Part shown: positions 1 to 64,000 of the stretch, piece after piece | How positions within the stretch are numbered: the first letter of the stretch is position 1 | How the letters are laid out: every line of letters begins with the position of its first letter | Assembly (NCBI GenBank): GCA_964526225.1 | Contig: CAZGLL010000004.1 | Span: forward strand, 3,455-67,454 | Length of the DNA: 64,000 bases | Direction: 5' to 3' | Source: an uncultured Desulfurococcales archaeon | GTDB taxonomy: Archaea; Thermoproteota; Thermoprotei_A; EX4484-217-1 | The notes under the pieces: model-generated | The model's input: the letters and a program-made list of their open reading frames with translations, nothing else | Database searches by the model: none | What the model was told of the DNA's origin: nothing | Translations under genes and position numbers: made by a program

Positions 1-1308
1 GTAGAAGTAAGCAATATTGTTGATGTCGCTAGGTATGTTTTAGGAGTAAATATTCAATACATAAATTTATCAGCTGAAGAACCTATTCTTAGCGATGCCG
101 TAAAGCAAGCGCTTAAAAAACAAATAAGCTATTTCAAAAGTGAATTTGAGAAAATTAAAGGGACATTATCGAATATTCCAGAAGAACTAGTAGGCATAGT
201 TAATGAAGCCGAAAAACTAATGAATGAAGCTAAAGAACTCGAGGAACAAGGATTAGCATATTCTGCTGCAAGTAAAGCTTTCCAAGCAGTATACACTATT
301 GACTACGTTAAGCTACTACTTAACTATATGAATAATGGAGATGTAGCATTAGAGGAAGCTTACAGAGAAGCTAATACAACACTGGATACCGTAAAAACTG
401 CTCTTCAAAAGGTTAAACCTGAAAAATTAAGTGACATCGGTGTTCTAATAGCTTCACACTATAGGCTACTTTTAGCTCAAAAATTCCTTAAGCAAGCTGG
501 CGAGCTTTACTCTCAAGGCGATGTTGAGGATGCATTATTTAGCATTGTTTATGCTAAATGGAGAGCCATTACTGCTAAGCTATGGTTAAATGCTTTAGGT
601 TTAGGTGAAAAGCAACCAGTTCCTGAAGATGCTATTGAGAAGTACTCTCAAACAATAGTTTATGAAGCTTCAAGTGTTGCTGCCTATGCTACATCACTTT
701 TAGAAGATATTGGTGTTTCATCAGATCCTAATCTAAATTCTGCATTAGAAAATCTAGAGGATTCAAGAGATGCAATAGAGAAAGGGGACATATATGGAGG
801 TTTGGGATTAGCTCTATCAACAATAGCTGAAGCAACCACAGCTATTCACAAATACTTTACAGTTAATGTTGAAAAGCAAAGAGAAGCTATAGAAAAGGTA
901 GCTAGAGGATACATTGCGAAAGCTAGGGAGCTAGGTGTAGAACCGATATTGGCATTAGGATATTATGAATTCGCTAAACATCAAAAGAACATTTTGAATG
1001 AAATTTACTTCTACGAACTCTCGTCAATGCATGCTAAAGCACTAATAGATATTTACGTTATAGGTACAACTAAACATGAAGAAGAGGTAATAGTTACTAA
1101 AACAGTTAAGCCTGAAACCCCACCGACTCCTACTGAAACGAACAATACAGAAACCACAACACCTCAAACAACCACCGAGGCTAGAATACAACCAACTTTA
1201 GAGTTAAGAAGTGCTGTTGAAAGAGCCCTATTAATATTATTGGCGTTCCTAGGAGGACTACTGTTAGGCTATGCTATTAGAGGTAGGAGCTCAGCTACCC
1301 CAGGGTAA
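1..1308 (+). CDS. Partial (5'-truncated by window) large surface/secreted protein with a C-terminal Thr/Pro-rich linker and a C-terminal TM anchor
   Basis: The open frame runs from nt 1 in frame with the ORF-track protein at 220..1308, so the N-terminus lies outside the window. The C-terminus has a TPPTPTETNNTETTTPQTTT linker followed by a hydrophobic LLILLAFLGGLLLGYAI anchor. No recognisable enzymatic motif was found. Confidence 0.45.
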   Translation, partial: VEVSNIVDVARYVLGVNIQYINLSAEEPILSDAVKQALKKQISYFKSEFEKIKGTLSNIPEELVGIVNEAEKLMNEAKELEEQGLAYSAASKAFQAVYTIDYVKLLLNYMNNGDVALEEAYREANTTLDTVKTALQKVKPEKLSDIGVLIASHYRLLLAQKFLKQAGELYSQGDVEDALFSIVYAKWRAITAKLWLNALGLGEKQPVPEDAIEKYSQTIVYEASSVAAYATSLLEDIGVSSDPNLNSALENLEDSRDAIEKGDIYGGLGLALSTIAEATTAIHKYFTVNVEKQREAIEKVARGYIAKARELGVEPILALGYYEFAKHQKNILNEIYFYELSSMHAKALIDIYVIGTTKHEEEVIVTKTVKPETPPTPTETNNTETTTPQTTTEARIQPTLELRSAVERALLILLAFLGGLLLGYAIRGRSSATPG

Positions 1309-1417
1309 TTCTTACCTCATTTAAAACATTCGGTCGGCATGACTTTCTTCATCGCTTACAGAGAAAACTTGACTTAAAGGAAAAATTAAATTTAACTTAA
1401 AGAAAAATTGTTTATGT

Positions 1418-2989
1418 TTACTTGAGCGCCCCTAGTTTTCCTTCCTTTCTTAACCTATAAACTCTCCATGTTGGCGTTACATGTCTCGGATGGCTTGCTT
1501 TAACCGTGTCTATTCTGCCTTTAGCTGTATTCTTCGGCCATGTCTTTGGCTCCTTCGGATTCTTATAGGCTATTTCGGCTATCTCTTTCATTCTAGCAGC
1601 ATACCTCTCAAGGTTCTCCTTGGTTTCGGTGTCTGTGAACTCTATCATTAATGCTTCATGCACTATTAGTGGGAAGTATATTGTTGGTGCGTAGAATCCA
1701 GCATCTAACAATCCTTTAGCTACATCTTCTGCTGTAACATCTACTTCGTGCGCCATAGGTTCTGCGCTAAACACTACCTCGTGCTTTCTGAATCTCTCGG
1801 GACCATATGGTAGGTCGTATCCTCTTGTACCCTTAAGTAGTTTCGTGAAGTAGTTCGTGTTAATTACTGCTTGCTCCGTTACCTCCTTTATACCCTGTGG
1901 CCCAAGTCCTAAGATATATGTGAAGCCCCATAGTAGAGGTACTACGTTTCCGAAGAACGCCTTAAGCATTCCTACAGAGTACGGACCTGGCCACTTGAGG
2001 TAGTATCTACCTTTCTTCTCATCATACATAACTATTGGTCCTGGAAGTAAGTCACTTAGCTTAATGTTCCTGCTAGGATCAACAACTCTATCCTTTACAC
2101 ATACTGGTCCTGCACCGGGGCCTCCACCGCCATGTGGTGACCCAAATGTCTTGTGTATGTTTATATGGGCTATGTCGAAGCCCATGTCTCCAGGTCTAGC
2201 GTAGCCCATGATTCCATTGAGGTTTGCTCCATCGTAGTATAGTAGTCCATCTACCTTATGTATTTCCTCAGCTATTTCGAGAATATGCTCCTCAAATAAT
2301 CCTAGGGTGCTTGGGTTCGTTAACATAAGTCCTGCTGTATGTTCTGAAACAGCAGCTCTAAGGGCATCCATGTCTACGTTGCCGTCAGGTGCTGACTTTA
2401 TTTCTACAACTTTAAATCCGGCCATTGCTGCACTTGCTGGGTTGGTACCGTGTGCTGAATCCGGAATTATGATTTCTGTTTTCTTATCTAATTGACCCTT
2501 TAGTTCATGATATTTCCTTATGAGTAATGTTCCCGTAAGTTCTCCGTGTGCACCAGCTGCTGGGTGTAGTGTACAGGCATCCATTCCTACAATGTTAGCT
2601 AGCCACTTCTGTAACATGTAGAACGCTTCTAAGAGACCTTGAACTGTTCTTTCGTCTTGTAGTGGATGAAGCCACATTACTCTAGGGTCATTTGCTACTT
2701 CGAAAGCTATTTTCGGATTATACTTCATAGTGCATGAACCTAAAGGTACTGGGCCATTGTCTACGCCATAAGCCATTTGTGATAGGTCTACGAAGTGTCT
2801 TACAACTTCTACTTCTGAAAGCTCAGGTAGTTCTGGCGGTGAGGACCTAGCTGCCTTCTCTGGAACCTTAAGTTCTCCAACTTCCTTCCTTATTTCCTCC
2901 TCTACTTCGGGAACTAGGAACCCTATTCTTCCGGGCGCTCCTAACTCATATATTATGGGTTCTTCCCACTTTGCTTGACGGAAGACCAT
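1418..2989 (-). CDS. gcvPB: Glycine dehydrogenase (decarboxylating) subunit 2, glycine-cleavage P-protein C-terminal half
   Basis: 523 aa. Carries the PLP-dependent GcvPB signatures HINIHKTFGSPHGGGGPG and TLHPAAGAHGE. It sits directly downstream of the subunit-1 gene on the same strand. Confidence 0.95.
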   Translation of the reverse strand: MVFRQAKWEEPIIYELGAPGRIGFLVPEVEEEIRKEVGELKVPEKAARSSPPELPELSEVEVVRHFVDLSQMAYGVDNGPVPLGSCTMKYNPKIAFEVANDPRVMWLHPLQDERTVQGLLEAFYMLQKWLANIVGMDACTLHPAAGAHGELTGTLLIRKYHELKGQLDKKTEIIIPDSAHGTNPASAAMAGFKVVEIKSAPDGNVDMDALRAAVSEHTAGLMLTNPSTLGLFEEHILEIAEEIHKVDGLLYYDGANLNGIMGYARPGDMGFDIAHINIHKTFGSPHGGGGPGAGPVCVKDRVVDPSRNIKLSDLLPGPIVMYDEKKGRYYLKWPGPYSVGMLKAFFGNVVPLLWGFTYILGLGPQGIKEVTEQAVINTNYFTKLLKGTRGYDLPYGPERFRKHEVVFSAEPMAHEVDVTAEDVAKGLLDAGFYAPTIYFPLIVHEALMIEFTDTETKENLERYAARMKEIAEIAYKNPKEPKTWPKNTAKGRIDTVKASHPRHVTPTWRVYRLRKEGKLGALK

Positions 2990-3006
2990 TTCTCACACCC
3001 CACCTC

Positions 3007-4419
3007 CTATTTACCTAAAATTTCCTTTATTGATGAAACGAGCAAGTCAATATCACCTTTATCGTGCATTTCTGTTACGCAGAATAGTGCTGTTTCACCT
3101 AGTTCTGGGAACCATTTGCCAACGTATAGTCCGCCATGAATGTCTTTCTTTAGCAGTTCCTCATGGATTTTCTCGTACTTTACTCCTGCACCATCGAAGT
3201 TTACTGTGAATTCCTTGAAGAATTCACTCTTAAACACTGGCGCTTTTACTCCATCTATTTCATTTAACTTCTTAGCCGCGTAGTGTGAACGATACATTAT
3301 TAATTCTCCTAACTTCTTGAAGCCATGCTTACCTAGTAGGGCCATGTACACTGCTGCTCCTAATGCACATAGCATTTCGTTAGTACAGATGTTCGATGTT
3401 GCTCTTTCTCTTCTAATGTGTTGCTCTCTTGTTTGAAGTATCATTGCGAAACCTAGTTCTTTACCGTCTTCTGTTGTTGTTAATCCCATGATTCTACCTG
3501 GCATTTGCCTAACTATTCTCATATCCCATTTAGCAGCGAAAATGCCTAGATATGGTCCTCCGAAGTTCATGCCTAAACCTAATGGCTGGCCTTCTCCTAC
3601 AGCAATATCTGCACCTAGTTTACCTGGTGCTTCAAGAACGCCTAAGCTTATTGGGTCAACACCCATTATAAATAGTGCTCCGTAGTCATGAGCTATTTCA
3701 CCTATTGCTTTAGCATTCTCCTCTATGAATCCAAGGAATGATGGGTTCTCAATGTATACTGCTGCTACATCCTTAGGACTTAGTTTCTCCTTCAGATCCT
3801 CTAGATCCATTAGTCCTGTTTCCTTATCATATTTTACCTTCTCTATTTTGAGACCTTTAGGTTCAGTATAGGCTTTAACTACTGGTTCATGGTAGGGATT
3901 CATTGTTGAAGGTACTAAAACCCTAGTCTTGCCTTTCTTCTGAATACGCATTGCCATGAGAAATGATTCTGCAGCTGCTGACGCCCAATCATACATTGAT
4001 GAGTTAATTATTTCCATTTCTAAAAGATCAGCCATCATGCTCTGGTATTCAAAGAGAGCCTGCATAAGTCCCTGGGAAATTTCTGGCTGATATGGTGTAT
4101 ATGCCGTGTAGAATTCAGCACGTGACATAATGTATTTCACTACTGATGGAACATAGTGTGGCCATGAGCCACCTCCTAAAAATACTGGCGGGTTCATGAA
4201 TACCTTATTTTTATTGAAGAGTTTTTCAACGAACTTTCTAATTTCTATTTCGGACAGCGGTCTTCCAAGACCTATTTCGAGCTTATTCCAGTCGCCTTTA
4301 AACCTTGCTCCTTCAGGAATGTCTTTGAAAAGTTCTTCGACACTGCTAACACCAATAGTCTTCAGCATTTCCTTTTTAATATTCTCTGGAGAATTTGGTA
4401 GCCAAGGATGCACTACCAA
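3007..4419 (-). CDS. gcvPA: Glycine dehydrogenase (decarboxylating) subunit 1, glycine-cleavage P-protein N-terminal half
   Basis: 470 aa with typical GcvPA architecture (YTPYQPEISQG). The ORF-track start corresponds to a TTG codon (plus-strand caa at 4417-4419). Confidence 0.93.
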   Translation of the reverse strand: MVVHPWLPNSPENIKKEMLKTIGVSSVEELFKDIPEGARFKGDWNKLEIGLGRPLSEIEIRKFVEKLFNKNKVFMNPPVFLGGGSWPHYVPSVVKYIMSRAEFYTAYTPYQPEISQGLMQALFEYQSMMADLLEMEIINSSMYDWASAAAESFLMAMRIQKKGKTRVLVPSTMNPYHEPVVKAYTEPKGLKIEKVKYDKETGLMDLEDLKEKLSPKDVAAVYIENPSFLGFIEENAKAIGEIAHDYGALFIMGVDPISLGVLEAPGKLGADIAVGEGQPLGLGMNFGGPYLGIFAAKWDMRIVRQMPGRIMGLTTTEDGKELGFAMILQTREQHIRRERATSNICTNEMLCALGAAVYMALLGKHGFKKLGELIMYRSHYAAKKLNEIDGVKAPVFKSEFFKEFTVNFDGAGVKYEKIHEELLKKDIHGGLYVGKWFPELGETALFCVTEMHDKGDIDLLVSSIKEILGK

Positions 4420-4598
4420 AATATAACCCCAAATACATACTTTTTAGATCGGATTCTTAAAACGATTTCCATAATGAAACTAATAAAGGAATACAAAAAT
4501 GCAGTTGTTTATGGTGTTTTCTACGATTAAATATTTAGTTTCACAATAATGTTATTATAGGTTTATTTAAATTAGAAAAAACCTTATTATGATATTGG
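4420..4598. promoter_or_regulatory. Divergent promoter region between gcvPA (minus) and gcvT (plus)
   Basis: A 179-bp AT-rich spacer. TATA-like tttatttaaat (4563-4573) lies ~27 nt upstream of the gcvT ATG at 4599. TATA-like gttttaagaa (minus strand, 4455-4464) lies ~40 nt upstream of the gcvPA TTG. Confidence 0.35.
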
Positions 4599-5744
4599 TT
4601 GAGGCGGATTTCTATGGCCATAAAAACACATCTTTGGGAATTTCATGTGAAAGAACTTGGCGCTACTATGGGCGAATTCGGCGGCTGGGAAGTGCCAATG
4701 CTATATACTAGCTCTATGGAGGAACATAACATAGTTAGAACGGATGTCGGAATATTTGATGTAGCGCATATGGGAAGAGTGAAGCTAACAGGACCTGACG
4801 TACTTCCATTCCTTCAGAAACTTTACCCAAAGGATATGTCTAAAACTAAGGAGCACTGGATGTCAGGTCCAACATTAGCTCTTAACGAATATGCTAGAGT
4901 CAAAGATGACGAAATGGCATATAAGGTTTCCGATGAGGAATGGTTCATAATAGTTAATGCACCCTATAGAGAGAAGATGCTAAAATACTATGATGAAGTA
5001 ATTAAGAAATACGGGTTTAAAGTGCAAGTCGAAGATATAACGTTTAAGTATGCTATGATAGCTGTGCAAGGACCAAAAGTAGAAGAAGTTTTCGAAAAAA
5101 TCGGCGCCGGATGGGCAAATGATCTCCACACACTAGAGTTTAGAATGAATGAGGAAATTGCTGGGCAAAAGGTTTACCTAATAAGCAGAAGCGGTTGGAC
5201 AGGCGAAGATGGATTCGAAATTTGGGCTGAACCTAAGGCGATGGTTGAAATATATCGTGCACTACTAAAAGCTGGAGCTAAACCTGTAGGAATTATATGT
5301 AGAGATACTCTAAGAATAGAAATGGGCTTCGTTCTAGGAGGAGACGAATACGGTGAAGATCCGACAAAGTTCCCGCCAGCATGCTGTTTAAGATACGGCT
5401 TAGGCGCTATAGATTGGAATAAGAGAGGATACATAGGTGAAGAAGCTCTTAGGGCATGTAGACGTGAAGGTTGCAGATGGATTAGAGTAGGTATTAGGAT
5501 GAAGAAGAAACATGCTAGAGCAATACTTAGACACGGATATACTATTTATGTTGAAGATCAACCCGTAGGTTGGATAACAAGCGGAACATATTCACCGTAT
5601 CTTAGGAGATCAGTAGGGCAAGCATACATTGATTCAAGATATGCTCTCTTCGGGGAAACCGTTGAAGTTGAAATAAGAGGAAAGAGATACGAAGGAAGAA
5701 TACTTGACTTCCCACTCGTGCCGGGTAGACCTGTAGTTAAATAG
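4599..5744 (+). CDS. gcvT: Aminomethyltransferase, glycine-cleavage T protein
   Basis: 381 aa with a GcvT-type N-terminus (KTHLWEFHVKELGATMGEFGGWEVPMLY, DVAHMGRVKLTGPD). An alternative start is the ATG at 4614 (MAIKTHL). A TATA-like tttatttaaat lies about 30 nt upstream. Confidence 0.93.
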   Translation: MRRISMAIKTHLWEFHVKELGATMGEFGGWEVPMLYTSSMEEHNIVRTDVGIFDVAHMGRVKLTGPDVLPFLQKLYPKDMSKTKEHWMSGPTLALNEYARVKDDEMAYKVSDEEWFIIVNAPYREKMLKYYDEVIKKYGFKVQVEDITFKYAMIAVQGPKVEEVFEKIGAGWANDLHTLEFRMNEEIAGQKVYLISRSGWTGEDGFEIWAEPKAMVEIYRALLKAGAKPVGIICRDTLRIEMGFVLGGDEYGEDPTKFPPACCLRYGLGAIDWNKRGYIGEEALRACRREGCRWIRVGIRMKKKHARAILRHGYTIYVEDQPVGWITSGTYSPYLRRSVGQAYIDSRYALFGETVEVEIRGKRYEGRILDFPLVPGRPVVK

Positions 5745-5812
5745 TTTTAAGTTAAAAAGGTTTTTTTGAATCCTACTCTATAACAACACATGTCCCCCAT
5801 AGGGGTTAAACT

Positions 5813-6238
5813 ATGAGCACAATAGAATTCGAAGTTGGAGGTAAAAAATACCTAGTAAGAACGGATGTTAGATACACTAAAACAGATGAATGGGCTAAGA
5901 AGGAAAATGGCAAAGTGAGAGAAGGAATAACAGATTACGCACAGAAGGAGTTAAAGGACATTGTAGGAATCGAGCTTCCCGAGGTTGGTCAGGAAGTTAA
6001 GAAGGGAGAGGCTATAGGAACTCTTGAATCCGTTAAAGCAACAGCTGACTTTTACGCAGCAGTTTCCGGAAAGGTAGTAGAGGTTAATGAGAGACTTCTT
6101 GACGAACCTGAGCTTTTAAACAAGGACCCATACGGTGAGGGTTGGATAGTAGTTATTGAAATGAGTGATCCTAAGGAATTTGATGAACTATTAACACCCG
6201 AACAGTACATCGAAATGCGTAAGAAAGAAGCACACTAA
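5813..6238 (+). CDS. gcvH: Glycine-cleavage H protein (lipoyl carrier)
   Basis: 141 aa with the lipoyl-lysine motif ESVKA and the typical GcvH C-terminal region (DPYGEGWIVVIE). Confidence 0.95.
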   Translation: MSTIEFEVGGKKYLVRTDVRYTKTDEWAKKENGKVREGITDYAQKELKDIVGIELPEVGQEVKKGEAIGTLESVKATADFYAAVSGKVVEVNERLLDEPELLNKDPYGEGWIVVIEMSDPKEFDELLTPEQYIEMRKKEAH

Positions 6239-6265
6239 AAACTAAAATAAAATTTATTTTTTATT
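6239..6265. terminator. T/A-rich bidirectional terminator region between convergent gcvH and the downstream minus-strand gene
   Basis: The run aaaactaaaataaaatttattttttatttt is pyrimidine/T-rich and lies between convergent stop codons. Archaeal terminators are oligo-T tracts. Confidence 0.35.
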
Positions 6266-7387
6266 TTAAACAACCTTCATCATTACTGCATCATGATAGT
6301 CAACTATTACCTTAATATAGTTTCTAAGCATGTTGTCTACTTCTTCATCACCAGTATCGACCCTTAAAACATCAAGGTTTCTAATTTTCCTCCACGTAGC
6401 AATAACTACTATGTTTTTCTTTCCGCCAACCTTCTTTATAACATTAGGCGATATCTGCTGATTACCTCTTCCGAAAATAAATCCCTGGCCACCAATAGGT
6501 GTTATTATTATTTTAGCTTTAGGGTATTTTTCTAAAAGTTCAAGTAATCCTTTCTCGTCAAGATCTTTACCTACAAGTTTACCATTGTAAACAGCGTCTA
6601 CGCCTAAAAGCGTCTTTTCTATACCTAGCCTATCAGCTATAGCCTTGACTGTTGTTCCAGCACCTAAAATGTATAGTGTATCTGGCTCCATTTCTTCAAC
6701 TATTCTTTCAGCAATAGCTCTCCTATTATCCTCCTCATCTGCTATATCGGTGCTTGGCTGTTTGGATGTTTGAACAAGCCCTGCAACAATAGGTACTTTA
6801 AGATAGCCATAAAGCCTAGCTTTTAAAACGTTCTTACGGTATGCTTCTTCATCAATATCTAAGACCTCTTCCTCAACGATTCTTGTTTCACCGTTAGCAA
6901 ATGCCTTAACTATTTCAGCAGCTGCTTTAGGGTTAACTGCGAAAACAGCGCTAAACATTTTCACTCCGGAGGGTATTCCTAACACCGGTATTTTCATGTC
7001 GATAGCGTCCGCTACATCCCTTGCTGTACCGTCTCCTCCAACAAACACTAGTAAATCTACTTTTTCATCAACCATCTGTTTAGCTATTCTTTTGGTATCT
7101 TCAGCAGTTGTTTTTTCAGAATATAGTTCTCCAACAATTTTAGCTATTTTATCTCTATGTTTCGACTTCTTAGCTACATCTTCACCCATAACCTTAGGTG
7201 CAACGTAGAGCTCGAAATCTTCAAGATCTAGGCTATTGAGGAATTCTAAAGCTCTCCCAGGAGTTACAGGTTTAGCGCCTTTCTTTAATGCTATGTAGTA
7301 TGCTTCACCATCTGTTCCCTTAAGACCTACTCTACCGCCCATTCCGGCAATAGGGTTAATTATTAGTCCCAGCTTTAGTTTTCTCAA
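6266..7387 (-). CDS. ATP-NAD kinase family protein (PpnK-like, COG3199-type predicted polyphosphate/ATP NAD kinase)
   Basis: 373 aa. The N-terminal half has the NAD-kinase/diacylglycerol-kinase GGDGT-type motif (LLVFVGGDGTARDVADAIDMKIPVLGIPSGVK). The C-terminal half repeats a Rossmann-like segment. Confidence 0.5.
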   Translation of the reverse strand: MRKLKLGLIINPIAGMGGRVGLKGTDGEAYYIALKKGAKPVTPGRALEFLNSLDLEDFELYVAPKVMGEDVAKKSKHRDKIAKIVGELYSEKTTAEDTKRIAKQMVDEKVDLLVFVGGDGTARDVADAIDMKIPVLGIPSGVKMFSAVFAVNPKAAAEIVKAFANGETRIVEEEVLDIDEEAYRKNVLKARLYGYLKVPIVAGLVQTSKQPSTDIADEEDNRRAIAERIVEEMEPDTLYILGAGTTVKAIADRLGIEKTLLGVDAVYNGKLVGKDLDEKGLLELLEKYPKAKIIITPIGGQGFIFGRGNQQISPNVIKKVGGKKNIVVIATWRKIRNLDVLRVDTGDEEVDNMLRNYIKVIVDYHDAVMMKVV

Positions 7388-7479
7388 CTTATTTCCCAGC
7401 TTTTACGCTATAATCCTTAGTATAATATAAGCATTCCTTATATGTAGTAGCTAGTAAACCAGTAGATAAAGCGGTAAAA

Positions 7480-8418
7480 ATGATTGTTAAAAGGAAGTTT
7501 GGAAAATACGTTATCGTAGCCTTACCTGTGAAAACAAGTTATTGGAAGCCTAGAAAATTCTTTCTACCAGAGGTTTGTATGAAACTTAAAGGTAAGGTTT
7601 CTCATGGAGATATTATAGTATTTTCTGAAAAAGCTCTCTCAGTAGCATTAAACAACATTTATGATGAAGGCACTATTAAACCCAGATTTATCCACAAGGT
7701 AATGGCTTTCTTAATAATGAATATTCTTTGGGGTCATGTTTTAGGAGAAATAACTAAGCTAAAACATGAAACTCTAGAGTGGATAAGGAAAGCTCCAATA
7801 AATGAAATTTCTGTACACAAGGCTCTTTCACTCAAAATCGGAGGCTTGCTTCAAGCCCTCAAACCTTCGTCGGAAGCTGGAATAGATACGTCAAACGTCC
7901 CATACACTTACGTTTCTTTACCTCTAATGAAATGTTCTATTGTTGAAAAGCTTAGAAGAGCTTTAGAAAAGTGCTTGGAAAAGAAAGTTTCAGTATTGAT
8001 TGTGGATAGCGATAGAGTCTATGTCCATAGAAGACTTAATTTAGCTCTCGCTTCAAGGAAAACATGTCTTAAACATCTTAGAAACTACGGTGTACTTTCG
8101 TATGTTCTGGGTAGAACCTTTAGAAGCATGTTCTATCCTAGGGCAACCCCTGTAATGTATTCAGGAATGAAAATAGATTTAAGATTACTTCTTGAAATAG
8201 CTGAAATAGCTGATAGAGCAAGAGGCATTGGTGCCGGAAGAACAGTTTTTGAAATGGCACGTAGATTTGGCGTAAGAGTAAGCGAAGTTACGTGGGAAAT
8301 GTTATCCTCAATACCTCACTACCCTATTGTGATAGTCAAATTTATTCGGAAAGAGCCCCATAGAAGAAATAATACAGTAAAGTCTAGGTGCTTAGGGTAT
8401 GGTTCAAGCGAAATTTAG
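7480..8418 (+). CDS. CofE-like protein (F420-0:gamma-glutamyl ligase family homolog)
   Basis: 312 aa. The segment SEAGIDTSNVP resembles the CofE NAGID-x-SN active-site loop. It overlaps the PTPS gene by 20 nt, indicating an operon. The family assignment comes from motif recall only. Confidence 0.45.
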   Translation: MIVKRKFGKYVIVALPVKTSYWKPRKFFLPEVCMKLKGKVSHGDIIVFSEKALSVALNNIYDEGTIKPRFIHKVMAFLIMNILWGHVLGEITKLKHETLEWIRKAPINEISVHKALSLKIGGLLQALKPSSEAGIDTSNVPYTYVSLPLMKCSIVEKLRRALEKCLEKKVSVLIVDSDRVYVHRRLNLALASRKTCLKHLRNYGVLSYVLGRTFRSMFYPRATPVMYSGMKIDLRLLLEIAEIADRARGIGAGRTVFEMARRFGVRVSEVTWEMLSSIPHYPIVIVKFIRKEPHRRNNTVKSRCLGYGSSEI

Positions 8419-8824
8419 GGTAGGTGTTGAAAATTTAAGCTTTGATGCCGCACACTATACTAAAGGTGTCGAAGGAAAATGCATGAACCTTCACGGACAC
8501 ACCTTTAAAGTAAATGTTGAAGTTGAAGGGGAAGTGAATCCGGAAACAGGTTTTGTCATAGACTTTAGCATTCTCAAGAAAATCGTAAAAGAAGTTATTG
8601 AAGAATATGATCATAAAGTAATTGTTCCTAAGAAGGATGTTAACGAAACGTTTCTCAAAGGAAAATTTAAAGGCGAAGTTAAAATATTAGACTATCCCGA
8701 AGCATCTACTGAGTACATAGCCTTAGATATTGCCCGTAAAATACATGTGAAACTAAACATGCCTGTGAAAGTAAAGTTGTTTGAAGGACTAGGAAATTAC
8801 GTAATTGTTGAAATTAGAAAGTAA
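8399..8824 (+). CDS. 6-pyruvoyl-tetrahydropterin synthase family protein (QueD/PTPS-III type)
   Basis: 141 aa with the FDAAHYTKGVEGKCMNLHGHTFKV zinc-binding His/Cys pattern of the PTPS/QueD fold. Confidence 0.85.
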   Translation: MVQAKFRVGVENLSFDAAHYTKGVEGKCMNLHGHTFKVNVEVEGEVNPETGFVIDFSILKKIVKEVIEEYDHKVIVPKKDVNETFLKGKFKGEVKILDYPEASTEYIALDIARKIHVKLNMPVKVKLFEGLGNYVIVEIRK

Positions 8825-8843
8825 ATAGTGGAGTTGTATTTTA

Positions 8844-9731
8844 ATGAGAGATGTGCAAAATGAAAAACCCATATATCCAATATACATAAGCAGGGTTGGC
8901 GTAAGAAACATTAAGAGAAGAATAATTCTCGAAGCACCTAAAAGAAGGTTGCATTTCGACGCAATACTTGATGTTTACGTTGACCTTCCTGCGGAGAAAA
9001 GAGGAGTTCATATGTCAAGAAATATTGAAGCGTTCATTGAAGCTATAGATGCTGTTAGACTAAAGCCTTTACCTACAATGGAGGAAATCCTCGACACAAT
9101 ATGTGATATTCTCCTTAAGAAACATGAGTACGCTTCAAGAGCTGAAGTAATAGCTAGAACAACATACTTCTATACTGAAACATTCCTTGGAATACCAGCT
9201 GAGGAAGCAGCCGACGTAGAAATAAAGGTTGCGAAAACAAGAGAAGGAGATGTAACTTACGTCGTTAAGGTTGGACTTTCAGGCATGACTGTTTGCCCGT
9301 GTGCTCAAGAAACATATAAATCCGTAGAGAAAACAAAGCTTCCACATACTCCATCACATGTTCAAAGGGCTAAACTTTACTTATCGATTAAAACAAAGGG
9401 AGTTTTCGTTAGAATAGAGAAACTTATAGAGGCAGGTAAAGCTGCTTTCTCAGCACCTACGCTTAGTTTGCTAAAGAGAATAGATGAGTATAGGCTTGTC
9501 AAACATGCTTTCGAAAACCCACGTTTCGTTGAAGATGTTGCTAGAGCGGCTCTCTGTAATTTATACAGGATCGTTAATGGTAAGGTTCCTGAAGATTCAG
9601 AAATAGAAGTTGAAGTCATAAGTTACGAGAGCATACATCCCTATGATGCATATGCTTACGCTAAGTTTTCCCTTAAAGATTTAAAGAGAGAAATAGAGGA
9701 AGCTAAAAAGGTTTCAAAAACTCACACGTAA
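8844..9731 (+). CDS. mptA: GTP cyclohydrolase MptA (FolE2/type IB family)
   Basis: 295 aa with the FolE2/MptA signature RGVHMSR and the CPCAQE cysteine pair. Confidence 0.85.
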   Translation: MRDVQNEKPIYPIYISRVGVRNIKRRIILEAPKRRLHFDAILDVYVDLPAEKRGVHMSRNIEAFIEAIDAVRLKPLPTMEEILDTICDILLKKHEYASRAEVIARTTYFYTETFLGIPAEEAADVEIKVAKTREGDVTYVVKVGLSGMTVCPCAQETYKSVEKTKLPHTPSHVQRAKLYLSIKTKGVFVRIEKLIEAGKAAFSAPTLSLLKRIDEYRLVKHAFENPRFVEDVARAALCNLYRIVNGKVPEDSEIEVEVISYESIHPYDAYAYAKFSLKDLKREIEEAKKVSKTHT

Positions 9732-10708
9732 AGAATAGTAGCTTTAGCTCCAGAATTTCTAACTTCAGTTATGTATCCGAAAAAGTCAAAATCAAAAGCC
9801 TCTATAGCTTTTAAAAGTATGTTTCTAGCTCTTCTATAGCCCTTAACTAAACAGTATGCTGTCGGACCCCAGCTACTTTGCCCATATCCTTCACAGCCTA
9901 ATTTACTAAAAATGTTCACTACGGTTTCTGTTTCTTCACAACAAAATATTCCGCCTTGATATTTCGAAAAATACTTGCCAACAATTAGTTGAAGTTTAGT
10001 TAAAGCTTTACCAAATAACGTTATATCTTTCTCTACAATTGAGGGTATTATTTTCTCTAGGAGAATTTCGTAAAGTTCACGTTGCAAACTTCTAGGAGGT
10101 ATCGGTGGTTTGCTGAGAATACTTTCTTCTTCTATTTCTGAAAGACCTCTTCTCCTAATTGGAGTTATAACTAAAAACTTCCAGCTCTTTGGAATATTAG
10201 CTCTAAAAATTACAGCTGGAATATCGTTTGGAGTAGTAGGTTTTCTAAGAATCCCGTTTGTGGGCTTTTTCCTTCCCGAATCAACAATAAAACCTCCTCT
10301 TTCGAATGCTGCAATACCTATACCTGATACATCACCTCTACCTAAAATTGACGCTAAATCTCTTATTCCGATATTTAGTTTTAAGAGCTTCTTGAAAGCC
10401 AAAGCTACGGCTAAAAGTGTTTGCGTTGTTGACCCGAGTCCGACATGTTTTGGTAGAATTTTTTCGAATACTACAGAATATCCTTTAACACCTAGTTTTC
10501 TAGCAACATCACTAACTAGTTTTCCATAGTACTCACTATTTATGGGCGATTCTACATTTATTCCCTTTTGAAGTGAAGCTTTAAGAACAAGTTCTGGTTG
10601 CTTTATTGCTACACCTATGCTTCCATAGACTCTGTTTTCGCTTACAAAATTATAGAATCCTAAATGTAGCCTAGCTGAAGTTACAACCTCTACGATTGCT
10701 TTAGCCAT
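9722..10708 (-). CDS. GHMP-kinase-fold protein, beta-ribofuranosylaminobenzene 5'-phosphate (beta-RFAP) synthase-like
   Basis: 328 aa with a GHMP-kinase glycine-rich loop (GRGDVSGIGIAAFERGGFIVDSG). The size and the pterin-operon context fit the archaeal RFAP-synthase family. Family-level inference only. Confidence 0.55.
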   Translation of the reverse strand: MAKAIVEVVTSARLHLGFYNFVSENRVYGSIGVAIKQPELVLKASLQKGINVESPINSEYYGKLVSDVARKLGVKGYSVVFEKILPKHVGLGSTTQTLLAVALAFKKLLKLNIGIRDLASILGRGDVSGIGIAAFERGGFIVDSGRKKPTNGILRKPTTPNDIPAVIFRANIPKSWKFLVITPIRRRGLSEIEEESILSKPPIPPRSLQRELYEILLEKIIPSIVEKDITLFGKALTKLQLIVGKYFSKYQGGIFCCEETETVVNIFSKLGCEGYGQSSWGPTAYCLVKGYRRARNILLKAIEAFDFDFFGYITEVRNSGAKATILYV

Positions 10709-10725
10709 GCTACTCCAACCCTATT

Positions 10726-12306
10726 TTAAAAAGGTATTTTTCTTTTGCGAAAGAGCGTTCTTTCTTGGACATAGTTTTTACCTATTATCAAGGCCTCCTC
10801 AGCTTTAGAAAGCTCTATTCCAAGATAGAATGCGTGTGAAAGCGTTGAGACAAGATTTCTCCTTAAAATTTCATCTCTAATTTCTCTGGCTGTTTTCCCT
10901 CTAATCAATATTTTCCCCTTTCTCCCTATATATAGGGCTTCGATAACTTCATCTTCATGGTTGACTCTAATTTTAAACACACCTAAGGGATCTAGTTCAT
11001 ATTCTTTTTCGCTCTTCTGCGCTTCAACAATTTCCGCTCCTTCAACATCTAGAGGGGTTTCAATCCTCCTTTTATCTTTAAGTATCAACAGATCTATTCC
11101 AAGATCTTTTGGCGGAGAGTTTTTAATCCAAGCTAAAGAGGCCATACGTGCTGCAATGGACGCTTCATAGGTTGATCCTTGTGCTTTACAGCTTTTTTCG
11201 ACAACAAGCACTAAACTTACACCTATTTCTGCAGCTAACATTACAAGTAATGCGTTTGAACCTACAGTATCTGCATCTAAAAGCTCTACAACATTACCTA
11301 TACCAATAAGCATAGGTATTTTCGGATATTTCTTCTTAAAGATATAGTACGCTAGAAGGGATTGAAATGAGCTTTTAGAGTTTATAGGGTCAAGTATCGG
11401 ATCAGCAATTATCTTTTCAACATTATGTTGTAATGCTTTACCGATATTTTCTTCTAAGAGCTTAAATTTTTCCTCAGCAGTTTTAGGTTGTACTGGGAGT
11501 TTTGAATCATAAGCTATAATTACGACAGGGATTTCAGTGACATATTTAGCTACTTTTCCAATATTACTTGCTTCAAGGCTCATAACCATGTCTGCTCCAG
11601 CTTCAACAGCAGCTATTATTTCGCTGGGAATTATCGAATCTACGGCTATAGGCACTGAAAGTTCCTTTTTAAGAAATCTAATGGTTTCTCTAACCTTTTC
11701 AGCATGTGATATTCCTGCTTCAAAACCTATGCTTAAAATGTCTGCTCCTTCATTAACGAGCTTCCCTGCTTTCTTAAGAAGTTTATCTCGTGATAATAAG
11801 TGAGCTTCAGTTATTTCGGCAATAACCCTTATAGGCGGTGGTGTTGCAGGAACAATAACATTACCTACGATTAAATGTGGTTTTTCAACAATAGATTTTT
11901 CCAATTCCTCTAAGAGCTTCCTATTTGAATTCAAAATTTCTTCTTCAATAAGTTCGTCAGCGGGTTTATCGGGTGATAGCTTGTTTAAGTCCTTCAACGA
12001 AAATATTGCTGGTATATCTGTTGCTTGAAGTGTGCCTTTAACGGCCTTTATACCTACTGTTTCCTCTATTACTTTCGCTGAACCTGTAGAAGCTCCAGGA
12101 ATAAGTATCAAATCGTAATCTCCCTTTTTAACACCAACCTTCTTCAAATAGTTAGCTATAAGCTCTGTTGTCGCTAATGCTGCAACCGCTATAGGTAATT
12201 CCAGAACATCTACTTGGTAAGGTCCTGCTACCGATTCAATAGCCTTTCTAACAACTGGTGCTGCAAGTTTACCTGTAACTACTAAGATTTTCAAAGCAGG
12301 GCACAC
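10726..12306 (-). CDS. Archaeal dihydropteroate synthase-related protein (central pterin-binding DHPS-like domain)
   Basis: 526 aa. The central region (ADILSIGFEAG...VPIAVDSIIPSEIIAAVEAGADMVMSLEAS) resembles the N-terminal half of DHPS (pterin-binding TIM barrel). This is the ~500-aa archaeal-only DHPS-related architecture. Confidence 0.6.
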   Translation of the reverse strand: MCPALKILVVTGKLAAPVVRKAIESVAGPYQVDVLELPIAVAALATTELIANYLKKVGVKKGDYDLILIPGASTGSAKVIEETVGIKAVKGTLQATDIPAIFSLKDLNKLSPDKPADELIEEEILNSNRKLLEELEKSIVEKPHLIVGNVIVPATPPPIRVIAEITEAHLLSRDKLLKKAGKLVNEGADILSIGFEAGISHAEKVRETIRFLKKELSVPIAVDSIIPSEIIAAVEAGADMVMSLEASNIGKVAKYVTEIPVVIIAYDSKLPVQPKTAEEKFKLLEENIGKALQHNVEKIIADPILDPINSKSSFQSLLAYYIFKKKYPKIPMLIGIGNVVELLDADTVGSNALLVMLAAEIGVSLVLVVEKSCKAQGSTYEASIAARMASLAWIKNSPPKDLGIDLLILKDKRRIETPLDVEGAEIVEAQKSEKEYELDPLGVFKIRVNHEDEVIEALYIGRKGKILIRGKTAREIRDEILRRNLVSTLSHAFYLGIELSKAEEALIIGKNYVQERTLFRKRKIPF

Positions 12307-12356
12307 TCACGATATATCCTATGACTATCGAAAACTACTAGTTTATTTTATTTTCC

Positions 12357-13142
12357 CTACTGAATAATATTTTCTACTTCGAAATAGTCTAGATGTTTAA
12401 CATTAAAATTTTTAATACGGCTCTTACCTAGTGTAAATACCTTATTTACAGCTACTTTCGCAATGAGCTCCTTAGCTATTTGGAACTTCTTCTTCTTGGT
12501 CTCCCACGCTTTTATGTTATGTTTAAGCCAGGGTTTAGAGTATTTTCCAACGATTTCGCCAAAATCCATTGCTACTAAGAATATTTTTGATGCACTAAAT
12601 TTTAACGCTAAAAATAGAGCTCTATCGCCATCAGTGAATCCGCCATAGTTTTCAACGCACCCTTCAGGTTCTAGCTGAGTAGTGTAAATACTGTAGGGAA
12701 AAAGTTTACCTAAATACTTCCTTAACGCTGAAATATTATCCCCATGAGCATGAATGACCATTACTGCCCCATTAAATGCTGCTTTAAATAACGCTTCGAA
12801 ATCTCCATCTAAGTCTGTAACTACAATGTCAGGATATATTCCGTAATCTATTAGAGCTTTTGTTGCGCCGTCAACGCTTACTATTGTTATTTTAGATTTT
12901 CTTTTAAAGAGTATTTCTCTTAAACCTTCAATATCGTCCTCTAGTGTTGGTGAAGCGCCGAAAATAAATATGTTTCTTCGATGGATTTTTTGAAAGATTT
13001 TTCTAAAATTGGTTCTTGTAAATGAACAATTTATTTTCGCTGCTACAAAGCTTCTCGCTCTTAGATCGTCTAACGTATTTACATTAATTATTCTTTTAAC
13101 TACTAAGTAGTAATCGAAAATAGCTTCTCTGTTTAAAAGCAT
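12357..13142 (-). CDS. MptE-like 6-hydroxymethyl-7,8-dihydropterin pyrophosphokinase (DUF115 family)
   Basis: 261 aa with the DUF115/MptE-type motifs IFIFGASPTLEDD and DIVVTDLDGD. It is co-directional with the DHPS-related and RFAP-synthase-like genes. Confidence 0.55.
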   Translation of the reverse strand: MLLNREAIFDYYLVVKRIINVNTLDDLRARSFVAAKINCSFTRTNFRKIFQKIHRRNIFIFGASPTLEDDIEGLREILFKRKSKITIVSVDGATKALIDYGIYPDIVVTDLDGDFEALFKAAFNGAVMVIHAHGDNISALRKYLGKLFPYSIYTTQLEPEGCVENYGGFTDGDRALFLALKFSASKIFLVAMDFGEIVGKYSKPWLKHNIKAWETKKKKFQIAKELIAKVAVNKVFTLGKSRIKNFNVKHLDYFEVENIIQ

Positions 13143-13222
13143 CTAGACACCCTTCAACCGAGAATACATCAGCTAAACTATTTAAGAGGTTTTATAGAAT
13201 TACCCTAAAAGGGCAAGCATCC

Positions 13223-14665
13223 TTGAATAAAAGCTTAGTGATATTAGGAGCCTTAGGTAGAATAGTGCTTGCCCTAGGGATGTTGCTTTTAGTACCTATA
13301 CCTATCGCTATGGTTTACGGCGAGTATACGTTAATAAAATACTTTCTATATCCCTCATCTATATCCCTCCTAATAGGTTTAGTTCTTACATTAGCAATTT
13401 CCTTGTCATTTAGGGATGTAGGGCTTTTTGAAGCAATGGCTATTTCTGCTTTAGGATGGATTATCGCTTCGATAATAGGTTCTATACCTTACATTTACAT
13501 TTTAAAAATGAGTCCTGTTGATGCGTTTTTCGAAACAATGTCAGGATTTACAACTACAGGTATGACTTTAATCAAAATTATTGAGGGTAAACCATACTCT
13601 ATTCTTTTCTGGAGAGCTTTTACCCAATGGATTGGTGGTGTGGGAATAATCCTCTTTTTTATAGTAATGTTCGCTGGTGGAGGTGCTCCAGGTCTCAGAA
13701 GACTATATATGGCTGAAGCAAGAGAGGAAAAGCTAACCGTTTCTACATGGCACACTGTTAAGTATATTTGGATAATATATTTCGCATATTCAGCACTATG
13801 TACGATAGCTCTATGGCTTGCCGGTATGAATCCTTACGAAGCAATTACGCATACGTTTACGGTTCTTTCAACGGGAGGGTTCTCTACAAGAACTGCAAGT
13901 ATAGCTGCTTTCAATAGCTTAACTATAGAGATAGTACTAATAGTTTTCATGATTATTGGGGGCATAAGCTTTTTAGCTCACTACACTTTGTTCACAAAGG
14001 GCTTGAGAAACTTTCTAAGACATTATGAAGTTAAGGCCATATTTTTAATAATAGGTTTATCTACTGCAGTAGTAACCTACGATTTAGTAATTCATGGAGT
14101 AGATGTTTTTAGAGCGTTAAGGGAATCCCTATTTCAAGTAGTTTCGATAATGACAACAACAGGATATACGACAATAGACATAAACGCTCTACCTCCATTA
14201 TCTAAAGCAGTAATAACCATTCTAATGTTCATAGGCGGCGGTGCCGGTTCAACAGCAGGGGCAATTAAGGTAGCTAGGATAGTTATTGCTCTTAAAGCTG
14301 TTAGTTACGAATTAAACAAACTATTACTACCAAGAGGCTCCGAGAAGCCCCTTAGAATAGGTTTTAGAGTTTTACAAGAAGAAGACGCCTTAAGAATAAC
14401 GTCATTCATAATAGCCTACTTAGTCTTTTATGTTGCAGGAGTTCTGATACTTACTTTTAGAGGGATAGATGTTTTCTCAGCTATGTCGGCAGTAGCTTCA
14501 GCTCAAGGTAATGTTGGTCCGGCATTCATCTCCCTATTTGACCTCGACGACGTTTCTAAACTGGTTTTAGCTTTAGAAATGTGGGTTGGTAGATTAGAAG
14601 TACTCCCGGTCCTAGCGCTTTTAAACTTTAAAGCTTGGAGAAGTGTTTTAGGGGGAACTAGCTAA
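13223..14665 (+). CDS. trkH: TrkH/KtrB-family potassium uptake transporter
   Basis: 480 aa polytopic membrane protein. It has repeated selectivity-filter-like segments (TTTGMT, STGGFS, MTTTGYTTI, GGGAGSTAGA). Confidence 0.88.
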   Translation: MNKSLVILGALGRIVLALGMLLLVPIPIAMVYGEYTLIKYFLYPSSISLLIGLVLTLAISLSFRDVGLFEAMAISALGWIIASIIGSIPYIYILKMSPVDAFFETMSGFTTTGMTLIKIIEGKPYSILFWRAFTQWIGGVGIILFFIVMFAGGGAPGLRRLYMAEAREEKLTVSTWHTVKYIWIIYFAYSALCTIALWLAGMNPYEAITHTFTVLSTGGFSTRTASIAAFNSLTIEIVLIVFMIIGGISFLAHYTLFTKGLRNFLRHYEVKAIFLIIGLSTAVVTYDLVIHGVDVFRALRESLFQVVSIMTTTGYTTIDINALPPLSKAVITILMFIGGGAGSTAGAIKVARIVIALKAVSYELNKLLLPRGSEKPLRIGFRVLQEEDALRITSFIIAYLVFYVAGVLILTFRGIDVFSAMSAVASAQGNVGPAFISLFDLDDVSKLVLALEMWVGRLEVLPVLALLNFKAWRSVLGGTS

Positions 14666-14673
14666 ACTATAGT

Positions 14674-15843
14674 GTGAAAGCGGAAATGGAAGGAATAGCT
14701 GATCTACCACTACATGAAGGACACGTACCTCTATGGCTACTTAGGCTTATGAGAAAACTAGCTAAGGCTATAGTTGAAATATTCATTTTAGAGTATGGTC
14801 CGGACAGACTTGTTGAAAGGCTGGCTGATCCATTATGGTTCCAAGCTTTCAATAATGTAATAGGTATGGACTGGGATAGTAGTGGATCAACAACAGTTAC
14901 CTTAGCCATGCTTAGATCTGTTCTTAACAATGGAGAATATGGTGTTTTAGTTTTAGGAGGTAAAGGCTCTAAAGCTAAGTCGGTGCCTGAAGAAATAAAC
15001 TATGCTGTAGAGAAGCTTAGCTTACCTAGTAGGCTAAGCGACAAGCTTAAGAAAGCCTCTAGATTAGTTGCTAAGGTTGATTCTGCTCTTGTTCAAGACG
15101 GCTACTCAATATATATTCATTCCCTCATAGTTTCTGAGAATGCTAAGTGGGCCATTGTACAGCAGGGAATGAATGTAAACTTGAAAATGGCGAGAAGATA
15201 TCATTGGCTTTCAGATAATTTAGAAAGCTATGTTAGAGAACCGCATAGCGGAATTCTCACGTTGAATATGGAAAAAGCTGTGCTAAACCTTGTGGATAGG
15301 AATGTTGAAGGTGCTCGAAAAACCATTGTTGATTTAGCTAAGGAAAGCCCGTCAGCAATAGTTAACATGTATAGGGATGCATTAAATGCGTTAAGAAAAC
15401 AAACCACACTTTACCCGGAAGCCTCAATAGTACGCGTAGATCCCGTTAAGAAACAGATATACTATGCTCCAATAACTTCAATAAACACTTTAGCTGAAAG
15501 AATAGCAAGAATTAAGGAGGTTTCACCTAGAAACCTAGAAGAGCTCTTATTAGTAAGAGGAGTTGGTGCTTCAACCATTAAAGCTCTCGCATTAATCTCA
15601 GATCTAATATTCAATGAACCACCCTCATATCGTGATCCAGCCAACTACATTTACGATCCATTTAGATACACTTTCGCCGTTGGGGGAAAGGATGGAGTAC
15701 CGTACCCGGTAAATAGGAAGGTTATGGAGGAAACCATTGTTACACTTGAAAACATAATTAAGGAGGCAAAAATCAGTCCTAAAGATAAAAGAAGAGCTTT
15801 AAATAGACTAAAATCGTTGAGGGCAATGGTTCATGAAAAATGA
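14674..15843 (+). CDS. Hypothetical protein with a helix-hairpin-helix segment (DUF763-like)
   Basis: 389 aa with an HhH-like motif LLLVRGVGASTIKALALISD. The family assignment is tentative. Confidence 0.35.
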   Translation: MKAEMEGIADLPLHEGHVPLWLLRLMRKLAKAIVEIFILEYGPDRLVERLADPLWFQAFNNVIGMDWDSSGSTTVTLAMLRSVLNNGEYGVLVLGGKGSKAKSVPEEINYAVEKLSLPSRLSDKLKKASRLVAKVDSALVQDGYSIYIHSLIVSENAKWAIVQQGMNVNLKMARRYHWLSDNLESYVREPHSGILTLNMEKAVLNLVDRNVEGARKTIVDLAKESPSAIVNMYRDALNALRKQTTLYPEASIVRVDPVKKQIYYAPITSINTLAERIARIKEVSPRNLEELLLVRGVGASTIKALALISDLIFNEPPSYRDPANYIYDPFRYTFAVGGKDGVPYPVNRKVMEETIVTLENIIKEAKISPKDKRRALNRLKSLRAMVHEK

Positions 15844-16486
15844 TATTTTTAGAACCCTTTTAGATCTAGGCTTCTCCGAAGACACTTTCTCAGAGGTAAT
15901 TGCTGTAACAAGGTTTGAAAATATGTGGAACTGTTCCCCACTTGGTGTAAAACTTAATTCAGAGAACAAAACATTGCACTTCTATGTTTATGAAGGAGCA
16001 AGAATACTTAGCTTCCTTAGTAAACGAAACCTATTTACGCTAAATGTTGTTAACGAGTATTCGGCTTTTTTAAATTGCATTTTCAAAAGAAATATTGAAA
16101 ATGAAATACGAAAAATAACCAATACATTGGGATATTTGAGAATAGCTGATGCTTATATTGTATGTGAAAATAGCTTACCTATAAAGGTTAGTAAAGATAA
16201 GTACTTGGTCAATGCGTTTGCTAAAGAAATAGTTATTCTTAGAAACAAGCCTAGAGCATTTAATAGGGTATTGCCAGCAGTAATCGAAGCATTAATATGC
16301 TACACAAAGATTAAACCTTATAGTAAAGTGTATGGTTTCTCATCAGTATTGGAGCTTCTGGAAAGAATAAGGTACTGTAAAGATATAGTGGATCATGCGA
16401 CATCGAATTCTGAAGCTAAAAGAGCGATTGATTTCATTTATGAGGAAGCAGTTAAGCTTGCAAATAACCTAAGGGAGGATAGATAA
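15833..16486 (+). CDS. Hypothetical protein
   Basis: 217 aa. It overlaps the previous gene by 11 nt and ends 3 nt before the CitG-like gene, indicating an operon. No motif was recognised. Confidence 0.35.
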   Translation: MKNDIFRTLLDLGFSEDTFSEVIAVTRFENMWNCSPLGVKLNSENKTLHFYVYEGARILSFLSKRNLFTLNVVNEYSAFLNCIFKRNIENEIRKITNTLGYLRIADAYIVCENSLPIKVSKDKYLVNAFAKEIVILRNKPRAFNRVLPAVIEALICYTKIKPYSKVYGFSSVLELLERIRYCKDIVDHATSNSEAKRAIDFIYEEAVKLANNLREDR

Positions 16487-16489
16487 TAC

Positions 16490-17437
16490 ATGTACATGAG
16501 CACCATAGAGCGGCTATTAACATCTTCAGTAGCCGCTCTAATACTTGAAGTTGTAGCTACACCTAAACCTGGGAACGTACATAGGTACCATAGTTATGAA
16601 GATATGGGATTAGAGCATTTCATAGTTTCATCTTCGGCATCAATATGGTGTTTTCGCAAGCTCCTAATAGCCACATTAAATAGTGGCTTACGTAGGGAAA
16701 CTTATGTTCCAGGTATTGGTGAAACAATACTGTGTTGTGTGAGGAACTCTAAAAAGTGGCATAGAGGAGGAAATGTAAACCTAGGTACTTCAACAATACT
16801 TTCAATATTATTACCCTCAATACTACTTACTGAAATAATTCATAACAAAGTGATCATGGAGGACCTTTCATTTACAGCTAAAAGTGTTGTTAAAAACACC
16901 ACTGTTGATGATGCTGTAAAATACTATGAAGCAATAAGAACTGCTTCTCCAAGATATTTAGGTAGAGTAAATAATGCTCCAATACCTGACGTTTACGATG
17001 AAAATTTTGAACATAAAATAAGAAGTAATAAAGTCACATTATACGATGTTTTAAAGTATGCATCATCCGAAGATATAGTTTCTAGAACTTGCGTTAACGG
17101 GCTAAAGGAAATCATCGAAGGCTATAACTATTTAAAAACGTTCTTCAGAAGGTATGGTGATATAAATAATGCAATAGTTCTTACCTATCTTAAACTTCTA
17201 AGTAAGTATGATGATTTCATAGTTTTAAGAAAGCATGGAAGAAAAGTAAGCTCATATGTGAAGAATAGAGCTTCCGAAATCGTTAAGTTAATAGAGGAGG
17301 ACTTCGATAGAGGCTTTAGTGCACTTAAACGGTTCGATAATGAACTTTTCATTAGAAAAATTAATCCGGGAAGCATCGCTGATATAACAGCGGTATCAAT
17401 AACTTTGGCATTATTCATGAATGAAGTAAAGGTGTAA
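16490..17437 (+). CDS. CitG/MdcB-family protein (triphosphoribosyl-dephospho-CoA synthase homolog)
   Basis: 315 aa. The N-terminal ATPKPGNVHR matches the CitG (L)TPKPGLVD signature. Confidence 0.6.
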   Translation: MYMSTIERLLTSSVAALILEVVATPKPGNVHRYHSYEDMGLEHFIVSSSASIWCFRKLLIATLNSGLRRETYVPGIGETILCCVRNSKKWHRGGNVNLGTSTILSILLPSILLTEIIHNKVIMEDLSFTAKSVVKNTTVDDAVKYYEAIRTASPRYLGRVNNAPIPDVYDENFEHKIRSNKVTLYDVLKYASSEDIVSRTCVNGLKEIIEGYNYLKTFFRRYGDINNAIVLTYLKLLSKYDDFIVLRKHGRKVSSYVKNRASEIVKLIEEDFDRGFSALKRFDNELFIRKINPGSIADITAVSITLALFMNEVKV

Positions 17438-17454
17438 GGTGGGGTTTAGATTAA

Positions 17455-18537
17455 TTGAATATTAGAGCTATAACGTTAATGGTAGGAGAGATATATGGAA
17501 AAGATATTCATGAAGCAGAAAGCATAGTGGAAAACGTTGTTTCGAAATTTATAGTGCTATTGGATGAGTTAAAGAAAAAATTTAAAGTATGGACAATAAG
17601 GCTTTCTTTACCATATGTAAACCCCAATATAAAGGATGTTGAAAAGTACGCTAGCGTATTTGAGAATATTGCGGAAAAGTATTCAATAGATTTTGTTTCA
17701 TCACTTCACTTTAGATCAAATGATAGTAGAATATGGAGCATACCAGGTGCTTTACTTAATAATGAGAAAACCTTTGGAAGCATTGTATTGAAAGGATACG
17801 ATGATTTATTACCTATTGCTAAAATATTTGAAAACCTTAACGAAGATAATGGATATAAATTAGTGGCTATTTGGGGAGAAACGTTAACACCATACTTTCC
17901 AGCGTCAAGAGCTCCAATAGGTTCAAACGGGATAACATATACACCATTTATTGTTGAAGAATATTTAGCATTTAAAGATGTTGAACATGCTGAAGAAAAA
18001 ATTGCCACTAAACTCTTCCAAGTAAACTCCCAAATTGAAAATTTAGCGGAAAAATACAGTCTTAAATTCTTTGGTGTAGACGTTTCACCCAGTCCATGGA
18101 TGGATATAAGTGTTGCTAAAGTTATAGAACGTCTTGGAGGAGTACGTTTTGGAGAATACGGAACTCTATATGGGGTGTGGTTGTTAAGCAAGTCTATCAG
18201 CAATATTACGTTAAAATTACAGAGTAAAACAACAGGTTTCAATGAGATAATGCTTCCGGTTGCTGAAGATAATGTGTTAAAGGAGAGAGCTATTGAGGGA
18301 ACATATAGTGTAAAAGATTTAGTTCAATACTCTTTCGCATGCGTTTATGGTTTGGACATGGTTCCTATAGCTAAACCTGTAGGATACCGAAAAATAATGA
18401 GAATACTTTACGATTTAAAAGTTGCAAGCGAAGTTAAAAAGAAACCTGTAGGTTTTAGAATAATCCCAGTAAACGCAGAACCTGGCTCAATTATTGACCT
18501 TGGATTTTTCGGCCATACTCCAGTGTTCAAACTTTAG
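17455..18537 (+). CDS. Hypothetical protein, last gene of the CitG-like operon
   Basis: 360 aa with coding-like composition. The 178-aa antisense ORF at 17706..18242 is Ser/Leu-rich and is rejected. Confidence 0.4.
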   Translation: MNIRAITLMVGEIYGKDIHEAESIVENVVSKFIVLLDELKKKFKVWTIRLSLPYVNPNIKDVEKYASVFENIAEKYSIDFVSSLHFRSNDSRIWSIPGALLNNEKTFGSIVLKGYDDLLPIAKIFENLNEDNGYKLVAIWGETLTPYFPASRAPIGSNGITYTPFIVEEYLAFKDVEHAEEKIATKLFQVNSQIENLAEKYSLKFFGVDVSPSPWMDISVAKVIERLGGVRFGEYGTLYGVWLLSKSISNITLKLQSKTTGFNEIMLPVAEDNVLKERAIEGTYSVKDLVQYSFACVYGLDMVPIAKPVGYRKIMRILYDLKVASEVKKKPVGFRIIPVNAEPGSIIDLGFFGHTPVFKL

Positions 18538-18586
18538 CATTGAATGATAATCTTTAATTAATAAAAGTCGTAGTTATTGTTTCTAG

Positions 18587-19744
18587 GTGAAGTTTTTGAC
18601 AAAACTGCTTCAACTCTACCCTAAATACGGTATAAGAATTGTTAAAGGCTATATGCAATACGTTTGGGATGATAAGGGAAATAAGTACATAGACCTTCAT
18701 ACGGGATATGGAACAGCATTTCTAGGTCATTCAAACCCAAAAATAGTGGAAAGAATTTATCGGCAAATGAAAGAAATTATGGTTGCTTCATACTCCTTCG
18801 ACGTTAACTCAAGAGATGAAAGCATTAAAGCTCTCTCTAAAATTCTCCCTAAAAAACTAGAATACGTTTTCTTCCAAAATAGTGGAACTGAAGCTGTTGA
18901 AGCTGCATTGAAATTTTCTAGGAAACATACTAAAAGGAAAAAGTTCATAGCCTTCACAAACTCCTTCCACGGAAGAACTATGGGCTCTCTTTCATTAACG
19001 TGGAATCCTAAATATAGGAAACCCTTCTTTGCCGAATCAGAGGATGTTGTTTTTCTTAGGTTTAATTGTGTTTTTGATGTTGAGAGGTTTGTTGATGAGG
19101 GGGTGGCTGCTGTTGTTGTTGAGGTTGTTCAGGGTGAAGGGGGATTAAACGTTGCCACACCCGAATTCCTAAAGGCAATAAGGGAAAAATGCGGCGAAGT
19201 AGGCTGCGTAACAATATTCGACGAAGTACAAACAGGATTCGGAAGAACAGGAAAAACATGGGCACACCAACACTACAACATAGAACCGGACATTCTAGTT
19301 GCTGGTAAGGCTATTGGCGGAGGCTTTCCTGTAAGTTTAGTAGTTACTTCTAGTGAAATTGGAGAATCTTTGGAGTTAGGGGAACATGGAACAACCTATG
19401 GTGGTAATCCTGTTGCGTGCGCAGCTGTTTCAGCGTCAATAGATGTTTTATTAGAAGATGATGTTGCAGATAAGGCTCGTGCAGCTGGTGAGTACTTCAG
19501 AAAGAAACTTAGTGAGATAGTTTCAAGAGAAAAACTGAAAGGTTTAGGATTAATGATTGGAATAGATATTGGCGAGAACCCTGAGTTCGCGATTAAATCA
19601 TTACTTAATGAGAAAATAATTTCGTTAAAAGCAGGAGAAACAGTGCTAAGATTTCTACCTCCCTACATGATAACCAAGGAGGATATAGAGCATATAGTTG
19701 AGGCATTAAATAAGGTGTTGAGGAAGGAAAGCTATTCATCATAG
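18587..19744 (+). CDS. Class-III aminotransferase, acetylornithine / LysW-gamma-L-lysine aminotransferase
   Basis: 385 aa. It has the acetylornithine-aminotransferase N-terminal pattern (YIDLHTGYGTAFLGHSNPKIV) and the PLP-lysine region DEVQTGFGRTG. Confidence 0.9.
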   Translation: MKFLTKLLQLYPKYGIRIVKGYMQYVWDDKGNKYIDLHTGYGTAFLGHSNPKIVERIYRQMKEIMVASYSFDVNSRDESIKALSKILPKKLEYVFFQNSGTEAVEAALKFSRKHTKRKKFIAFTNSFHGRTMGSLSLTWNPKYRKPFFAESEDVVFLRFNCVFDVERFVDEGVAAVVVEVVQGEGGLNVATPEFLKAIREKCGEVGCVTIFDEVQTGFGRTGKTWAHQHYNIEPDILVAGKAIGGGFPVSLVVTSSEIGESLELGEHGTTYGGNPVACAAVSASIDVLLEDDVADKARAAGEYFRKKLSEIVSREKLKGLGLMIGIDIGENPEFAIKSLLNEKIISLKAGETVLRFLPPYMITKEDIEHIVEALNKVLRKESYSS

Positions 19745-20442
19745 AGCGTTTTTAAGGGTACATTAACATCGCTTAGTTGAATCTTTAATACATGTCTTGT
19801 TGATTTTGGCGGAAACCTTTTACCCTCTCTAACAACTCTTAGAACTTCGGATTTAGGTATAGGCGGGGGAATTATAGCTACAAATGGATTCTTAGTATAA
19901 GTCTCCACTTCAGTATCGGGTATAATACTTACCTCGCACCCTAATGCTTTAACGAATTTATCAAGGAAATGTATTGTCCAGTATAGTTTGTAAATGTTTG
20001 AAAATGATAAGTCAATAACATCACCATCACTATTTAGGATTTTCACAATAAATTCCTCATTGCCATGTTCACCATCAGATGTTTTCATGAGTTTAACTAA
20101 GCTCTTTACGAAAAACCCTATATCGCAAAATCCTTCATAAATATGTGCCCATGAGCGAATTTCAGCTAATTCATAACTAATAAGCAACGCTGGAATCTTC
20201 TTAAAACCAAGTTTTCTAGCTAAAGTAACTCTGTGTGTACCATCAAGAACGGTTAGTGTTGTTTTTTCGACTATTATAGGTCTTTTAATGACGCCGTCAT
20301 TTAGAATTTCTTTTTCAAGCTCCTCTAAATGTTTAGCAATATGATGTTCATGAAGCTTTAGAGAGTCAACACTAACTAAGGCGTATCTGAAAGCTTTACG
20401 CTGTTTGGCGATTGCATTTTTAGAGACCACAAGAAACACCAC
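19732..20442 (-). CDS. ParB/sulfiredoxin-like nuclease-domain protein
   Basis: 236 aa with the ParB-N/Srx motif LTVLDGTHRVTLARKLG. Confidence 0.5.
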   Translation of the reverse strand: MVFLVVSKNAIAKQRKAFRYALVSVDSLKLHEHHIAKHLEELEKEILNDGVIKRPIIVEKTTLTVLDGTHRVTLARKLGFKKIPALLISYELAEIRSWAHIYEGFCDIGFFVKSLVKLMKTSDGEHGNEEFIVKILNSDGDVIDLSFSNIYKLYWTIHFLDKFVKALGCEVSIIPDTEVETYTKNPFVAIIPPPIPKSEVLRVVREGKRFPPKSTRHVLKIQLSDVNVPLKTLYDE

Positions 20443-20526
20443 ATATGAGTGATTAGCGATTATAGAATAGGCTTAATTGAGCAAGCCAGTGTTTAGAAAA
20501 CTACCCTACCAACAACACCAGCTACA

Positions 20527-20584
20527 GAAGAAGCCCCCTAAGAAAACATTCTTGCTAAACATCCCTGTATAGGGGGCTTCTTTC
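20527..20584. repeat. Inverted repeat / stem-loop (gaagcccccta ... tagggggcttc, ~11-13-bp stem with a 29-nt loop)
   Basis: Perfect 11-bp complementary arms at 20530-20540 and 20570-20580 in the intergenic region. Confidence 0.6.
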
Positions 20585-20778
20585 ACTATAGAGCACCTAA
20601 TATCATATCGTAACCTTAATGTATTTAAGAATTTTCTTTGTTGTTATTTTAAATATCCTCTTTATTTAAGAGGAAAGTGTTTAACGTTATTACTCTAATT
20701 TACGAAAGCTATATTATCCCCCTAGGAAACCACTTCTTTAATGGTGTGCTCTCCACCTCTTTTAGCTCGATGAGCCCC

Positions 20779-21357
20779 CTAACACCCTTCCCAACCCCCT
20801 TTTCTCATTACATATACGTTATCTACGAATTTTAATAAATCTATAATGAATTTTCTTTCTCTATATCCTATTCTAGGAAATTTACCATCGATTTTCTTTC
20901 CAAAATAACTATTTGCAATAAAGGTTTCTGATTCCATTATGCATGCATCAACATCTTCAAATGGGCCTGCATGAGCATATATTGAGAGATCATTTATTAT
21001 AAGTATTTTCGTAGGATTAGCAACATACTCATCGAGTAGGGGTTTTAGCTTCTTAAAGTTCATAATAGCGTATCTTAACGCTTCGTCCTCACTCTTACTT
21101 GACAGTCTCGGAGGAATTATTTCTTCCGAGAAGTATCTAACATTTTTAAGATATTTGATATCTATGTAGTCAGTTATTTTGCCTCCTGCACCTAATATTC
21201 TCTTAGGGGCCATATCTATTACTGTTATTTCCCTACTTAACCTCATAGCTATGAGGCTAAGTAGTATTTTGGCCGACAACGCTGTTTTTCCTGAACCTAC
21301 TTCACCTATTATTAGCGTTCTTTTACCAAGAAGAGATACGGCTGAGATATCCTGCAC
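20779..21357 (-). CDS. Small P-loop NTPase (RecA/KaiC-like Walker A GEVGSGKT)
   Basis: 192 aa with Walker A at residues 18-25 and a hydrophobic Walker-B-like ILIIND. Confidence 0.45.
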   Translation of the reverse strand: MQDISAVSLLGKRTLIIGEVGSGKTALSAKILLSLIAMRLSREITVIDMAPKRILGAGGKITDYIDIKYLKNVRYFSEEIIPPRLSSKSEDEALRYAIMNFKKLKPLLDEYVANPTKILIINDLSIYAHAGPFEDVDACIMESETFIANSYFGKKIDGKFPRIGYRERKFIIDLLKFVDNVYVMRKGGWEGC

Positions 21358-21859
21358 GCTTTAGCACCTTTAAAACTGCGAAGCCCATTATAGACCCCAT
21401 AACTGAACTTACACCAAAAATAAACCATACTGGAATAAGAGCCCCCGTTAATCTTAAATCGCCTATTAGAGGAGCTACTAAATATACTGAAAGAGTTCCT
21501 CCTATGAAAACTGTTCCAAGAGGTTCACTAAAGGCAGCATATTCTATTTTATCGTTTCTTCCTAATTTCTTTAGAAGCCATGTAAAAAAACCTACAATAA
21601 CTCCCCCAGGTATTCCACCCGGAAAAGCGTAAATAGTTCCAACACCTAAAATGTTTCTAATTATTCCAACAATTGTAGCTACAACGAAAGCCCATAATGG
21701 GCCGAGAGTTACTCCAATAACGGAATTCAGTAGGTGCTGTCCTGGAAAAGCCTTAGTTGTAATGAACGGTATCTGAAGAAACGGTGCTAAAACTACACCC
21801 AAAGCAGAATATATAGCTACTAAAGCCACCTTCTTAGTTAGCGCTTTACCCTCGACCAT
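21323..21859 (-). CDS. Polytopic membrane protein (possibly ECF-transporter S-component/BioY-like)
   Basis: 178 aa with 5-6 predicted TM helices. The family assignment is tentative. Confidence 0.35.
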   Translation of the reverse strand: MVEGKALTKKVALVAIYSALGVVLAPFLQIPFITTKAFPGQHLLNSVIGVTLGPLWAFVVATIVGIIRNILGVGTIYAFPGGIPGGVIVGFFTWLLKKLGRNDKIEYAAFSEPLGTVFIGGTLSVYLVAPLIGDLRLTGALIPVWFIFGVSSVMGSIMGFAVLKVLKRAGYLSRISSW

Positions 21860-22046
21860 ACCTTACCTCGTATTGAAATTAAACTTCGGTTCTAAGAGTT
21901 TTTCGCAAATAAAATAATATAGACAGGATAGGATATTCCCAGAGAAAAATGTAGAGCACGGTTTATACAGTTGTTGATATAAATCATAGCGAATTAAACT
22001 TAAGTATAACAAAATAGCTACTAAGCCTAAGAAGGTCCGATGCATC

Positions 22047-22595
22047 ATGGGTAAAATAGGTTCTGGAGTTAAAGCAGGGTTTATTGGCGGACTCGTTTCT
22101 GGAGTATTTATTGCATCAGTAAACATCATAATAATGACTGTTTACAAGGAAGCATACATTAATATGTTCAAAAAGGCTTCTGAAAAACTAACTGAAGAAT
22201 ACGGAGTAGAGCTCCCGCAGGGTTCTCCTGAAGAAGTTGCCTTAGTAATGTATAATTTATCGAGAATTCAAGGAAGCATTTATGCTATATTAATGGCTGT
22301 AATTATAGGGATTGTTGTTGGAGCTATTGTAGCTAAGTTTTACGGAAAACTCCCATTTAAAAACCCTCTTGCTAAAGCTTTGCTAATATCATATATCATA
22401 TTAGCTATTAAGACAAGTCTTTCACTTGCCTTTTCAGGTATAGGGGGGTTTAAGCCGGAGGAGCTAGGTGTCTCACAAGAGATCACAGTATTAAGCTACA
22501 TTACGGATATAGTATCCCACACTATCTTAGGATTAGTTATTGGAGCACTTTACGGTAAGTGGGTGCTGAAGGCCGAAGAAGCTCTTGAACTCTAA
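22047..22595 (+). CDS. Membrane protein, first gene of the ABC-exporter operon
   Basis: 182 aa with 4-5 hydrophobic helices. It ends 12 nt before the ABC ATPase gene. Confidence 0.35.
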   Translation: MGKIGSGVKAGFIGGLVSGVFIASVNIIIMTVYKEAYINMFKKASEKLTEEYGVELPQGSPEEVALVMYNLSRIQGSIYAILMAVIIGIVVGAIVAKFYGKLPFKNPLAKALLISYIILAIKTSLSLAFSGIGGFKPEELGVSQEITVLSYITDIVSHTILGLVIGALYGKWVLKAEEALEL

Positions 22596-22606
22596 AGTGA
22601 TCAGCA

Positions 22607-23302
22607 ATGACTGAAAAGCTGAAGACCGTATATAGGGTTGTTAATGTATCTAAGATTTATGGTAAGGGTAGGCTTGCCGTTAAAGCTTTAAAAAATGTCA
22701 CATTTGATGTTTTGAAAGGGGAACTCCTCGTCATAATGGGTCCTTCTGGTTCAGGTAAGACAACACTGCTTAACATTCTAGGGTTACTTGACAAACCAAC
22801 ATCGGGAAAAGTGTTTTTCTTAGGTAGGGATGTTAGCTTATTAGGTGATGCTGAAGCTTCGAAGTTCAGAGCTAAATATATAGGCTTCGTTTTTCAACAA
22901 TTCAACTTAATACCTTGGCTTACCGCCTTAGAGAATGTTGAAATAGCCTTAGCCATAGGGAAATACCCTAGGAAATTGAGGAAGAAGAGAGCTTTTGAAC
23001 TACTTGAAATGGTAGGGTTAGGTGGAAGAATTAATCATAGACCTAGGGAGCTTAGCGGTGGTGAGCAACAGAGAGTTGCTATTGCCAGAGCTTTAGCTAA
23101 TGATCCTTACGTAATATTGGCCGATGAGCCTACAGGAAACTTGGATAGTAAAAGTGGAGCTCAAATAATTTCTATACTTAAGAGGCTTTCTAGGGAGGGA
23201 AAAACGGTTATTGTAGTTACACACAATCTTCAAATAGCTGAAGTGGCTGATAGAATACTGATCTTAAGAGATGGAATGCTTGTGAAGGAGAAAATACCAT
23301 GA
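22607..23302 (+). CDS. ABC transporter ATP-binding protein (MacB/LolD-type)
   Basis: 231 aa with Walker A GPSGSGKTTLLN, the signature LSGGEQQRVAIARAL, Walker B ILADEPTGNLD and an H-loop. Confidence 0.93.
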   Translation: MTEKLKTVYRVVNVSKIYGKGRLAVKALKNVTFDVLKGELLVIMGPSGSGKTTLLNILGLLDKPTSGKVFFLGRDVSLLGDAEASKFRAKYIGFVFQQFNLIPWLTALENVEIALAIGKYPRKLRKKRAFELLEMVGLGGRINHRPRELSGGEQQRVAIARALANDPYVILADEPTGNLDSKSGAQIISILKRLSREGKTVIVVTHNLQIAEVADRILILRDGMLVKEKIP

Positions 23303-25518
23303 AATACAAAGTCATATACACAATATTGATAATATCGCTCATAATTATATCTACGATCTCGCCAATAATAGTTAAAGCCTACACTAAACCACTATATCCA
23401 TTAATGTTCCTAGGAGCTTCATGGACAACAAGTGACGGTAAATCACCGTATCCTAATACTATAGCTACTTTGACACTTTACTTCACTCCAAGAAACGATG
23501 AAGGCATAGAAGATCTTCTCGTAAGATTGCAACTTCCGAAGCCTCTTTCTTCAGAAGATGGTGGATCATCAATTTATCTAGCTCATCCAGAATTTGTGGC
23601 TAAGGGTGAAATTATAGAGTTAAAAACAAACATTATAATACCTGCTGATGCCGAACCTGGAATATACTCTTTCGTAGCATATGTGCAGTACAAAATACCT
23701 ATAAGCAAGTACGTTAAGGAGCAAAAAGGAACCACCTTCTCATTTCAGCTTTCACTTTACGAGAAACCCTCTTTAACAATTAATGCTAAGCTTCTGAAGC
23801 TTAACCCAGACTCAATAAATACTTTAGAATTCGAATTATTTTTCAACGGCACAGTAGAGTCTAGTGTAAGCGTTAGTGTAAGTTCAAATGATATTTCAAT
23901 ATTGAATTACACGCCAACAACAATACATGTTTCACCCGGAGAAAGTTTTAAAGTTAAAGTTAAGGCGTACGTTCCACCATACGATAAACTCATGAAACCT
24001 TTAGTTAGCGTTAATGTTAAAGCGTCTGTAAAGCAGCTTGACCATATTACTGAAACAGCTAGTACATTCTACTACTTAGTTTTAGATAATAGGGAGCCTT
24101 TAATTAAACTAGATACTATAAGAACAAGGTACATGAACGGAGTAGTCACAATAGACGGTATTGTTAAAAACTTTGGGAATAAATCGGTATCAAACCTTAC
24201 AGTTGAAATTACTTCCGAGTCACCAAATGTTATAGTAGAAAATGATTTAGTAAATATCGGAGTTTTAAATCCCGGGGAGAGAAAAAGCTTTGAAGTAACA
24301 TTAAAAACCTTAAGTTCAGAGAATATTTCAATAGAGTTTTCAATAATGTTCTTTAGCGATAAACCTTATGAGCTAAGAAAGCATTACAGAATAAGCTTAC
24401 CTACAGACATCAGCGACCTTGTTAAAGTAAGTTATGAGATAAACAATGGGGAACCGTTGAAACTTGGCGAAATAAACACTTTAACTCTAACGGTAATTTC
24501 CAATACGCAACTTGAAATTACAAATGTTGTTGCTGAACTTATCCTTCCAGAGATTTTCGGAAGCAAAATAGTGCAGTCATATAGTAGAACATTAGATTTC
24601 GGTGAAGAAGCAAAGTTCAGCTTTAACTTCTACCTTCCAGATACATTACCTATAACATCATATGAAGTACCATTAACAATAAGGTTGGCGATTACTGTTG
24701 AAAAAGGGCTATTTACTCTTGAGAAAACGCTTAATGTTGTCGGGGAAGTTGTTGAAAAACCGGAGTTTCTGATAAACCTAGGAACGTACGGTATAAAACA
24801 AGCTATGGAGCAAGACATAGTATTTTACATTCAGAATAAGGGCTTAGTGCCTACTAAAGTAACCATTTCTGCTAGTTCAAACCAGCTATCCATTCTCTCA
24901 CTAAATCCACAATACATATTACTTGATCCTGGAGAAAAAGCCAAAATCGTAGCTAAAGTCTACTGTCCAATGTTAAGTGAAAACGTAGAGACCGCCACTA
25001 TGAATTTAGAGTTAAAGTATAAGTGGAAAGGTGTTGAAGAATATATCTCAAAAACATTCCAAATACCAGTAGTTAGAGAAGCAAAACTGAGAATTGTAGA
25101 ACTACAACAAACACAGAGCGAAGATAGGGTAATAATTAAGGGGCAACTTGTAAACATAGGTGATGCTAAAGCAAAATATGTAACATTAGCATCCAAGGTT
25201 GTTAAAGGAAACGTTTCAATAGATAATCCAACAGTGTACTTAGGAGATCTAGATTCTGGTGAAGGAACAAGATTCTCCATATATACTAGAACATTAGGTG
25301 TAATGGAGGCTAAAATACTATTAACAATAGATTATCAGCAACCTAATAGGACTTGGAGCAGTATATCTAAGGAAATAACGATTCACTTCAAACAAGAGAT
25401 TAAAGAAACAAGTAAGGTAGGCATGGAGTTTAGTGAAATAGCGTTACCGATACTTGGAGTTGTAGCGTCAATTATCGCAGTAGCTGTTATCTTGATCAAA
25501 TATGTTAAGAGGAAGTAG
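23299..25518 (+). CDS. Large extracellular/surface protein with N-terminal signal/TM and C-terminal TM anchor, repeated beta-sandwich (CARDB/DUF11-like) modules
   Basis: 739 aa. The start overlaps the ABC ATPase stop by 4 nt (ATGA). It has an N-terminal hydrophobic segment and a C-terminal IALPILGVVASIIAVAVILI anchor followed by KYVKRK. Confidence 0.55.
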   Translation: MKYKVIYTILIISLIIISTISPIIVKAYTKPLYPLMFLGASWTTSDGKSPYPNTIATLTLYFTPRNDEGIEDLLVRLQLPKPLSSEDGGSSIYLAHPEFVAKGEIIELKTNIIIPADAEPGIYSFVAYVQYKIPISKYVKEQKGTTFSFQLSLYEKPSLTINAKLLKLNPDSINTLEFELFFNGTVESSVSVSVSSNDISILNYTPTTIHVSPGESFKVKVKAYVPPYDKLMKPLVSVNVKASVKQLDHITETASTFYYLVLDNREPLIKLDTIRTRYMNGVVTIDGIVKNFGNKSVSNLTVEITSESPNVIVENDLVNIGVLNPGERKSFEVTLKTLSSENISIEFSIMFFSDKPYELRKHYRISLPTDISDLVKVSYEINNGEPLKLGEINTLTLTVISNTQLEITNVVAELILPEIFGSKIVQSYSRTLDFGEEAKFSFNFYLPDTLPITSYEVPLTIRLAITVEKGLFTLEKTLNVVGEVVEKPEFLINLGTYGIKQAMEQDIVFYIQNKGLVPTKVTISASSNQLSILSLNPQYILLDPGEKAKIVAKVYCPMLSENVETATMNLELKYKWKGVEEYISKTFQIPVVREAKLRIVELQQTQSEDRVIIKGQLVNIGDAKAKYVTLASKVVKGNVSIDNPTVYLGDLDSGEGTRFSIYTRTLGVMEAKILLTIDYQQPNRTWSSISKEITIHFKQEIKETSKVGMEFSEIALPILGVVASIIAVAVILIKYVKRK

Positions 25519-25523
25519 CTAAA

Positions 25524-26726
25524 GTGAACCTATGGGACCTTCTAGTTTTCTCCTTCAAAGGGCTTAAAAGCCAGAGCCTAAGATCAGCGTTGACACTCTT
25601 AGGTATACTTATTGGTGTAATGTTGCTAGCACTAGTTTTCTCCGTAAGCGATAGTGTAACATACTCTATAGCTAATATTTTCGCTAAAGGAGGTCTCAAC
25701 AATATCTACGTTTTTTCATCAACAAAACCTTTCGAGTGGTACGATATAAGACAGCTAGAAAATATACCACACATTGTAGCTATTTCACCTTATGCTTCGT
25801 TTTCCGGTAAAATAGATTTTGGAGTATTTGAGAAAGACATAACATTAATAGGTGTTCCTCCCGAAAACCTTCACCTCATAATCCCCGATGTGAAAACCTA
25901 TGAGGGTATAGCATCAATAACAACTTCTGAAAGTTGCTTAGTAGGATTTAATGTTGCATCCGAAGCTGAGAAGGATGGGTTTCCCATACGTGTAGGAGAT
26001 ACATTATATGTTAGAGTAGGCCAAGCTAAGGTGCCGTTTAAAGTTGAGGGTTTACTTGAAAAATACGGGTTCACACCCGTAGGACCTATTGACGAAGCAT
26101 TAATAGTTCCATATAGTGTAATAGAGGAAATATACTTCAAAGTTACCGGTACTCGAAGGAGGGGCTACAATCAGCTCGTAATAGCAGTTGATGATGTCGA
26201 CAATGTAGATTTCGTTATTGAACAAATAAGAGATCTTTTCGAAAAAGATGTTGGTGTTTTCGCAATAAAATACATTATTAAATCAGTCATGGATTCTATG
26301 AGGTTTTTCACGTTAATAATTGGAAGTGTAGCATCCGTTACGCTTATCGTAGCAGCTATAGGCGTAATGAATGCTATGTTCACAACAGTTATGGAGAGAA
26401 TAAGGATAATAGGTGTTCTAAGAGCTTTAGGACTAAGGAGACATATGGTTCTCTTAAACATACTTATTGAGGCTCTAACTTTAGCGGCAATAGCCTTAGT
26501 TGCAGGTTTGCCCTTAGGTGTTTTCATAGGTAAAGCGCTTATAGAAGGAGGAATGTTTACACCTTCAGGACCCAGAGGCTCTCTTGGAACAATAAGCTTT
26601 ACGATAACACCTAATTCATTAACACTAATAATTACGGTGACTATAGCATTAACTTTGATTGGCGCATTACCTCCAGCATATAGAGCATCTAAGCTCGAAC
26701 CTGCTGAGGCATTAAGATATGAGTAA
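25524..26726 (+). CDS. ABC transporter permease, MacB-like with FtsX domain
   Basis: 400 aa with an N-terminal TM helix, a large extracytoplasmic domain and three C-terminal TM helices (FtsX topology). Confidence 0.85.
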   Translation: MNLWDLLVFSFKGLKSQSLRSALTLLGILIGVMLLALVFSVSDSVTYSIANIFAKGGLNNIYVFSSTKPFEWYDIRQLENIPHIVAISPYASFSGKIDFGVFEKDITLIGVPPENLHLIIPDVKTYEGIASITTSESCLVGFNVASEAEKDGFPIRVGDTLYVRVGQAKVPFKVEGLLEKYGFTPVGPIDEALIVPYSVIEEIYFKVTGTRRRGYNQLVIAVDDVDNVDFVIEQIRDLFEKDVGVFAIKYIIKSVMDSMRFFTLIIGSVASVTLIVAAIGVMNAMFTTVMERIRIIGVLRALGLRRHMVLLNILIEALTLAAIALVAGLPLGVFIGKALIEGGMFTPSGPRGSLGTISFTITPNSLTLIITVTIALTLIGALPPAYRASKLEPAEALRYE

Positions 26727-27609
26727 CGATGTTAAAATACCTATTAATGAACCCTATGACCTAAATCTGACGCTTTATCCATCATTTAATCTTGCTTTCT
26801 TCGAGAGAAGAGGAAACATCTGGGTTAAGGTTGTGGGGAGTCATTTAGGATTAAAACTTAGTTTAAAGAGGCACTTTTTAAGCGCGAACATAGACGATAT
26901 TGAAGCAGTTCTTAACTATTCTGGACTATGGTTTAATCCAGTCATGTACATTAGGGATGCAAACGATCAATTTAAGGATGTTGTTTTTGAATTAATAAGA
27001 TTCTACGGTAAGTTAAGACTGTCAATTAATCCGTATGATAAAGAAGCTATGTTTGTAACGATAGTTTTATCTCAGAGAACAGATTTTCACGTAAACGTTG
27101 TAAGATGGGTTAAAAAGATGTTTTCAAAGGGAAAACCTGACTTCAGCATTGGTAGAAGCTATCAGTTAAGAAGAGCTCGGGAAGCGTTTAGTTCATGCAT
27201 TGAAATTTTAAGGAAAGATTCAGCAAGAGAATATAGTGATTTATGGAGTCTAAGGAAGGATTTGTTATCTAAATGTAGGAATGTTGGTGTAAAAACAGCT
27301 GATGCATATTTGCTATTCACTAGAAGAAACGCTACATGGCTAGCACCCGTCGATATTCATTTTAAAAGGTTTATACGTTACATTTTCAATGTAGAGAAGG
27401 AAAACCCTCGGAAAAACTATTGTACTAAATATTTATGTCATAGATGTCCATTTAAGAACGAATGCGCTACTTATTGGGCTTTAAAATCTTTTAAGAAGCT
27501 TGCTGGCTGGATTCAAACAGTAGCTTATGTACATGATAAACTCTATTGTTCGAAGAGAAAATGCAGTATTTGTCCTTTGTCTAGGTTTTGTAAGGGAAAG
27601 TTAGATTAA
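26719..27609 (+). CDS. HhH-GPD superfamily DNA glycosylase (endonuclease III/MutY-like) with a C-terminal Cys cluster
   Basis: 296 aa. The segments VTIVLSQRTDFHV, VGVKTADAYLLF and PVDIHFKR match the EndoIII helix/HhH/catalytic-Asp pattern. The C-terminal C-x4-C-x2-C-x5-C resembles the [4Fe-4S] loop. It overlaps the permease stop by 8 nt. Confidence 0.55.
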   Translation: MSNDVKIPINEPYDLNLTLYPSFNLAFFERRGNIWVKVVGSHLGLKLSLKRHFLSANIDDIEAVLNYSGLWFNPVMYIRDANDQFKDVVFELIRFYGKLRLSINPYDKEAMFVTIVLSQRTDFHVNVVRWVKKMFSKGKPDFSIGRSYQLRRAREAFSSCIEILRKDSAREYSDLWSLRKDLLSKCRNVGVKTADAYLLFTRRNATWLAPVDIHFKRFIRYIFNVEKENPRKNYCTKYLCHRCPFKNECATYWALKSFKKLAGWIQTVAYVHDKLYCSKRKCSICPLSRFCKGKLD

Positions 27610-28365
27610 TTCTTCAGGAATATTATCAGGTCTATATGCTATTTTAGGTTTTAAGCCATATTTACGTAAAATTTCAACTACGTGAGGATATAGGAATACA
27701 TATTCCGGTTCAAGTTCTTCAACTAATACCTCATCTATTTCCTTAAGTTTTCCGATAAGCTTCTCTACATCTTTCTTATCGCAGAAGCTCATCATAACCG
27801 CTGGATGAACGGAAACGGAGTGGTCAAGTAGGTTTTTTAATGCTCTAAACTGTAACTCATAAGCTTCAGGTTTTGCTCCAGTAAGTTTTACGAATTCATC
27901 CTTAGAACAACCTTTAATAGAAACTCTTACATGTAAATTTCTAAATTTTGAAAGTTCACGAGCATAATCCCTGTATGCACCTAGTAAAATGCCGTTGGTT
28001 TCAAGTATAAACAGGTACCTTGTTTGCGAAAGCTTTTCTAAAAGGGAAACTAAATGAACCCTACTTATTGTAGGTTCTCCGCCGCTAACCCTTAACTGCC
28101 TATATCTTCTCCTAGAGGCGATTCTAATGAGTTTCTCAGCAACTTCTTCAGCTGAGTAAAATTTACCATATTGCGACATAAAGTCACGTGGTTTCCAACT
28201 CCAACAGAACCTACATCTTAGATTACATCCTACACAATCAGCTGTAGCTATTCCCCCATACCATCTACCACCTCTAAAACGATAATACTTCCTAAGTTCT
28301 TCCCCGCCTACCTCTTTAACAACAACTTTTCTAACGATTTCCGTAAGTTCTAGAGGATCGTACAT
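27601..28365 (-). CDS. Radical SAM protein (single CxxxCxxC cluster, PflA/NrdG/QueE-like small activase type)
   Basis: 254 aa with CVGCNLRCRFCWSW and the SAM-binding GGEP motif (RVSGGEPTI). Confidence 0.75.
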   Translation of the reverse strand: MYDPLELTEIVRKVVVKEVGGEELRKYYRFRGGRWYGGIATADCVGCNLRCRFCWSWKPRDFMSQYGKFYSAEEVAEKLIRIASRRRYRQLRVSGGEPTISRVHLVSLLEKLSQTRYLFILETNGILLGAYRDYARELSKFRNLHVRVSIKGCSKDEFVKLTGAKPEAYELQFRALKNLLDHSVSVHPAVMMSFCDKKDVEKLIGKLKEIDEVLVEELEPEYVFLYPHVVEILRKYGLKPKIAYRPDNIPEELI

Positions 28366-28427
28366 TTACTTCCCTAAATTTCAAATATGTTTTCCCAGTA
28401 GTTATTTCTCTAGGCGGTGAAGCTATT

Positions 28428-29342
28428 TTGAGATTTGCTGAAATAGCTATTGCCGAAGAAGTTAATGTTCCATTGAAAATCCCTGAAGGAACAATCTACA
28501 GTTTTTTCGATTCACCATACATAGGGCATAGAAATGAAACAGCTATTGACATTTACTTTAAGGATAGAGAAGCGCTACTTCCAGTAGATGAAGCTGTAGT
28601 TAAAGAAATTAGATGGTTTAATTCCCCCAAATACAGGCCAGACGGCTCCGAAAAAGAACCACTTATAGTGTTTAAAATACGTGAAGGCGTAGTTTTGAAG
28701 ACTCTCCATGTTGAGCCGAAGGTTAACGTTGGAGAAAAGCTTCGCCTAGGAGACTACATTGGGAAATGCATTGCCTCAGGATATTTTTGTCCATGGAGTG
28801 GAATTCACGCTCACATAGAAGTGAGATCCGAAAGGGATCCGTATAGAGCTCGAGGAGCCTATAAGTTAAACATCGAACCTACAGTAAGGAAAATTTTAGC
28901 TGAAATAAATAATGCTAACATAAAGTTTTCTGAAGAACCATTAGTTTTCAATGTTGTAAGCGTTGAGAAACACTACATGTGGGTTAAATTCAAAAACAAT
29001 ATTGGAAAAAAGCCTACGGCTCTAATGTTAATGGGCGAATTCGGCGGTATTTGCGCTATGGATGCAGGCATACCATACTATGGCATTGGAGGGTGCTTAG
29101 GTAGATCATTTAGGCAAGGTGAAAAGCTTCTAGCAAATAAAAGGAACATTGTTGGTTTAGTTACTAAGTCTTATGAAAAAGCTTCCCTATTTACTTCAAT
29201 AGCTGAAACCTATGTAGGCAAAGTTAAGGTTAGAGGAATAGGAACATACATTGGAACCGATTTAGCGAAAATAGTCTTTTTCGAAGAAAACCCTTGGAAG
29301 GAAGGGGACGAAGAAGAACTTGTATTTAAACAGATAATGTAG
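28428..29342 (+). CDS. Hypothetical protein
   Basis: 304 aa. It contains GHRNETAID and GIHAHIEV, which loosely recall M23-type metal sites but are not canonical. Confidence 0.35.
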   Translation: MRFAEIAIAEEVNVPLKIPEGTIYSFFDSPYIGHRNETAIDIYFKDREALLPVDEAVVKEIRWFNSPKYRPDGSEKEPLIVFKIREGVVLKTLHVEPKVNVGEKLRLGDYIGKCIASGYFCPWSGIHAHIEVRSERDPYRARGAYKLNIEPTVRKILAEINNANIKFSEEPLVFNVVSVEKHYMWVKFKNNIGKKPTALMLMGEFGGICAMDAGIPYYGIGGCLGRSFRQGEKLLANKRNIVGLVTKSYEKASLFTSIAETYVGKVKVRGIGTYIGTDLAKIVFFEENPWKEGDEEELVFKQIM

Positions 29343-29347
29343 CTAAT

Positions 29348-30046
29348 TTGCAGGTGAATAATGAAGTGAATGTGGAATTAATTGCCCTAGACTACCATGG
29401 AACAATATCAGATAGAAAAGGTAGAGGATTATGGACTGTTCGATCGGAAGTCATAGAAGCGCTCATTAAGGCGAGAAAAGCAGGGCTGAAAATAGCCATA
29501 ATAACTAGTGGTACTGGGAAAACTGTTCCTCAGAAGGTTAAGAGTTTAGCACATGTTTTAGCCTTCGAAAATGGCTCAGTATTCCACTATGGCGGAAAAG
29601 TATATGTTAATAAGCCGAACAGTTGGGATAGTATAAGACATATTCTCCTCAATTCTAAGCTTAAGCCAAAAGCTGTAGGAAAGGTAGTTATAATATATGG
29701 AGCCAAGGTTCGTGGAGAACTTGAAGAAATACTTCATACTCATGGTCTTTTTGACTATGTTTGTATTGTTAAGAACATAAACAGGCTTATAGTTGCTCCT
29801 AAAGGATACGGTAAAGACAGAGCATTAAAAACAGTAAGGAAGCTACTAAATGTTAAAGGAGCAATTATGGCCATTGGTGATGGTGAAAACGATTACTATC
29901 TACTAAGAGAAGCAGACATAGGCGTAGCACCAGCTAACGCTGTAGATGAGATAAAAGAAATAGCTGATTACATTTGCGATAAACCCGATGGCTTATGTGT
30001 TAAAGAGGTTGTCGACAAAATCTTGGAAAGAGGGCTTCTTAGCTAA
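29348..30046 (+). CDS. HAD-superfamily hydrolase (Cof/SPP-like phosphatase)
   Basis: 232 aa. Motif I reads LDYHGT (the second Asp is replaced by His). Motif IV is the classic GDGENDYYLLREADIGVA. Confidence 0.65.
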   Translation: MQVNNEVNVELIALDYHGTISDRKGRGLWTVRSEVIEALIKARKAGLKIAIITSGTGKTVPQKVKSLAHVLAFENGSVFHYGGKVYVNKPNSWDSIRHILLNSKLKPKAVGKVVIIYGAKVRGELEEILHTHGLFDYVCIVKNINRLIVAPKGYGKDRALKTVRKLLNVKGAIMAIGDGENDYYLLREADIGVAPANAVDEIKEIADYICDKPDGLCVKEVVDKILERGLLS

Positions 30047-30074
30047 AAAATATGTATTACCGAATAAATATTAG

Positions 30075-31694
30075 TTGATAGGTAGGTCAATGAGGGCACT
30101 AGTATTAGTAATTGCTGCGCTGGTGCTTTCACTAGTCCTTCAAGTATCGGTAAGCTACTCCATTTTAGGATACGCTATTGAACATCTTTTTCCCATGAAA
30201 GGTCATGAGGCTAGGACGGTAGCTCAAGAGACAATGAACGTATCTTTAGAGCTCATAATGCAAAACAGAGTAGCTAATGTTCCAGAGGATATTTTAGCAA
30301 TAGCATCTAATGGCCCGGTGTACTTAAGATTGTTCCCGTTAGAAATATATGATGGATCGAAATGGTATATGGGTAATTTAACCCTCTATCCTAGATACTT
30401 CAAAACGCTACTTGTAACATACAATGTTTACTCTAATGAGCCGACGGAGTTCGAGATAAATACCATATATTACAAGAACTTTAAGCTCAGAAGCTTCTAC
30501 GTACTTCCCTTACCTCAACCAGCAATGATACCGTTGAGCGTTTTCGATATTGAAGCTAATGCGACAATATATTCTGATTATGGATTAAAATTGTTTTTGA
30601 CAAAAAACCCTGTTATTAAAGTTAAATACACAGGCGTATATGATAATCCGTATCCGTATGGTAGTACGCCTTTAGTTATGGGTAAAACTAAGGTTTCATT
30701 GATAGTTAAGAAGTTAAAACAAGTAATGGCTAAATGGTATAATAGGACAACTCTTTCATCATCTAAGGTTAAGGAGCTGGCCAAGGAAATCTATGAGAAA
30801 ATGGAGGATAGGACGCTTGAGGAACTTCTAAACTTTATTAGAGAGTATTTGGCTAATACGACGGAATACGCTAAAAACGTGATCATACCTCCTAGGGGAA
30901 AGGATTTTGTAGAATACTTTCTTTTCGAAAGCAAAAAGGGTTCATGTGTTGCCTACTCCAGTGCCGCAGCAATAATACTTCGTGAAATAGGAATTCCAGC
31001 AAGAGTGGTTTTAGGATTTGTAGGTAAAAAACAACCTAATGGGCAGGTAGTGTTTAAACTTTCAGGCCACGTGTGGGTTGAAATATATATTCCTGATGCA
31101 GGATGGATACCATACGATCCTACACCTTCCATAGGCGTTGAAACTAGAGGGTTCAATGAAATACTAAGTAATATCCTATCGAACCTTAACGCTAAGTATG
31201 AAGGGAAGGAATATGAAGGAATAATGTATGATAGAATAGTGGTTTCTCAAAGAAATATGCTACAAAAGAACATAAATAAGACGCTAGAAAAATTAGGAGA
31301 ACTTGAAAGGTTTGAAATTGAAGAGGAAAGAAGAACCGCTACGGAGCATGTTAAAGCACTTAGTTATTTAACGGTAATAGCTACTTCAGTAATTCTTATA
31401 TCACGTAGTGATGTGATGTTAATTATACGTTATGCTAAAAAGTTTAAGGTCAAAAAGAACCCATTCAAAAAACTCATAGAGAAGCTTATGAGGAACTTTA
31501 AACTTCAACTATTACCCTATGAAACTCCAAGAGAAGCTATAAGCAAATTAGAGAGAAGAATGCAAAGTAGGTATCTTGCTTCAATACTTAAGAGAGCTCT
31601 TAACATATATGAGGAGCTAAGCTTTGGAGGAAGAAGACATTTAGAAGAAGATCTTAGAGAAATAATTAGGAAAATTGAGAGCAAAGGGAAATAG
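30075..31694 (+). CDS. Transglutaminase-like cysteine-protease-fold membrane protein
   Basis: 539 aa. It has the TGase core Cys (GSCVAYSSAAAIILREIGIPARVV) and His/Asp (GHVWVEIYIPDAGWIPYDPT). An N-terminal TM helix and a C-terminal hydrophobic segment are present. Confidence 0.85.
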   Translation: MIGRSMRALVLVIAALVLSLVLQVSVSYSILGYAIEHLFPMKGHEARTVAQETMNVSLELIMQNRVANVPEDILAIASNGPVYLRLFPLEIYDGSKWYMGNLTLYPRYFKTLLVTYNVYSNEPTEFEINTIYYKNFKLRSFYVLPLPQPAMIPLSVFDIEANATIYSDYGLKLFLTKNPVIKVKYTGVYDNPYPYGSTPLVMGKTKVSLIVKKLKQVMAKWYNRTTLSSSKVKELAKEIYEKMEDRTLEELLNFIREYLANTTEYAKNVIIPPRGKDFVEYFLFESKKGSCVAYSSAAAIILREIGIPARVVLGFVGKKQPNGQVVFKLSGHVWVEIYIPDAGWIPYDPTPSIGVETRGFNEILSNILSNLNAKYEGKEYEGIMYDRIVVSQRNMLQKNINKTLEKLGELERFEIEEERRTATEHVKALSYLTVIATSVILISRSDVMLIIRYAKKFKVKKNPFKKLIEKLMRNFKLQLLPYETPREAISKLERRMQSRYLASILKRALNIYEELSFGGRRHLEEDLREIIRKIESKGK

Positions 31695-31696
31695 CT

Positions 31697-31954
31697 ATGG
31701 ATCTTTCATATATTATGGTTCAAACGGTAATTATCACATTAATAGTTATGGTTTTTTCGTTAGCGATTTTAGGATTATTTAGGAGAAGAAGTAAGTGCTC
31801 ATTAGATTATTTAGAGGGTACAAGAGGTGCTACTCTTAGACATGCCTTAGAATTGTGTATTCTTGAGAAAACACCTCCAATATTTAGAGGAGTTGCTAAG
31901 CTATTGGTTAGTATGTTATGCGTTGAAGACTTGGTTAAATTATGTAAAGAGTGA
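31697..31954 (+). CDS. Small membrane protein
   Basis: 85 aa with one N-terminal TM helix. It lies between the TGase-like and DUF58 genes. Confidence 0.3.
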   Translation: MDLSYIMVQTVIITLIVMVFSLAILGLFRRRSKCSLDYLEGTRGATLRHALELCILEKTPPIFRGVAKLLVSMLCVEDLVKLCKE

Positions 31955-31960
31955 GCATTA

Positions 31961-33067
31961 TTGAAGGCTGTTTTCACATTAAAATCAATAAGCCTATTGT
32001 TCATGTCCCTTATAGTGGCGATCCTAGCTTTTCTAATATTTCCGTCAGCAGTATCTATGCTTCCTGTATCCATAGTTATAACATATTTGGCTATTGGTCT
32101 ACGATTAAGTAGTCCTAGATTATCTGTAACATCCTATGTTTCAAAGGGAAATGTTGTTTTCGGAGAGAAAGCTACAGTTAACATTAGTGTGAAGTCCGAT
32201 AAACAAGGCATCGTCACAATATACGATATTCCGCCGCCAACAGTTAAGGTTGAAGGGGGGATTGTTAGAAAGCATTTAGTACGTGAGAATTCAACGTTAG
32301 AAATGAAATACTACGTTAAACCACTAACTATAGGTAAACACGTATGGGGCAATCTTGTAGTATTATTCGAAGACCCTAATGGTTTCTTCAAATACATTTA
32401 CGAATACGATTCTCCAAGAACCCTAAATGTTCTTGCCCCAAAAATTGCCATCTCAGAGGCAAAAATAGCTACGATAGAGTTAATTACGGCTTTTGCGCCT
32501 ACTTTCTCTTATACAAAACCCTACAGCCCCGGCGATGATCTAAGAAGGATTGTTTATAAATCAGTTTTATCGTTGGGAGGATTATCTGTTAAAATGTTTT
32601 CGAATGAAGAAAAAAGTATAGTTCTCTTACAAAGAAGGTTAAAGCTCGCTACTTTCTTAAGCGAAAAAGCATCTATGAAGACTATTTCAATAGCTAAATA
32701 TGTCATTTATGATTTATTGATTAAATTATCCAAGATGAAAACATCTTTAATTCTTAATGGTGTAAGAATACGTAATTTTGAAGATGTTGAAAAAGGTTTT
32801 GAAAGTAAAGCCGATTTAACTGAAGAATACGATGTTGTTTTAGCGACACCAGATTTTCTACGAGAAAGAATAGGTATCAAGTGTAAACTATTTTTCATAA
32901 TCCCTGATTATTCGGAATACTATGAACTTCTGAAACAACTAGGCTTACCTATCAACTTTATCATACGTGTTCCTAAAACTTCAAAGATTATTACTATAGA
33001 AGACCTAGACCAAGCGGCTAGAAAAATATTTGAGGAGCTCATGTATGCTAAAGGGTTTCTTGTTTAA
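31961..33067 (+). CDS. DUF58-family protein (MoxR-associated)
   Basis: 368 aa with two N-terminal TM helices. The DUF58 signature is GDDLRRIVYKS. Confidence 0.7.
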   Translation: MKAVFTLKSISLLFMSLIVAILAFLIFPSAVSMLPVSIVITYLAIGLRLSSPRLSVTSYVSKGNVVFGEKATVNISVKSDKQGIVTIYDIPPPTVKVEGGIVRKHLVRENSTLEMKYYVKPLTIGKHVWGNLVVLFEDPNGFFKYIYEYDSPRTLNVLAPKIAISEAKIATIELITAFAPTFSYTKPYSPGDDLRRIVYKSVLSLGGLSVKMFSNEEKSIVLLQRRLKLATFLSEKASMKTISIAKYVIYDLLIKLSKMKTSLILNGVRIRNFEDVEKGFESKADLTEEYDVVLATPDFLRERIGIKCKLFFIIPDYSEYYELLKQLGLPINFIIRVPKTSKIITIEDLDQAARKIFEELMYAKGFLV

Positions 33068-33665
33068 TGAGAAAATCTTAGCTATGTTATCATTACAGAC
33101 GCTGTTACTTTACTTGACATACAAGTTTATACCTGAAGCCTTAATTTATGCGGTGCTACTAGCGTTCATAATTGATTCATTAGTATCCGTAGGCCTAATT
33201 TCGTGGAAACATGTTTTAGTACTTATTACATTAGGAGCATTAGTTTCAGTGGTGTGGACAAGCTATTTATGGTTAATTGTAATTTTTGATACAATACTAT
33301 TTTCCACACTTATATACTACAATACTGCATTTTCTGTTCTTTCCACCTTAGCTTTCTTTACCATGCTGAGCTATAGAATATATAGTCTAAGCGTTTTCAC
33401 ATTGAAAACCTATGTTACCTTAAATTTATATGAAGTATTAGGGTTCGATGAAGTTCTCGTATTCTCTTTGGGTATGCTTATACCTTTAGTATGGGTTTTT
33501 ACCAAGAAAGCTTTGAAGCATAATTTAATGTGCTTCATTTTCTCAACATTAGTCGTGTCAACATTGTATCTCGTATCTCTTGTAAACGTTTACACATTAC
33601 ATATCTCAATTATTGGTTTTTCATCGTCAATCTTAATATTGTCCATAGCTAAATTTGAGGAATAA
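33030..33665 (+). CDS. Polytopic membrane protein
   Basis: 211 aa and highly hydrophobic. It overlaps the DUF58 gene end. Confidence 0.4.
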   Translation: MRSSCMLKGFLFNEKILAMLSLQTLLLYLTYKFIPEALIYAVLLAFIIDSLVSVGLISWKHVLVLITLGALVSVVWTSYLWLIVIFDTILFSTLIYYNTAFSVLSTLAFFTMLSYRIYSLSVFTLKTYVTLNLYEVLGFDEVLVFSLGMLIPLVWVFTKKALKHNLMCFIFSTLVVSTLYLVSLVNVYTLHISIIGFSSSILILSIAKFEE

Positions 33666-33678
33666 GTATTGGTCCTTT

Positions 33679-34638
33679 CTACCAGGGGGCTTCAATTTTA
33701 CTTAATATTTTATCTTTTATGAGCTTGTTTTTTATTTCAAAAATCTCACTTGGAGTGTATGTTTCATGTATTGAAGGTTTAAGGATTATTCTATGCCAGA
33801 GAACGTATGGTGCAACATATTTTACATCGTCCGGGATTACATAGTCTCTATTTCTTAAGGCAGCTATTGCTTTCGAATACCTTAGCATCATTATTGATGC
33901 TCTAGGAGAAGCTCCAATAACAACTTCGTCTAAACCTCTGGTTATTTTAACTATTGAGACAATGTATTCTAAGATCTTCCTTTCAACATGAACTTTAGCT
34001 ACTTCTTCAAATGCTTGGAAAAGTTCGTACTCATCAACTACTTTACGTGCTACGGGTTCTTCAGCTTTAAGTTCATGATCTTTCATTATGATTTCTATTT
34101 CCTCTTCAAATGATGGATAATTTACGGTTACGGCAATTCCAAACCTATCCAGTTGTGTTTCAGGTAGTGGAAAAGTGCCTGTAGTTTCCCATGGGTTTTG
34201 TGTTGCTATTACTGTGAATGGTTTTGGTAGTTTGTGTGTTTCCCCTTCTATTGTAACCTGCTTTTCCTGCATAGCCTCCAACAAAGCACTTTGAGTCCTA
34301 GGAGAAGCACGATTAACCTCATCAGCCAAAACAATATTAGCAAAAACAGGGCCCAGGATTGTTCTTAATTCTCCGGTTTTAGGATCTATTATTTTTGCCC
34401 CGATAATGTCAGCTGGTACCATGTCCGGTGTCATTTGTATTCTTTTGAAGCTTAGTCCAAGTGTTTGTGCGAAAAGCTTTGCTGTAAGTGTTTTTGCTGT
34501 TCCTGGAGGACCCTCAATTAGCATATGTGTTTTGCTGAGAAGTGTTGCAAATAGTAACTCAACTATTTTTTCTCTTCCAATGATGTATTTGGTTATTTCA
34601 GAAAGTACTGTTTTGTATATTTCATGCGTTAACGTCAC
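33679..34638 (-). CDS. MoxR-family AAA+ ATPase
   Basis: 319 aa with Walker A GPPGTAKT, Walker B LADEVNRASP and MoxR-type length and organisation. Confidence 0.9.
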   Translation of the reverse strand: MTLTHEIYKTVLSEITKYIIGREKIVELLFATLLSKTHMLIEGPPGTAKTLTAKLFAQTLGLSFKRIQMTPDMVPADIIGAKIIDPKTGELRTILGPVFANIVLADEVNRASPRTQSALLEAMQEKQVTIEGETHKLPKPFTVIATQNPWETTGTFPLPETQLDRFGIAVTVNYPSFEEEIEIIMKDHELKAEEPVARKVVDEYELFQAFEEVAKVHVERKILEYIVSIVKITRGLDEVVIGASPRASIMMLRYSKAIAALRNRDYVIPDDVKYVAPYVLWHRIILKPSIHETYTPSEIFEIKNKLIKDKILSKIEAPW

Positions 34639-35387
34639 TTTGTCTCATTCTCCTTCATAAGTTTAGTTATTATTTTCACTCTCTCATTAAATATTTTCTT
34701 CCTTATTTTCTTAGCTTCCTCCTTTACCTTCCCTATTAGTTCTTTTTTGAGCCACTGCTCCAAACTTACATCGTACCATGCTTCCTTAAATTCCTTAACT
34801 AATTTAGCCATGAGGAAAACCACTCTACCAACGTTTGCCGCATCTAATACTGCGCTTTTATTCTCTAAAACATCCTCAATTCCAGCATGGTATGCTAGGG
34901 CAAATGGGGGTATTATGAAGCCCATTGAGTTAAGTATTGAGAACATTAGTGAAATAACCTGTATTTCGCCGCTGTCGTTACCGACAGCTATTACTCCTGC
35001 AACTTTACCTTCAACCCAGCTTTTACCGTCAATAAATATCATGTTTTCGAAAGCTGTTAGCCTATCTATGACTCTCTTCATTATTCCTGAAGGCGAAAAC
35101 CAATATATTGGTGTTGCAAAGATTACACCGTCTGCTCTAAGTATTTTATCGTAAATTATTTTCATATCGTCATCTATAACACAAGGATATCTGCAAGCAA
35201 GTTGCTCATCAGAAACGCAACCTAAACAGTCCTCTATTCTGTATTCGTATAGATTGAGCTCTTCAACTTCTGCTCCAAGCTTCTTAGCTGTTTCTAAAGC
35301 TACTCTTAGTAGCTTAAATGTTGCCCCATAAGGTCTGGGCGAACCGTTTAAACCTAGTATTTTAATTTTCGAAGACAAAGTTTTCAC
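34635..35387 (-). CDS. NADPH-dependent FMN reductase-fold flavoprotein, iron-sulfur flavoprotein (Isf)-like
   Basis: 250 aa. It has the flavodoxin-like LGLNGSPRPYG start and a compact Cys motif CLGCVSDEQLACRYPC as in Isf. Confidence 0.65.
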   Translation of the reverse strand: MKTLSSKIKILGLNGSPRPYGATFKLLRVALETAKKLGAEVEELNLYEYRIEDCLGCVSDEQLACRYPCVIDDDMKIIYDKILRADGVIFATPIYWFSPSGIMKRVIDRLTAFENMIFIDGKSWVEGKVAGVIAVGNDSGEIQVISLMFSILNSMGFIIPPFALAYHAGIEDVLENKSAVLDAANVGRVVFLMAKLVKEFKEAWYDVSLEQWLKKELIGKVKEEAKKIRKKIFNERVKIITKLMKENETK

Positions 35388-35403
35388 CCAGCCATTGAGG
35401 TCT

Positions 35404-36126
35404 TTAGTATAGGAATGTTTTTTCGAAATTTCTCAAAATAACATTTCTTACGGTTTCTTCATTAACTCCTTTAGCTTGGGCTATGTAGCTCACGGTATCT
35501 TTTACCATTAGGGGATTTAGCTTTAACCCTCTATATTCATACGGACCATCGCTTTCCGTAACCATAAACTCCAAATCTAAATATTCAATTACTTTCCTAT
35601 GTTTTTCCTGAATACGATATGCGGGATTTATTGAGATAAAGTATCCTGAAGACACTATTTCATCTATTAAGTCTAAAGGTCCAGTGTACCAGTGGAACAC
35701 GGCTTTCTCAATATCGTATTTTAGCAGTAATTCGTAAACTTCCCTCCATGTATTAACCGAATGAATGTTCATTGCTAATCCATATTCTTTAGCTAAGCTC
35801 AGAAACTCCGCAAAGAACATTCTTTGCTTATCTATTGTTTCAGGTGTAAATTTTCTATCCAGCCCTACTTCTCCTAAGCACCTTACACCATGGTTCACTA
35901 TGAGTTGTTCTATTGCGGAAATTTCAGTTAACGATGCTGTACCTACTTCCCAAGGATGTATGCCAATGCATGGAACGACACCCTTATACTTCTTGGAGAA
36001 CTCAGTAGTCTTCCTTGAGGACTCTACATCATCAGATACCGCAACAATAATAATGTCTTTAATGAATCCCGTAATTTCCTCATCACTGAATTCGTAAAGG
36101 TGACAATGAGAATCAACATATACCAT
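35404..36126 (-). CDS. tatD: TatD-family metal-dependent hydrolase
   Basis: 240 aa with N-terminal VDSHCHL and TatD-type downstream His/Glu/Asp ligands. Confidence 0.85.
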
Positions 36127-36267
36127 GTTATTTCCCTCTGGTTTTGTTTAAAGATTAATTCCGTTATAACAGCATTGCTAAGTTTTAAAATATCTTTGTT
36201 GTTAAAGGTTAATGGACTGTTTAAATGGTTATTTATCGAATTATTTAAATATCGTTTAAGTGCATGT

Positions 36268-37647
36268 ATGCGGTTAGGTGAAAATTTTGCGCCAATGGGC
36301 TTAAATGAAATAAAATCTCTCTTAAAACCCGAACTTATACCTGAAAAATGGTATAATATTCTCCCAGATTTACCGGAGCAACCACCGCCACCTTTGGATC
36401 CGCAAACACTAAAACCTATTAATCCGGCTAAACTTGAGCGTCTTTTCGCGAAGGAACTTGTTAAGCAAGAGATTTCCCAAGAAACCTATGTTAAAATACC
36501 TGAAGAAGTTAGGGTAGTATATGCTGAAATAGGTAGACCAACACCTCTAATAAGAGCCAGAAGGCTTGAAGAGGCACTGAATACACCAGCGAAAATATTT
36601 TTCAAGTATGAAGGGGTTACGCCAACAGGATCTCACAAGGTAAATACAGCATTAGCCCAAGTGTATTACAATAAACTTGAGGGGACAGAGAGAGTCATTA
36701 CTGAAACAGGAGCTGGACAATGGGGTAGCGCGTTATCGCTTGCTGGGGCTGTTTTCGAGGTTAAGGTAAGAGTTTATATGGTACGTAGTAGTTACGATCA
36801 AAAACCATACCGTAGAATACTAATGGAAATTTATGGAGCAGAAGTCTTTCCTAGTCCAAGTACGAATACTGAGGTTGGAAGGAGGATTCTTGAGGAAGAT
36901 CCGAAAAATCCCGGTAGCTTAGGGATAGCGATAAGCGAAGCAATAGAGGATGTTCTAAGGGATGAGAAAAGTAGGTATTGCTTAGGTAGCGTACTAAACC
37001 ACGTACTACTTCACCAAACAGTAATAGGTTTAGAAGCTAAATTGCAAATAGAGGAGCTTGGAGAATATCCAGACTACGTTATTGGATGCGTTGGCGGAGG
37101 GAGTAATTTTGCAGGACTTTCTTACCCGTTTATAAGAGATAGGTTAAAAGGTAAGTCTTCAACAGAGTTCATAGCTGTCGAACCAAAAGCATCACCTACA
37201 ATAACGCGTGGAGAATACAGATACGACTACGCCGATACAGGAGAGTTAACACCCTTACTTAAAATGCATACTGTAGGGCATAGATACAGGGTCCCTCCGA
37301 TACATGCCGGAGGACTAAGATATCATGGTGTAGCACCAACACTAAGCATCTTAGTGAATCATGGAATAGTAAAGCCCATAGCATATTATCAAAGAGAAGT
37401 TTTCGAAGCAGCAATTTACTTCGCAAAACATGAGGGAATAGTTCCAGCACCGGAATCAGCACATGCCGTTAAAGCGGCAATAGACTTAGCGAGAGAGTTA
37501 AAGAAGAAAAATGAAAAAGCAACAATTCTATTTAACTTAAGCGGCCATGGACTACTAGATCTTTCAGGATACCAGGAGTTCCTCGAAGGAAAATTGCCAA
37601 ACTACGAACCCGAAAAGATAGACTTATCATACCTACCAAAAATCTAA
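36268..37647 (+). CDS. trpB: Tryptophan synthase beta-subunit-like protein, TrpB2 type (stand-alone)
   Basis: The PLP-lysine motif is [12 protein letters not shown]. The N-terminus is TrpB2-like ([19 protein letters not shown]) and the size is ~455 aa. The ORF-track start at 36100 would add a 56-aa hydrophobic extension overlapping tatD, so the start is placed at ATG 36268 (alternative 36295). Confidence 0.85.
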
Positions 37648-37719
37648 AGTCCTTAATAGAAAACTCCTTAACCCATTTTTAACCTTCACTATTAAGCCTT
37701 AAAGTAGAAGTTGAGGTTT

Positions 37720-37757
37720 TGGTAGCCGGGCGGGGATTCGAACCCCGGTCACGGGGG
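37720..37757 (-). tRNA. tRNA-Gln(CUG) 3' exon (positions 38-76 including the encoded CCA)
   Basis: See the parent feature. The T-loop UUCGAAU is flanked by CGGGG/CCCCG. Confidence 0.75.
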
Positions 37758-37835
37758 TTCTCCCCCACCGGACCGCCTAACCCCATTTAGGAAAAGGTTT
37801 TACTAAGTATTTAAAGCTTTATTTTAATAGTTGCC

Positions 37836-38653
37836 TTGCAATTAAAACATGGTATAGAGATGGTAAAGCAGTTGTCTGTAAAAGATTACGCACTAGGTTA
37901 TTTACTAGGGTTTACACTTGGTGATGGAACTATAACTATCGACTTAAAGAGATATGATTACAGAGTAAGATGGTTTATTAATCCTGTAGGAGAAGATGAC
38001 ATAGCATTGTTTATTAAGTCCTTAATTAAGTTACTAAAAAGGAATGCTAAGGTAAATGACTACATAGAACGGAATTCACATAAGAGAACAATATCTTTTC
38101 GTTCTAAGCACTTGATTATAATAATGCAGGGTCTTAAAACAAAGTTATTAAATGGTATGTTAAGCATAGATTGTTTAAGTACCTCTATGTTGATAGGGTT
38201 CCCCTCTTTATATGTTTTTATATGATTTGTCATCGGTTCATCCTTTCCCCCACGGTCGCTCGGGCTTCACCGGTCATTGCGGGGGCGTTCACCGCCGACC
38301 CCAGGCGACGGCACATCTACACATAACGTTCTCTCAATCAATAATATAAATATAACGCAACTAAAAAACATATACGATCATATAAAAAGTGCTACGGCAT
38401 ACTATGTGGTCTAATTGATTCTGATGGCAATATCGAACTCATGTACTATTATGAACCTTTAATCAGAATCACTACTACTAATAAAAGGCTATTTGTCCTT
38501 GTTAAGAACATAGTTAATAAACTCAAGATTGAGTATTTTTCATCTATGAACAAGAGAAGGTTTCTTATATTCATAAAACTTAGAAAGCTACCTTATATTA
38601 TGCCTTGCGTCAAGGTCTTAAGATTTATTCTAAATAATAGGAACGGCATATAA
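37836..38653 (+). pseudogene. Disrupted double-motif LAGLIDADG homing-endonuclease gene inside the tRNA-Gln intron, antisense to the tRNA
   Basis: Motif 1 is [16 protein letters not shown] in ORF 37836..38225 (frame 0). Motif 2 is LCGLIDSDGNIE in an open frame from 38345 to 38653 (frame +2). The two halves are separated by stop codons and a 2-nt frame shift spanning a GC-rich ~120-nt segment. A TATA-like ctttatttta lies ~20 nt upstream of 37836. Confidence 0.7.
38226..38344. other. GC-rich hairpin-forming insertion separating the two halves of the LAGLIDADG ORF
   Basis: The segment is locally ~65% GC in an AT-rich context. It has imperfect inverted arms (cggtcgctcggg ... cccaggcgacgg) and a TTCACCG direct repeat. 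No reading frame is maintained across it. Confidence 0.45.
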
Positions 38654-38716
38654 AACATTTACTTAATGGTAAAGTTGCAGAAGAAAAAGAGGAGGGGTTA
38701 GGCGGTCCGGCGCGGG

Positions 38717-38754
38717 CCAGAGCCCCGCATCCTTGACCGCTAGACGACCCGGCT
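38717..38754 (-). tRNA. tRNA-Gln(CUG) 5' exon (positions 1-37)
   Basis: See the parent feature. Acceptor AGCCGGG pairs with CCCGGCU of the 3' exon. Confidence 0.75.
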
Positions 38755-38856
38755 TCTTTTTAGTCAGAAAATAACTATGTGTATAGGGGTTTTAAGGGTT
38801 TCTTTAAAATCTAAATAAGTTAAGCTTATATTATATGTGTTACATGTATTACAGAG

Positions 38857-39360
38857 GTGACAGAGGTGTCTGAAAATAAGGGAAAGCCTGAAGAAGAGGA
38901 TAAGGGTAAGAAGAAAACTGTTACGATTAGGAATATTGATGAAGAACTCTACGCTAAAGCATCGGCTCTCGCAAAGAGCATAGGAGAATCTGTAGGAGAA
39001 ATAATCAATGAAGCCCTTAGAGCGTTCCTAGCGATAGCTGAAGGATCAATAGGGTTTGCTCAGAAAGTAAAGGAGGGCGTCGAAGCAACAATGAAAACGA
39101 CCACTGTAAGCGACCTAGAAGAATTAACAATAACGAGTAAGGATTTAGAGGAAATTGAAGGAAGAGTAAGGTTCAGGAACATTAAGAAACTTGTAGTGGA
39201 CAACAGTGTAACATGGGAACTTTTCGATAAGAAAATCGCGTCAATAGTTTTCGTAGACAAAGTAGTGCTTCCTAAACACATACCTAAGCTTAAAGCGCTC
39301 TCAAAAATGAAGCTTGTAAAGAAAATTGAACAATTTAAAGAGGAAGAAGAGGGTAGTTGA
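38857..39360 (+). CDS. Acidic hypothetical protein with an N-terminal ribbon-helix-helix-like segment
   Basis: 167 aa. TVTIRNIDEELYAKASALAKSIGESVGEIINEALRAFL resembles the RHH/CopG beta-strand-helix-helix pattern. The rest is Glu/Lys-rich. Confidence 0.35.
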   Translation: MTEVSENKGKPEEEDKGKKKTVTIRNIDEELYAKASALAKSIGESVGEIINEALRAFLAIAEGSIGFAQKVKEGVEATMKTTTVSDLEELTITSKDLEEIEGRVRFRNIKKLVVDNSVTWELFDKKIASIVFVDKVVLPKHIPKLKALSKMKLVKKIEQFKEEEEGS

Positions 39361-39994
39361 AAACAGATTTAGTGATAAAGTGTAATCCAAAAACTATAAG
39401 TAATAAGCCTAAAGCTGCAATAAAATACCTATATCTTTTCTCTTTTAAAACATTCCTACCTATAAAAGACATATGAGCTGTCACCATAAGCCATACATAA
39501 TCCATCCATACGTGAGCTATGTATATTAGTGGCAAGAAAATATAGGGAAGAATCCTTAAAGTTGCATAAATAAATGTTGAACCTATAAATAGCCACCACA
39601 AGATGAAGAACGGATTGAAAGCTGAAAGAGCAATACCCATGAATAGAGGTCCCTTACTTCCGAATTTGTTAAGAAACGAACTATTTAAACTAGCACCTTT
39701 ACTCTTTAAAGCATCAACTAATTCCAAAATTCCAAAAATAATCATTGTTAATCCCCCTAAAACACCTAGTAGTAAAGCTACTTCACCAATCATTATGACC
39801 GAGAATATTCCGAAAGCAATCATTAAGAAAAGCGGAAATTCAACAATAGTATGGCCGATGGACATTTTTAAACCGGCTTTCCACCCTTCTCTTGATCCGA
39901 AGATGAGGTTTGTAACGAATAATGGTCCTGGAGCTAAAGCTCCGGTAGCTGTTAAAACCTGAATAGTAATTATAAGGTTAATTAAGGGATCCAA
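39335..39994 (-). CDS. Polytopic membrane protein
   Basis: 219 aa with 6-7 hydrophobic helices. Confidence 0.45.
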   Translation of the reverse strand: MDPLINLIITIQVLTATGALAPGPLFVTNLIFGSREGWKAGLKMSIGHTIVEFPLFLMIAFGIFSVIMIGEVALLLGVLGGLTMIIFGILELVDALKSKGASLNSSFLNKFGSKGPLFMGIALSAFNPFFILWWLFIGSTFIYATLRILPYIFLPLIYIAHVWMDYVWLMVTAHMSFIGRNVLKEKRYRYFIAALGLLLIVFGLHFITKSVFNYPLLPL

Positions 39995-39995
39995 G

Positions 39996-40667
39996 TTACT
40001 CTAAACCTTCTATTTCTCTTTCAAGCTTGTCAAGGAAGTTTATCATGTACTCATATCTTTTAATAGCTAATTTTTTTCCCTTACGTGTCCACATAAGGTC
40101 TTTTAATTTGAACAGTTTCTCATAGAAATGGTCTATTGCTTCATCCAAAGTTCTCCTCTTATAAGCGGACTCCATAAAGACCCTCATTATCCCCACAGCA
40201 CCTAAAGCGTCAAGCTTATCTGCATCGCTAAGAATCATTCCCTCAACTGTTTTGGGCTTATGTCCCAGGGTGAAACTATGGGATAAAATAGCGTCCTTTA
40301 CTTTCTCAATGAATTCCCTTGGAAAACCGTATTGCTCAAGAATTCTCTGAGCCATTTCAGCGCTTAAAATGGCATGATGCTTATGTAAATCTTGTTCCTC
40401 TATTCTTCCAACATCATGTAGGAGAACAGCCAACTTTAATGCGGCGGAATCATATTTTCCCTTATATTCCTCAGCTAATTTGAAAGCTAACTTCATAACT
40501 CTTTCAACATGTGGAAATCCATGAACAGGGTCATTTCCTAAGGTTTCTCTAACTAAATCCTCTATATCCTTAATAGCTTTGTTCTTTGACCCATTGTCGC
40601 TTCGAGAGTCATCTTTCAGTTTACTAAGCTTCTCAGATAAAGTCTTTAATGTGGAATGTTTGCTCAT
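39996..40667 (-). CDS. HD-domain phosphohydrolase
   Basis: 223 aa with the HD motif GFPHVERV...LLHDVGR. Confidence 0.85.
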
Positions 40668-40755
40668 TTCGAACTATCACCTATTTTCCCCGTTTTCTAC
40701 AGCATTAAACATGGTCTTCAATATAAATATTTTGACCTAATATCTCTCGTAAGCT

Positions 40756-41010
40756 TTAAGGGTCTCTGTTGGCGTTGGAAAGAATTATTTCTATGAGTGT
40801 ACCTTCATTGTCAGGTAATCCTTCAAACACTTCTTTCCCATTGACTAACATAATGGGTATTTCGGTATCCGAATCTTTCACTTCAAATTCTACTTGTTTA
40901 CCTAAATTTTCCTCAAGAATATCTCTTATCTCCATAAACCAATCCTTTAATGTTTTTACATAGTAGCTATTCTCCATACCGATAATTGTAACTTTAACTT
41001 TATCAGACAT
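40756..41010 (-). CDS. Small hypothetical protein
   Basis: 84 aa with coding-like composition. No motif was recognised. Confidence 0.3.
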   Translation of the reverse strand: MSDKVKVTIIGMENSYYVKTLKDWFMEIRDILEENLGKQVEFEVKDSDTEIPIMLVNGKEVFEGLPDNEGTLIEIILSNANRDP

Positions 41011-41139
41011 TGTTCCGTTCCTCTTAGGATCGAGACTATTCGCTTATTTGGGTACTTGAGTTTTGGAAGCTATGGTAGCATTTAAATACTTTACTGTCTA
41101 AAAGAAGTACTTTAAAAGTAAGAGTTAGGATCCGAGATG

Positions 41140-41275
41140 TGGGGCTCCGTGGTTCAGTAGAGGTCCTGAAAGCCCCCGATGGAAATGAAACTCCGAACCT
41201 GATGAAGGGGAAGCCCGTGCAAGCATTCAAAGCATCGAAAATACACAAAAGATAAAGCACGGGCAACCACATACT
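41140..41275. ncRNA. Candidate structured non-coding RNA / regulatory element in a divergent intergenic region
   Basis: A GC-rich island lies in an AT-rich spacer. Nested stems include GGGGCU...AGCCCC enclosing UUCAG...CUGAA, plus GCCCGUGC ... GCACGGGC (8 bp) and CGAUG...CAUCG. The only ORF here (41036..41272, minus strand) is low-complexity and is rejected. Confidence 0.2.
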
Positions 41276-41354
41276 TATCTACTTCCTTTCTAGATATAGT
41301 TAGAGCAGAAGCATTACCAATTTTTTGATTATAAGCTTTTAGGGATGGTCAGGT

Positions 41355-42542
41355 TTGAGACTGGAAATTCCTAGGTATCTTGAAAGGTTTGGTGCGGTTA
41401 AAATATACGACGTGCAAAGAGTGATAGAGATTGATGGTGGAGCATCTAAGGAACATAGTGAGGTTTTTGTTTTAAGATTCACTAATGCCGAACTTGGAGA
41501 AGTAGAATCTAACATGGCAATAGTTGTTCCTGTTAAAAATGAGAATCCTAAAGTTCTTGAGGGAGTAATAAGCGGAATCCCTCATGACGTACTTGTCATT
41601 GTCGTTTCTAATTCTACAAGAGAACCCATAGATAGGTACCAAATAGAGTTAGATACGCTCTTAAACCATTATAGGTTCTCCAGAAGACCCATGGTTATTG
41701 TCCATCAGAAAGATCCAGCATGGGCCGAAGCGCTAAGGAAAGTAGGTTATTATGACATTTTAGATAGTAGCAGCGAAGCGGTTAGAGACGGTAAGGGAGA
41801 AGGTATGATTCAAGGGCTAATTTTAGCAAAAGCATTAGGTAGAAAGTATGTAGGTTTCGTAGATTCAGATAACTACATTCCAGGAGCAGTATATGAGTAC
41901 GTCAAAATCTACGGGGCAGCTTTTCTATCTTCGAGAACAGACTACGTAATGGTAAGAATAAGGTGGCCTTATAAAACAAAGTTTAGCGGTAGGGGATTCT
42001 ACTTTAGAAGAAGAGGCAGAGTCTCTGAGATAACGAATAGATACATGAATCTCCTAATAGGGAGGCTAACACATTTCGAAACAGACATTGTTAAAACAGC
42101 AAATTCAGGAGATCACGCAATGAGTATTAAGTTAGCTGAGGAACTTGCTTTTGCAGAAGGATTCGCTATAGAACCGTATGAGCTCATGTTCATATTTGAG
42201 GAATTCGGAGGTTTCATTAAGAAAATAGCTAATAAGGAAGTAGCTTCTAAAGGTATTGAAATTTTTCAAATAGAACCTAGAAATCCACATGTACATGAGG
42301 AAAGAGGAACAGAACATATTAATGAAATGCTTCTTAAATCCCTTTCAACAATATATCATAGCAAACTATGTGGTAAGGAACTTAAAAAACAAATACTTAA
42401 TGAACTCAGAATTAGAGGTATTCTGAAGGAAAATGAGGAACCACCAAAAATAAGGACTATAAGGCCTATTAAAAACGTGGACGTTAAAAAGGTCTTAGAA
42501 ATTTTAGGGGGAAAAGCGGAATCATTGATATTGGCTGAGTAG
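41355..42542 (+). CDS. mpgS: Mannosyl-3-phosphoglycerate synthase (GT55 family)
   Basis: 395 aa. It shows strong collinear similarity to archaeal MpgS as recalled from memory (VVPVKNE, GKGEGM, YVGFVDSDNYIPGAVYEYVK, GRVSEITNRYMNLL, GIEIFQIEPRNPHVHEERGTEHINEMLL, TIYHSKL, ENEEPPK). Confidence 0.8.
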   Translation: MRLEIPRYLERFGAVKIYDVQRVIEIDGGASKEHSEVFVLRFTNAELGEVESNMAIVVPVKNENPKVLEGVISGIPHDVLVIVVSNSTREPIDRYQIELDTLLNHYRFSRRPMVIVHQKDPAWAEALRKVGYYDILDSSSEAVRDGKGEGMIQGLILAKALGRKYVGFVDSDNYIPGAVYEYVKIYGAAFLSSRTDYVMVRIRWPYKTKFSGRGFYFRRRGRVSEITNRYMNLLIGRLTHFETDIVKTANSGDHAMSIKLAEELAFAEGFAIEPYELMFIFEEFGGFIKKIANKEVASKGIEIFQIEPRNPHVHEERGTEHINEMLLKSLSTIYHSKLCGKELKKQILNELRIRGILKENEEPPKIRTIRPIKNVDVKKVLEILGGKAESLILAE

Positions 42543-42655
42543 TTTTCGGACTCAATTTAGTTTAATATAAGTTTTTCGCATTAACCACTATATTTCTCTA
42601 TTTTGGAAAGCATTATTTAATTATTTCAAATCCTTAAACTCTAAGGGATTACCTT

Positions 42656-43147
42656 ATGAAGCTAACAGTAGCTTCTGCTCATCTACCAACAGCACCTAAG
42701 GTTCAAAGAGTATTAGTACATGATAGTTCTAAATGTACTGCTTGCTGCACCTGTATGATAGCTTGTGCTATGAGGCATTTTGGTATAGCCGATCTTAAAA
42801 AGTCATTTATAAAGATAGTATTTAACGAGAAACTTCAAGCTTTCGAAGCAGTATATTGTCATCACTGCGATAATCCTTTCTGTATGAATATATGTCCTGC
42901 AGATGCTATTTCGAAAGACGAAGTTACAGGTATTGTTAGAATAAATCCGCTTATTTGTGTAGGTTGTGGTTCATGCAACTATGCTTGTCCTTTAGGTGTT
43001 CCAAGGAGAGATCCTCAAATGCATGTTGCTGTAAAGTGTGATTTATGCGAAGGAGATCCGGAATGTGTTAAACAATGTCCTACTCAAGCTTTAAGATATG
43101 TTCCCAGAGAAGAAGCATACTCATTCTTAACTGAGAAATACAGGTGA
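42656..43147 (+). CDS. CooF/HycB-like polyferredoxin (4x[4Fe-4S])
   Basis: 163 aa with four CxxCxxCxxxCP-type motifs (CTACCTCMIAC, CHHCDNPFCMNICP, CVGCGSCNYACP, CDLCEGDPECVKQCP). Confidence 0.8.
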   Translation: MKLTVASAHLPTAPKVQRVLVHDSSKCTACCTCMIACAMRHFGIADLKKSFIKIVFNEKLQAFEAVYCHHCDNPFCMNICPADAISKDEVTGIVRINPLICVGCGSCNYACPLGVPRRDPQMHVAVKCDLCEGDPECVKQCPTQALRYVPREEAYSFLTEKYR

Positions 43148-43153
43148 AACGCT

Positions 43154-44299
43154 ATGTTTTTCGAAGTAGTTGCAACACTTGGAATAATAACTTTAGCTAT
43201 TCCCGCATTCTTAGCTTTAGTAGAGGACGATATTAAAAGAATAATTGCCTATTCAACGGTTAGCCAAATGGGTTACATTGTTTATAGTATAGGCATAGGA
43301 ACAGTTTTAGGCGTTGCCGGCGCTTTATTCCACGTAATAAACCATGCATTATTAAAGTCAATGCTATTCTTAGCGGCTGGAGCTGTGATCTACGCTACCG
43401 GAACAAGAAATATTAGAGAACTTGGCGGCCTAGCATATAAAATGCCAGTTACTGCTACGGCTATTCTGATAGGAGGTCTTTCAGTAGCTGGACTACCTCC
43501 CTTAAACGGTTTCGCAAGTAAGCTCTTAATTTACGAAGCTGGATTTGAAAGAGCATTTCACGACCCAACATTTATAGGTAGGCTTTACCTACTTTACACG
43601 GTAATCGCGATTTTCATCGGCGCAGTAACGCTTCTCTACTTTATGAGGCTCTTCTATTCTGTATTTCTCGGTATGCCCTCTAAACTCGCTGAAAAAGCGA
43701 AGGACCCGCCTGTTGCTATGAAGACATCACTAATATTGTTAATGGTGATTTCTATAATATTTGGAATATTCCCGCAAATTCCTGTAGGTTTCATAGTGAA
43801 CCCTGCTTTAGCATACATGTTTCCGAAGGCTGGTTTACCCTTAAGTATTTCATATTTTGGCTACAGCACTAACGTAGGCTTCTACACAGCAACATTATTA
43901 ACAATAGTTTTACTAGTAACAGCCAGTATATCGTATGCAATATACGTTTCAGGAAAGAAACTATATGAAAAAGTTACCATAACGCCACCTGTTGTAAGAG
44001 AGTTACATGAGTTCAAATACGAGGTATTTACAGGTGGAGAATATGGAGGCGAACTTTTGCCTCTTGAAGAATTGAAGATTACACCTGAAGAGTTCAACTT
44101 TGCTCTTAAGGAATCATTTTCTTCACTATACAGTTTCTCTAAAGAAGGAGGTATTGAAGGGGTTATTTCGTACATGTTCCATGAGTTTCTAAGTAAAGTA
44201 AGAGAATTAGACATTATAAGATATGTTAAAGTTAGCTCATACGTTCTCGTTTACATATTATTCTTCGTAATAATGCTTTTCCTCGCAACAGCTATGTAG
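43154..44299 (+). CDS. Truncated NuoL/M/N-EchA/MbhH-like antiporter-type membrane subunit (H'-like)
   Basis: 381 aa. It begins at the conserved mid-protein KRIIAYSTVSQMGYIV motif of proton-pumping antiporter-like subunits. The N-terminal ~220 aa of the full-length family are absent. Confidence 0.7.
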   Translation: MFFEVVATLGIITLAIPAFLALVEDDIKRIIAYSTVSQMGYIVYSIGIGTVLGVAGALFHVINHALLKSMLFLAAGAVIYATGTRNIRELGGLAYKMPVTATAILIGGLSVAGLPPLNGFASKLLIYEAGFERAFHDPTFIGRLYLLYTVIAIFIGAVTLLYFMRLFYSVFLGMPSKLAEKAKDPPVAMKTSLILLMVISIIFGIFPQIPVGFIVNPALAYMFPKAGLPLSISYFGYSTNVGFYTATLLTIVLLVTASISYAIYVSGKKLYEKVTITPPVVRELHEFKYEVFTGGEYGGELLPLEELKITPEEFNFALKESFSSLYSFSKEGGIEGVISYMFHEFLSKVRELDIIRYVKVSSYVLVYILFFVIMLFLATAM

Positions 44300-44311
44300 G
44301 GTGTAAAGCTT

Positions 44312-44941
44312 ATGGTGCCAAAGGACGTACCTGAAAAATTAGGAGAAATGGTGGTTGAAGTTTATTCGACAGGACCTAAAAGATACATTCTAACGCTTAG
44401 CAGTTACGATAAAATACGTGAGGCTGCGAAAATACTTTTTGATGAAGGCTTCAGAATATCTACAATAACAACTTTAGACCGTGGCTTCTACTTTGAACTA
44501 CTTTACCACTTCGTTAAAAAGAACGTTATTGCATCAATTAAAATACTTGTTCCGAAAGGTGAAAGTAAAGTACCTTCAATAACACCTATCATTCCGGGAG
44601 CTAACTGGTTAGAGAGAGAAGTTAGAGATCTCTTCGGAATAGAGTTTGTAGATCATCCTGAACCTAGAAGGGTTGTTTTACCTCCTGATTGGAAGGATGA
44701 GCCACCGCTTAGAAAACCTGTTGCTCCAGAGTTGCCAGAAACTTACGCTAACTACTTTATGTCGCTAGCAACTAAGGCAGCGCTTGCATCCTTAAGCGGC
44801 TTAGCTAAGAGAAGAAGGAAACAAATGGGATTACCTGAAGTTGTAACGCCAGTTCATGAATCTAAAGATGTAATTGATGAAGTAAAGAAGATTTCGAAGG
44901 AGCTAAAAATTGATAGAAAAGTTCCCATAGGAGGGAAGTGA
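44312..44941 (+). CDS. NuoC/EchD-like hydrogenase subunit
   Basis: 209 aa with the NuoC signature ANWLEREVRDLFGIEFVDHP. Confidence 0.8.
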   Translation: MVPKDVPEKLGEMVVEVYSTGPKRYILTLSSYDKIREAAKILFDEGFRISTITTLDRGFYFELLYHFVKKNVIASIKILVPKGESKVPSITPIIPGANWLEREVRDLFGIEFVDHPEPRRVVLPPDWKDEPPLRKPVAPELPETYANYFMSLATKAALASLSGLAKRRRKQMGLPEVVTPVHESKDVIDEVKKISKELKIDRKVPIGGK

Positions 44942-45837
44942 CCGATATGGCGCTAAAATACATATTCTATCCGGGATGCTTCATACCCGCAATGCTACCA
45001 CATGTAGAATACAGTATTAGATACGTCTTAAACAAATTAAATGTTGAACTACAGGAAATACCCGATCTTTCATGTTGTCCACCTAAAATTACTAGTGTAG
45101 GAGACTTTAAAGCATGGCTAACTATTTCGGCTAGAAACCTTGCATTAGCGAGTAAACATGGGTTAGACTTACTTACTCCATGTAATGGATGTTTCGAATC
45201 ATATTTTGAAGCCAAACACTTCATAGAACATAGACCGGACTTAGCGAAAGACCCATTAGACATCTTGAAGAAGCTAGGTTTACCAACAAAAATAGAAAGC
45301 AACGTTAAACACTTCGTAGAAGTAGTGTATAAGGATGTTGGACTGAATAGGTTGTCCGAAGAAATAGTTAAACCACTTAAGGGGCTTAGAGTCGCTGTAC
45401 ATTATGGATGCCACCTTTTCGTAACATCACCTGGAGGAGATATTTGGGAAAAACCGAGAATGATGGATGAAATCCTAAGGACTCTCGGAGCTGAGATAGT
45501 TAGAGACGGTTTAGAGAGAATATGCTGCGGCTTCGTTATGTCAACGATCGATGATACGAAAGCTGTTCTCGAAAGATCCGAAATTAGGTTAAGAAGCGTT
45601 AAGTCATTAGATGTAGATTGTCTTGTAACTCCATGTCCACAATGCCTTATAAGATTTGAGTACAGTCAAATAAAGCTTAGGTCGTTGAAGAATGTAAGAT
45701 ACGATTTGCCGGTGGTTCATTTAGCGGAACTTATAGCGATAGCTTTCGGACTTGACCCATTAAAGATGAAATTTGATAGACTACATAGATCCCCTGTTAA
45801 ACCTGTTTTCGAAAAGCTAGTGAAGGAGGGAGGATAG
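44938..45837 (+). CDS. HdrB/GlcF-like protein with two CCG cysteine-rich domains
   Basis: 299 aa with two Cys-x(n)-CC-x(n)-CxxC modules (PGC...SCCPPK...CNGC and YGCHLF...ICCGF...CPQC). It overlaps the neighbouring hydrogenase subunit genes on both sides by 4 nt. Confidence 0.6.
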   Translation: MTDMALKYIFYPGCFIPAMLPHVEYSIRYVLNKLNVELQEIPDLSCCPPKITSVGDFKAWLTISARNLALASKHGLDLLTPCNGCFESYFEAKHFIEHRPDLAKDPLDILKKLGLPTKIESNVKHFVEVVYKDVGLNRLSEEIVKPLKGLRVAVHYGCHLFVTSPGGDIWEKPRMMDEILRTLGAEIVRDGLERICCGFVMSTIDDTKAVLERSEIRLRSVKSLDVDCLVTPCPQCLIRFEYSQIKLRSLKNVRYDLPVVHLAELIAIAFGLDPLKMKFDRLHRSPVKPVFEKLVKEGG

Positions 45838-45839
45838 TT

Positions 45840-47012
45840 TTGGAGAAAGTTGAAGGTAAAATATGTTCCATACCTATAGGGCCATACCATCCAGCTTTGG
45901 AGGAAATAGCTTTCTACAAGGTTTATGTTGAAGGAGAGAGAATAGTTGATGCTCTTATTAAACCTGGTTTTAACCATAGGGGTATTGAGAAATTAGCTAT
46001 GCAGAGAAGTTACCGTAGAAATGTTCAGCTTTTCGAAAGAGTATGTGGAATATGTTCTGACGCTCATACAACAGCTTACTGTGTTGCAGTTGAGAATTGC
46101 TTAAAGATAAATGTACCTAAGAGAGCACAGTATATTAGAGTAATAGAGCATGAAGCAAATAGAATCCATAGCCACCTATTATGGTTTGGTATTGCAATGC
46201 ATATTATAGGTTTCGACACATTATTCATGCACTCATGGGCTATTAGAGAAGCAATAATGGATGTTGTAGAAACTCTCACCGGGAATAGAGTAAACTATTC
46301 AGTAAACACTATTGGAGGCGTTAGAAGAGACATTACACCTGAGCTAGCAAAATATGTTGAAGAGAAGCTTAAAATCGTCGAGAAAGGAACACTTTACTTA
46401 ATGAAAGCTGTTAAAGAAGACAAAACAATAAAGGCTAGAACATCTGAAGTAGGTATTTTAACGAAGGAGGAAGCAAGGAAATATTGCGTAGTAGGTCCTA
46501 CAGCTAGAGCATCAGGAATAGATGAAGATATTAGGAAAGACGACCCATATATTAACTTTGAAGATTTCGAATTCGAAGTTTGCGTAGAGGACGCATGCGA
46601 CGTATACGGGAGAATTATGGTTAGGCTAAGAGAAACATTAGAATCTATTAAGATAGTAAGGCAGGCCCTTAAGAACCTACCTGAAGGCAAATTAATAGCT
46701 GATTTACCGTATCCTTTCCCGAGTGAAGACGTTGGAAGAGTTGAAGCCCCTAGAGGAGAACTAATATATTATGTTAAATCGAATTATACGAACATCCCGG
46801 AAAGAGTTAAAGTGAGAACACCTACTTTCGTTAACCTCCCAGCGGTTAAGCCTATGCTCATCGGAAATAAGCTTGCAGATGCACCACAAATACTTGCAAG
46901 TATTGACCCGTGTTTATCATGTAATGACAGGCTTGTTATCGTAGATTTGAGAAGTGGTCGTGAAAAAACAGTTCTTCTACAAGACTTCATTAGAGGGAGG
47001 GTGAAACTGTAA
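45840..47012 (+). CDS. Group-4 [NiFe]-hydrogenase large subunit (NuoD/EchE-like)
   Basis: 390 aa with the L1 motif RVCGICSDAH and the L2 motif DPCLSCNDR. A ~30-aa C-terminal extension follows L2. Confidence 0.88.
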   Translation: MEKVEGKICSIPIGPYHPALEEIAFYKVYVEGERIVDALIKPGFNHRGIEKLAMQRSYRRNVQLFERVCGICSDAHTTAYCVAVENCLKINVPKRAQYIRVIEHEANRIHSHLLWFGIAMHIIGFDTLFMHSWAIREAIMDVVETLTGNRVNYSVNTIGGVRRDITPELAKYVEEKLKIVEKGTLYLMKAVKEDKTIKARTSEVGILTKEEARKYCVVGPTARASGIDEDIRKDDPYINFEDFEFEVCVEDACDVYGRIMVRLRETLESIKIVRQALKNLPEGKLIADLPYPFPSEDVGRVEAPRGELIYYVKSNYTNIPERVKVRTPTFVNLPAVKPMLIGNKLADAPQILASIDPCLSCNDRLVIVDLRSGREKTVLLQDFIRGRVKL

Positions 47013-47959
47013 TGTATATTGTTCCGTTACTTATTGCCTTAGCTGAAATAATAATATATCCGGGATTAATATTTTCAATACTATTTGGAGGAATAATTGT
47101 TTGGTTATATAGAAAAGTTAGAGCTAGACTTCAAGGAAGGAGGGGTCCTCCATGGTATCAGACATATGCTGACGTATTTAAGCTCCTAATTAAGGAAACA
47201 ATAATTCCATTGAGAGCATGGAAGGTTGGGTTCATTGCTGCACCAATGATTTCATTAGCTGCTCTCTTTGTAGCAGTACTTTTACTTCCATTCTTCGGCA
47301 AAGAATCAGCGCTAGGGTTCCTAGGTGATGCAATAGTTTTACTATACTTGCTGACAATACCTACTTTTGCAATAGCATTTGGAGGTATGGCTTCAGGTAG
47401 CCCATATGGTATTGTTGGTTCGGGGAGGGAGACTTCACTACTTGTATGGTATGAGTTGCCACTATGGCTTTCAGCGGCAACAGTTTTCGCTCTTGCAAAC
47501 TCTATTTCCATAAGCGGAATAATTGAAGAACAAGCTCTTCATGGGCCATTCGCCATAAGACTACCTTTAGCTTTCATAGCTTTCCTAATAGCAGCTCAAG
47601 CAAAGTTAGCTAAAAGACCTTTCGATATACCGCATGCTGAAACAGAAATTGTAGCAGGACCCTACACAGAATATTCTGGTTCATTAAGGGCTCTATTCGA
47701 GCTATGCGAAGTGTTTAAGTGGTTAGCGGTTTCAGCTTTAACTGCAACTCTATTTCTAGGATGGCCTGTGATAGGTAATCCTGTAGCGGATGCACTAATA
47801 TTCATAGTTAAAATAGTATTTTTCGCGCTCATATTCGCATTTATTGACATAATTAATCCTAGATTACGTATTGAACAAGCAGGGTGGCCTCTTTGGAAGA
47901 TTGCTGCAGCACTTGCACTAATAGATACTATAAGAGTCTGTATGGGGTTGGTGATTTGA
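47012..47959 (+). CDS. NuoH/EchB-like membrane subunit
   Basis: 315 aa polytopic. The conserved loop is RPFDIPHAETEIVAGPYTEYSG. Confidence 0.88.
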   Translation: MYIVPLLIALAEIIIYPGLIFSILFGGIIVWLYRKVRARLQGRRGPPWYQTYADVFKLLIKETIIPLRAWKVGFIAAPMISLAALFVAVLLLPFFGKESALGFLGDAIVLLYLLTIPTFAIAFGGMASGSPYGIVGSGRETSLLVWYELPLWLSAATVFALANSISISGIIEEQALHGPFAIRLPLAFIAFLIAAQAKLAKRPFDIPHAETEIVAGPYTEYSGSLRALFELCEVFKWLAVSALTATLFLGWPVIGNPVADALIFIVKIVFFALIFAFIDIINPRLRIEQAGWPLWKIAAALALIDTIRVCMGLVI

Positions 47960-47960
47960 A

Positions 47961-48518
47961 ATGAAATCAAGTATAGTTAAGGAAGCTCTAAAGTATTTCG
48001 TAAACCCCGTTACTGAGGCTTTTCCAGCTGCTAAACCATATTTTCCGAAGAAATATCGTGGACCACCAGTTTATGATCAAGATAAATGTATGGGCTGTAC
48101 TGCATGCGCCCATGTTTGCCCCGCCGACGCTATAACAGTGATTGAAAAGGATGGTAAAAGAACTCTTGAGGTATGGTATGGTAAATGCACTTTCTGTGCG
48201 AGATGTGAAGAATCATGCCCTGCAGATGCGATACACTTAATGGAAGAATTTGGTGTCCCATCTGAAGACAAACTTGCTTTCAAATCAACAGTTACCCACG
48301 ACATGGTTAAGTGTAAGTTATGCGGTAAACCATTTATAACTATTAGACATGCTGAATGGATAAAGAAGAACCTACTTGAGAAAATGGGTGATGTTGTAGG
48401 GTCTGAGGAAATAGACTTCTTCCTAACAGTATGTGAAGACTGTAGACATAAAGTAGAGAACATTCCGGAATTTAGAAAACTCCTCATTAGAGCGGCTATT
48501 AAAGGTGGAAAAGTATGA
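47961..48518 (+). CDS. NuoI/EchF-like 2x[4Fe-4S] ferredoxin subunit
   Basis: 185 aa with CMGCTACAHVCP and CTFCARCEESCP. Confidence 0.88.
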   Translation: MKSSIVKEALKYFVNPVTEAFPAAKPYFPKKYRGPPVYDQDKCMGCTACAHVCPADAITVIEKDGKRTLEVWYGKCTFCARCEESCPADAIHLMEEFGVPSEDKLAFKSTVTHDMVKCKLCGKPFITIRHAEWIKKNLLEKMGDVVGSEEIDFFLTVCEDCRHKVENIPEFRKLLIRAAIKGGKV

Positions 48519-48982
48519 GTTCGAAAAAATGTTTCCTATGTTCCCTAGCTAAATGGGCACGTAGAAAATCCGTATGGCTATATCACGCACCAGCGGGAGG
48601 TCTCTGCAACGGCTGCGATATTGAAATAGCTGCTGCAATAACGCCTAGATATGATGTTGAAAGGTTCGGTATACTTTTAGCTCCAAGCCCTCGACATGCC
48701 GACGTAATACTAGTTGCTGGTCAAATGACAAAGCACTCTAAGGAAAGACTTCTAAGGGTGTATCAGCAAGTTCCTGAACCTAAAGCTGTAGTAGCTATAG
48801 GTTCATGCGCTATTTCAGGTAATGTATTTACAACAGAAAACTATCCCGTAGCCGGAACGGTGGATCAAATAATTCCTGTCGACGTTTACGTTCCCGGATG
48901 TCCTCCTAAACCTGAGGCAATAATTCTCGGAGTAGTTAAAGCTATAGAGAAACTAGAGAAAAGAACAGCAGAGCCCACCTAG
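48515..48982 (+). CDS. NuoB/EchC-like [NiFe]-hydrogenase small subunit
   Basis: 155 aa with the proximal-cluster Cys pattern CNGCDIE...GSCAISG...PGCPPKPE. Confidence 0.88.
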   Translation: MSSKKCFLCSLAKWARRKSVWLYHAPAGGLCNGCDIEIAAAITPRYDVERFGILLAPSPRHADVILVAGQMTKHSKERLLRVYQQVPEPKAVVAIGSCAISGNVFTTENYPVAGTVDQIIPVDVYVPGCPPKPEAIILGVVKAIEKLEKRTAEPT

Positions 48983-50157
48983 GGTTTTAAACCTAGAATT
49001 CTAGCTAATTCCTTAACTTTTCCTCCGCCTCCAAACTTGGCCCAAACAGCACATGTTCCCTCAGACGAGACCATACATGGACCGTAGGGTGTATTTGGAG
49101 TACAAGTTTTCATGAAGAACGGACAATCTGTAGGAACAGCCTTACCCAACGTTACATCTCCGCACATACATCCCGGAGGTAAATCCATGGATTTAGATAC
49201 TTTAACATCATATTCTGAATGGACATCAATGCTTTTGTAGGGATTTCTTAGTTCTAAACCGCTTTTAGGAATAACACCTATACCTCTCCAGTGAGCATCA
49301 ACGATGTTAAATGCTTTTTCAACATACTTTTGAGCAACAATGTTACCTTCCCAACTATCAACCCTCGAGTACTCATTGAATATTCTAGGTTTTCCCTCAA
49401 CAATTTGCTTAAGTATTTCAAGAACAGCTAAGACTACATCTAATGGTTCAAAGCCTGCTACAACAGCAGGTAATCCGTACTCTTCAGGTAAGAATTTCCA
49501 TGCCTTCGCGCCAGTAATTGCGGTAACATGTCCTGGAGCAATTATTCCGTTTAGTGGAATATCTGGCTGATTTAGAACGTAATGTACTGCTGGTACAGTT
49601 AATCTATAGGCGATAAGTAGTTTTAGATTGCTAGGTATAGTTCCTAATACTACATGGCTAGCAACTGTTGGTTGGGTTGTTTCGAAACCTACTGCTAAGA
49701 AAACATGTGTTCTACTAGGGTTCTTTTTAGCAATTTTTAACGCGTCAAGGAAACCGTAAACTATTCTAATGTCTCCTCCTAAACTTCTAGCTTCAGCTAG
49801 GCTCATACTTGTTCCAGGAACCTTATACATGTCTCCATAAGTTAGCAATGTGACTTCATAGTTTAACGCTAACTCTATAGATTCGTCAATAACCTTCGTT
49901 GGAGCTATACATACCGGGCATCCGGGTCCCGCAATGAGTTCTAATTTTTCCGGCATAAGGCTTCTTAAGCCGTAATACGTAATTGTATGTTCATGTGTTC
50001 CGCAAACATGCATTATCTTTATCTTATCTTCACCAGTCTTCCTTAGTGCTAAAGGAGCTAGCTTATGTATTTTCCTAACTGCCTCTCTAAGAAGCTCTGA
50101 TTCTCTAAACATCCTAACTATTTCCTTAAGACCCTCATGTAGATCACGAGTATTCAT
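48979..50157 (-). CDS. hypD: Hydrogenase maturation factor HypD
   Basis: 392 aa with MHVCGTHEH, GPGCPVC and the C-terminal CPFFMKTCTPNTPYGPCMVSSEGTC cluster. Confidence 0.95.
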   Translation of the reverse strand: MNTRDLHEGLKEIVRMFRESELLREAVRKIHKLAPLALRKTGEDKIKIMHVCGTHEHTITYYGLRSLMPEKLELIAGPGCPVCIAPTKVIDESIELALNYEVTLLTYGDMYKVPGTSMSLAEARSLGGDIRIVYGFLDALKIAKKNPSRTHVFLAVGFETTQPTVASHVVLGTIPSNLKLLIAYRLTVPAVHYVLNQPDIPLNGIIAPGHVTAITGAKAWKFLPEEYGLPAVVAGFEPLDVVLAVLEILKQIVEGKPRIFNEYSRVDSWEGNIVAQKYVEKAFNIVDAHWRGIGVIPKSGLELRNPYKSIDVHSEYDVKVSKSMDLPPGCMCGDVTLGKAVPTDCPFFMKTCTPNTPYGPCMVSSEGTCAVWAKFGGGGKVKELARILGLKP

Positions 50158-50315
50158 TCAAATTATTCCCTCATACCATAATTTCCTTATAGCTTAGAGA
50201 TTTGAGTTTCTGTAAAATATATTTCCAACTAACAATATACTATATGTGCTGACTTAGGATTTACATAAAACGTGCTCCCAGTACGTGGTGTTTAAAGGGG
50301 AAGGAGGCTTACTAA

Positions 50316-51347
50316 ATGGTTAGGGTTTCAAAAGTAACCCTAGCTCATGGTGCTGGCGGTAGGGAAACATCCGAAATAATAGAGAAGTTTTTCATAAAGA
50401 AATTCAATATTAAAAAAGTTTCTTCAGGATTCGGTTTAGATGAATTAGAAGATTCATCAACAATCCCCCTTCCCGACGGGAACTATTTAGCGGTAACTGT
50501 TGATAGCTATACTGTCAGCCCAATATTCTTCCCTGGAGGGAATATAGGCAAATTAGCTGCAACGGGGACCCTAAACGACCTAGCTGTTATGGGCGCTGAA
50601 CCCATAGCAACAATGGACAGCATAGTTGTTGAAGAAGGATTTGAAATGGAGCTTCTAGAGGAAATAGTGACTTCAATACGTGATGTTCTTGAAAAATACA
50701 ATGTTGCGTTAATAGGCGGAGACTTTAAGGTAATGCCTAAAGGACAGCTTGACAAAATAGTAATAACAATGACAGGTATAGGAATAATACCTAAGAACAG
50801 GTTAATTTCAGACTACAATATCAAACCAGGCGACAAAATAGTAATAACAGGAACTATAGGGGAACATGGAGCAGCAATTTTAGCCGCACAAACAGGAATA
50901 GGTGTTGAAGATTCAAGCCTTTTTAGCGATTGCACTCCAATAATTGAGGCTATGGAAATAGCATTTAAAATAGGAGGTATACGTGCAGCAAAAGATCCTA
51001 CGAGAGGAGGATTAGCTATGGCCCTTAATGAATGGGCTAAAAAATCTAAGCTAACAATCGTTGTTAAAGAGGAAAACATACCGTTAAGAGAAAGCGTTAA
51101 AGCTTACTGCGAAATGCTAGGTGTTGATCCACTTACACTTGCATCTGAAGGCAGGGCGTTAATTGCTGTTTCACCGGAGAAAGCAGAGGAATTAGTGGAT
51201 ACGCTAAGAAGTAAGGGATATAAGGATGCCGCAGTAATAGGTGAAGCTAAGAAGGGTAGAGAAGGATATGTGCTCTTAGAAACGATAACTGGAGGGTTAA
51301 GAATAATCGAAACTCCCATTGGAGAAATAGTTCCAAGAATATGTTAG
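50316..51347 (+). CDS. hypE: Hydrogenase maturation factor HypE
   Basis: 343 aa with an AIR-synthase-like fold, N-terminal TLAHGAGG and a C-terminal PRIC cysteine. Confidence 0.95.
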   Translation: MVRVSKVTLAHGAGGRETSEIIEKFFIKKFNIKKVSSGFGLDELEDSSTIPLPDGNYLAVTVDSYTVSPIFFPGGNIGKLAATGTLNDLAVMGAEPIATMDSIVVEEGFEMELLEEIVTSIRDVLEKYNVALIGGDFKVMPKGQLDKIVITMTGIGIIPKNRLISDYNIKPGDKIVITGTIGEHGAAILAAQTGIGVEDSSLFSDCTPIIEAMEIAFKIGGIRAAKDPTRGGLAMALNEWAKKSKLTIVVKEENIPLRESVKAYCEMLGVDPLTLASEGRALIAVSPEKAEELVDTLRSKGYKDAAVIGEAKKGREGYVLLETITGGLRIIETPIGEIVPRIC

Positions 51348-51763
51348 GGTTAAACATTATGTCTAAAGAAAAAAGACTTTATAGGTCATCAGAAGACGAA
51401 ATAATCTGCGGCTTATGCGGTGGCTTAGGAGAGTACTTTAACATTGACCCGACAATTATAAGAATAGTTTTTGTACTCTTCTTCATAATAAATCCGGTTG
51501 CGGCAGTGCTTTTCTACATTTTAGCTTGCGCCATTATACCCAAGAAACCTACTGAGCAAGCTGGTGAAGCAAGACCTATAACTAAGAAAACAACGCAACG
51601 TGAACAAGGATTAATAATTCTAGGGTTAATGCTGATACTGGTGGGAGTACTTGTTTTCCCGGAAGTAAAGCTTGTTTTGAGAAGTGTTTTGAGAGGATTA
51701 GTTATAGCAATAGGGTTGCTAATGATTCTTCTTGTTCTCTTCAGGAAAAGCTTTAAACCTTAA
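51341..51763 (+). CDS. PspC-domain membrane protein
   Basis: 140 aa with a PspC-domain N-terminus YRSSEDEIICGLCGGLGEYFNIDPTIIRIVFVLF followed by TM helices. It overlaps the hypE stop. Confidence 0.6.
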   Translation: MLGLNIMSKEKRLYRSSEDEIICGLCGGLGEYFNIDPTIIRIVFVLFFIINPVAAVLFYILACAIIPKKPTEQAGEARPITKKTTQREQGLIILGLMLILVGVLVFPEVKLVLRSVLRGLVIAIGLLMILLVLFRKSFKP

Positions 51764-51977
51764 GTGCCTCTAAAACTTCTTTCCAAGCTTCAATAGTTTT
51801 TTCGGCTTCTTCACGACTCAGTTTAGAAATTATTGCTCCAGCATGAACTATAACGTAATCTCCGGGCTTAACATCCGGTACAAGGAGTCTATCAACTTCT
51901 CTTTTAACTCCTCCAAAGTCTACTATTGCAGTCATATCTTTTACTTCAATAACGACACCAGGTATTCCTAAGCACAT
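51753..51977 (-). CDS. hypC: Hydrogenase maturation factor HypC
   Basis: The start is trimmed to the MCLGIPG... Met so that the essential Cys is residue 2 (74 aa). The ORF-track version begins 3 codons upstream. Confidence 0.88.
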   Translation of the reverse strand: MCLGIPGVVIEVKDMTAIVDFGGVKREVDRLLVPDVKPGDYVIVHAGAIISKLSREEAEKTIEAWKEVLEALKV

Positions 51978-52102
51978 TTTCAACACTTCTTCTCAATCCT
52001 TTCTCGAATAAAATATTTAGGTTATCTACGTAGTGCTCTATAGAGCATATGCAACTACCAACTTATATTAGCTTACTTCAGTGTCAGACAAGTGGAGTGC
52101 TT

Positions 52103-54442
52103 ATGGGAGAAGTTGTTGCTTTAAAACTTAGAGTTTCAGGAGTAGTTCAGGGAGTAGGGTTTAGGCCATTCGTATATAGGATAGCAGTTAAAAACGGAAT
52201 TAAAGGGTACGTTAAAAACCTAGGAGGTAGTGAAGTAGAAATTCATGTTGAAGGTTCCTTGTTAAACATATTGAACTTTATAAGAGATCTTACTGTAAAG
52301 AAGCCTCCTCCAGCCGAAATAGAAATGCTCGAGATAGAAGAGTCTAAACCCAAAGTTTTCAAAGAATTCTCTATTTTGAAAAGCGGTAAAAATCCTAAAA
52401 TGTTCTCGATGATACCTCCAGATATAGGCATATGTGATGACTGCTTAAGTGAAATTCTAGATAAAAATTCTAGATGGTACATGTATCCATTTAATAGTTG
52501 TGCTTGGTGCGGCCCAAGATTCTCAATGTTAGAGAGTATACCTTACGATAGAGAAAACACTTCAATGAGAGATTTCCCACTATGCGAAGAGTGCTTAAAT
52601 GAATACAGAGACCCGGGGAACATTAGAAGATTCCATGCGCAGGGAATAAGCTGTCCCAAATGTGGACCAAAGGTTTGGTTAGTTGATAATTCAGGAGAAC
52701 TTGTTGAAACAGAGGATCCTATAAGAACCGCTGCTAAACTCGTAGATGAGGGATACATTGTAGCAATAAAGGGTTTAGGAGGATTTCACATAGCTGCTCT
52801 AGCTACAGATGATGAAGTAGTTCTTACATTACGTGAGAGAAAAAGGAGACCACAGAAACCGTTCGCTCTCATGGCGTTAAATATTGACGTTATTAGGAAA
52901 ATAGCTTATGTACCTAGGGAAGCAGAGGAGCTGCTACTTTCTCCTCAAAAACCAATAGTTCTCTTACCTAAGAAGGAATACACTCCGGTTTCCAAATATG
53001 TAGCTCCAGGACTAAGTACAGTAGGTGTTATGCTACCATATACTGGCTTACACTACATTCTACTAATGAACACTAAAGACAAGTACTTAATAATGACAAG
53101 CGGTAATCCTAAAGGAAAACCTATGTGCATAACTAATAAGTGCGCTCTAAATAGGCTTTCAAAATATGTTGACTACATTCTACTACATAATAGGAGAATA
53201 ATTAACAGAGTTGACGATAGTGTTGTGAGATTAACACTAGGTAAACCCATGTTTCTAAGAAGAAGTAGAGGTTATGCTCCTAAATGGTTCACATTACCTA
53301 TTGAAGCCAAAAACCCCATAGTTGCCTTTGGAGCAGAATTAGCAACTGCAGGAGCCATTTTCATTAAAAACAGGGCTATACTGACCCAATACATAGGCGA
53401 TGTCGACGATTACGAAACATTAGAGTTCATGGATGAAGCGTTGAAGTTCCTATGTAGAACCTATAGAATTAACCTTAGCGAAGCGGTTTACGTTTCCGAT
53501 CTCCACCCATACTATGCTACAACAAGACTTGCTGAAGAATATGCTGACAAGTACAATTCAGTACATTTAAGAGTACAGCATCACCATGCACATATAGTCT
53601 CAGTAATGGCTGAAAACTACATGAAACCTGATGAGGAAGTAGTCGGTATAGCCATTGATGGTGTAGGTTACGGAATAGATGGTAAAATATGGGGTGGAGA
53701 GATCATTATTGCATCATATAGGGGATTCAGAAGGTTTGGACACTTAAAATATCAGCTCATGCCAGGTGGGGATTTAGCTACAAAATACCCTCTAAGAATG
53801 CTTATCGGAATACTTTACTCCATATTTGATGAAGAAGAAATACTTAGATTCCTTAACAAAACAAACTTAATCGATAAATTAAAGTATGGTGCAAGAGAAC
53901 TGAGAGCAATAATGTATCAGTTAAAGTCCAGAACAGCTCCTGAAACGTCAAGTACAGGTAGGTTTTTAGATGCAGTAGCTGCTCTTTTAGGAATATGTTT
54001 TGAAAGGACATATGAAGGAGAACCTGCAATGAAGCTAGAGGCTTATGCTAAGAAGCCTGAAGGAAATGGTGAATTAGAGGCTAAAGTTGTGTATGAGAAA
54101 GGTGAGTACGTTATTGACACTTCAGATTTAATGTTAAAAGTAATAGAGAAATTAGAGGATGGTGTTGAAAGAAAAACATTGGCTTATCAAGCACAGTACG
54201 CATTAGGTAAAGCACTAGGTAAAGTCGCTGTAGAAGCGATAAGAGCGTATGATGTGAAGCCATTAATATTAGTGAGCGGTGGAGCAGCAGTAAATGATAT
54301 AATACTTAAGGCAATAACAAATGTTGCTAAAGAAAATGATGTAGAAGTTTATGTCAATAGAAAAGTTCCTCCCGGAGATGGAGGAATAGCTTTAGGGCAA
54401 GTAGCTATAGCAGCCTATAGTTTTACTTATGAAGAATCTTAG
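52103..54442 (+). CDS. hypF: [NiFe]-hydrogenase maturation carbamoyltransferase HypF
   Basis: It has an acylphosphatase domain (VSGVVQGVGFRPFVYRIA), two Zn-finger pairs (CDDC...CAWCGPRF, CEEC...CPKCGP), a YrdC-like domain and a Kae1-like domain. The start is set at MGEVVALKL (52103). The ORF track begins at 52049. Confidence 0.93.
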   Translation: MGEVVALKLRVSGVVQGVGFRPFVYRIAVKNGIKGYVKNLGGSEVEIHVEGSLLNILNFIRDLTVKKPPPAEIEMLEIEESKPKVFKEFSILKSGKNPKMFSMIPPDIGICDDCLSEILDKNSRWYMYPFNSCAWCGPRFSMLESIPYDRENTSMRDFPLCEECLNEYRDPGNIRRFHAQGISCPKCGPKVWLVDNSGELVETEDPIRTAAKLVDEGYIVAIKGLGGFHIAALATDDEVVLTLRERKRRPQKPFALMALNIDVIRKIAYVPREAEELLLSPQKPIVLLPKKEYTPVSKYVAPGLSTVGVMLPYTGLHYILLMNTKDKYLIMTSGNPKGKPMCITNKCALNRLSKYVDYILLHNRRIINRVDDSVVRLTLGKPMFLRRSRGYAPKWFTLPIEAKNPIVAFGAELATAGAIFIKNRAILTQYIGDVDDYETLEFMDEALKFLCRTYRINLSEAVYVSDLHPYYATTRLAEEYADKYNSVHLRVQHHHAHIVSVMAENYMKPDEEVVGIAIDGVGYGIDGKIWGGEIIIASYRGFRRFGHLKYQLMPGGDLATKYPLRMLIGILYSIFDEEEILRFLNKTNLIDKLKYGARELRAIMYQLKSRTAPETSSTGRFLDAVAALLGICFERTYEGEPAMKLEAYAKKPEGNGELEAKVVYEKGEYVIDTSDLMLKVIEKLEDGVERKTLAYQAQYALGKALGKVAVEAIRAYDVKPLILVSGGAAVNDIILKAITNVAKENDVEVYVNRKVPPGDGGIALGQVAIAAYSFTYEES

Positions 54443-54478
54443 GTTCAAGTTTAAATTTTAAAGCATACTATAGAAAAG

Positions 54479-54862
54479 TTGGGGTTAGAAACAATGGTCA
54501 CAATAAAGTTTTCTACGAGAGCAGCAAACGATCCCGCATACATTATAACAGTAGGTATTTCAAGACCTCTCAAAGACGCATTTGCCGGGCTAGATAAATC
54601 CAAAATAAACAAGATCGGTAGAAAGCTTACAAAACTACTTTCATACAAGGTAGCTACCGCTTTAATTAAAAACGGTTATGAACTACCATTACCCGAAGAC
54701 TACCTACTCAAAATTAGAGGAGAAGTATCATTTGATGTTAAAGAGGAAGGTGAAGAATTCGCTATCGAAGTTAAAAACGTTAAACTTGTAATAGACATTT
54801 TCAAAAAGGAAAAATCAGTTAAGTATGGGGAATCTGTTGCTGAAGCTGCTGAAGAAGGCTAG
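54479..54862 (+). CDS. Hypothetical protein
   Basis: 127 aa with coding-like composition. No motif was recognised. Confidence 0.3.
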   Translation: MGLETMVTIKFSTRAANDPAYIITVGISRPLKDAFAGLDKSKINKIGRKLTKLLSYKVATALIKNGYELPLPEDYLLKIRGEVSFDVKEEGEEFAIEVKNVKLVIDIFKKEKSVKYGESVAEAAEEG

Positions 54863-54875
54863 GTAGTGAGAGATA

Positions 54876-56069
54876 ATGGTTCTAACTATAGACAACGAGT
54901 TTAGAGTTGTTTTTGATAAGAAATTTTATAATGAAGAACATTCGTTATGGGCTAAATTTGAAGATGGAAGAGTAATGGATGCTTCAGATGCAGCTAAAAG
55001 AGCATCAACTATAAGTGGACAGCTAGTTTCCATAAGACCAGCAGATAAAGAGAAACGTAGATTCTTTTTCTATAAGAAAAACGAGAAGGTAGGTGAACTA
55101 TACTTCGGTACTTCCGAGGAAAGCCTTGCTTACTTAACGTCAACGGACCCTTCACTCTTTCTTGCCTTTCTAGAGAAGATCCTAAAAGCCATCTCAGCTA
55201 GTGGAATGTATCCAGTAGTCTTAGAGTCAATAGGTGAACTTAAGAAACCTAAAGAGTTAACTATTGGCGTACTTAACCACGAATATCTTTCATCAATTAT
55301 GAAAGCTATAAATGGAGAATTTAGGAAGGTAGCTTTCATAGAGAAAATACCTGAAACACTCTTAGAAGAGTTAAGTCGGAAACATAGTAAATATGGTACT
55401 TTAGTTGTAACCTCAGTTAATGGTAAACGTAATGTAGAAAAGCCTACATATGAGCCTCCAGAACATGACATTCCACTTTACCCTGAACTTTGCCCTATAG
55501 GTTTCACAATAGGTTTCACGCCTAATTTAAGTGAATGGCTTACAATACATTATGATCCCGTAGGGGTTTATAGTGTAGGGTACTATGCAATAAATGGCAA
55601 ATACGATTTCGTAAGAAAATGGGAATTGTTCTTTATGGAGAAAAATGACTTAGGAGAATTCAGGCTGACAAAAATTAATGGTGAATTTAAGGTAAAGGAA
55701 TGGATGCATGTTTTAATGAAGGACACTGTAAAGAATGGTGATGAATTAAGAAGTATCGTTGCCAAAAGCTTCAATACAAGAGATGAAAGTGTTCTTGCAA
55801 CATTCTACATTGTTCCAATAAAACGGGTTAAAAAGGAACTTACCGAATGCGAAATTTATGTTTACAGTAAATACTGGCCCTCACCTAAGCTCGTAAGACT
55901 ATACATGAAGACTTGTTTAGGAGAGCCTAACGCTAGTTTATTCTGGATAAAACATGTTAATCTAACACCCTCGATGAAATGGTCTAAGGTATGGATGCAC
56001 TGGGCTAAGCCGACGAAAATATCCATTATTACAGCTTGTGTTCTAAGCATTTTAAAAGAAGCTAGATGA
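54876..56069 (+). CDS. Hypothetical protein
   Basis: 397 aa. No motif was recognised. Confidence 0.4.
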   Translation: MVLTIDNEFRVVFDKKFYNEEHSLWAKFEDGRVMDASDAAKRASTISGQLVSIRPADKEKRRFFFYKKNEKVGELYFGTSEESLAYLTSTDPSLFLAFLEKILKAISASGMYPVVLESIGELKKPKELTIGVLNHEYLSSIMKAINGEFRKVAFIEKIPETLLEELSRKHSKYGTLVVTSVNGKRNVEKPTYEPPEHDIPLYPELCPIGFTIGFTPNLSEWLTIHYDPVGVYSVGYYAINGKYDFVRKWELFFMEKNDLGEFRLTKINGEFKVKEWMHVLMKDTVKNGDELRSIVAKSFNTRDESVLATFYIVPIKRVKKELTECEIYVYSKYWPSPKLVRLYMKTCLGEPNASLFWIKHVNLTPSMKWSKVWMHWAKPTKISIITACVLSILKEAR

Positions 56070-57129
56070 TGAAACCTAAACCCTTGTTTGGAACATACTT
56101 GCCCACAATATTTATTTTAAATCCACAATAGGGGCACTTATTGTCCTTAGTAAGCTTGTAATAAATTACCCTATAACCTGACCTAGCAATTAGCGGTTTA
56201 CCGCACTTCGGACAATAGGTTGTTTCATACCTTGGATCACCTATATTCCCCACATAAACATACTTTATACCGTACTTCTTAGCCTTCTCATATATTTCAA
56301 AGAGGGTCTTTAAAGAAGTTGGAGGCTCATGATATTTCCATGATGGATAATATCTGTTAATATGTAAGGGAACATCGTAACCTAAAATTTCAACATGTTT
56401 CTCTAAAACCCACTCATAGCATTCATTATAATCATTGGCGCCGGTAACAACTAGAAATACCATTTCAACATGTATGCCTAAATCTAAAGCTACTTTAGCG
56501 TTTCTAAAAATCACCATCGGATCTAATGCACCAATAAATTTCTTGTACGTTTCTCTGCATCCTTTAATATCGAAATTTAATCCATCAAGCCCTGCTTCTT
56601 TAAGTTCCTTTAAAGCTTCTAATGTCATGTATCCATTGCTTACAATAGTATTGTATAAACCATGCTTCTTGGCTTCTCTAAATGCATCTACAAGATATTC
56701 TAAATGTATTGTCGGTTCATTGAAGCTAGCACATAATCCTTCATCACCGTTTCTAACGGCTTTTTTAACAAGTTTTTCCGGAGGAACATAGTACTGTTCG
56801 TTTACTGATAGAGTATTAAAGCTTAGTGAAAAATTCTGGCACCAAGGACAATGGAAATTGCAACTCCAACCTGAAAAAGTAAGAGCAGTACTATTAGGCC
56901 AGAAGTGGAAAAGCGGTTTAATCTCTATAGGCCTACTTTCTACAGCACTTAGTACACCATATCCTATATTGTAAAGTTCGCCATCAATGTTCATTCTATT
57001 TCCGCAATATCCCCTCTCGCCTGTTCCTATAAGGCATCTTCTTTCACAAACGTTACATAAAACATAGTTCCTACTAACTTTAAAATATAACCTTGCTTTA
57101 ACTAGACTACGTTTTTTGCTAACAATCAT
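56062..57129 (-). CDS. Radical SAM enzyme of the AmmeMemoRadiSam / pyruvate-formate-lyase-activase-like type
   Basis: 355 aa. It has an N-terminal Cys cluster (CNVCERRC...YCGN), the radical-SAM site SGWSCNFHCPWCQNF and a C-terminal zinc ribbon (CPKCG...CPYCG). Confidence 0.75.
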   Translation of the reverse strand: MIVSKKRSLVKARLYFKVSRNYVLCNVCERRCLIGTGERGYCGNRMNIDGELYNIGYGVLSAVESRPIEIKPLFHFWPNSTALTFSGWSCNFHCPWCQNFSLSFNTLSVNEQYYVPPEKLVKKAVRNGDEGLCASFNEPTIHLEYLVDAFREAKKHGLYNTIVSNGYMTLEALKELKEAGLDGLNFDIKGCRETYKKFIGALDPMVIFRNAKVALDLGIHVEMVFLVVTGANDYNECYEWVLEKHVEILGYDVPLHINRYYPSWKYHEPPTSLKTLFEIYEKAKKYGIKYVYVGNIGDPRYETTYCPKCGKPLIARSGYRVIYYKLTKDNKCPYCGFKINIVGKYVPNKGLGFII

Positions 57130-57515
57130 TTTCTCAGTCTTCTAAGCATCTCTAACGCTTCTTTTTCATACTCTACTTGTTCCTCACCTATCTCTATAAA
57201 TTTAAGTGGTTCCTCAACTATTCTAAAGTACCTTACAGGAATTCCCTTATCCTTAGCGAACAATATCTCCTTTAAAACACCATCACTTACTTCGCCGAAA
57301 ACCCATAGTTCATCACATCTAATTATAAGTTCAAAATTAGCTTCCCTAACCTTATCTCTTTCAACGGTATCAAGTAGAAAATAATCGTAACATAGAAATG
57401 GGTTTAGCGGAACATTTCCTTGATCAAATACGAACTTAGCAACATGCCCCTTAAGATAATATCTTCTCTTAGACATAGCTGTAAATATAAGCTTCTTACC
57501 CATACCGAATGGCAC
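57126..57515 (-). CDS. Hypothetical protein
   Basis: 129 aa. It is translationally coupled to the radical-SAM gene by a 4-nt overlap. Confidence 0.35.
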   Translation of the reverse strand: MPFGMGKKLIFTAMSKRRYYLKGHVAKFVFDQGNVPLNPFLCYDYFLLDTVERDKVREANFELIIRCDELWVFGEVSDGVLKEILFAKDKGIPVRYFRIVEEPLKFIEIGEEQVEYEKEALEMLRRLRK

Positions 57516-57958
57516 CTTCGCTTATAAATTTCAGGATTTCATTTAAAAATTTAAACCCTAACAGCAAATGAGTGGATCAAAGTAGAATTTAATGATCAGA
57601 GTCTTAAGCATTATACATAGAATGAAGGAAGAAGAAACAACAATTCTACAAATAAACCATAATACTTTCATCAATAAATAAGCAAAACTATATTGGGCCA
57701 GCTGTTTTCTGGGTCTCAGGAAAGGCGATAACAAAGTTCTTCTAATAAAGCTGAGTACCAAAGAGATGGCGTATTTAACTAAGTATTTAGATGTTGCGTT
57801 AAATGAAGCCTTTAGAAGGGAACAAGAGCTTATTGCAAAATCTTCTGGAAGGGAAAGCAATTGATTTTAAATATTTTTAATGATGCTACGACATATTTAA
57901 TAAATTTTTTCCGATGAAGTGATGTGGAGGAAATGCTTAAATATACAGTGTAACATAT

Positions 57959-58960
57959 TTGATGTGCGGTGCTTGGAGATGTATCTTCCAAGTCGTTGAA
58001 ACAACGATTTCTAAGGAGAAAAGCTCTACTGTAATCTCCCCTACAAATGCCACTAGTAAAGACACTAAATCTCTTAGAAGTCATTTCGATATCGTTCTTA
58101 GTGATTCTGCAACGATAATTTTAGCGTATGATATCATCAGACTTGAAGAGAAACTTATAGTTGAAGAATTTAGGAAAAGAGGTATTGAACCGAAATTACT
58201 TAACGTTACAGCTTATCCTCTACACTTCAGTAACGGTTTTCTAAGAAAAGCAAACATAGCTTTAATAAGACCTATAAGTATGTATCGCGCCTTCTATACA
58301 GCAGTTGTTTTAGAAACGAACGGTGTACACACGATAAACAATAGCGAAACAATTCTAACATGTGGAGACAAAATTCTAGCGTACAAAAAACTTCTCGAAA
58401 ACAAGTTACCAATACCTGAAACAGTTGTTGCTTTCACAACGGATTCAGCATTGCAAGCGTACAACATAATAGGCTTCCCCGTAATAGACAAACCACCTAT
58501 CGGAAGTTGGGGTAGGCTCGTATCGCTTATCGAAAGCAGTAAGGAAGGCATTTTAGTTGCTGAACATAGAGAAAACCTACCTTCAACACAGCTAAAAATT
58601 CATGTTGTTCAAGAATATGTTCCGACATCAAACATGGACATTAGATGTTTAGTTGTAGGGGACCAAGTTCTAGGGTGTATTAAGAGAAAAGCTACGTCAG
58701 GGGATTGGAGAAGCAATGTTGCAAGAGGAGGTAAAGTAGAAGCACTGAAACTAAATGAGGAGCTAATGGAGCTCTCACTTAAAGCGGCTAAGGCAGTAAG
58801 AGCTGAAGTATTATCGGTAGATATTTTGGTTCATCCTGAAAAAGGATATTTAGTTAATGAAGTAAATGGTGTTCCTGAATTTAAAGGTTTCATGAAAGCA
58901 ACCGGAATAAATGTTCCAGAAAAAATAGTTGAATATGTTGTTTCCAAAGTTAAAAGGTAG
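57959..58960 (+). CDS. ATP-grasp LysW-amino-acid ligase (LysX/ArgX, RimK family)
   Basis: From residue ~52 onward it is collinear with LysX (ILAYDIIRLEEKL..., KPPIGSWGRLV, EYVPTSNMDIRCLVVGD, NVARGGK, LVNEVNGVPEFKG). The first ~50 aa have no counterpart in LysX, and no in-frame ATG, GTG or TTG exists at the homology start. Confidence 0.8.
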   Translation: MMCGAWRCIFQVVETTISKEKSSTVISPTNATSKDTKSLRSHFDIVLSDSATIILAYDIIRLEEKLIVEEFRKRGIEPKLLNVTAYPLHFSNGFLRKANIALIRPISMYRAFYTAVVLETNGVHTINNSETILTCGDKILAYKKLLENKLPIPETVVAFTTDSALQAYNIIGFPVIDKPPIGSWGRLVSLIESSKEGILVAEHRENLPSTQLKIHVVQEYVPTSNMDIRCLVVGDQVLGCIKRKATSGDWRSNVARGGKVEALKLNEELMELSLKAAKAVRAEVLSVDILVHPEKGYLVNEVNGVPEFKGFMKATGINVPEKIVEYVVSKVKR

Positions 58961-58968
58961 GTGCATGA

Positions 58969-59904
58969 GTGATGAATCTTAAAGGTAGAGATTTCCTTTG
59001 GCTAGGAGATTATAGTAAAGAAGAACTAGAGTTTATACTTAAAGTGACTGCTCAACTTAAGGAGAGATACTATGCTGGAGAAAGAATAGTTCCTGTGCTT
59101 AAAGGTAAAACATTGGCTTTAATATTTCAAAAGCCAAGTACAAGAACTAGGGTAAGTTTCGAAGTAGCTATGAAGCAGCTTGGAGGATTCACAATAACCC
59201 TAAATTGGAATGAACTACAGCTTGGCAGAGGAGAGACAATAGCGGATACTGCAAGGGTTATGAGCAGATATGTTGATGGAATTATGGCGAGAGTATATTC
59301 ACACAATGACCTCGTTGAATTAGCAAAGTACTCTACAGTACCTGTAATTAACGGGTTAAGCGACTCATTTCATCCAGTACAGGCTTTATCAGACATGTTC
59401 ACTATATTTGAGAAGAAAGGTAGGCTTAAAGGAATAAAGCTGGTGTTCCTAGGTGATGGAGGAAACAATGTTGCTCAAAGCCTACTCGTAGCTTCAGCAA
59501 AACTAGGAGTAAACATTACGGTATCTTCACCGCCAAAATATAGGCCCTCAAAAGAGGTTTTAGAGGTAGCTGAAGAAGCAGCTAAACATAGCGGTTCACA
59601 AATAGACTTCATTGAAGACCCGTATGAAGCAGTAGAAGACGCGGATGTAATATACACTGACGTATGGGTTAGTATGGGCCAAGAGAAAGAGAGAGAAACA
59701 AGGATTAAGGAATTAAGTAAGTACCAAGTTAACACTAAACTTATGAAGCACGCTAAGAAAGACGCTATATTCATGCATTGCTTACCAGCACATAGAGGTC
59801 AAGAAGTAACTGATGATGTAATAGATGGTCCATGGTCTGTCGTATGGGATCAAGCTGAAAATAGAATGCATACGCAAAAAGCGCTTCTAGCATTACTTCT
59901 TTAA
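58969..59904 (+). CDS. argF: Ornithine carbamoyltransferase
   Basis: 311 aa with the carbamoyl-phosphate site STRTRVSFE, the ornithine site [11 protein letters not shown] and [12 protein letters not shown]. Confidence 0.93.
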
Positions 59905-60354
59905 AGAACTTAGCGGAAAAATCTCCATTAGGGTGGCTATAACCGTAGGTAAAACTATTAAGAAGCCGTAAGCGTAAAGTATAAGTCTTAAATCTATGGT
60001 TACTTCAACAGCGACATTATCTACAATAACGGTTCTACTGAAAATTCCGCTTTCCAATAAGGTGTAGATTAGTAGGAAGCTTATTATGAATAAAGCTAAA
60101 CGAAGCGATTTACCTAAAACCTTCCATACTCTGCTTTCTTCAAGAACCCCTATGATTATCGATAGAAAAATTATTGTTGCGAAATAAGCTTCAACATTAT
60201 ATTCAACAGTAAATACGTACTCAGTCTTAAAACTCTCATATAATGATTTTTCAAAATAACCTCCAATACTACTAATAAGCCATAAGGGAATAATTATGGT
60301 TACAATTGATGTTCCCAAACCCTTCAGAACTCCCTTAATAATGCTTTTCCACAA
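59893..60354 (-). CDS. Membrane protein
   Basis: 153 aa with 4 hydrophobic helices. Confidence 0.4.
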
Positions 60355-60366
60355 CTTACATCACCA

Positions 60367-61092
60367 CTAAATTTTAATGATTATTGTTCTCGAGGAAACA
60401 ACTTTCCCCTTTACCAGTAGGTTTATGGAGAAAGCAACCCCCTTCTCTAAATCTTCCTTTGGAACATTAACTAGGGGTAGGTTTAAAACAGTGGTATTAC
60501 ATGGCATTAATGTGATATTTGATGTTTTAGAATAATTTAGTGCTGTAAAAACGACCTTACCATGAATTTCTAATGGTAAATAGTTAATTATAGTAGCGTT
60601 CATAGTTACACTACATTCTGAATTATAAGCGGTGTAGCCTACTTTAAGAGGCTCTATTTTGATTCCGTAAGCATCTTTGAAATCTCTAAAAGCTATCTTC
60701 AGCGGTATAATGCCGTCGTAATTGAATTCGAAGCCTAATAACAAAGAACTGTTCCCATAAATTACGTTTCCTAAGTATTCTAAAGGAACTTTGATTGTTA
60801 AATTAGCTGTTTCGTTATGCCCTAAATTTATGGAGTGACTTTTTAAAGTAATATTTTTTATTTTCAAAAACGCTTTGAAGTTTTTTAACACACGTTGTCC
60901 ATTATAGCTAACTTCAATGTTAAACTTTAAGCCATCATTTTCGGGTATGCATTCAATGTTAGCTATTTTTGCTTTGAAATTTCCCTGACCTAAATCGGAA
61001 GTTAATGAGAATATTTCGATAAGTAACACTAAAAATATGAGTAATGCTAATGCGTAACCTAGCAGTTTAATTAAACTGCTAATTCCCTTCAA
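60367..61092 (-). CDS. Secreted/membrane-anchored hypothetical protein
   Basis: 241 aa with an N-terminal TM/signal segment (LALLIFLVLLIEIF) and a beta-rich remainder. Confidence 0.4.
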   Translation of the reverse strand: MKGISSLIKLLGYALALLIFLVLLIEIFSLTSDLGQGNFKAKIANIECIPENDGLKFNIEVSYNGQRVLKNFKAFLKIKNITLKSHSINLGHNETANLTIKVPLEYLGNVIYGNSSLLLGFEFNYDGIIPLKIAFRDFKDAYGIKIEPLKVGYTAYNSECSVTMNATIINYLPLEIHGKVVFTALNYSKTSNITLMPCNTTVLNLPLVNVPKEDLEKGVAFSINLLVKGKVVSSRTIIIKI

Positions 61093-61121
61093 AGTTTAGC
61101 ACCGAAGCACTAATGCCACTA

Positions 61122-61409
61122 TTAGTAATGTTCTTCTTCACTAGCTGTTAGTAACGATACTCCTCTTAGTGTAATTATTGAACTAATCCATCCCATTATT
61201 CCTAAGAAAGCTATTTTCATTACTAAGTATATTCCCCAACTAAGCATCCATGAAATAATGTTTTCTGTAGAGCTTGCTTCAGGTATTGCTACGCTTTTGT
61301 ATTCTATATATGCGAAAATAAACACTGTAAGCAGTAAAACCAAACCTATTGCTAAAAGAATAAAACCACTATATTTACTTGCTTTCTTGGACAATATATT
61401 CTGCCTCAA
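61122..61409 (-). CDS. Small membrane protein
   Basis: 95 aa with two hydrophobic helices. Confidence 0.3.
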   Translation of the reverse strand: MRQNILSKKASKYSGFILLAIGLVLLLTVFIFAYIEYKSVAIPEASSTENIISWMLSWGIYLVMKIAFLGIMGWISSIITLRGVSLLTASEEEHY

Positions 61410-61626
61410 AATAATAGATGTTTTTAGTTATGTAAAAATGTTGTTAACAATAGGTTTTAACCTAAAAATCCGCGTATTTTAGCTGTTTCAGTAACGTATG
61501 AGAAGACTTCGAATCCGATGATGCTTGAGAAACCATTGTAACATATCTTTCCTCAAGTTCCTCACAGTTTTTACTTAATATGTCAATGTTTTTCAACGTC
61601 TTCATATTAGTTTTCCCGTAAATATC

Positions 61627-63501
61627 CTATGATATTTCGATTAAACCTAGCTTTGCTAATGCTTGAATAGTTCTCGCAAAGTCCTTCTCTTCGAACCATC
61701 CATATTCTGAAACCATTAGTTCGTAAAGTTCACGATATGTCCATGGCTTAGTGTTTAATGCAACTATGGTGCTGTATGTTATTGAGAACAATGCTCTATT
61801 CTTCTCCATTAACTTAGCTAGTTTCATAGCGAGCTTTGGTTGCTTAGATAATGCTTTTCTCATGCTGAACATTTGCTTTACCTTAAGCTTTAATGTTTTA
61901 TCTTCTAGTTTTCTAGAGACCTTAACCTTAACGTCCCTATATTTTATTTTTCTTGAAATATCTTTCTTTATTTTCTTGACCTTGCCGCAAAAACTGCTCC
62001 ATCTCTTACATATGCTTTCTAAGCTAGATAAAGCGTAGTTTAGGTAGTATTTCGAAAAAATGTTCCTTAAAACATTGGCTTCTTTATGACTTAATATTGT
62101 TGCTAATTTTTCATAGTAATCTCTCATTAAGTATGAGTGTATTATTTCAACTATTGTTTGTGGAGGGGTTTTAAGCGAAACAGTATAGCCTAGTGTTAAA
62201 GCCATAATACCTGACATTTTAAGCATTTCAGGATCTACTTTATCAGGGGTGTCCATATGTGTATGATAGTACCTATCCGGCCACTGATTAAGCATTATTG
62301 AGGGTTTTCTTGCAAAACAGAAAACGTCATGATCGCTTCCTACGGAATACTCTGTTGAAGCATATCTTACCTTAGGGGTTCTTGTTGAGCTACTAAATGT
62401 CTGCTCTCTTCTAAACACAATATCTGCTATATACTCAGCTAATTCATTTCCAAAGTAAGGTAGAACTAAGGGGGACTTTATTATGTTAAATACCGAACCT
62501 ACTTTCCATTGGGATTCGCCGACCATGTCCAAATTTATTAGGAAACTTACTTCACTAACTACTGATGGTTCTTTAGCTAGAATAGCTAACGTACCCGTAT
62601 ACTCTGGAACCCAAATGAATCTAAAGCCTAATTCTCCTCGATTAAGTTCTCCCCTATCATAGATTGTCTTTATTGTTCTAGCCATTTCGATCAATGTTGC
62701 TGAGCCAGAAGCATTATCATTAGCTCCCGGTGATGGATGACAATAGTGAGCTATGAAACCGACATATTCTTCTCTTTCACCTTCAACATCAGCTACTATT
62801 GAGAATCCCTGTTTAACCCTATGTTCAGCATCTACAAAGGCTTGAACAACAACATTCCTACCACGTTCGATAGCTGAAATCATTTCGTTAGCTACTCTTT
62901 CAGAAACAGATAATGCAATGGTTTTCGAGAACTTTCTAGTCTCCTTCCTAGTAAGAAATAGTCCAAAATAGGGTACAGCATTTGGTTCAGGAGAATTCCT
63001 CTTAAAAACAATTATACCTTTAGCTCCAGCTTTAGCTGCTTCTACGAAAACATTGTAGGGTCTTTCAGATACGAGAACAAATTTCCCTTCAACATTCACC
63101 TTCCTAAAAATCCCCGATTTCCAAGAGCCAACGTATACTACTTCTCCTTCGAAAACTTCCCCACGAGTTCCCGGGGAATGAGCAACCACCATCGTTGGAA
63201 CTTCCTTAAACGTCGAAATGAGTTTTTCATGAGGCTTAACTACTTTCAACCAAGCATCCCTAATGTCCCATCCTAAAGGCACCGTGAAACCGAAGAATTC
63301 GGAAACACCATTAAACATGAATGTTACCTTCTTAACGCTTAAACCGTAACCTTTAACTTGTTTGAAAATGTAGTTTCCAGCATCAATAAGCCCCTGCGAA
63401 CCCTGAATCCTATGATACCTAGAAATTTCGTAGACATGTTCCAAAGCACTTTTCGACGAAAACTCCTTCTCAAAAATCTTAACTGTCTTCTTCAAATCCA
63501 A
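61627..63501 (-). CDS. M28-family zinc peptidase with PA domain and long C-terminal extension
   Basis: 624 aa. The M28 metal-ligand region is HYCHPSPGANDNASGSATLIEMAR, with downstream HTHMDTPDKVD. A ~170-aa Lys-rich helical C-terminal extension follows. Confidence 0.75.
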   Translation of the reverse strand: MDLKKTVKIFEKEFSSKSALEHVYEISRYHRIQGSQGLIDAGNYIFKQVKGYGLSVKKVTFMFNGVSEFFGFTVPLGWDIRDAWLKVVKPHEKLISTFKEVPTMVVAHSPGTRGEVFEGEVVYVGSWKSGIFRKVNVEGKFVLVSERPYNVFVEAAKAGAKGIIVFKRNSPEPNAVPYFGLFLTRKETRKFSKTIALSVSERVANEMISAIERGRNVVVQAFVDAEHRVKQGFSIVADVEGEREEYVGFIAHYCHPSPGANDNASGSATLIEMARTIKTIYDRGELNRGELGFRFIWVPEYTGTLAILAKEPSVVSEVSFLINLDMVGESQWKVGSVFNIIKSPLVLPYFGNELAEYIADIVFRREQTFSSSTRTPKVRYASTEYSVGSDHDVFCFARKPSIMLNQWPDRYYHTHMDTPDKVDPEMLKMSGIMALTLGYTVSLKTPPQTIVEIIHSYLMRDYYEKLATILSHKEANVLRNIFSKYYLNYALSSLESICKRWSSFCGKVKKIKKDISRKIKYRDVKVKVSRKLEDKTLKLKVKQMFSMRKALSKQPKLAMKLAKLMEKNRALFSITYSTIVALNTKPWTYRELYELMVSEYGWFEEKDFARTIQALAKLGLIEIS

Positions 63502-63625
63502 AACAATACCACCCTATCTTACTACAATAATGGTTATGGTTATTAAGTGATTTTCTCAAAGCAGTCTATGGCTATACGAAAATTACTTCTTCAAATTTCT
63601 CCTTAAACTCAGGATGCTTCCAAAG

Positions 63626-63886
63626 CTATCTCTTAACGAAACTACATGAAACCTTAAGCTTCCTAAAACCTTTGCTTAAAGCGTAGTTCAAGGCCTCCCT
63701 AACAGCAATAGAAGCTAAACCCCTACCTCTAAAAGCCCTAAGTGTGTACGTTGAAACTAGATGGAAAACATCATCTTCAATCCTATATAAAAGTCTAACA
63801 GCTCTTTTACCGCATACTTTAACATAAAACATTTCATTATTAAAACCAACTTCAACTTCTTCGCACTTGTCAACATCTAGCTTCAT
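63626..63886 (-). CDS. Small GNAT-family N-acetyltransferase-like protein
   Basis: 86 aa. RGRGLASIAVREALNYA resembles the GNAT motif-A acetyl-CoA loop. Confidence 0.4.
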   Translation of the reverse strand: MKLDVDKCEEVEVGFNNEMFYVKVCGKRAVRLLYRIEDDVFHLVSTYTLRAFRGRGLASIAVREALNYALSKGFRKLKVSCSFVKR

Positions 63887-64000
63887 GACCTAGATCCCGC
63901 GGAACTTCTTCCTTTAAAAACTTCAAGAAAGCAGATAAAGATTTCTCTTACAAAATTATTAAAGAGACATTAGGTATCTAACTCTTCAGCAAAGTTACAA

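Follow-up and report, generated by a model that had tools for sequence, protein, structure and literature searches.

Archaeal tRNA introns are normally short and contain no open reading frame. The movement of tRNA introns and the origin of split tRNA genes have been debated for about 20 years, and the evidence for an involvement of mobile elements has been indirect (PMC3218864, PMC4033280). Split tRNA genes are known from Nanoarchaeum, Caldivirga and the Desulfurococcales, including a tRNA-Asp of Aeropyrum pernix whose halves are adjacent and on the same strand, and a mobile-element origin has been proposed for them (Chan, Cozen & Lowe 2011, PMC3218864). Homing endonucleases of the I-DmoI, I-Tsp061I, I-PorI and I-ApeI type, which are proteins of about 195 aa with a monomeric two-domain fold, two LAGLIDADG helices and conserved acidic residues, are carried in BHB introns of crenarchaeal 16S and 23S rRNA genes. 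Among transposable elements, the IS607 family is recognized by GG at the termini and in the target, the absence of target duplication and of terminal repeats, and the presence of subterminal imperfect repeats (PMC6188088). IS607 elements and related MITEs have been reported in Staphylothermus marinus, where IS607 is the sole IS family on record (PMC2678158).

The locus described here lies in a 64-kb stretch of DNA, referred to as the window, and very probably represents a tRNA-Gln(CUG) gene that is divided at the canonical 37/38 site; the intervening cassette of about 760 nt carries an antisense I-DmoI-like endonuclease gene, itself broken by a 200-nt element. Like the I-DmoI-type systems, it combines an endonuclease of the same size and predicted fold with a BHB-bounded host element that sits in the gene for a stable RNA in a hyperthermophilic crenarchaeon; unlike them, its host gene is tRNA-Gln, interrupted at 37/38, and the endonuclease ORF lies opposite to the host RNA strand in every locus. 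Because of this orientation, the endonuclease could not be translated from the excised intron and would need its own promoter. With split tRNAs the locus shares halves that are joined at 37/38 via long GC-rich complementary leader and trailer sequences forming a BHB, a promoter-like element directly upstream of the 3′ half, and hosts of the hyperthermophilic Desulfurococcales type. It differs from them in that a mobile element with an identifiable gene lies physically between the halves, that the halves are always collinear and that their separate transcription is a prediction; moreover, Gln CUG and UUG are not among the Desulfurococcales split tRNAs of PMC3218864. A search of the openly accessible full-text literature returned no paper that describes an endonuclease gene within a BHB intron of an archaeal tRNA or between the two halves of a split tRNA.

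No tRNA was found by ARAGORN in the raw window, and the Rfam match (evalue mode) was limited to the T-arm/acceptor region (37720-37769). Reading of the sequence placed the 5′ exon (nucleotides 1-37, AGCCGGGTCGTCTAGCGGTCAAGGATGCGGGGCTCTGG) at 38717-38754 and the 3′ exon (nucleotides 38-73 plus a genomically encoded CCA) at 37720-37757, both on the minus strand. The intervening sequence at tRNA position 37/38 occupies 37758-38716 on the same strand, as delimited by the BHB register and by locus comparison. In silico removal of 37758-38716 yielded a 76-nt tRNA that ARAGORN called tRNA-Gln(CTG), and the joined exons form a normal tRNA-Gln with encoded CCA; five in silico spliced loci were called tRNA-Gln(ctg) by the same program. 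The 5′ exon sequence is shared with loci L001, L002 and L027 and differs at one position in L028. The intervening sequence measures 959 nt here, 759 nt without the transposon and 673-1204 nt in homologous loci. As such genes are invisible to ARAGORN, a tRNA-Gln that is apparently missing from a MAG may be an annotation artefact.

Folding of mini-precursors by minimum free energy gave slipped registers, because runs of C and G permit sliding, and the canonical register was therefore checked explicitly by script. The result showed that the canonical hBHBh′ register holds in all nine loci tested, each with a 5-bp anticodon stem, a 4-bp central helix, bulges GG/N and AN/C, and a helix that continues beyond. 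In the window, the central helix consists of C32-G, U33-A, C34-G and U35oG, and the bulges are GG/C and AA/C. The central helix covaries with the anticodon, with C34-G in the CUG genes and U34-A or U34oG in the UUG genes. An inverted-repeat search located the closing helix, whose 3′-side strand lies at 37762-37784 on the minus strand (core 37768-37784, GGGGUUAGGCGGUCCGG on the tRNA strand) and whose 5′-side strand lies at 38694-38716, also on the minus strand, followed on the tRNA strand by UCCUCUUUUUCUUCU (T5 run at 38684-38688). The two arms are 23 nt long and 91% complementary, and form a GC-rich helix of 17-19 bp (best ungapped 19 bp). GC-rich closing helices of 16-24 bp were present in 10/10 loci; their sequences are quite different between loci while the pairing is kept by covariation, and the helix of L028 contains a U-G pair that is compatible with the tRNA strand only. 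Hence, at the sequence level, the two tRNA halves of the window are brought together by a canonical BHB extended by a GC-rich helix. The archaeal splicing endonuclease and the RtcB ligase would remove the intervening RNA.

The endonuclease gene lies on the plus strand within the interrupting sequence, opposite to the minus-strand tRNA exons, as the preliminary description had stated. Its N-terminal part (37860-38197, starting at ATG 37860 or alternatively at TTG 37836) contains LAGLIDADG motif 1 (37893-37934, frame 1), and its C-terminal part (38398-38653, with the stop codon TAA at 38651-38653) contains motif 2 (LCGLIDSDGNIE, 38402-38437, frame 3). In the homolog alignment the aspartates of GDG and SDG do not vary, and each motif ends in a conserved acidic residue. 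The protein joined across the 200-nt insert scored 26.5 bits against Pfam LAGLIDADG_3 (cutoff 22.5 bits), while the N-terminal half alone matched no curated family profile; the distant homologs P0014 and P0017 also exceeded the cutoff of PF05204 Hom_end. Intact homologs of about 200 aa matched at E 1e-55 to 1e-73, and the assignment to the LAGLIDADG endonucleases thus goes well past anything that chance would produce. As the endonuclease profile gave only a marginal match to PDB sequences (E 0.12, to an I-DmoI chimera), a comparison of folds was needed, and homolog P0002, which is 65% identical to the repaired window protein, was used for it. The AlphaFold model of P0002 (pLDDT 83.3, pTM 0.84) retrieved I-DmoI as the first Foldseek match in the PDB (E 2e-8, TM 0.64-0.71), followed by I-SceI, I-AniI and I-Tsp061I. 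Together with the two motifs and the homologs, these results indicate that the gene product is an I-DmoI-like monomeric double-LAGLIDADG endonuclease, as had been proposed from the sequence, with a fold that is predicted and a sequence similarity to I-DmoI itself that is marginal.

The ORF is not intact in the window, since its two parts are in different frames (1 and 3) with stop codons between them, in agreement with the preliminary description. The single lesion is one 200-nt insertion between ...SMLIG and ILCGLIDSDGN..., two segments that are contiguous in all aligned homologs. Excision of the insert restored a full ORF of 197 aa that aligned end to end with the intact homologs and kept every invariant column of the six aligned CUG-group proteins. 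The distance between the motifs, given previously as about 172 codons, is inflated by the insertion; it is 103 residues after removal of the insert, compared with about 103 in intact homologs. The insertion would have inactivated the endonuclease, and the tRNA probably stayed functional because the splicing motif is untouched. The locus demonstrates that the host can do without the endonuclease after the cassette has become established.

Alignment with homologs and copies elsewhere identified the insert as a non-autonomous transposable element at 38198-38397 on the plus strand. Its conserved block spans 38196-38398 (GGGTTCCCCTC...GCTACGGC), and, since both ends have GG, the positions 38196, 38197 and 38198 are all possible for the junction. 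A left subterminal imperfect inverted repeat, which contains TTTATATG, lies at 38204-38228 and pairs with 38365-38389 (25 nt, 80% complementary). The same element was found in 22 further loci representing about 19 distinct sites in vent metagenomes and MAGs, with unrelated flanks. These copies are 194-216 nt long with sharp ends, all read ...GG/GTTC...C(T or A)A(C or A)GG/C..., and the reconstructed targets include ATA-GGC-ATA, TAA-GGC-TAT and GTT-GGC-TGC. Excision of the element restored the ORF in four genes (the endonuclease gene, a TnpB-like gene, a gene with a 4Fe-4S CxxCxxCxxxCP motif and a CitMHS transporter gene), in three of which it lies in the sense orientation and in the transporter gene (L023) in the opposite one; most copies are apparently located between genes, since no long ORF spans their junctions. 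No further copy was detected in the window by blastn or nhmmer, and viral contigs and plasmids gave no matches.

Like IS607, IS1535, ISC1926 and the approximately 260-nt MITEs of S. marinus, the element has GG at its junctions and in its target without further duplication, and it shares with the IS607 family the lack of terminal inverted repeats and the possession of an imperfect subterminal inverted repeat. It also resembles the S. marinus MITEs, to which it is likened by description, in being multi-copy and gene-disrupting in a Desulfurococcales setting. In contrast to IS607 elements, it encodes neither a transposase nor TnpB, and about 100 nt of it form a GC-rich core that is strongly conserved. 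The assignment to the IS607 family is based on the junction signature, because nhmmer revealed no autonomous IS607 partner with matching ends among the fetched loci; the element may thus be an IS607-family derivative that would be moved in trans by a serine transposase. The conserved GC-rich core maps to 38224-38341, and this core and the two tRNA exons are the only regions of the window that reach 60% GC (60-nt windows). A structured ncRNA in the core was considered and found unsupported: no Rfam family was matched (evalue mode), MFE z-scores were −0.25 and −0.51 for a 156-nt core and −2.39 (plus strand) and −0.51 (minus strand) for the full insert including its flanks, an RNAalifold analysis of 19 copies showed a covariation term of about 0 with no compensatory pairs, and C/D-box and H/ACA readings by eye failed.

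Homologous endonuclease loci were found antisense between tRNA-Gln halves in 10/10 distinct cases, with 29-79% amino acid identity. Besides the window, the tRNA-Gln(CUG) loci are L001, L002/L003/L026, L027, L028 and L029, and the tRNA-Gln(UUG) loci are L036, L038, L040 and L041; the endonuclease gene is antisense in all of them. In each of the ten, the two tRNA halves neighbour each other in collinear order on one strand. Antisense placement at tRNA-Gln 37/38 is therefore an invariant architecture of the endonuclease family. Within the CUG group, dN/dS was 0.08-0.16 for pairs excluding L028, the most divergent member, and 0.16-0.22 for the computable L028 pairs, values that are rough because dS is saturated for most pairs; the best-conditioned pair, L001/L027, gave a dN of 0.108 and a dS of 1.15. 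These results indicate that the endonuclease is under purifying selection within the CUG group, with a dN/dS of roughly 0.1. The endonuclease of L002 carries a C-terminal frameshift, P0005 being truncated relative to P0001, and the spacer of L029 contains an extra small ORF. The LAGLIDADG enzyme is predicted to cut intron-less tRNA-Gln genes around the DNA of the anticodon loop, and repair of the cut would copy the cassette in. Homing into anticodon-loop DNA would explain why the family is restricted to two near-identical Gln isoacceptors.

These data bear on three ways of accounting for the broken gene. The preliminary description regarded the antisense gene as an oddity, left either by an ancient invasion whose decayed endonuclease remained in an enlarged intron or by a free-standing gene that landed in a pre-existing intron. 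The gene is indeed non-functional here, with two frames and intervening stops, and L002 has a frameshift as well, so that inactivation stands; decay through age does not, since a complete mobile element accounts for the sole lesion, the ORF once repaired has its full length and all its invariant residues, and most relatives have intact copies with a dN/dS of about 0.1. The same tRNA position and the antisense orientation recur in ten loci from both isoacceptors, down to 29% protein identity, which argues for one ancestral cassette design against repeated secondary insertions, and either form of this explanation is largely refuted and now improbable. An error of assembly or sequencing as the source of the frame disruption, for which the preliminary description had also allowed, has in its favour nothing more than the general possibility of such errors in metagenome-derived sequence; it can be dismissed almost entirely, as the break consists of a 200-nt element whose ends are defined, contig L034 (JGI metagenome 3300014911) is 99.95% identical to the window over 37400-44791 (7392 nt) without a gap and with the same insertion, and the N-terminal fragment P0009 (121 aa) occurs on three contigs from NCBI, JGI and ENA sources. 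A further explanation treats the 200-nt insert as an intron in the mRNA of the endonuclease, either of the BHB type or self-splicing like the IS607 'IStrons', so that the endonuclease would still be made. Its removal restores the frame exactly, the element has the sense orientation in three of the four genes that it interrupts, and IS607-family elements doubling as group I introns are known from bacteria (bioRxiv 10.1101/2023.11.20.567912). However, a hand check of three junction registers on both strands, which covered a BHB intron in the mRNA as well as one nested on the tRNA strand, revealed no 4-bp central helix and hence no BHB register at either junction, no Rfam family, group I included, matched at E up to 1, and the folding z-scores are mostly unremarkable with no compensatory pair in 19 copies. 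Considering also that the CitMHS gene of L023 holds the element in antisense orientation and that most copies are apparently intergenic, this explanation is very unlikely.

How the tRNA is matured is a more evenly balanced matter. A TATA-like element at 37808-37816 reads TATTTAAAG on the plus strand and CTTTAAATA on the minus strand. It lies 19 nt before TTG 37836, close to the distance of about 20 nt noted previously, and 43 nt before ATG 37860; on the tRNA strand it precedes the start of the helix by 23 nt. In 9/10 loci a TATA-like box precedes the 3′-side helix and ends 21-25 nt before it, and a T5 run follows the 5′-side helix in the window and in L038. The antisense endonuclease gene would use its own promoter, and the TATA-like box could serve this gene instead of, or besides, the 3′ half. 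We somewhat favour separate transcription of the 3′ half from a promoter of its own, in which case the gene would act as a collinear split tRNA whose halves are trans-spliced, over an ordinary, very long cis-spliced BHB intron. With such an intron, transcription from the tRNA promoter would yield one precursor of about 1 kb, and the antisense gene would be expressed in spite of read-through. The cis-spliced alternative has not quite an even chance of being correct. It is consistent with the collinear and adjacent halves on the same strand in 10/10 loci, with the canonical BHB at 37/38, with the cis-splicing of endonuclease-encoding introns of comparable length in archaeal rRNA genes (PMC4496867) and with the lack of a T5 run on the tRNA strand in L001 and L027. 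On the other hand, the window, L002, L028 and L029 each or together show several T5-T6 runs on their tRNA strands (oligo-T of T5 or longer is not depleted on the tRNA strand of the spacer, the counts being small), and the spacer here tolerates 200 extra nt including two more T-runs. The fixed distance of the TATA-like box from the 3′-side helix, the 16-24-bp helix, which exceeds the needs of BHB recognition and is characteristic of the halves of split tRNAs (Chan et al. 2011, PMC3218864), and the interference with endonuclease expression that would be expected from antisense read-through also argue against a cis-spliced intron. The additional small ORF in the L029 spacer likewise leans towards a split tRNA.

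Taking homing and trans-splicing together, we tentatively propose that the cassette homes into tRNA-Gln 37/38 and brings an antisense endonuclease gene together with a divergent promoter into the 3′ half, converting the gene into a collinear split, trans-spliced tRNA; this would be the first identified homing-endonuclease-driven mobile element of archaeal tRNA genes, a proposal that we regard as possible rather than probable. If it is true, the locus would represent a living intermediate that connects BHB introns with split tRNAs and mobile DNA, and would provide a DNA-level mechanism by which BHB introns reach tRNA genes. A recognizable homing-endonuclease gene is located, in a conserved antisense arrangement, exactly at the canonical tRNA intron/split site in two isoacceptors and several lineages, which offers endonuclease-driven homing as a concrete, testable DNA-level mechanism for tRNA intron gain or gene splitting. 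The window in addition presents a nested event, with a transposon inside a homing element inside a tRNA gene. Candidate thermostable meganucleases can also be drawn from the family, for which a defined target of 20-30 bp in tRNA genes is predicted. The intron-less tRNA-Gln gene sequence at the junction is GGATGCGGGGCTCTGG/CCCCCGTGACCGGGG, and that covering both isoacceptors is GGATGCGGGGCT(C or T)TGG/CCCCCGTGACCGGGG.

The window's endonuclease gene had been described preliminarily as a two-frame gene at 37836-38653, and the sequence agreed: the N-terminal part lies in frame 1 and ends at a stop codon at 38223-38225, and the C-terminal part resumes in frame 3 with YGILCGLIDSDGNIELMYYYEPLIR and stops at 38651-38653. 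It is flanked by the minus-strand 5' exon (38717-38754) and 3' exon (37720-37757, including the encoded CCA) of a tRNA gene. No tRNA was called by ARAGORN in the raw window, and the Rfam match at the tRNA gene covered the T-arm/acceptor part only; in-silico removal of 37758-38716 gave a 76-nt tRNA-Gln(CTG) that ARAGORN called, the interruption site being the canonical 37/38 position.

Pfam, homologues and fold comparison all bore out the proposal that the gene product is a double-motif enzyme, a genuine member of the I-DmoI-like LAGLIDADG endonuclease family. The joined translation passed the gathering threshold of LAGLIDADG_3 (22.5 bits), scoring 25.5 bits after a crude join and 26.5 bits after exact repair. 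Among 5.8 billion proteins searched, six close homologues were found (45-59% identity, E 1e-55 to 1e-73), five of which are intact ORFs of 185-205 aa, the other (P0005) being truncated at 176 aa. The profile of these homologues matched an I-DmoI chimera marginally among PDB sequences (E 0.12). The AlphaFold model of the homologue P0002 (pLDDT 83.3, pTM 0.84) showed two alpha-beta-beta-alpha-beta-beta-alpha repeats and best matched I-DmoI crystal structures (E 2e-8, TM 0.64-0.71), followed by I-SceI, I-AniI and I-Tsp061I.

Alignment showed that ...SMLI-G-ILCGLIDSDGN... is unbroken in every intact homologue and that the window's extra DNA lies exactly at that point. The same glycine codon position occurs at 38196 and again at 38396, so that removal of 200 nt yields a single 197-aa ORF; this ORF can be aligned over its full length with the homologues, keeps all invariant residues and is 63-66% identical to the closer homologues and 50% to L028, the most divergent member of the CUG group. 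Sequencing error as the cause of the frame break was ruled out by L034, a locus from JGI metagenome 3300014911 that carries the same sequence and is 99.95% identical, with no gap, to window 37400-44791. The window gene is a dead copy that an IS607-like miniature element has recently inactivated. The original observation was confirmed and its interpretation partly supported: an inactivated antisense endonuclease does lie in the tRNA gene, but the cause is a single 200-nt element and not decay with age.

This element (38198-38397) has a core of 60-68% GC against a background of 30%; measured in 60-nt windows, GC content attains 60% at only three places in the 64-kb window, this core and the two tRNA exons. 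A 24-nt core probe matched two MAGs, one of a Desulfurococcales and one of a Thermoprotei archaeon, and a 21-nt probe matched 20 hydrothermal metagenome contigs. Merging duplicate loci and common insertion sites left about 19 distinct sites, all with the same 194-216-nt block, starting with GGGTTC(G/C)CCTCTTTATATG and ending with TATAAAAC(C/A)TGC(T/A)ACGGC, in wholly unrelated flanks. ORF repair elsewhere was tested by excising the block minus 3 nt. Excision from a TnpB/Cas12f-like gene (L011, 989-1204) restored a long ORF, with PF07282 spanning the repaired junction; excision from the N-terminal 4Fe-4S motif of a ~900-aa ORF (L013, 9625-9840) restored the ferredoxin-type domain's CxxCxxCxxxCP motif; and a long ORF was likewise restored in a CitMHS transporter gene, where the element has the opposite orientation. 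Since the same block recurs in unrelated flanks and its excision restores ORFs, the insert is, judged from these sequences, a non-autonomous transposable element. L011 is a mobile element nested in another, and the L013 ORF has an apparent, putative LAGLIDADG intein-like insert (LGYYLSEG...).

The alternative that the insert is an intron was rejected: no bulge-helix-bulge (BHB) register exists at its junctions, and its occurrence in both orientations within genes argues against an intron. The element matched no Rfam family, and its 19 copies showed no covariation. GG is present at both junctions and GG(C) in the reconstructed targets, with no further duplication and no terminal inverted repeats; an imperfect subterminal repeat was found (38204-38228 / 38365-38389). 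In all these features the element resembles IS607-family serine-transposase elements, whose junction signature is as described (PMC6188088). IS607 is also the sole IS family reported for Staphylothermus marinus, a species that has MITEs related to it as well (PMC2678158). As no autonomous partner was found among the loci retrieved, assignment of the element as IS607-family-like is provisional. Between copies, the element's GC-rich core (38224-38341, ~100 nt) is much better conserved than the AT-rich arms; no RNA structure, covariation or Rfam match was detected in this core, which may serve as a binding site for the transposase, be left over from a TnpB guide-RNA scaffold or have another role.

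The antisense layout had been regarded as abnormal or secondary, a view contradicted by the ten distinct homologous loci examined in tRNA-Gln genes, which share it without exception. In the group of closer homologues, L001, L002/L003/L026, L027, L028 and L029, the endonuclease gene lies antisense between tRNA-Gln(CUG) halves, and all these loci are without the 200-nt element. A profile search extended the family to proteins of 29-44% identity, and all four of those examined (P0014/L036, P0017/L038, P0018/L040 and P0019/L041) are antisense between tRNA-Gln(UUG) halves. Apart from the anticodon base and one or two positions in the D-loop, the CUG and UUG exons are essentially the same, so that an endonuclease that recognises the DNA of the anticodon arm could plausibly act on both isoacceptors. 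In the CUG group, dN/dS was 0.08-0.16 for pairs excluding L028 and 0.16-0.22 for computable L028 pairs (best-conditioned pair: dN 0.108, dS 1.15), low values indicating that the protein is maintained by selection and does not drift.

LAGLIDADG genes in crenarchaeal rRNA BHB introns are well known and always sense (PMC4496867), whereas those of the tRNA-Gln cassettes are antisense. In Desulfurococcales, split tRNAs with GC-rich leaders have been described for Asp and Lys, with a proposed mobile-element origin (PMC3218864). Full-text searches of the openly accessible literature turned up no account of an endonuclease gene located in an archaeal tRNA intron or separating the halves of a split tRNA. 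The window copy, dead though it is, exposes a conserved class of cassettes that carry an endonuclease gene, are specific to tRNA-Gln genes and had gone unremarked in the literature covered.

A canonical hBHBh' register was placed by script on nine loci. In all nine the anticodon stem has 5 bp and the central helix 4 bp, the latter formed by nucleotides 32-35 and intron positions n-2 to n-5; the bulges are of 3 nt (GG|N and AN|C), and beyond them the helix continues. The central helix tracks the anticodon, with C34-G in CUG genes and U34-A or U34oG in UUG genes. The closing helix (16-24 bp) differs considerably in sequence among loci with pairing kept, and in L028 one U-G pair is compatible only with the tRNA strand. 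The transposon leaves both arms of the window's helix (37762-37784 / 38694-38716) untouched, and tRNA-Gln should still be produced from this locus.

The halves may be transcribed separately and joined in trans, a reading towards which we lean slightly on present sequence features. In nine of ten loci a TATA-like box lies upstream of the 3'-side helix strand, its end 21-25 nt from that strand's first nucleotide. The window box, CTTTAAATA at 37808-37816, is preceded on that strand by AAATAAAG, a combination that we take to resemble strong crenarchaeal BRE/TATA promoters. T5 or pyrimidine tracts follow the 5'-side helix at several loci, the spacer shows no avoidance of T5-T6 runs on the tRNA strand, the L029 spacer has gained an extra ORF, and read-through from a tRNA promoter would make an antisense gene difficult to express. 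Excision of a cis intron from one precursor, which has somewhat less than an even chance, would in turn fit the collinear and adjacent halves at every locus, the lack of any T5 run on the tRNA strand of L001 and L027, and the cis-splicing of rRNA introns of such size.

The extra L029 ORF (203-334, minus strand; 43 aa, MPKRVNVTFNDDEFERLRKIKDELGL) lies on the tRNA strand, appears ribbon-helix-helix-like by eye with no Pfam match, and lengthens the intervening sequence, which reaches 1204 nt. In L036 (2090-2135) the endonuclease ORF crosses the intron closing helix and stops only after entering the tRNA 5' exon on its antisense strand; a GC-rich gene resembling 5S rRNA is found just downstream of the 3' exon. 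The tRNA-Gln(UUG) 5' exon of L041 (860-875, GGGGCCTTGG) has C33 instead of the near-universal U33, which could mean that the gene is a pseudogene or has an unusual anticodon loop, or that the base is a sequencing variant. In the window, a 167-aa ORF (38857-39360) adjoins the tRNA 5' half, with synteny kept in L002, L026 and L034, where no Pfam family is on record for it. Further along, a membrane-bound hydrogenase/antiporter-like cluster (42656-51299; Fer4, Proton_antipo_M, Complex1_30kDa, CCG, NiFeSe_Hases, NADHdh and Oxidored_q6 domains) is followed by HypD, which fits a Staphylothermus-like sulfur-reducing Desulfurococcales host.

Follow-up and report, generated by a model that had tools for sequence, protein, structure and literature searches.

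The eight-gene locus at positions 42656-48982 of the window (the whole 64-kb stretch of archaeal DNA analyzed here) probably encodes a single complex anchored in the membrane, which would belong to the HdrB-associated ('Ehd-like') branch of the group-4 [NiFe]-hydrogenases. Its most likely role is that of a membrane-bound H2(/ferredoxin):disulfide oxidoreductase whose substrate is a disulfide other than that of CoM and CoB; the direction, substrate and ion coupling of the reaction are what we infer. The truly distinctive feature of the locus is its half-size antiporter subunit.

The sequence-only reading placed eight co-directional ORFs in this region; all were recovered on the plus strand at the same coordinates, and the Pfam and NCBIfam domain calls agree with its description of a group-4 [NiFe]-hydrogenase locus in which an HdrB-like protein and a ferredoxin of CooF/HycB type accompany an Ech-like six-subunit core. 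The locus and the adjoining maturation genes contain the following features:

42656..43147, +, HycB/CooF-type polyferredoxin, 163 aa (Fer4_11, 5.8e-17)
43154..44299, +, half antiporter-like subunit, 381 aa (Proton_antipo_M)
44312..44941, +, NuoC/EchD-like subunit, 209 aa, with a C-terminal extension (Complex1_30kDa, 1.5e-27, residues 33-136)
44723..44938, +, HdrC-derived C-terminal arm of the NuoC-like subunit, residues ~138-209 (HdrC homology)
44938..45837, +, HdrB-type subunit, 299 aa (CCG twice; TIGR03288)
45840..47012, +, group-4 [NiFe]-hydrogenase large subunit, 390 aa (NiFeSe_Hases and Complex1_49kDa)
46038-46067, +, L1 motif of the large subunit, RVCGICSDAH, residues 67-76
46905-46931, +, L2 motif of the large subunit, DPCLSCNDR, residues 356-364
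46932..47009, +, C-terminal extension of the large subunit, 26 aa, predicted HycI-type cleavage substrate after Arg364
47012..47959, +, NuoH/HycD/EchB-like membrane subunit, 315 aa (NADHdh, 8.8e-73)
47961..48518, +, HycF/NuoI-like 2x[4Fe-4S] subunit, 185 aa (PRK12387, 3.6e-34, residues 7-171)
48515..48982, +, NuoB/HycG/EchC-like small subunit, 155 aa (Oxidored_q6, 3.9e-33)
48979-50157, -, hypD (Pfam annotation)
50316-51347, +, hypE (Pfam annotation)
51341-51763, +, PspC-domain gene (Pfam annotation, PspC confirmed separately)
51753-51986, -, hypC (Pfam annotation)
52049-54442, +, hypF (Pfam annotation)

The eight genes are packed operon-tight. They had been described as mostly overlapping, which slightly overstates the case: three of the seven junctions overlap (by 4, 1 and 4 nt) and the other four are gaps of 1-12 nt. 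The start/stop overlaps, including that between the NuoC and HdrB genes, suggest translational coupling. The polyferredoxin, with 16 cysteines in four CxxCxxCxxxC-type [4Fe-4S] motifs, has polyferredoxin subunits as its top PDB matches, HycB (7z0s_B) among them; its gene lies upstream in all HdrB-type clusters examined, and it is a probable electron wire between ferredoxin or HdrB and the HycF-like subunit. The latter aligns through residues 15-173 with residues 12-170 of HycF (7z0s_F) and carries a C-terminal CxxC...CxxC extension. The NuoB-like subunit scores above the NuoB-family cut-offs and has the four cysteines of the proximal [4Fe-4S] cluster (C31, C34, C98 and C129). As the sequence-only reading noted, there is no Mrp module, with no Mrp-type small membrane subunits among the locus genes; nor does the 64-kb window encode a dehydrogenase partner.

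The best family match of the HdrB-type subunit is TIGR03288, at 220 bits, under the NCBIfam equivalog cut-off of 345 bits. It aligns over its full length, colinearly and at ~195-200 bits, with the solved HdrB chains 9sfi_C, 8rvu_b and 5odc_B, has both CCG motifs (C14/C46C47/C82xxC85 and C158/C196C197/C233xxC236), and keeps equivalents of E87 and H154, the HdrB residues named in PMC13518236. This subunit is the putative disulfide-reducing site. The ~75-aa tail of the NuoC-like subunit is homologous to the C-terminal arm of HdrC (residues ~106-184): a profile of the tail retrieves almost exclusively HdrC chains from PDB (8rvu_c, E=2.6e-13, residues 108-184 of 185; 5odc_C, 3e-11), and all nine tails tested match positions ~76-143 of the HdrC model TIGR03290. 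The tail is 57-81 aa long in each of the 17 loci where HdrB follows NuoC and 0-22 aa long in 62 loci without HdrB, none of which has the extended form. The presence of this HdrC-like tail, which contains no Fe-S motifs, on NuoC in every HdrB-containing cluster suggests how HdrB docks, and we propose that the tail is a docking element for HdrB. In HdrABC, HdrB receives its electrons from the ferredoxin domain of HdrC; since that domain is missing here, any electron route to HdrB is hypothetical.

The sequence-only reading had considered the composition and gene order unusual. However, the cluster CooF-(antiporter)-NuoC-HdrB-NuoD-NuoH-NuoI-NuoB is present in at least five archaeal lineages, with hosts in Thermoprotei, Bathyarchaeia, Asgardarchaeum (Asgard), Hadarchaeales and Nezhaarchaeota (MAGs), and matches the published Ehd order. 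Since relatives from a described group have the same gene content, the locus is not the new variant it had been taken for. Outside its own lineage, the closest protein relatives come from clusters of Bathyarchaeia, Asgard and Nezhaarchaeota with an identical order; several HdrB clusters of Bathyarchaeia lack the antiporter gene. In a neighbor-joining tree of concatenated NuoB, D, H and I, all clusters that contain their own HdrB fall into a single bipartition (bootstrap 97/100), whereas the large subunit alone does not resolve this clade (15/100).

Ehd and 'Ehd-like' HdrB-interacting group-4 [NiFe]-hydrogenases have been described in Methanomethylicia, Bathyarchaeia and one Culexarchaeia MAG (Borrel 2019; Kohtz 2022, PMC9723716), with the published order EhdD/hdrC, EhdE/hdrB, EhdF/NiFe and three more genes (PMC9723716). 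By this order, the present locus appears to belong to the 'Ehd-like' type, known from genomes: it likewise has an hdrC-annotated gene, hdrB, the group-4 large subunit and three further hydrogenase genes, along with a membrane anchor and an antiporter subunit. It differs in having eight genes rather than nine, only the C-terminal half of the antiporter, and a Desulfurococcales-like Thermoprotei host. This lineage is thermophilic and non-methanogenic, and the halving of the ion-channel subunit is unusual. Ehe (Culexarchaeia), Ehg (Nezhaarchaeia) and Drh (Methanocellales) also combine HdrB with a membrane-type group-4 hydrogenase and are proposed H2:disulfide oxidoreductases, but their gene orders and add-on modules (SdhA, CdhA, GcvH, HdrA2B2C2; FdhF/HdrA/MvhD) are absent at the locus. 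The H2:disulfide chemistry that we propose has been put forward from genomes for Ehd, Ehe, Ehg, Drh and Ehd-like systems (PMC9723716, PMC12700198); Ehg is expressed in a cultured methanogen (PMC12700198), and Drh shows that this HdrB-associated class can do without the antiporter module (PMC9723716).

Each subunit of the hydrogenase part of E. coli formate hydrogenlyase (Hyc, group 4a; PDB 7Z0S/7Z0T) has a homolog at the locus: HycB corresponds to the CooF-like protein, HycC to the half antiporter, HycD to the NuoH-like subunit, HycE to NuoC plus NuoD, including the C-terminal extension of the large subunit, HycF to the NuoI-like subunit with its C-terminal extension, and HycG to the NuoB-like subunit. 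Unlike Hyc, the locus encodes no formate dehydrogenase, splits NuoC and NuoD into two genes with HdrB between them, and has no linked hycI; its HycC homolog lacks TM1-8. Like Ech (group 4e) and Coo (group 4c), the locus has a minimal core of six subunits, two in the membrane and four peripheral, and Coo shares the CooF polyferredoxin; the gene order is different from both, HdrB and the HdrC-derived tail are added, the large subunit has a C-terminal extension, and, unlike in Coo, there is no CODH in the window. EchE and CooH are not known to carry such an extension. The soluble HdrABC-MvhAGD complex (PDB 5ODC, 8RVU, 9SFI) shares an HdrB with both CCG motifs; the last ~78 residues of its HdrC are also retained, here as a fusion to NuoC. 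In contrast to that complex, the hydrogenase here is a membrane-bound group-4 enzyme rather than group-3c Mvh, and the locus has neither the HdrC ferredoxin domain nor HdrA, so there would be no flavin-based bifurcation. Mbh of Pyrococcus furiosus (group 4d; PDB 6CFW) provides the best-scoring solved large and antiporter subunits, but has 14 subunits, an Mrp module (MbhA-G), a full-length MbhH and no HdrB.

In the proposed complex, the NiFe large subunit, the NuoB-like proximal-cluster subunit, the HycF-like two-cluster subunit and the HycB/CooF-like four-cluster wire would form an FHL-like peripheral arm carrying HdrB, with its two non-cubane-cluster (CCG) motifs, held by the NuoC tail. Electrons taken from H2 at the NiFe site, from reduced ferredoxin via the polyferredoxin, or from both would pass along the Fe-S chain to HdrB, which would reduce the disulfide. 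There is no evidence of methanogenesis for the Desulfurococcales-like host lineage, and the substrate is unlikely to be CoM-S-S-CoB. Ion movement through the NuoH-like subunit and the retained half of the antiporter (TM9-13, where TM11 carries His/His/Lys and TM12 a Lys) could be coupled to the large redox span.

Desulfurococcales-type organisms are fermenters. The complex could be primarily a ferredoxin-oxidizing, H2-evolving Ech/FHL-like hydrogenase for fermentative redox disposal, with HdrB an optional electron sink or redox-sensing side branch. All six Ech-type core subunits and a HycB/CooF-like input wire are present, and the nearest solved large subunits, MbhL and HycE, are both H2-evolving. 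We nevertheless regard this as unlikely: inheritance of HdrB and the HdrC-derived tail strictly follows the hydrogenase clade, and losses should hit an accessory branch more often than the antiporter, yet it is the antiporter that varies. Moreover, purifying selection acts on each of the eight genes (dN/dS 0.04-0.17, measured against a relative with 93% identity; 0.095 for the neighboring MPG synthase gene), and is as strong on HdrB (0.09) and the HdrC-derived tail as on the core subunits.

HdrB might instead use as substrate the lipoyl disulfide borne by a GcvH-type protein, linking H2 metabolism to the glycine cleavage/synthase system and in effect replacing L-protein. In a Nezhaarchaeota cluster (L087), genes for GcvH, a dihydrolipoamide-dehydrogenase-like flavoprotein, lipoate ligase and a radical-SAM protein lie directly upstream and are co-directional; GcvH is also encoded near three other HdrB-type clusters (L010, L038 and L034) and near no locus without HdrB, and gcvH is part of the published Ehe cluster (PMC9723716). 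The window contains gcvPA/PB/T/H with no Lpd-like gene within 64 kb, but its gcvH is 37 kb away, within a normal gcv operon, and an Lpd gene could sit elsewhere in the genome. Given further that GcvH is not near most HdrB-type clusters, and that the closest relatives (L002, L090 and L091) have no gcvH within 8-10 kb, we consider this link decidedly improbable.

Of a NuoL/HycC/MbhH-type subunit, the antiporter protein retains TM9-TM16 and the lateral helix, while TM1-8 (about 290 N-terminal residues) are missing. Full-length models match it only from roughly their position 275 onward. It is colinear with full-length relatives over their residues ~293-656, and its alignments begin at MbhH 286/510, HycC 264/608 and Nqo12 269/606; the best solved relative is Mbh (149 bits). 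The stop-to-stop ORF exceeds the called gene by only 2 codons, so the truncation seen in the sequence-only reading is real. An AF2 model (pLDDT 82.8) matches HycC in Foldseek with TMq 0.70 and TMt 0.45. The architecture is restricted to the Desulfurococcales-like lineage, with just one other cluster representative among 1.84 billion. The missing N-terminal half-channel (TM4-8), together with the Bathyarchaeia clusters that do without the gene, suggests that ion pumping may be weak or absent.

The truncation could also signify loss of function in a decaying locus whose complex is not assembled, and the window indeed lacks a maturation endopeptidase gene, as first reported: a search with a HycI profile HMM, based on 47 genes from related loci, gave a best E of 0.2, and tblastn found nothing, whereas relatives of the locus encode HycI nearby. 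Decay is nonetheless very hard to reconcile with the intactness of all eight ORFs in at least four divergent relatives with a 380-381-aa antiporter gene, the purifying selection on the truncated gene itself (dN/dS 0.11), the retention of the TM11/TM12 His/Lys residues (H60, K68 and K123 are invariant) and the intact adjacent hyp genes.

The large subunit, in which both reported Ni-binding motifs were found, keeps all four NiFe-ligating cysteines (C69/C72 and C358/C361). An Mbx/MBS-like sulfane-sulfur reductase, or another non-hydrogenase relative of complex I with a lost NiFe site, would share the complex-I-like subunits, and MBS subunits (6u8y) are detectable homologs, but these cysteines, the adjacent hypC, hypD, hypE and hypF, and the scores of the large subunit against MbhL (6cfw_L, 282 bits) and HycE (7z0s_E, 275 bits), far above MbsL (171 bits), leave this explanation next to no credibility. 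The Arg rather than His after the second Cys pair, previously singled out as an oddity, is invariant in 28 homologs (R364) and also present in MbhL, which ends in ...DPCLSCTDR; it is the norm for group 4. The C-terminal tail after Arg364 does exist, but has 26 rather than the reported ~30 aa; it is part of the family consensus, with D369 nearly invariant, aligns with the tail of E. coli HycE as far as residue 383, and is predicted to be an ordinary HycI-type cleavage substrate. The maturation block (48979..54442), taken from existing Pfam annotation of an identical contig, adjoins the hydrogenase locus, an arrangement also found in the relatives L002 and L090.

The interval 42656-48982 is filled by eight ORFs, all on the plus strand. 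The ORF listing and the assignment of domains with Pfam and NCBIfam confirm the eight co-directional hydrogenase genes that the sequence-only reading had placed there. The genes are tightly packed, with three overlaps and four gaps of 1-12 nt at the junctions, and encode the following proteins.

Genes of the hydrogenase cluster at 42656-48982
Plus strand, CooF-like polyferredoxin: Fer4_11; four cluster motifs with cysteines intact
Plus strand, antiporter-like protein: Proton_antipo_M, covering only the C-terminal part of full-length models
Plus strand, NuoC-like subunit: Complex1_30kDa
44938-45837, plus strand, HdrB-like protein: two CCG domains; best family TIGR03288 (HdrB), 220 bits
Plus strand, large subunit: NiFeSe_Hases and Complex1_49kDa
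Plus strand, NuoH-like subunit: NADHdh
Plus strand, HycF/NuoI-like subunit: 2x[4Fe-4S]
Plus strand, NuoB-like small subunit: Oxidored_q6; four Cys

Upstream of the cluster lies an A+T-rich spacer of 113 nt; its TATA-like ATTATTTAATTA, some 35 nt ahead of the first ATG, is a putative promoter element. Directly downstream follow hypD, hypE, a PspC-domain gene, hypC and hypF. The dN/dS values of 0.04-0.17 across all eight genes of the cluster indicate purifying selection, and the locus is real, intact and most likely functional. The gene directly upstream of the cluster encodes mannosyl-3-phosphoglycerate synthase, which fits a marine hyperthermophile; the window has a G+C content of about 37%. 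Proteins identical to those of the window are found on metagenome contigs, and the host lineage was assigned from the names 'Desulfurococcales archaeon ex4484_217_2' and 'Thermoprotei archaeon' borne by members of their 90%-identity clusters. Rfam and tRNA scans of the window yielded no rRNA, tRNA or Rfam elements. The PspC-domain membrane protein gene between hypE and hypC (51341-51763) is an unusual passenger for a hyp cluster and is kept in the related contigs L002 (15429-15845) and L090 (14414-14821).

The large subunit contains L1 and L2 motifs of the group-4 type, RVCGICSDAH at residues 67-76 and DPCLSCNDR at residues 356-364, in which C69, C72, C358, C361 and R364 are invariant across 28 homologues; its best solved relatives are MbhL and HycE. 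Complex-I-like partners are present, namely, a NuoB-type subunit with four Cys, NuoC, NuoI and NuoH, along with an antiporter-like protein represented by its C-terminal half only. By these motifs and partner subunits, the locus encodes a group 4 (energy-converting type) [NiFe]-hydrogenase. Two features of the large subunit that had been considered odd turned out to be typical of the family. The Arg after the second Cys pair is the same invariant Arg364, with which the solved MbhL chain ends as well. The tail after it, 26 aa long, is conserved in the family, with D369 nearly invariant, and aligns with E. coli HycE up to query residue 383; the maturation endopeptidase HycI cleaves HycE after the equivalent Arg. 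The claim that the window encodes no maturation endopeptidase stands: HycI was detected in the 64 kb neither by tblastn with bacterial HycI nor by a profile HMM derived from 47 HycI genes. Given that HycI genes adjoin homologous clusters in three relatives (L010, L031 and L087), the protease is most likely encoded elsewhere in the genome.

Among solved systems, E. coli FHL is the closest in a comparison by subunits, each of HycB, C, D, E, F and G having a homologue in the window; the window locus differs from FHL in the absence of formate dehydrogenase, the split of the C/D subunit and the insertion of HdrB. Compared with Ech (group 4e), it consists of eight genes in another order rather than the six echABCDEF, with HdrB and the polyferredoxin added, and whereas Ech has a full-length EchA, the window homologue lacks the N-terminal ~290 aa. 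The scanned ORFs of the 64-kb window contain no CODH, FDH or molybdopterin domain, that is, none of the linked partners that characterize Coo and FHL. Mbh and Mbx possess an Mrp-type module of MbhA-G-like small membrane subunits, whereas the window cluster has none, in agreement with the sequence-only reading: two membrane proteins are encoded, and the gaps of at most 12 nt leave no space for further ORFs.

HdrB is recognized by a pair of CCG motifs, CX31-39CCX35-36CXXC, which provide the ligands of non-cubane [4Fe-4S] clusters. The corresponding cysteines of the 299-aa window protein are C14-X31-C46C47-X34-C82xxC85 and C158-X37-C196C197-X35-C233xxC236. The protein aligns over its full length with 5odc_B and 9sfi_C, and its TIGR03288 score lies below the 345-bit NCBIfam equivalog cut-off. 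The neighbouring NuoC-like protein carries a C-terminal extension of 57-81 aa in all 17 loci where HdrB is encoded next to it, compared with 0-22 aa in the 62 loci where the large subunit comes next. Nine of these tails, from different lineages, all match the HdrC model TIGR03290 at approximately positions 76-143 of 144 (E values from 1e-3 to 7e-7). When a profile of 11 tails was compared with the whole PDB, the matches were almost exclusively HdrC chains, namely, 8rvu_c (E=2.6e-13, residues 108-184 of 185), 5odc_C (3e-11), 9sfi_E (1e-10) and 7bkb_C (3e-4), the sole other match being an insignificant one to a mitoribosomal protein (E=0.86). A PDB search with the single NuoC-like sequence did not retrieve HdrC, so that the homology is seen only with the NCBIfam model and the tail profile. 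On these profile matches, we identify the tail with the stretch of HdrC that lies C-terminal to its two-cluster ferredoxin domain. HdrC is represented here only by its C-terminal ~75 aa, fused to NuoC, and lacks its 2x[4Fe-4S] ferredoxin domain.

In the HdrABC structure, the HdrC segment that matches the tail presumably packs against HdrB. By analogy, the tail may tether HdrB to the peripheral arm, and the Fe-S relay normally provided by the HdrC ferredoxin domain would be supplied by the CooF/HycB-like or the HycF-like subunit instead. A CooF/HycB-like subunit is present in every cluster with HdrB. A 2026 structure places an HdrB-HdrC interface at the active site, and the residues named there lie upstream of the retained segment (PMC13518236). 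The fusion of NuoC with an HdrC arm offers a concrete, testable docking hypothesis for an Hdr module grafted on a complex-I-like scaffold and a useful mechanistic clue for the whole HdrB-linked class.

The distribution of this arrangement was assessed in the contexts of large-subunit homologues and in 79 loci from GTDB species genomes, whose genes were identified by BLASTP searches with the eight proteins of the window. The order CooF-like/(antiporter)/NuoC-like/HdrB/large subunit/NuoH/NuoI/NuoB recurs in other Thermoprotei MAGs (L002/3, L090 and L091), in many Bathyarchaeia, in Asgardarchaeum abyssi (L008), in Hadarchaeales (L031) and in a Nezhaarchaeota MAG (L087). Rearranged versions of the HdrB cluster occur in Hermodarchaeota (L051) and in one Bathyarchaeon (L038). 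The loci without HdrB are mostly Nuo/Mbh-like clusters of 11-13 genes with two or three full antiporter genes. The Hadarchaeales contig contains two adjacent group-4 clusters (2467-9878), one Nuo-like without HdrB and the other with CooF, a NuoC protein bearing the HdrC tail, and HdrB. Neighbour-joining with the large subunit alone groups the 15 HdrB-adjacent sequences in one clade, with a bootstrap of only 15/100. In the neighbour-joining tree of concatenated NuoB, NuoD, NuoH and NuoI (949 columns, 64 loci), all loci with HdrB in the cluster are separated by a single bipartition with 97/100; the window is represented there by its sister L003 (the two pair at 100/100), L031 was left out because of its two adjacent clusters, and the set consists of loci other than the reference Ehd, Ehe and Drh sequences.

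Kohtz 2022 (PMC9723716) described 'HdrB-interacting [NiFe] hydrogenases' comprising Ehd of Methanomethylicia (from Borrel 2019), Ehe of Culexarchaeia, Drh of Methanocellales, which has no antiporter, and Ehg of Nezhaarchaeia, together with an 'Ehd-like' group that includes Bathyarchaeia sequences. In that study, HydDB puts the related Ehe subunit in 4b, and Ehg is near 4g. The Ehd genes are given in its supplement as EhdA, B, C, EhdD/hdrC, EhdE/hdrB, EhdF/[NiFe] hydrogenase, EhdG, H and I (PMC9723716), and Ehd and the window locus have in common the order hdrC-hdrB-NiFe followed by three genes. In the window, hdrB shares nucleotides with the NuoC stop codon, its own end is separated by 2 nt from the start of the large-subunit gene, and the order is that of the Ehd list and of 15 related loci. 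More recently, Ehg was found to be expressed in a cultured Methanonezhaarchaeon, and Ehd-like complexes were reported in a sister family (PMC12700198, 2025). Since the same cluster occurs across relatives of the published Ehd-like group, the earlier view of its composition and gene order as unusual is essentially refuted. Judged by gene content, order and phylogeny, both are ordinary for HdrB-linked group-4 hydrogenases, and the locus is assigned to this already described class, with the reservations that HdrC is represented by its arm alone and that the antiporter is halved. What is new is the host lineage and the uniquely halved antiporter subunit; as a locus, it is a lineage-specific version of a described type.

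The 381-aa antiporter-like protein aligns with MbhH, MbsH', HycC, MrpA, Nqo12 and the 656-865-aa subunits of related clusters only from about residue 264-293 of these proteins onwards. Its AlphaFold model (pLDDT 82.8, pTM 0.75) has eight transmembrane helices and an amphipathic stretch before the last helix, and can be superposed on HycC and MbsH' in their C-terminal part, with a TM-score of 0.70 (normalized by the query) or 0.45 (by the target). According to the model, the subunit corresponds to TM9-TM16 plus the lateral helix, TM1-8 being absent; in complex I, the TM1-8 region contains the TM5 Glu and the TM7 Lys as parts of the first five-helix half-channel. The stop-to-stop ORF is too short for an N-terminal extension, and searches of the 64-kb window with three full-length relatives as queries did not find an N-terminal antiporter half. 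The truncated form is maintained: H60, H64 and K68 of TM11 and K123 of TM12 are invariant or nearly so in 26 homologues, dN/dS is 0.11, and relatives L002, L090 and L091 keep a 380-381-aa version down to 59% identity. Among 1.84 billion cluster representatives scanned exhaustively with HMMER, one other protein has the half architecture (P0241, 80% identical), the other top matches lying inside longer proteins or being contig-end fragments. Two of the matches, P0242 (599 aa) and P0268 (412 aa), were considered as independent truncations and rejected, because both begin at contig ends and are fragments.

Four states of the antiporter gene exist within the HdrB clade: a product of 854-865 aa, in which the half is repeated after a full subunit, one of 656 aa, one of 381 aa, and no gene in the cluster. 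In the subunits of about 855 aa (L004 712-3276, L010 4183-6777, L087 5899-8463), a full NuoL-like unit is followed by a second TM10-14 half, and residues ~665-855 align with residues 21-218 of the window half protein at 33-37% identity; hence, the half unit also exists as an add-on domain. The antiporter module, which is missing from Drh as well, is thus evolutionarily labile, and the core chemistry may do without strong ion pumping. The clade provides a natural deletion series (about 855, 656 and 381 aa, and none) for asking what each half-channel contributes to redox-driven ion transport.

To our knowledge, none of Ehd, Ehe, Ehg and Drh has been biochemically characterised. An H2:heterodisulfide oxidoreductase activity with ion translocation has been proposed in the literature (PMC9723716, PMC12700198), and the functional claims in both papers are inferences from gene content. 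In the window locus, the subunits keep their cofactor motifs, are inherited together and are all under purifying selection. As the probable reading of the gene content, we favour a membrane-anchored hydrogenase:disulfide reductase. Electrons would pass along the path NiFe - NuoB - HycF-like - CooF-like - HdrB, in the thermodynamically downhill direction from H2 or reduced ferredoxin to a disulfide, and ion coupling would proceed via NuoH and the half channel. Methanogenesis is not known from the host lineage, which makes CoM-S-S-CoB improbable as the substrate. HdrB-linked membrane hydrogenases have so far been treated mainly as heterodisulfide recyclers of newly found methanogens; the presence of the module in a presumably non-methanogenic Desulfurococcales-like hyperthermophile, as well as in Bathyarchaeia, Asgard and Hadarchaeales, argues for a disulfide substrate more general than CoM-S-S-CoB.

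It appears unlikely that the main activity of the complex is ferredoxin-dependent H2 evolution, HdrB forming a side branch. A further comparative lead, of low standing, is that the complex interconverts lipoyl- and dihydrolipoyl-GcvH. In the Nezhaarchaeota contig (L087 1131-5286), genes for a lipoate-protein ligase, OsmC, a radical-SAM protein, GcvH and a Pyr_redox_2/Pyr_redox_dim flavoprotein resembling dihydrolipoamide dehydrogenase lie directly upstream of the cluster; gcvH is also located near three other HdrB-containing loci (L010, L038 and L034) and near none of the HdrB-less ones, and the published Ehe includes gcvH (PMC9723716). In the window, however, gcvH is 37 kb away, in an ordinary gcvPA/PB/T/H operon, and this reading is therefore rated low. 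In its most specific form, which we regard as highly doubtful, the complex would be an H2-linked lipoyl-GcvH oxidoreductase, in which HdrB on the HdrC arm replaces the L-protein of the glycine cleavage/synthase system of anaerobic hyperthermophiles and the half antiporter acts as a minimal single half-channel coupling a small redox span to the membrane potential. Were it true, the whole class of HdrB-interacting hydrogenases would have a non-methanogenic ancestral role, and half-channel function across the complex-I superfamily would have a natural minimal model in this locus. A decaying cluster is disfavoured by the purifying selection on all eight genes, and an Mbx/MBS-like non-hydrogenase by the intact NiFe-ligand motifs.

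The glycine cleavage operon of the window spans 1418-6238; gcvPB and gcvPA are read from the minus strand, gcvT and gcvH from the plus strand, and a gene for dihydrolipoamide dehydrogenase (L-protein) was not detectable within the 64 kb. In the Nezhaarchaeota contig, hycI follows the hydrogenase-HdrB cluster.

Several other regions of the window deserve mention. Downstream of hypF, two genes encoding proteins of 127 and 397 aa with no Pfam match (54479-56069) retain their position in L002 (18600-20184), a contig whose large subunit is 81% identical to that of the window; beyond them lies a convergently oriented radical-SAM gene, the product of which has a zinc-ribbon at its C terminus. An insertion of ~953 bp at 37758-38710 is missing from the otherwise colinear L090. 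Its edges are 23-nt G+C-rich inverted repeats (37762-37784 and 38694-38716, 91% complementary) that occur nowhere else in the window, with zero expected by chance, and its ORFs, of 129 and 70 aa, have no Pfam match; judging by these features, it looks like a MITE-like or degenerate mobile element. A LAGLIDADG motif guessed by eye in the ORF at 37836-38225 found no Pfam support. The ORF of a PALP (pyridoxal-phosphate enzyme) at 36100-37647 encodes 515 aa, compared with 451-483 aa in L002, L090 and L091, a length that probably reflects the start-codon choice of a mechanical ORF finder, not a real extension. Finally, 7480-18537 holds a run of pterin-cofactor (folate/methanopterin-like) biosynthesis genes, interrupted by a TrkH transporter gene. 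It comprises F420_ligase-like, PTPS, a GTP cyclohydrolase of the FolE2/MptA type, a GHMP kinase, Pterin_bind (DHPS-like) with DUF6513 and DUF4346, MptE-like, DUF763, DUF447, CitG and DUF711.

Follow-up and report, generated by a model that had tools for sequence, protein, structure and literature searches.

What does a protein with two Cys-rich CCG domains do inside the operon of a membrane-type [NiFe]-hydrogenase? The question is raised by the stretch of archaeal DNA analysed here (64 kb; hereafter the window), in which the gene for such a protein lies, as the original prediction had it, between the NuoC-like gene (PF00329) and the [NiFe] large-subunit gene (PF00346/PF00374). The data presented below suggest that it is probably the catalytic HdrB-type subunit, with two non-cubane [4Fe-4S] sites, of an 'Ehd-like' HdrB-associated group-4 [NiFe]-hydrogenase, in which an Ech/FHL-type core would carry a disulfide-reductase head.

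The hydrogenase operon consists of eight genes (42656-48982), densely packed throughout, with gaps of 1-12 nt or short overlaps (Table 1). The large subunit carries both Ni-Fe-binding CxxC motifs (RVCGICSDAH and DPCLSCNDR) of group 4 and is accompanied by NuoB-, NuoC-, NuoI- and NuoH-like partners (PF01058, PF00329, PF00146, and Fer4 families). All members retain these motifs, and hyp genes lie next to the operon, which suggests that the hydrogenase is functional. The maturation genes were annotated by Pfam on the identical contig L001; domains of HypF and PspC were also matched. In PDB searches, the HycB-like subunit matched the AOR Fe-S subunit (8c0z_C, 1.9e-27) and HycB of the formate hydrogenlyase FHL (7z0s_B, 7.5e-20), and residues 15-173 of the HycF-like subunit aligned to residues 12-170 of HycF (7z0s_F, E=7.8e-21). 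No molybdopterin or FdhF gene was found in the operon or its flanks. An AT-rich, TATA-like stretch was seen by eye upstream of 42656. When the operon was scanned for promoters and terminators with bacterial models, which do not apply to archaea, fewer sigma-70-like sites were found than in shuffled sequences. An Rfam scan of the window gave no matches, hence no rRNA or tRNA; the host is placed with the Desulfurococcales by the similarity of its proteins to those of MAGs from this order.

The full ion-translocating subunit of NuoL/MbhH/HycC type that belongs to group 4 is represented in the operon by its C-terminal half only. The antiporter-like protein matched residues 286-484 of the 510 of MbhH (6cfw_H) and residues 264-475 of the 608 of HycC, and corresponds to residues 283-600 of its 854-aa orthologue in Nezhaarchaeota (L069). 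The missing N-terminal half was not found elsewhere in the window. The length of the shortened protein is unchanged across the Desulfurococcales clade, and purifying selection acts on its gene (pN 0.124 versus pS 0.662).

Table 1. Features of the HdrB-bearing hydrogenase locus, in window coordinates. Cysteines are numbered from GTG 44938.
Feature	Coordinates	Strand	Evidence and remarks
HycB-like ferredoxin subunit, first operon gene	42656-43147	+	Four CxxCxxCxxxC-type motifs (four predicted [4Fe-4S]); Pfam Fer4_11 E=5.8e-17
Shortened antiporter-like membrane subunit, 381 aa	43154-44299	+	Pfam Proton_antipo_M, profile positions 149-277 only
NuoC-like subunit fused to HdrC-type C-terminal arm	44312-44941	+	Pfam Complex1_30kDa E=1.5e-27, residues 33-136; NuoC part = residues 1 to about 135
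HdrC C-terminal arm (residues 135-209 of NuoC-like subunit)	44714-44938	+	Profile matches to PDB HdrC chains
HdrB-like double-CCG subunit	44938-45837	+	299 aa counted from GTG 44938; Pfam, NCBIfam, PDB and AF2 matches
CCG module 1	about 44977-45192	+	C14-x31-C46C47-x34-C82xxC85
CCG module 2	about 45409-45645	+	C158-x37-C196C197-x35-C233xxC236
Group-4 [NiFe]-hydrogenase large subunit, NuoD-like	45840-47012	+	PF00346 E=2.4e-70, PF00374 E=8.9e-18; 26-aa C-terminal extension
NuoH/HycD-like membrane subunit	47012-47959	+	Pfam NADHdh E=8.8e-73
HycF-like 2x[4Fe-4S] subunit, NuoI-like, C-terminal CxxC...CxxC extension	47961-48518	+	NCBIfam PRK12387 (FHL iron-sulfur subunit) E=3.6e-34
NuoB-like hydrogenase small subunit, proximal [4Fe-4S]	48515-48982	+	Pfam Oxidored_q6 E=3.9e-33
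[NiFe] maturation genes beside operon	48979-54442	mixed	hypD (-), hypE (+), PspC-domain gene (+), hypC (-, about 51753-51986), hypF (+)

The double-CCG reading frame is a genuine gene with an HdrB-family product. Its start is likely to be ATG 44947 rather than GTG 44938, because most close homologues begin at the residue matching this ATG (MALKY...) and because the spacing from a GGAGGG sequence at 44930-44935 suits it better. The gene had been described as overlapping both neighbours by 4 nt. The upstream overlap (GTGA) depends on translation from GTG 44938, the use of ATG 44947 leaving a gap of 5 nt, and the downstream overlap has to be dropped: the stop codon ends at 45837 and the TTG of the large-subunit gene is at 45840, with a gap of 2 nt between them.

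Both CCG modules are complete, as proposed, with all ligand Cys in place, and the Pfam CCG profile (PF02754) matched in two stretches (E=4.4e-23; 81.6 bits against a cutoff of 20.6 bits). The ten module Cys are invariant (10/10) in an alignment with 10 relatives; the spacing of 34 between CC and CxxC in module 1 falls one below the textbook range. The NCBIfam HdrB profile TIGR03288 aligned over its full length (E=3.4e-65) with a score of 220.2 bits, under the equivalog cutoff of 345 bits for CoB-CoM HdrB. Judged by this profile, the product is an HdrB-family protein that is not assignable to the CoM-S-S-CoB enzyme, and because its score is under the cutoff, the use of the same substrate as methanogen HdrB is unsupported. 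HdrB chains of the PDB aligned end to end (E down to 3.5e-58), and the AF2 model of the protein (pLDDT 94.1, pTM 0.92) was matched by Foldseek to 5odc_B with E=3.3e-22, a TM score of 0.90 and an rmsd of 2.1 Å. Identity was 36-38% to HdrB homologues (BLASTP) and 29-36% to the solved chains (Foldseek alignment). The proton path of M. maripaludis HdrB uses E87 and H154 (PMC13518236), and their equivalents, E91 and H159 in GTG numbering, are invariant in the HdrB-like protein.

The neighbouring NuoC-like subunit contains a second Hdr element. The profile of its family matched HdrC (5odc_C, E=2.5e-11) at profile positions 141-218, and a profile built from the arm only (A3) matched HdrC chains alone in the PDB: 5odc_C (3.3e-13, HdrC residues 106-183), 8rvu_c (6.8e-13), and 9sfi_E (2e-10). 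Canonical HdrC reading frames at other loci carry two ferredoxin motifs, whereas neither such motifs nor any Cys were found upstream of the arm in the NuoC-like subunit. Nor did Pfam reveal an HdrC-like gene with a 2x[4Fe-4S] ferredoxin domain within the operon, which thus retains only the arm. In every case, here and at canonical hdrC-hdrB loci, the arm-bearing gene is directly 5' of hdrB. Residues 79-98 of HdrC fall outside the part kept in the NuoC-like subunit; in methanogens, these residues border the active site and the proton path of HdrB (PMC13518236). When the NuoC-like and HdrB-like proteins were modelled by AF2 as a single fused chain, HdrB was confident and the arm had a pLDDT of 32-65; MAFFT had spread NuoC homologues over the whole chain. 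A literature search, to which Borrel et al. 2019 did not belong, returned no description of a NuoC-HdrC fusion, and the published 'HdrC' label of Ehd-type clusters may correspond to this NuoC::HdrC-arm fusion.

The order NuoC-CCG-large subunit is kept in more than 20 related loci from at least five lineages, namely Desulfurococcales/Thermoproteota, Bathyarchaeia, Nezhaarchaeota, Asgard archaea, and Hadarchaeota, and a protein search with the NuoC-like subunit returned at least 21 relatives, Guaymas-type Desulfurococcales among them. The identical contigs L001/L002 show the longer order Fer4_11-(antiporter)-NuoC-CCG-large subunit, as do membrane-type loci (L003-L005, L007-L010, L027, L067-L069, and L071) and soluble-looking loci (L006, L011-L017, L049, and L066), with HdrB identities of 36-84% over these loci. 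Five-gene, membrane-free variants are present in Hadarchaeota and Hodarchaeaceae, and the membrane-type HdrB-bearing members group together in a rough NJ tree of large subunits. The HdrB-like gene is under purifying selection (pN 0.118 and pS 0.747 between the window and L008), and its GC content (0.391) is similar to that of its neighbours. The additional redox site suggested for the complex is thus its natural reading, since this HdrB-type subunit is a conserved and selected part of the operon.

Other components of the operon come and go with HdrB. The HycB-like gene was found in every HdrB-bearing cluster whose examined DNA reaches that end. Four relatives lack HdrB (L070, L072, L073, and L074; large subunits 50-53% identical); their NuoC (157-162 aa) and NuoI (113-149 aa) are short, and none of the four has a Fer4_11 gene. 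HdrB therefore co-varies with the HdrC arm, the HycB-like four-cluster ferredoxin, and the HycF-like subunit, all three being absent from 4/4 HdrB-less relatives.

On these grounds, the most likely function of the complex, as a candidate role deduced from sequence, is that of an H2:disulfide (or ferredoxin:disulfide/H+) oxidoreductase. We infer a layout like that of formate hydrogenlyase, with HdrB occupying the position of FdhF. The HdrC-type arm on the NuoC-like subunit would tether HdrB to the peripheral arm, the HycB-like ferredoxin would take over the role of the absent HdrC ferredoxin domain, and electrons would pass from the NiFe site through the NuoB cluster, the HycF-like clusters, and the HycB-like clusters to HdrB. 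With E0' values of -414 mV for H2 and roughly -140 to -330 mV for disulfide couples, the thermodynamically favoured reaction would be H2 + R-S-S-R' -> 2 thiols. This reaction might be coupled to ion movement via the NuoH-like and shortened antiporter-like subunits, ion pumping being uncertain because the latter is devoid of its N-terminal half. Alternatively, reduced ferredoxin could choose protons or disulfide over the same wire.

No CoM/CoB biosynthesis, mcr, or other Hdr genes were seen in the window, and no disulfide-carrier candidate gene adjoins the operon there. It is conceivable, if rather unlikely, that in a non-methanogenic hyperthermophile such as the present host the complex serves as a respiratory H2:disulfide oxidoreductase acting on a non-CoM/CoB disulfide. 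Candidate substrates would then be a protein-bound lipoyl/GcvH-type dithiolane, or an organic polysulfide or persulfide. If true, this would amount to a 'disulfide respiration' independent of methanogenesis, operating via an HdrC arm grafted onto NuoC. In the Nezhaarchaeota locus L069, genes for GcvH, a lipoate ligase, a radical-SAM enzyme, and a pyridine-nucleotide-disulfide reductase are located directly upstream of the orthologous operon, the only case of GcvH beside the operon among the HdrB-plus-hydrogenase loci examined. Within the window, GcvH (5813-6238) belongs to an ordinary gcvP1/P2/T/H glycine-cleavage cluster, 37 kb from the operon, and a GcvH link was kept as speculation only.

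The complex could also belong to a fermenter and work mainly as a hydrogenase that evolves H2 and oxidises ferredoxin, with HdrB providing an alternative electron exit (ferredoxin:disulfide oxidoreductase) if disulfide or sulfane is present, comparable to the Mbh/Mbs switch in Thermococcales; we consider this possible but not probable. Among solved structures, the membrane and Fe-S subunits are closest to those of Mbh, Mbs, and FHL, which evolve H2 or reduce sulfane sulfur; the HycB-like subunit could serve as a ferredoxin docking site, and the authors of the Culexarchaeia study weigh both reaction directions (PMC9723716). However, no ferredoxin-generating oxidoreductase gene adjoins the operon in the window. 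The direction is not fixed by the sequence, and it is only in its physiological direction that such an enzyme would differ from the H2:disulfide oxidoreductase that we favour.

The original prediction had proposed thiol/disulfide or quinone-related chemistry. Disulfide chemistry is clearly favoured, because of the HdrB family score (220 bits versus 122 bits for the quinol-linked SdhE), the TM score, the conserved proton-path residues, and the HdrC arm next door. CCG domains occur in enzymes for which a quinone-interacting or purely electron-relaying Fe-S subunit has been proposed, either SdhE-type or partners of dehydrogenases of LutA/GlcF/GlpC type; the weaker NCBIfam matches to SdhE, LdhH, TfrB, GlcF, and GlpC, and the lower-scoring Foldseek matches to LutA and EtfD, agree with such a role in place of disulfide reduction. 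It nevertheless appears improbable, as HdrB is far ahead in both sequence and fold, no LutB/LutC, GlcD, GlpA, or SdhA partner gene is found in the operon, and the protein has no membrane segment with which to reach a quinone. Finally, it is extremely improbable that the gene was inserted recently or is decaying and plays no part in the complex. The gene does split the usually adjacent and often fused NuoC-NuoD pair, and the antiporter gene of the same operon is truncated, but this reading was rejected on conservation, selection, and composition, the gene being present at the same position in related operons, with invariant Cys and pN far under pS, and the shortened antiporter gene being itself conserved and selected.

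A catalytic HdrB-type subunit in this complex would be of interest in several respects. In HdrB-bearing group-4 hydrogenases, the complex-I/Mbh core is combined with the active site of heterodisulfide reductase, both of them ancient modules of energy metabolism, and such enzymes figure in proposals on how the bioenergetics of methanogenesis and respiration evolved. To our knowledge, none has been purified so far. Their extension to a Desulfurococcales-like hyperthermophile, in which CoM-S-S-CoB is unlikely as substrate, sharpens the question of which disulfide is reduced. A concrete, testable model of how the head may be attached and wired is offered by the fusion of NuoC to the HdrC arm, together with the strict co-variation between HdrB and the HycB-like and HycF-like subunits. 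Both the compact operon of eight genes and the membrane-free variants with five genes lend themselves to heterologous expression.

The hybrid of HdrB and a group-4 hydrogenase is a known enzyme class, to which the present host adds a member; Ehd, Ehe, Drh, Ehg, and the Asgard groups 4l/4q have already been published from genomics (PMC9723716; PMC12700198; 10.1101/2024.07.04.601786). Ehd and 'Ehd-like' hydrogenases are placed in Methanomethylicia, Bathyarchaeia, and Culexarchaeia in the account of Kohtz et al. 2022 (PMC9723716; Borrel et al. 2019 as cited there). They combine a membrane-type group-4 cluster with HdrB(C) and an antiporter-like subunit, for which H2/disulfide-to-ion coupling was proposed (PMC9723716). 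The window operon has this gene content, and it was assigned to the type by gene content and synteny: a Bathyarchaeia (L068) and a Nezhaarchaeota (L069) locus match its order gene for gene, and their large subunits are 51-55% identical. The window operon differs in its uncultured, Desulfurococcales-type hyperthermophilic host, in the lack of methanogenesis genes seen in the window, and in an antiporter-like subunit reduced to its C-terminal half. Unlike Ehe of Culexarchaeia (PMC9723716), it has no SdhA, CdhA, or GcvH genes, and unlike Ehg of Methanonezhaarchaeia (PMC12700198), no FdhA, HdrA, or MvhD genes.

Drh, the 'disulfide-reducing hydrogenase' of Methanocellales (Lyu & Lu 2015 as cited in PMC6046458 and PMC9723716), is summarised in those papers as a group-4-type enzyme with HdrB and no antiporter subunit; as such, it resembles the five-gene Hadarchaeota/Hodarchaeaceae variant. 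In contrast, the window operon keeps NuoH-like and shortened antiporter-like subunits, and Drh comes from a methanogen, where CoM-S-S-CoB is the obvious substrate. Asgard groups 4l/4q are Mbh-like complexes that carry a 'peripheral heterodisulfide reductase domain' (Appler et al., 10.1101/2024.07.04.601786) and thus have an Hdr module in common with the window operon. In an Asgardarchaeia locus (L067), the genes follow the same order and the large subunit is 56% identical, but the host phylum is another and the Asgard antiporter is full-length (649 aa).

With HdrABC-MvhAGD, the soluble heterodisulfide reductase of methanogens (PDB 5ODC, 8RVU, and 9SFI), the operon shares the HdrB fold, all cluster ligands, the HdrC C-terminal arm, and the position of the arm gene 5' of hdrB. 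It has neither HdrA, hence no flavin and no electron bifurcation, nor the HdrC ferredoxin domain; its hydrogenase is of the membrane-type group 4 and not group 3c, and its HdrB scores under the equivalog cutoff. E. coli FHL-1 (group 4a, PDB 7Z0S) differs in having FdhF in place of HdrB and a HycC that is not truncated, whereas in the window the NuoC-like and large-subunit genes are separate, with hdrB between them. It has HycB-, HycF-, HycG-, HycD-, and HycC-like subunits in a similar order and, as we propose for the HdrB-bearing complex, a peripheral catalytic subunit at the terminus of a poly-Fe-S wire.

The original prediction, an HdrB-like gene with two Cys-rich CCG modules inserted between the NuoC-like (5′) and [NiFe] large-subunit (3′) genes of a group-4 hydrogenase operon, was borne out. 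PF02754 matched the protein in two stretches (Pfam, E = 4.4e-23), both modules are complete, and the NCBIfam HdrB model TIGR03288 covered the full length (E = 3.4e-65) with a score of 220 bits, below its 345-bit equivalog cutoff. All ten Cys residues are invariant in relatives sharing 38–93% identity, and the opposite strand contains many stops. Solved HdrB chains aligned end to end in a PDB sequence search (E up to 3.5e-58), and Foldseek matched the AF2 model (pLDDT 94.1, pTM 0.92) to 5odc_B (TM 0.90, rmsd 2.1 Å), with LutA and EtfD far behind. The proton-path residues E87 and H154 of M. maripaludis HdrB (PMC13518236) correspond to E91 and H159 here (numbered from the GTG), both invariant across the hydrogenase-linked clade. 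The prediction fails only in the reported 4-nt overlaps with the neighbours: the upstream one (GTGA) exists only with the GTG start at 44938, and downstream 2 nt separate the hdrB stop, ending at 45837, from the large-subunit TTG at 45840. Most close homologues start at the position equivalent to ATG 44947, for which GGAGGG at 44930–44935 is well spaced.

The operon comprises eight plus-strand genes (42656–48982), separated by gaps of 1–12 nt or joined by short overlaps, and is followed by hypD, hypE, hypC, and hypF.

Features of the window, with coordinates and strand where available
Feature	Coordinates	Strand	Remarks
Mannosyl-3-phosphoglycerate synthase	41355-42542	+	E = 8e-155
Gene 1, HycB-like four-cluster ferredoxin		+	Fer4_11
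Gene 2, antiporter-like subunit	43154-44299	+	
Gene 3, NuoC-like subunit		+	5′ of hdrB
Gene 4, HdrB	44938-45837	+	299 aa from GTG
Gene 5, [NiFe] large subunit	45840-47012	+	RVCGICSDAH, DPCLSCNDR
Gene 6, NuoH-like subunit		+	
Gene 7, HycF-like NuoI		+	
Gene 8, NuoB-like small subunit		+	
hypC/D/E/F region	48979-54442		PspC-domain gene between hypE and hypC
Glycine cleavage cluster	1418-6238	gcvP subunits -, gcvT +, gcvH +	
Pterin/tetrahydromethanopterin-like cluster	7480-18537		Adjoins glycine cleavage genes

The first gene product matched the AOR Fe-S subunit 8c0z_C (1.9e-27) and the HycB chain 7z0s_B (7.5e-20), both poly-ferredoxins, and the NuoI-like protein aligned end to end with HycF (7z0s_F, E = 7.8e-21, PDB sequence search) and with MbhN over its N-terminal part only; these PDB matches support a putative FHL-like wire. 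The Ni-Fe ligands are kept in all large subunits compared. The large subunit carries a 26-residue extension past DPCLSCNDR, of the kind normally cut off by a HycI-type endopeptidase; no HycI homologue was found within the window, and one adjoins the operon in three fetched loci (L069, L070, and L073). Directly 5′ of the operon lies the mannosyl-3-phosphoglycerate synthase gene, syntenic in L003 and consistent with a (hyper)thermophilic host storing compatible solutes.

The NuoC-like proteins of all loci with hdrB share a conserved extension of about 75–85 residues, through which alone their family profile matched HdrC in the PDB (5odc_C, E = 2.5e-11). When a profile of the extension only was run against the entire PDB, HdrC chains were the sole matches (5odc_C, 3.3e-13; 8rvu_c, 6.8e-13; 8rvv_C, 8.7e-13; 9sfi_E, 2e-10; 7bkb_C, 1e-4), and Pfam holds no model for this stretch. 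The extension aligned to HdrC residues 106–183 of 184, a segment that we take to pack against HdrB in the 5ODC structure. A search through every ORF of the window and of the 74 fetched loci located this arm in every NuoC-like ORF lying inside the fetched DNA of hydrogenase loci with hdrB, with no ferredoxin motif before it. It was also located in canonical HdrC ORFs, each having a pair of CxxCxxCxxxC motifs, directly 5′ of ordinary hdrB at 12 non-hydrogenase loci, but never in hydrogenase loci without hdrB. The NuoC-like subunit is thus a NuoC::HdrC-arm fusion from which the HdrC ferredoxin domain has been lost. The order of arm-bearing gene and hdrB mirrors hdrC-hdrB, whose products form the catalytic dimer (PMC13518236). 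HdrC residues 79–98, which contribute to the proton path (PMC13518236), are not retained in the arm; that of the Desulfurococcales clade is also shorter, by seven residues, and ends without the GYDW motif.

Rather than being a recent insertion, the NuoC-CCG-large subunit arrangement was kept in related operons. The exact HdrB protein occurs on two more metagenome contigs in identical context, and homologues at 57%, 42%, and 39% identity retain the arrangement; the nearest named relative in a protein search was "Desulfurococcales archaeon ex4484_217_2". The hdrB GC content (0.391) resembles that of its neighbours, and comparison with L008 gave a pN of 0.118 and a saturated pS of 0.747. A GTDB genome scan followed by tblastn revealed two architectures. 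The membrane type (Fer4_11 - antiporter - NuoC - HdrB - large subunit - NuoH - NuoI - NuoB) was found in Desulfurococcales/Thermoproteota MAGs (L003, L007–L010, and L027; variant form in L004/L005). The soluble-looking type (Fer4_11 - NuoC - HdrB - large subunit - NuoB::NuoI fusion), with neither NuoH nor antiporter in the cluster, was found in Hadarchaeota (L012–L016, L049, and L066) and Hodarchaeaceae MAGs (L011 and L017) and a metagenome contig (L006); this five-gene variant would be a membrane-free group-4 hydrogenase derivative, possibly like Drh of Methanocellales. In the Hadarchaeota MAG L015, a second NuoB-NuoC-large subunit cluster (12149–13992), with a 34% identical large subunit and without HdrB, lies about 4 kb 3′ of the HdrB-bearing one.

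A second survey, starting from the large subunit, found the nearest relatives outside the close clade in Asgardarchaeia (56% identity), Bathyarchaeia (55%), a metagenome contig (55%), and Nezhaarchaeota (51%), all with the membrane-type architecture and full-length antiporters of 649–854 aa. Four relatives at 50–53% identity are without HdrB (Omnitrophota L070, Nitrososphaeria L072 and L073, and Bathyarchaeota L074); these have a short NuoC (157–162 aa), a short NuoI (113–149 aa), and no Fer4_11 gene.

The window's antiporter-like subunit corresponds only to the C-terminal half of MbhH/HycC/NuoL-type proteins of normal length. Because it matches MbhH residues 286–484 only, without TM1-7, ion coupling in this lineage is uncertain. 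A stop codon immediately 5′ limits the ORF, no N-terminal half was found in the rest of the window, and the 381–384 aa form is kept throughout the Desulfurococcales clade at 59–80% identity under purifying selection. In the 42%-identity relative L004 (GCA_964651085.1), antiporter-like tblastn matches at 1369–2516 fall in two pieces with no called gene, which suggests a frameshift or assembly error there.

The operons compared provide a parts list and the co-variation of its parts. HdrB may be anchored via the arm on the NuoC-like subunit, and electrons would pass from NiFe through NuoB, the HycF-like protein, and the HycB-like protein to HdrB, the HycB-like protein standing in for the HdrC ferredoxin domain; ferredoxin could also supply the same wire. 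Standard potentials make the oxidation of H2 by a disulfide exergonic. The proposal of an additional redox site, with thiol/disulfide or quinone-related chemistry, is supported, a thiol/disulfide role being preferred to quinone chemistry. Outside the operon, the window codes for glycine cleavage, a cluster for pterin/H4MPT-like biosynthesis (F420-ligase-like, PTPS, GTP cyclohydrolase FolE2/MptA-type, GHMP kinase, Pterin_bind+DUF4346, MptE-like, DUF763, DUF447, CitG-like, and DUF711), transporters, and Hyp proteins, and contains neither additional Hdr genes nor CoM/CoB or sulfur genes; its sole GcvH belongs to the glycine cleavage cluster, not the hydrogenase. In the Nezhaarchaeota MAG L069 (GCA_026413605.1), genes for lipoate-protein ligase, a radical-SAM protein, GcvH, and a pyridine-nucleotide-disulfide oxidoreductase (1–3286) lie directly 5′ of the orthologous operon, which points to a lipoyl-protein disulfide as a possible substrate; of the fetched loci with HdrB and hydrogenase, only L069 has this lipoate-ligase/GcvH neighbourhood.

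The HdrB-hydrogenase concept is already known, from genomics and transcript data alone, because several reports describe such systems. "HdrB-interacting" group-4 hydrogenases have their own section in Kohtz et al. 2022 (PMC9723716), which lists Ehe of Culexarchaeia, Ehg of Nezhaarchaeia, Drh of Methanocellales, without antiporter, and an "Ehd-like" cluster taking in Bathyarchaeia; a passage of that paper, after Borrel 2019, gives Ehd of Methanomethylicia HdrBC and an antiporter. Ehg is expressed in a cultured Methanonezhaarchaeon (PMC12700198), Drh is up-regulated in syntrophic coculture (PMC6046458), and Asgard 4l/4q hydrogenases carry "a peripheral heterodisulfide reductase domain" (Appler et al., 10.1101/2024.07.04.601786). 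In the literature covered, Borrel 2019 apart, we found neither the Desulfurococcales member nor an explicitly stated NuoC-HdrC fusion described. Beside these known systems, the details worth recording are the HdrC arm on NuoC, the co-variation of HdrB with the HycB-like and HycF-like proteins, and the half-length antiporter.
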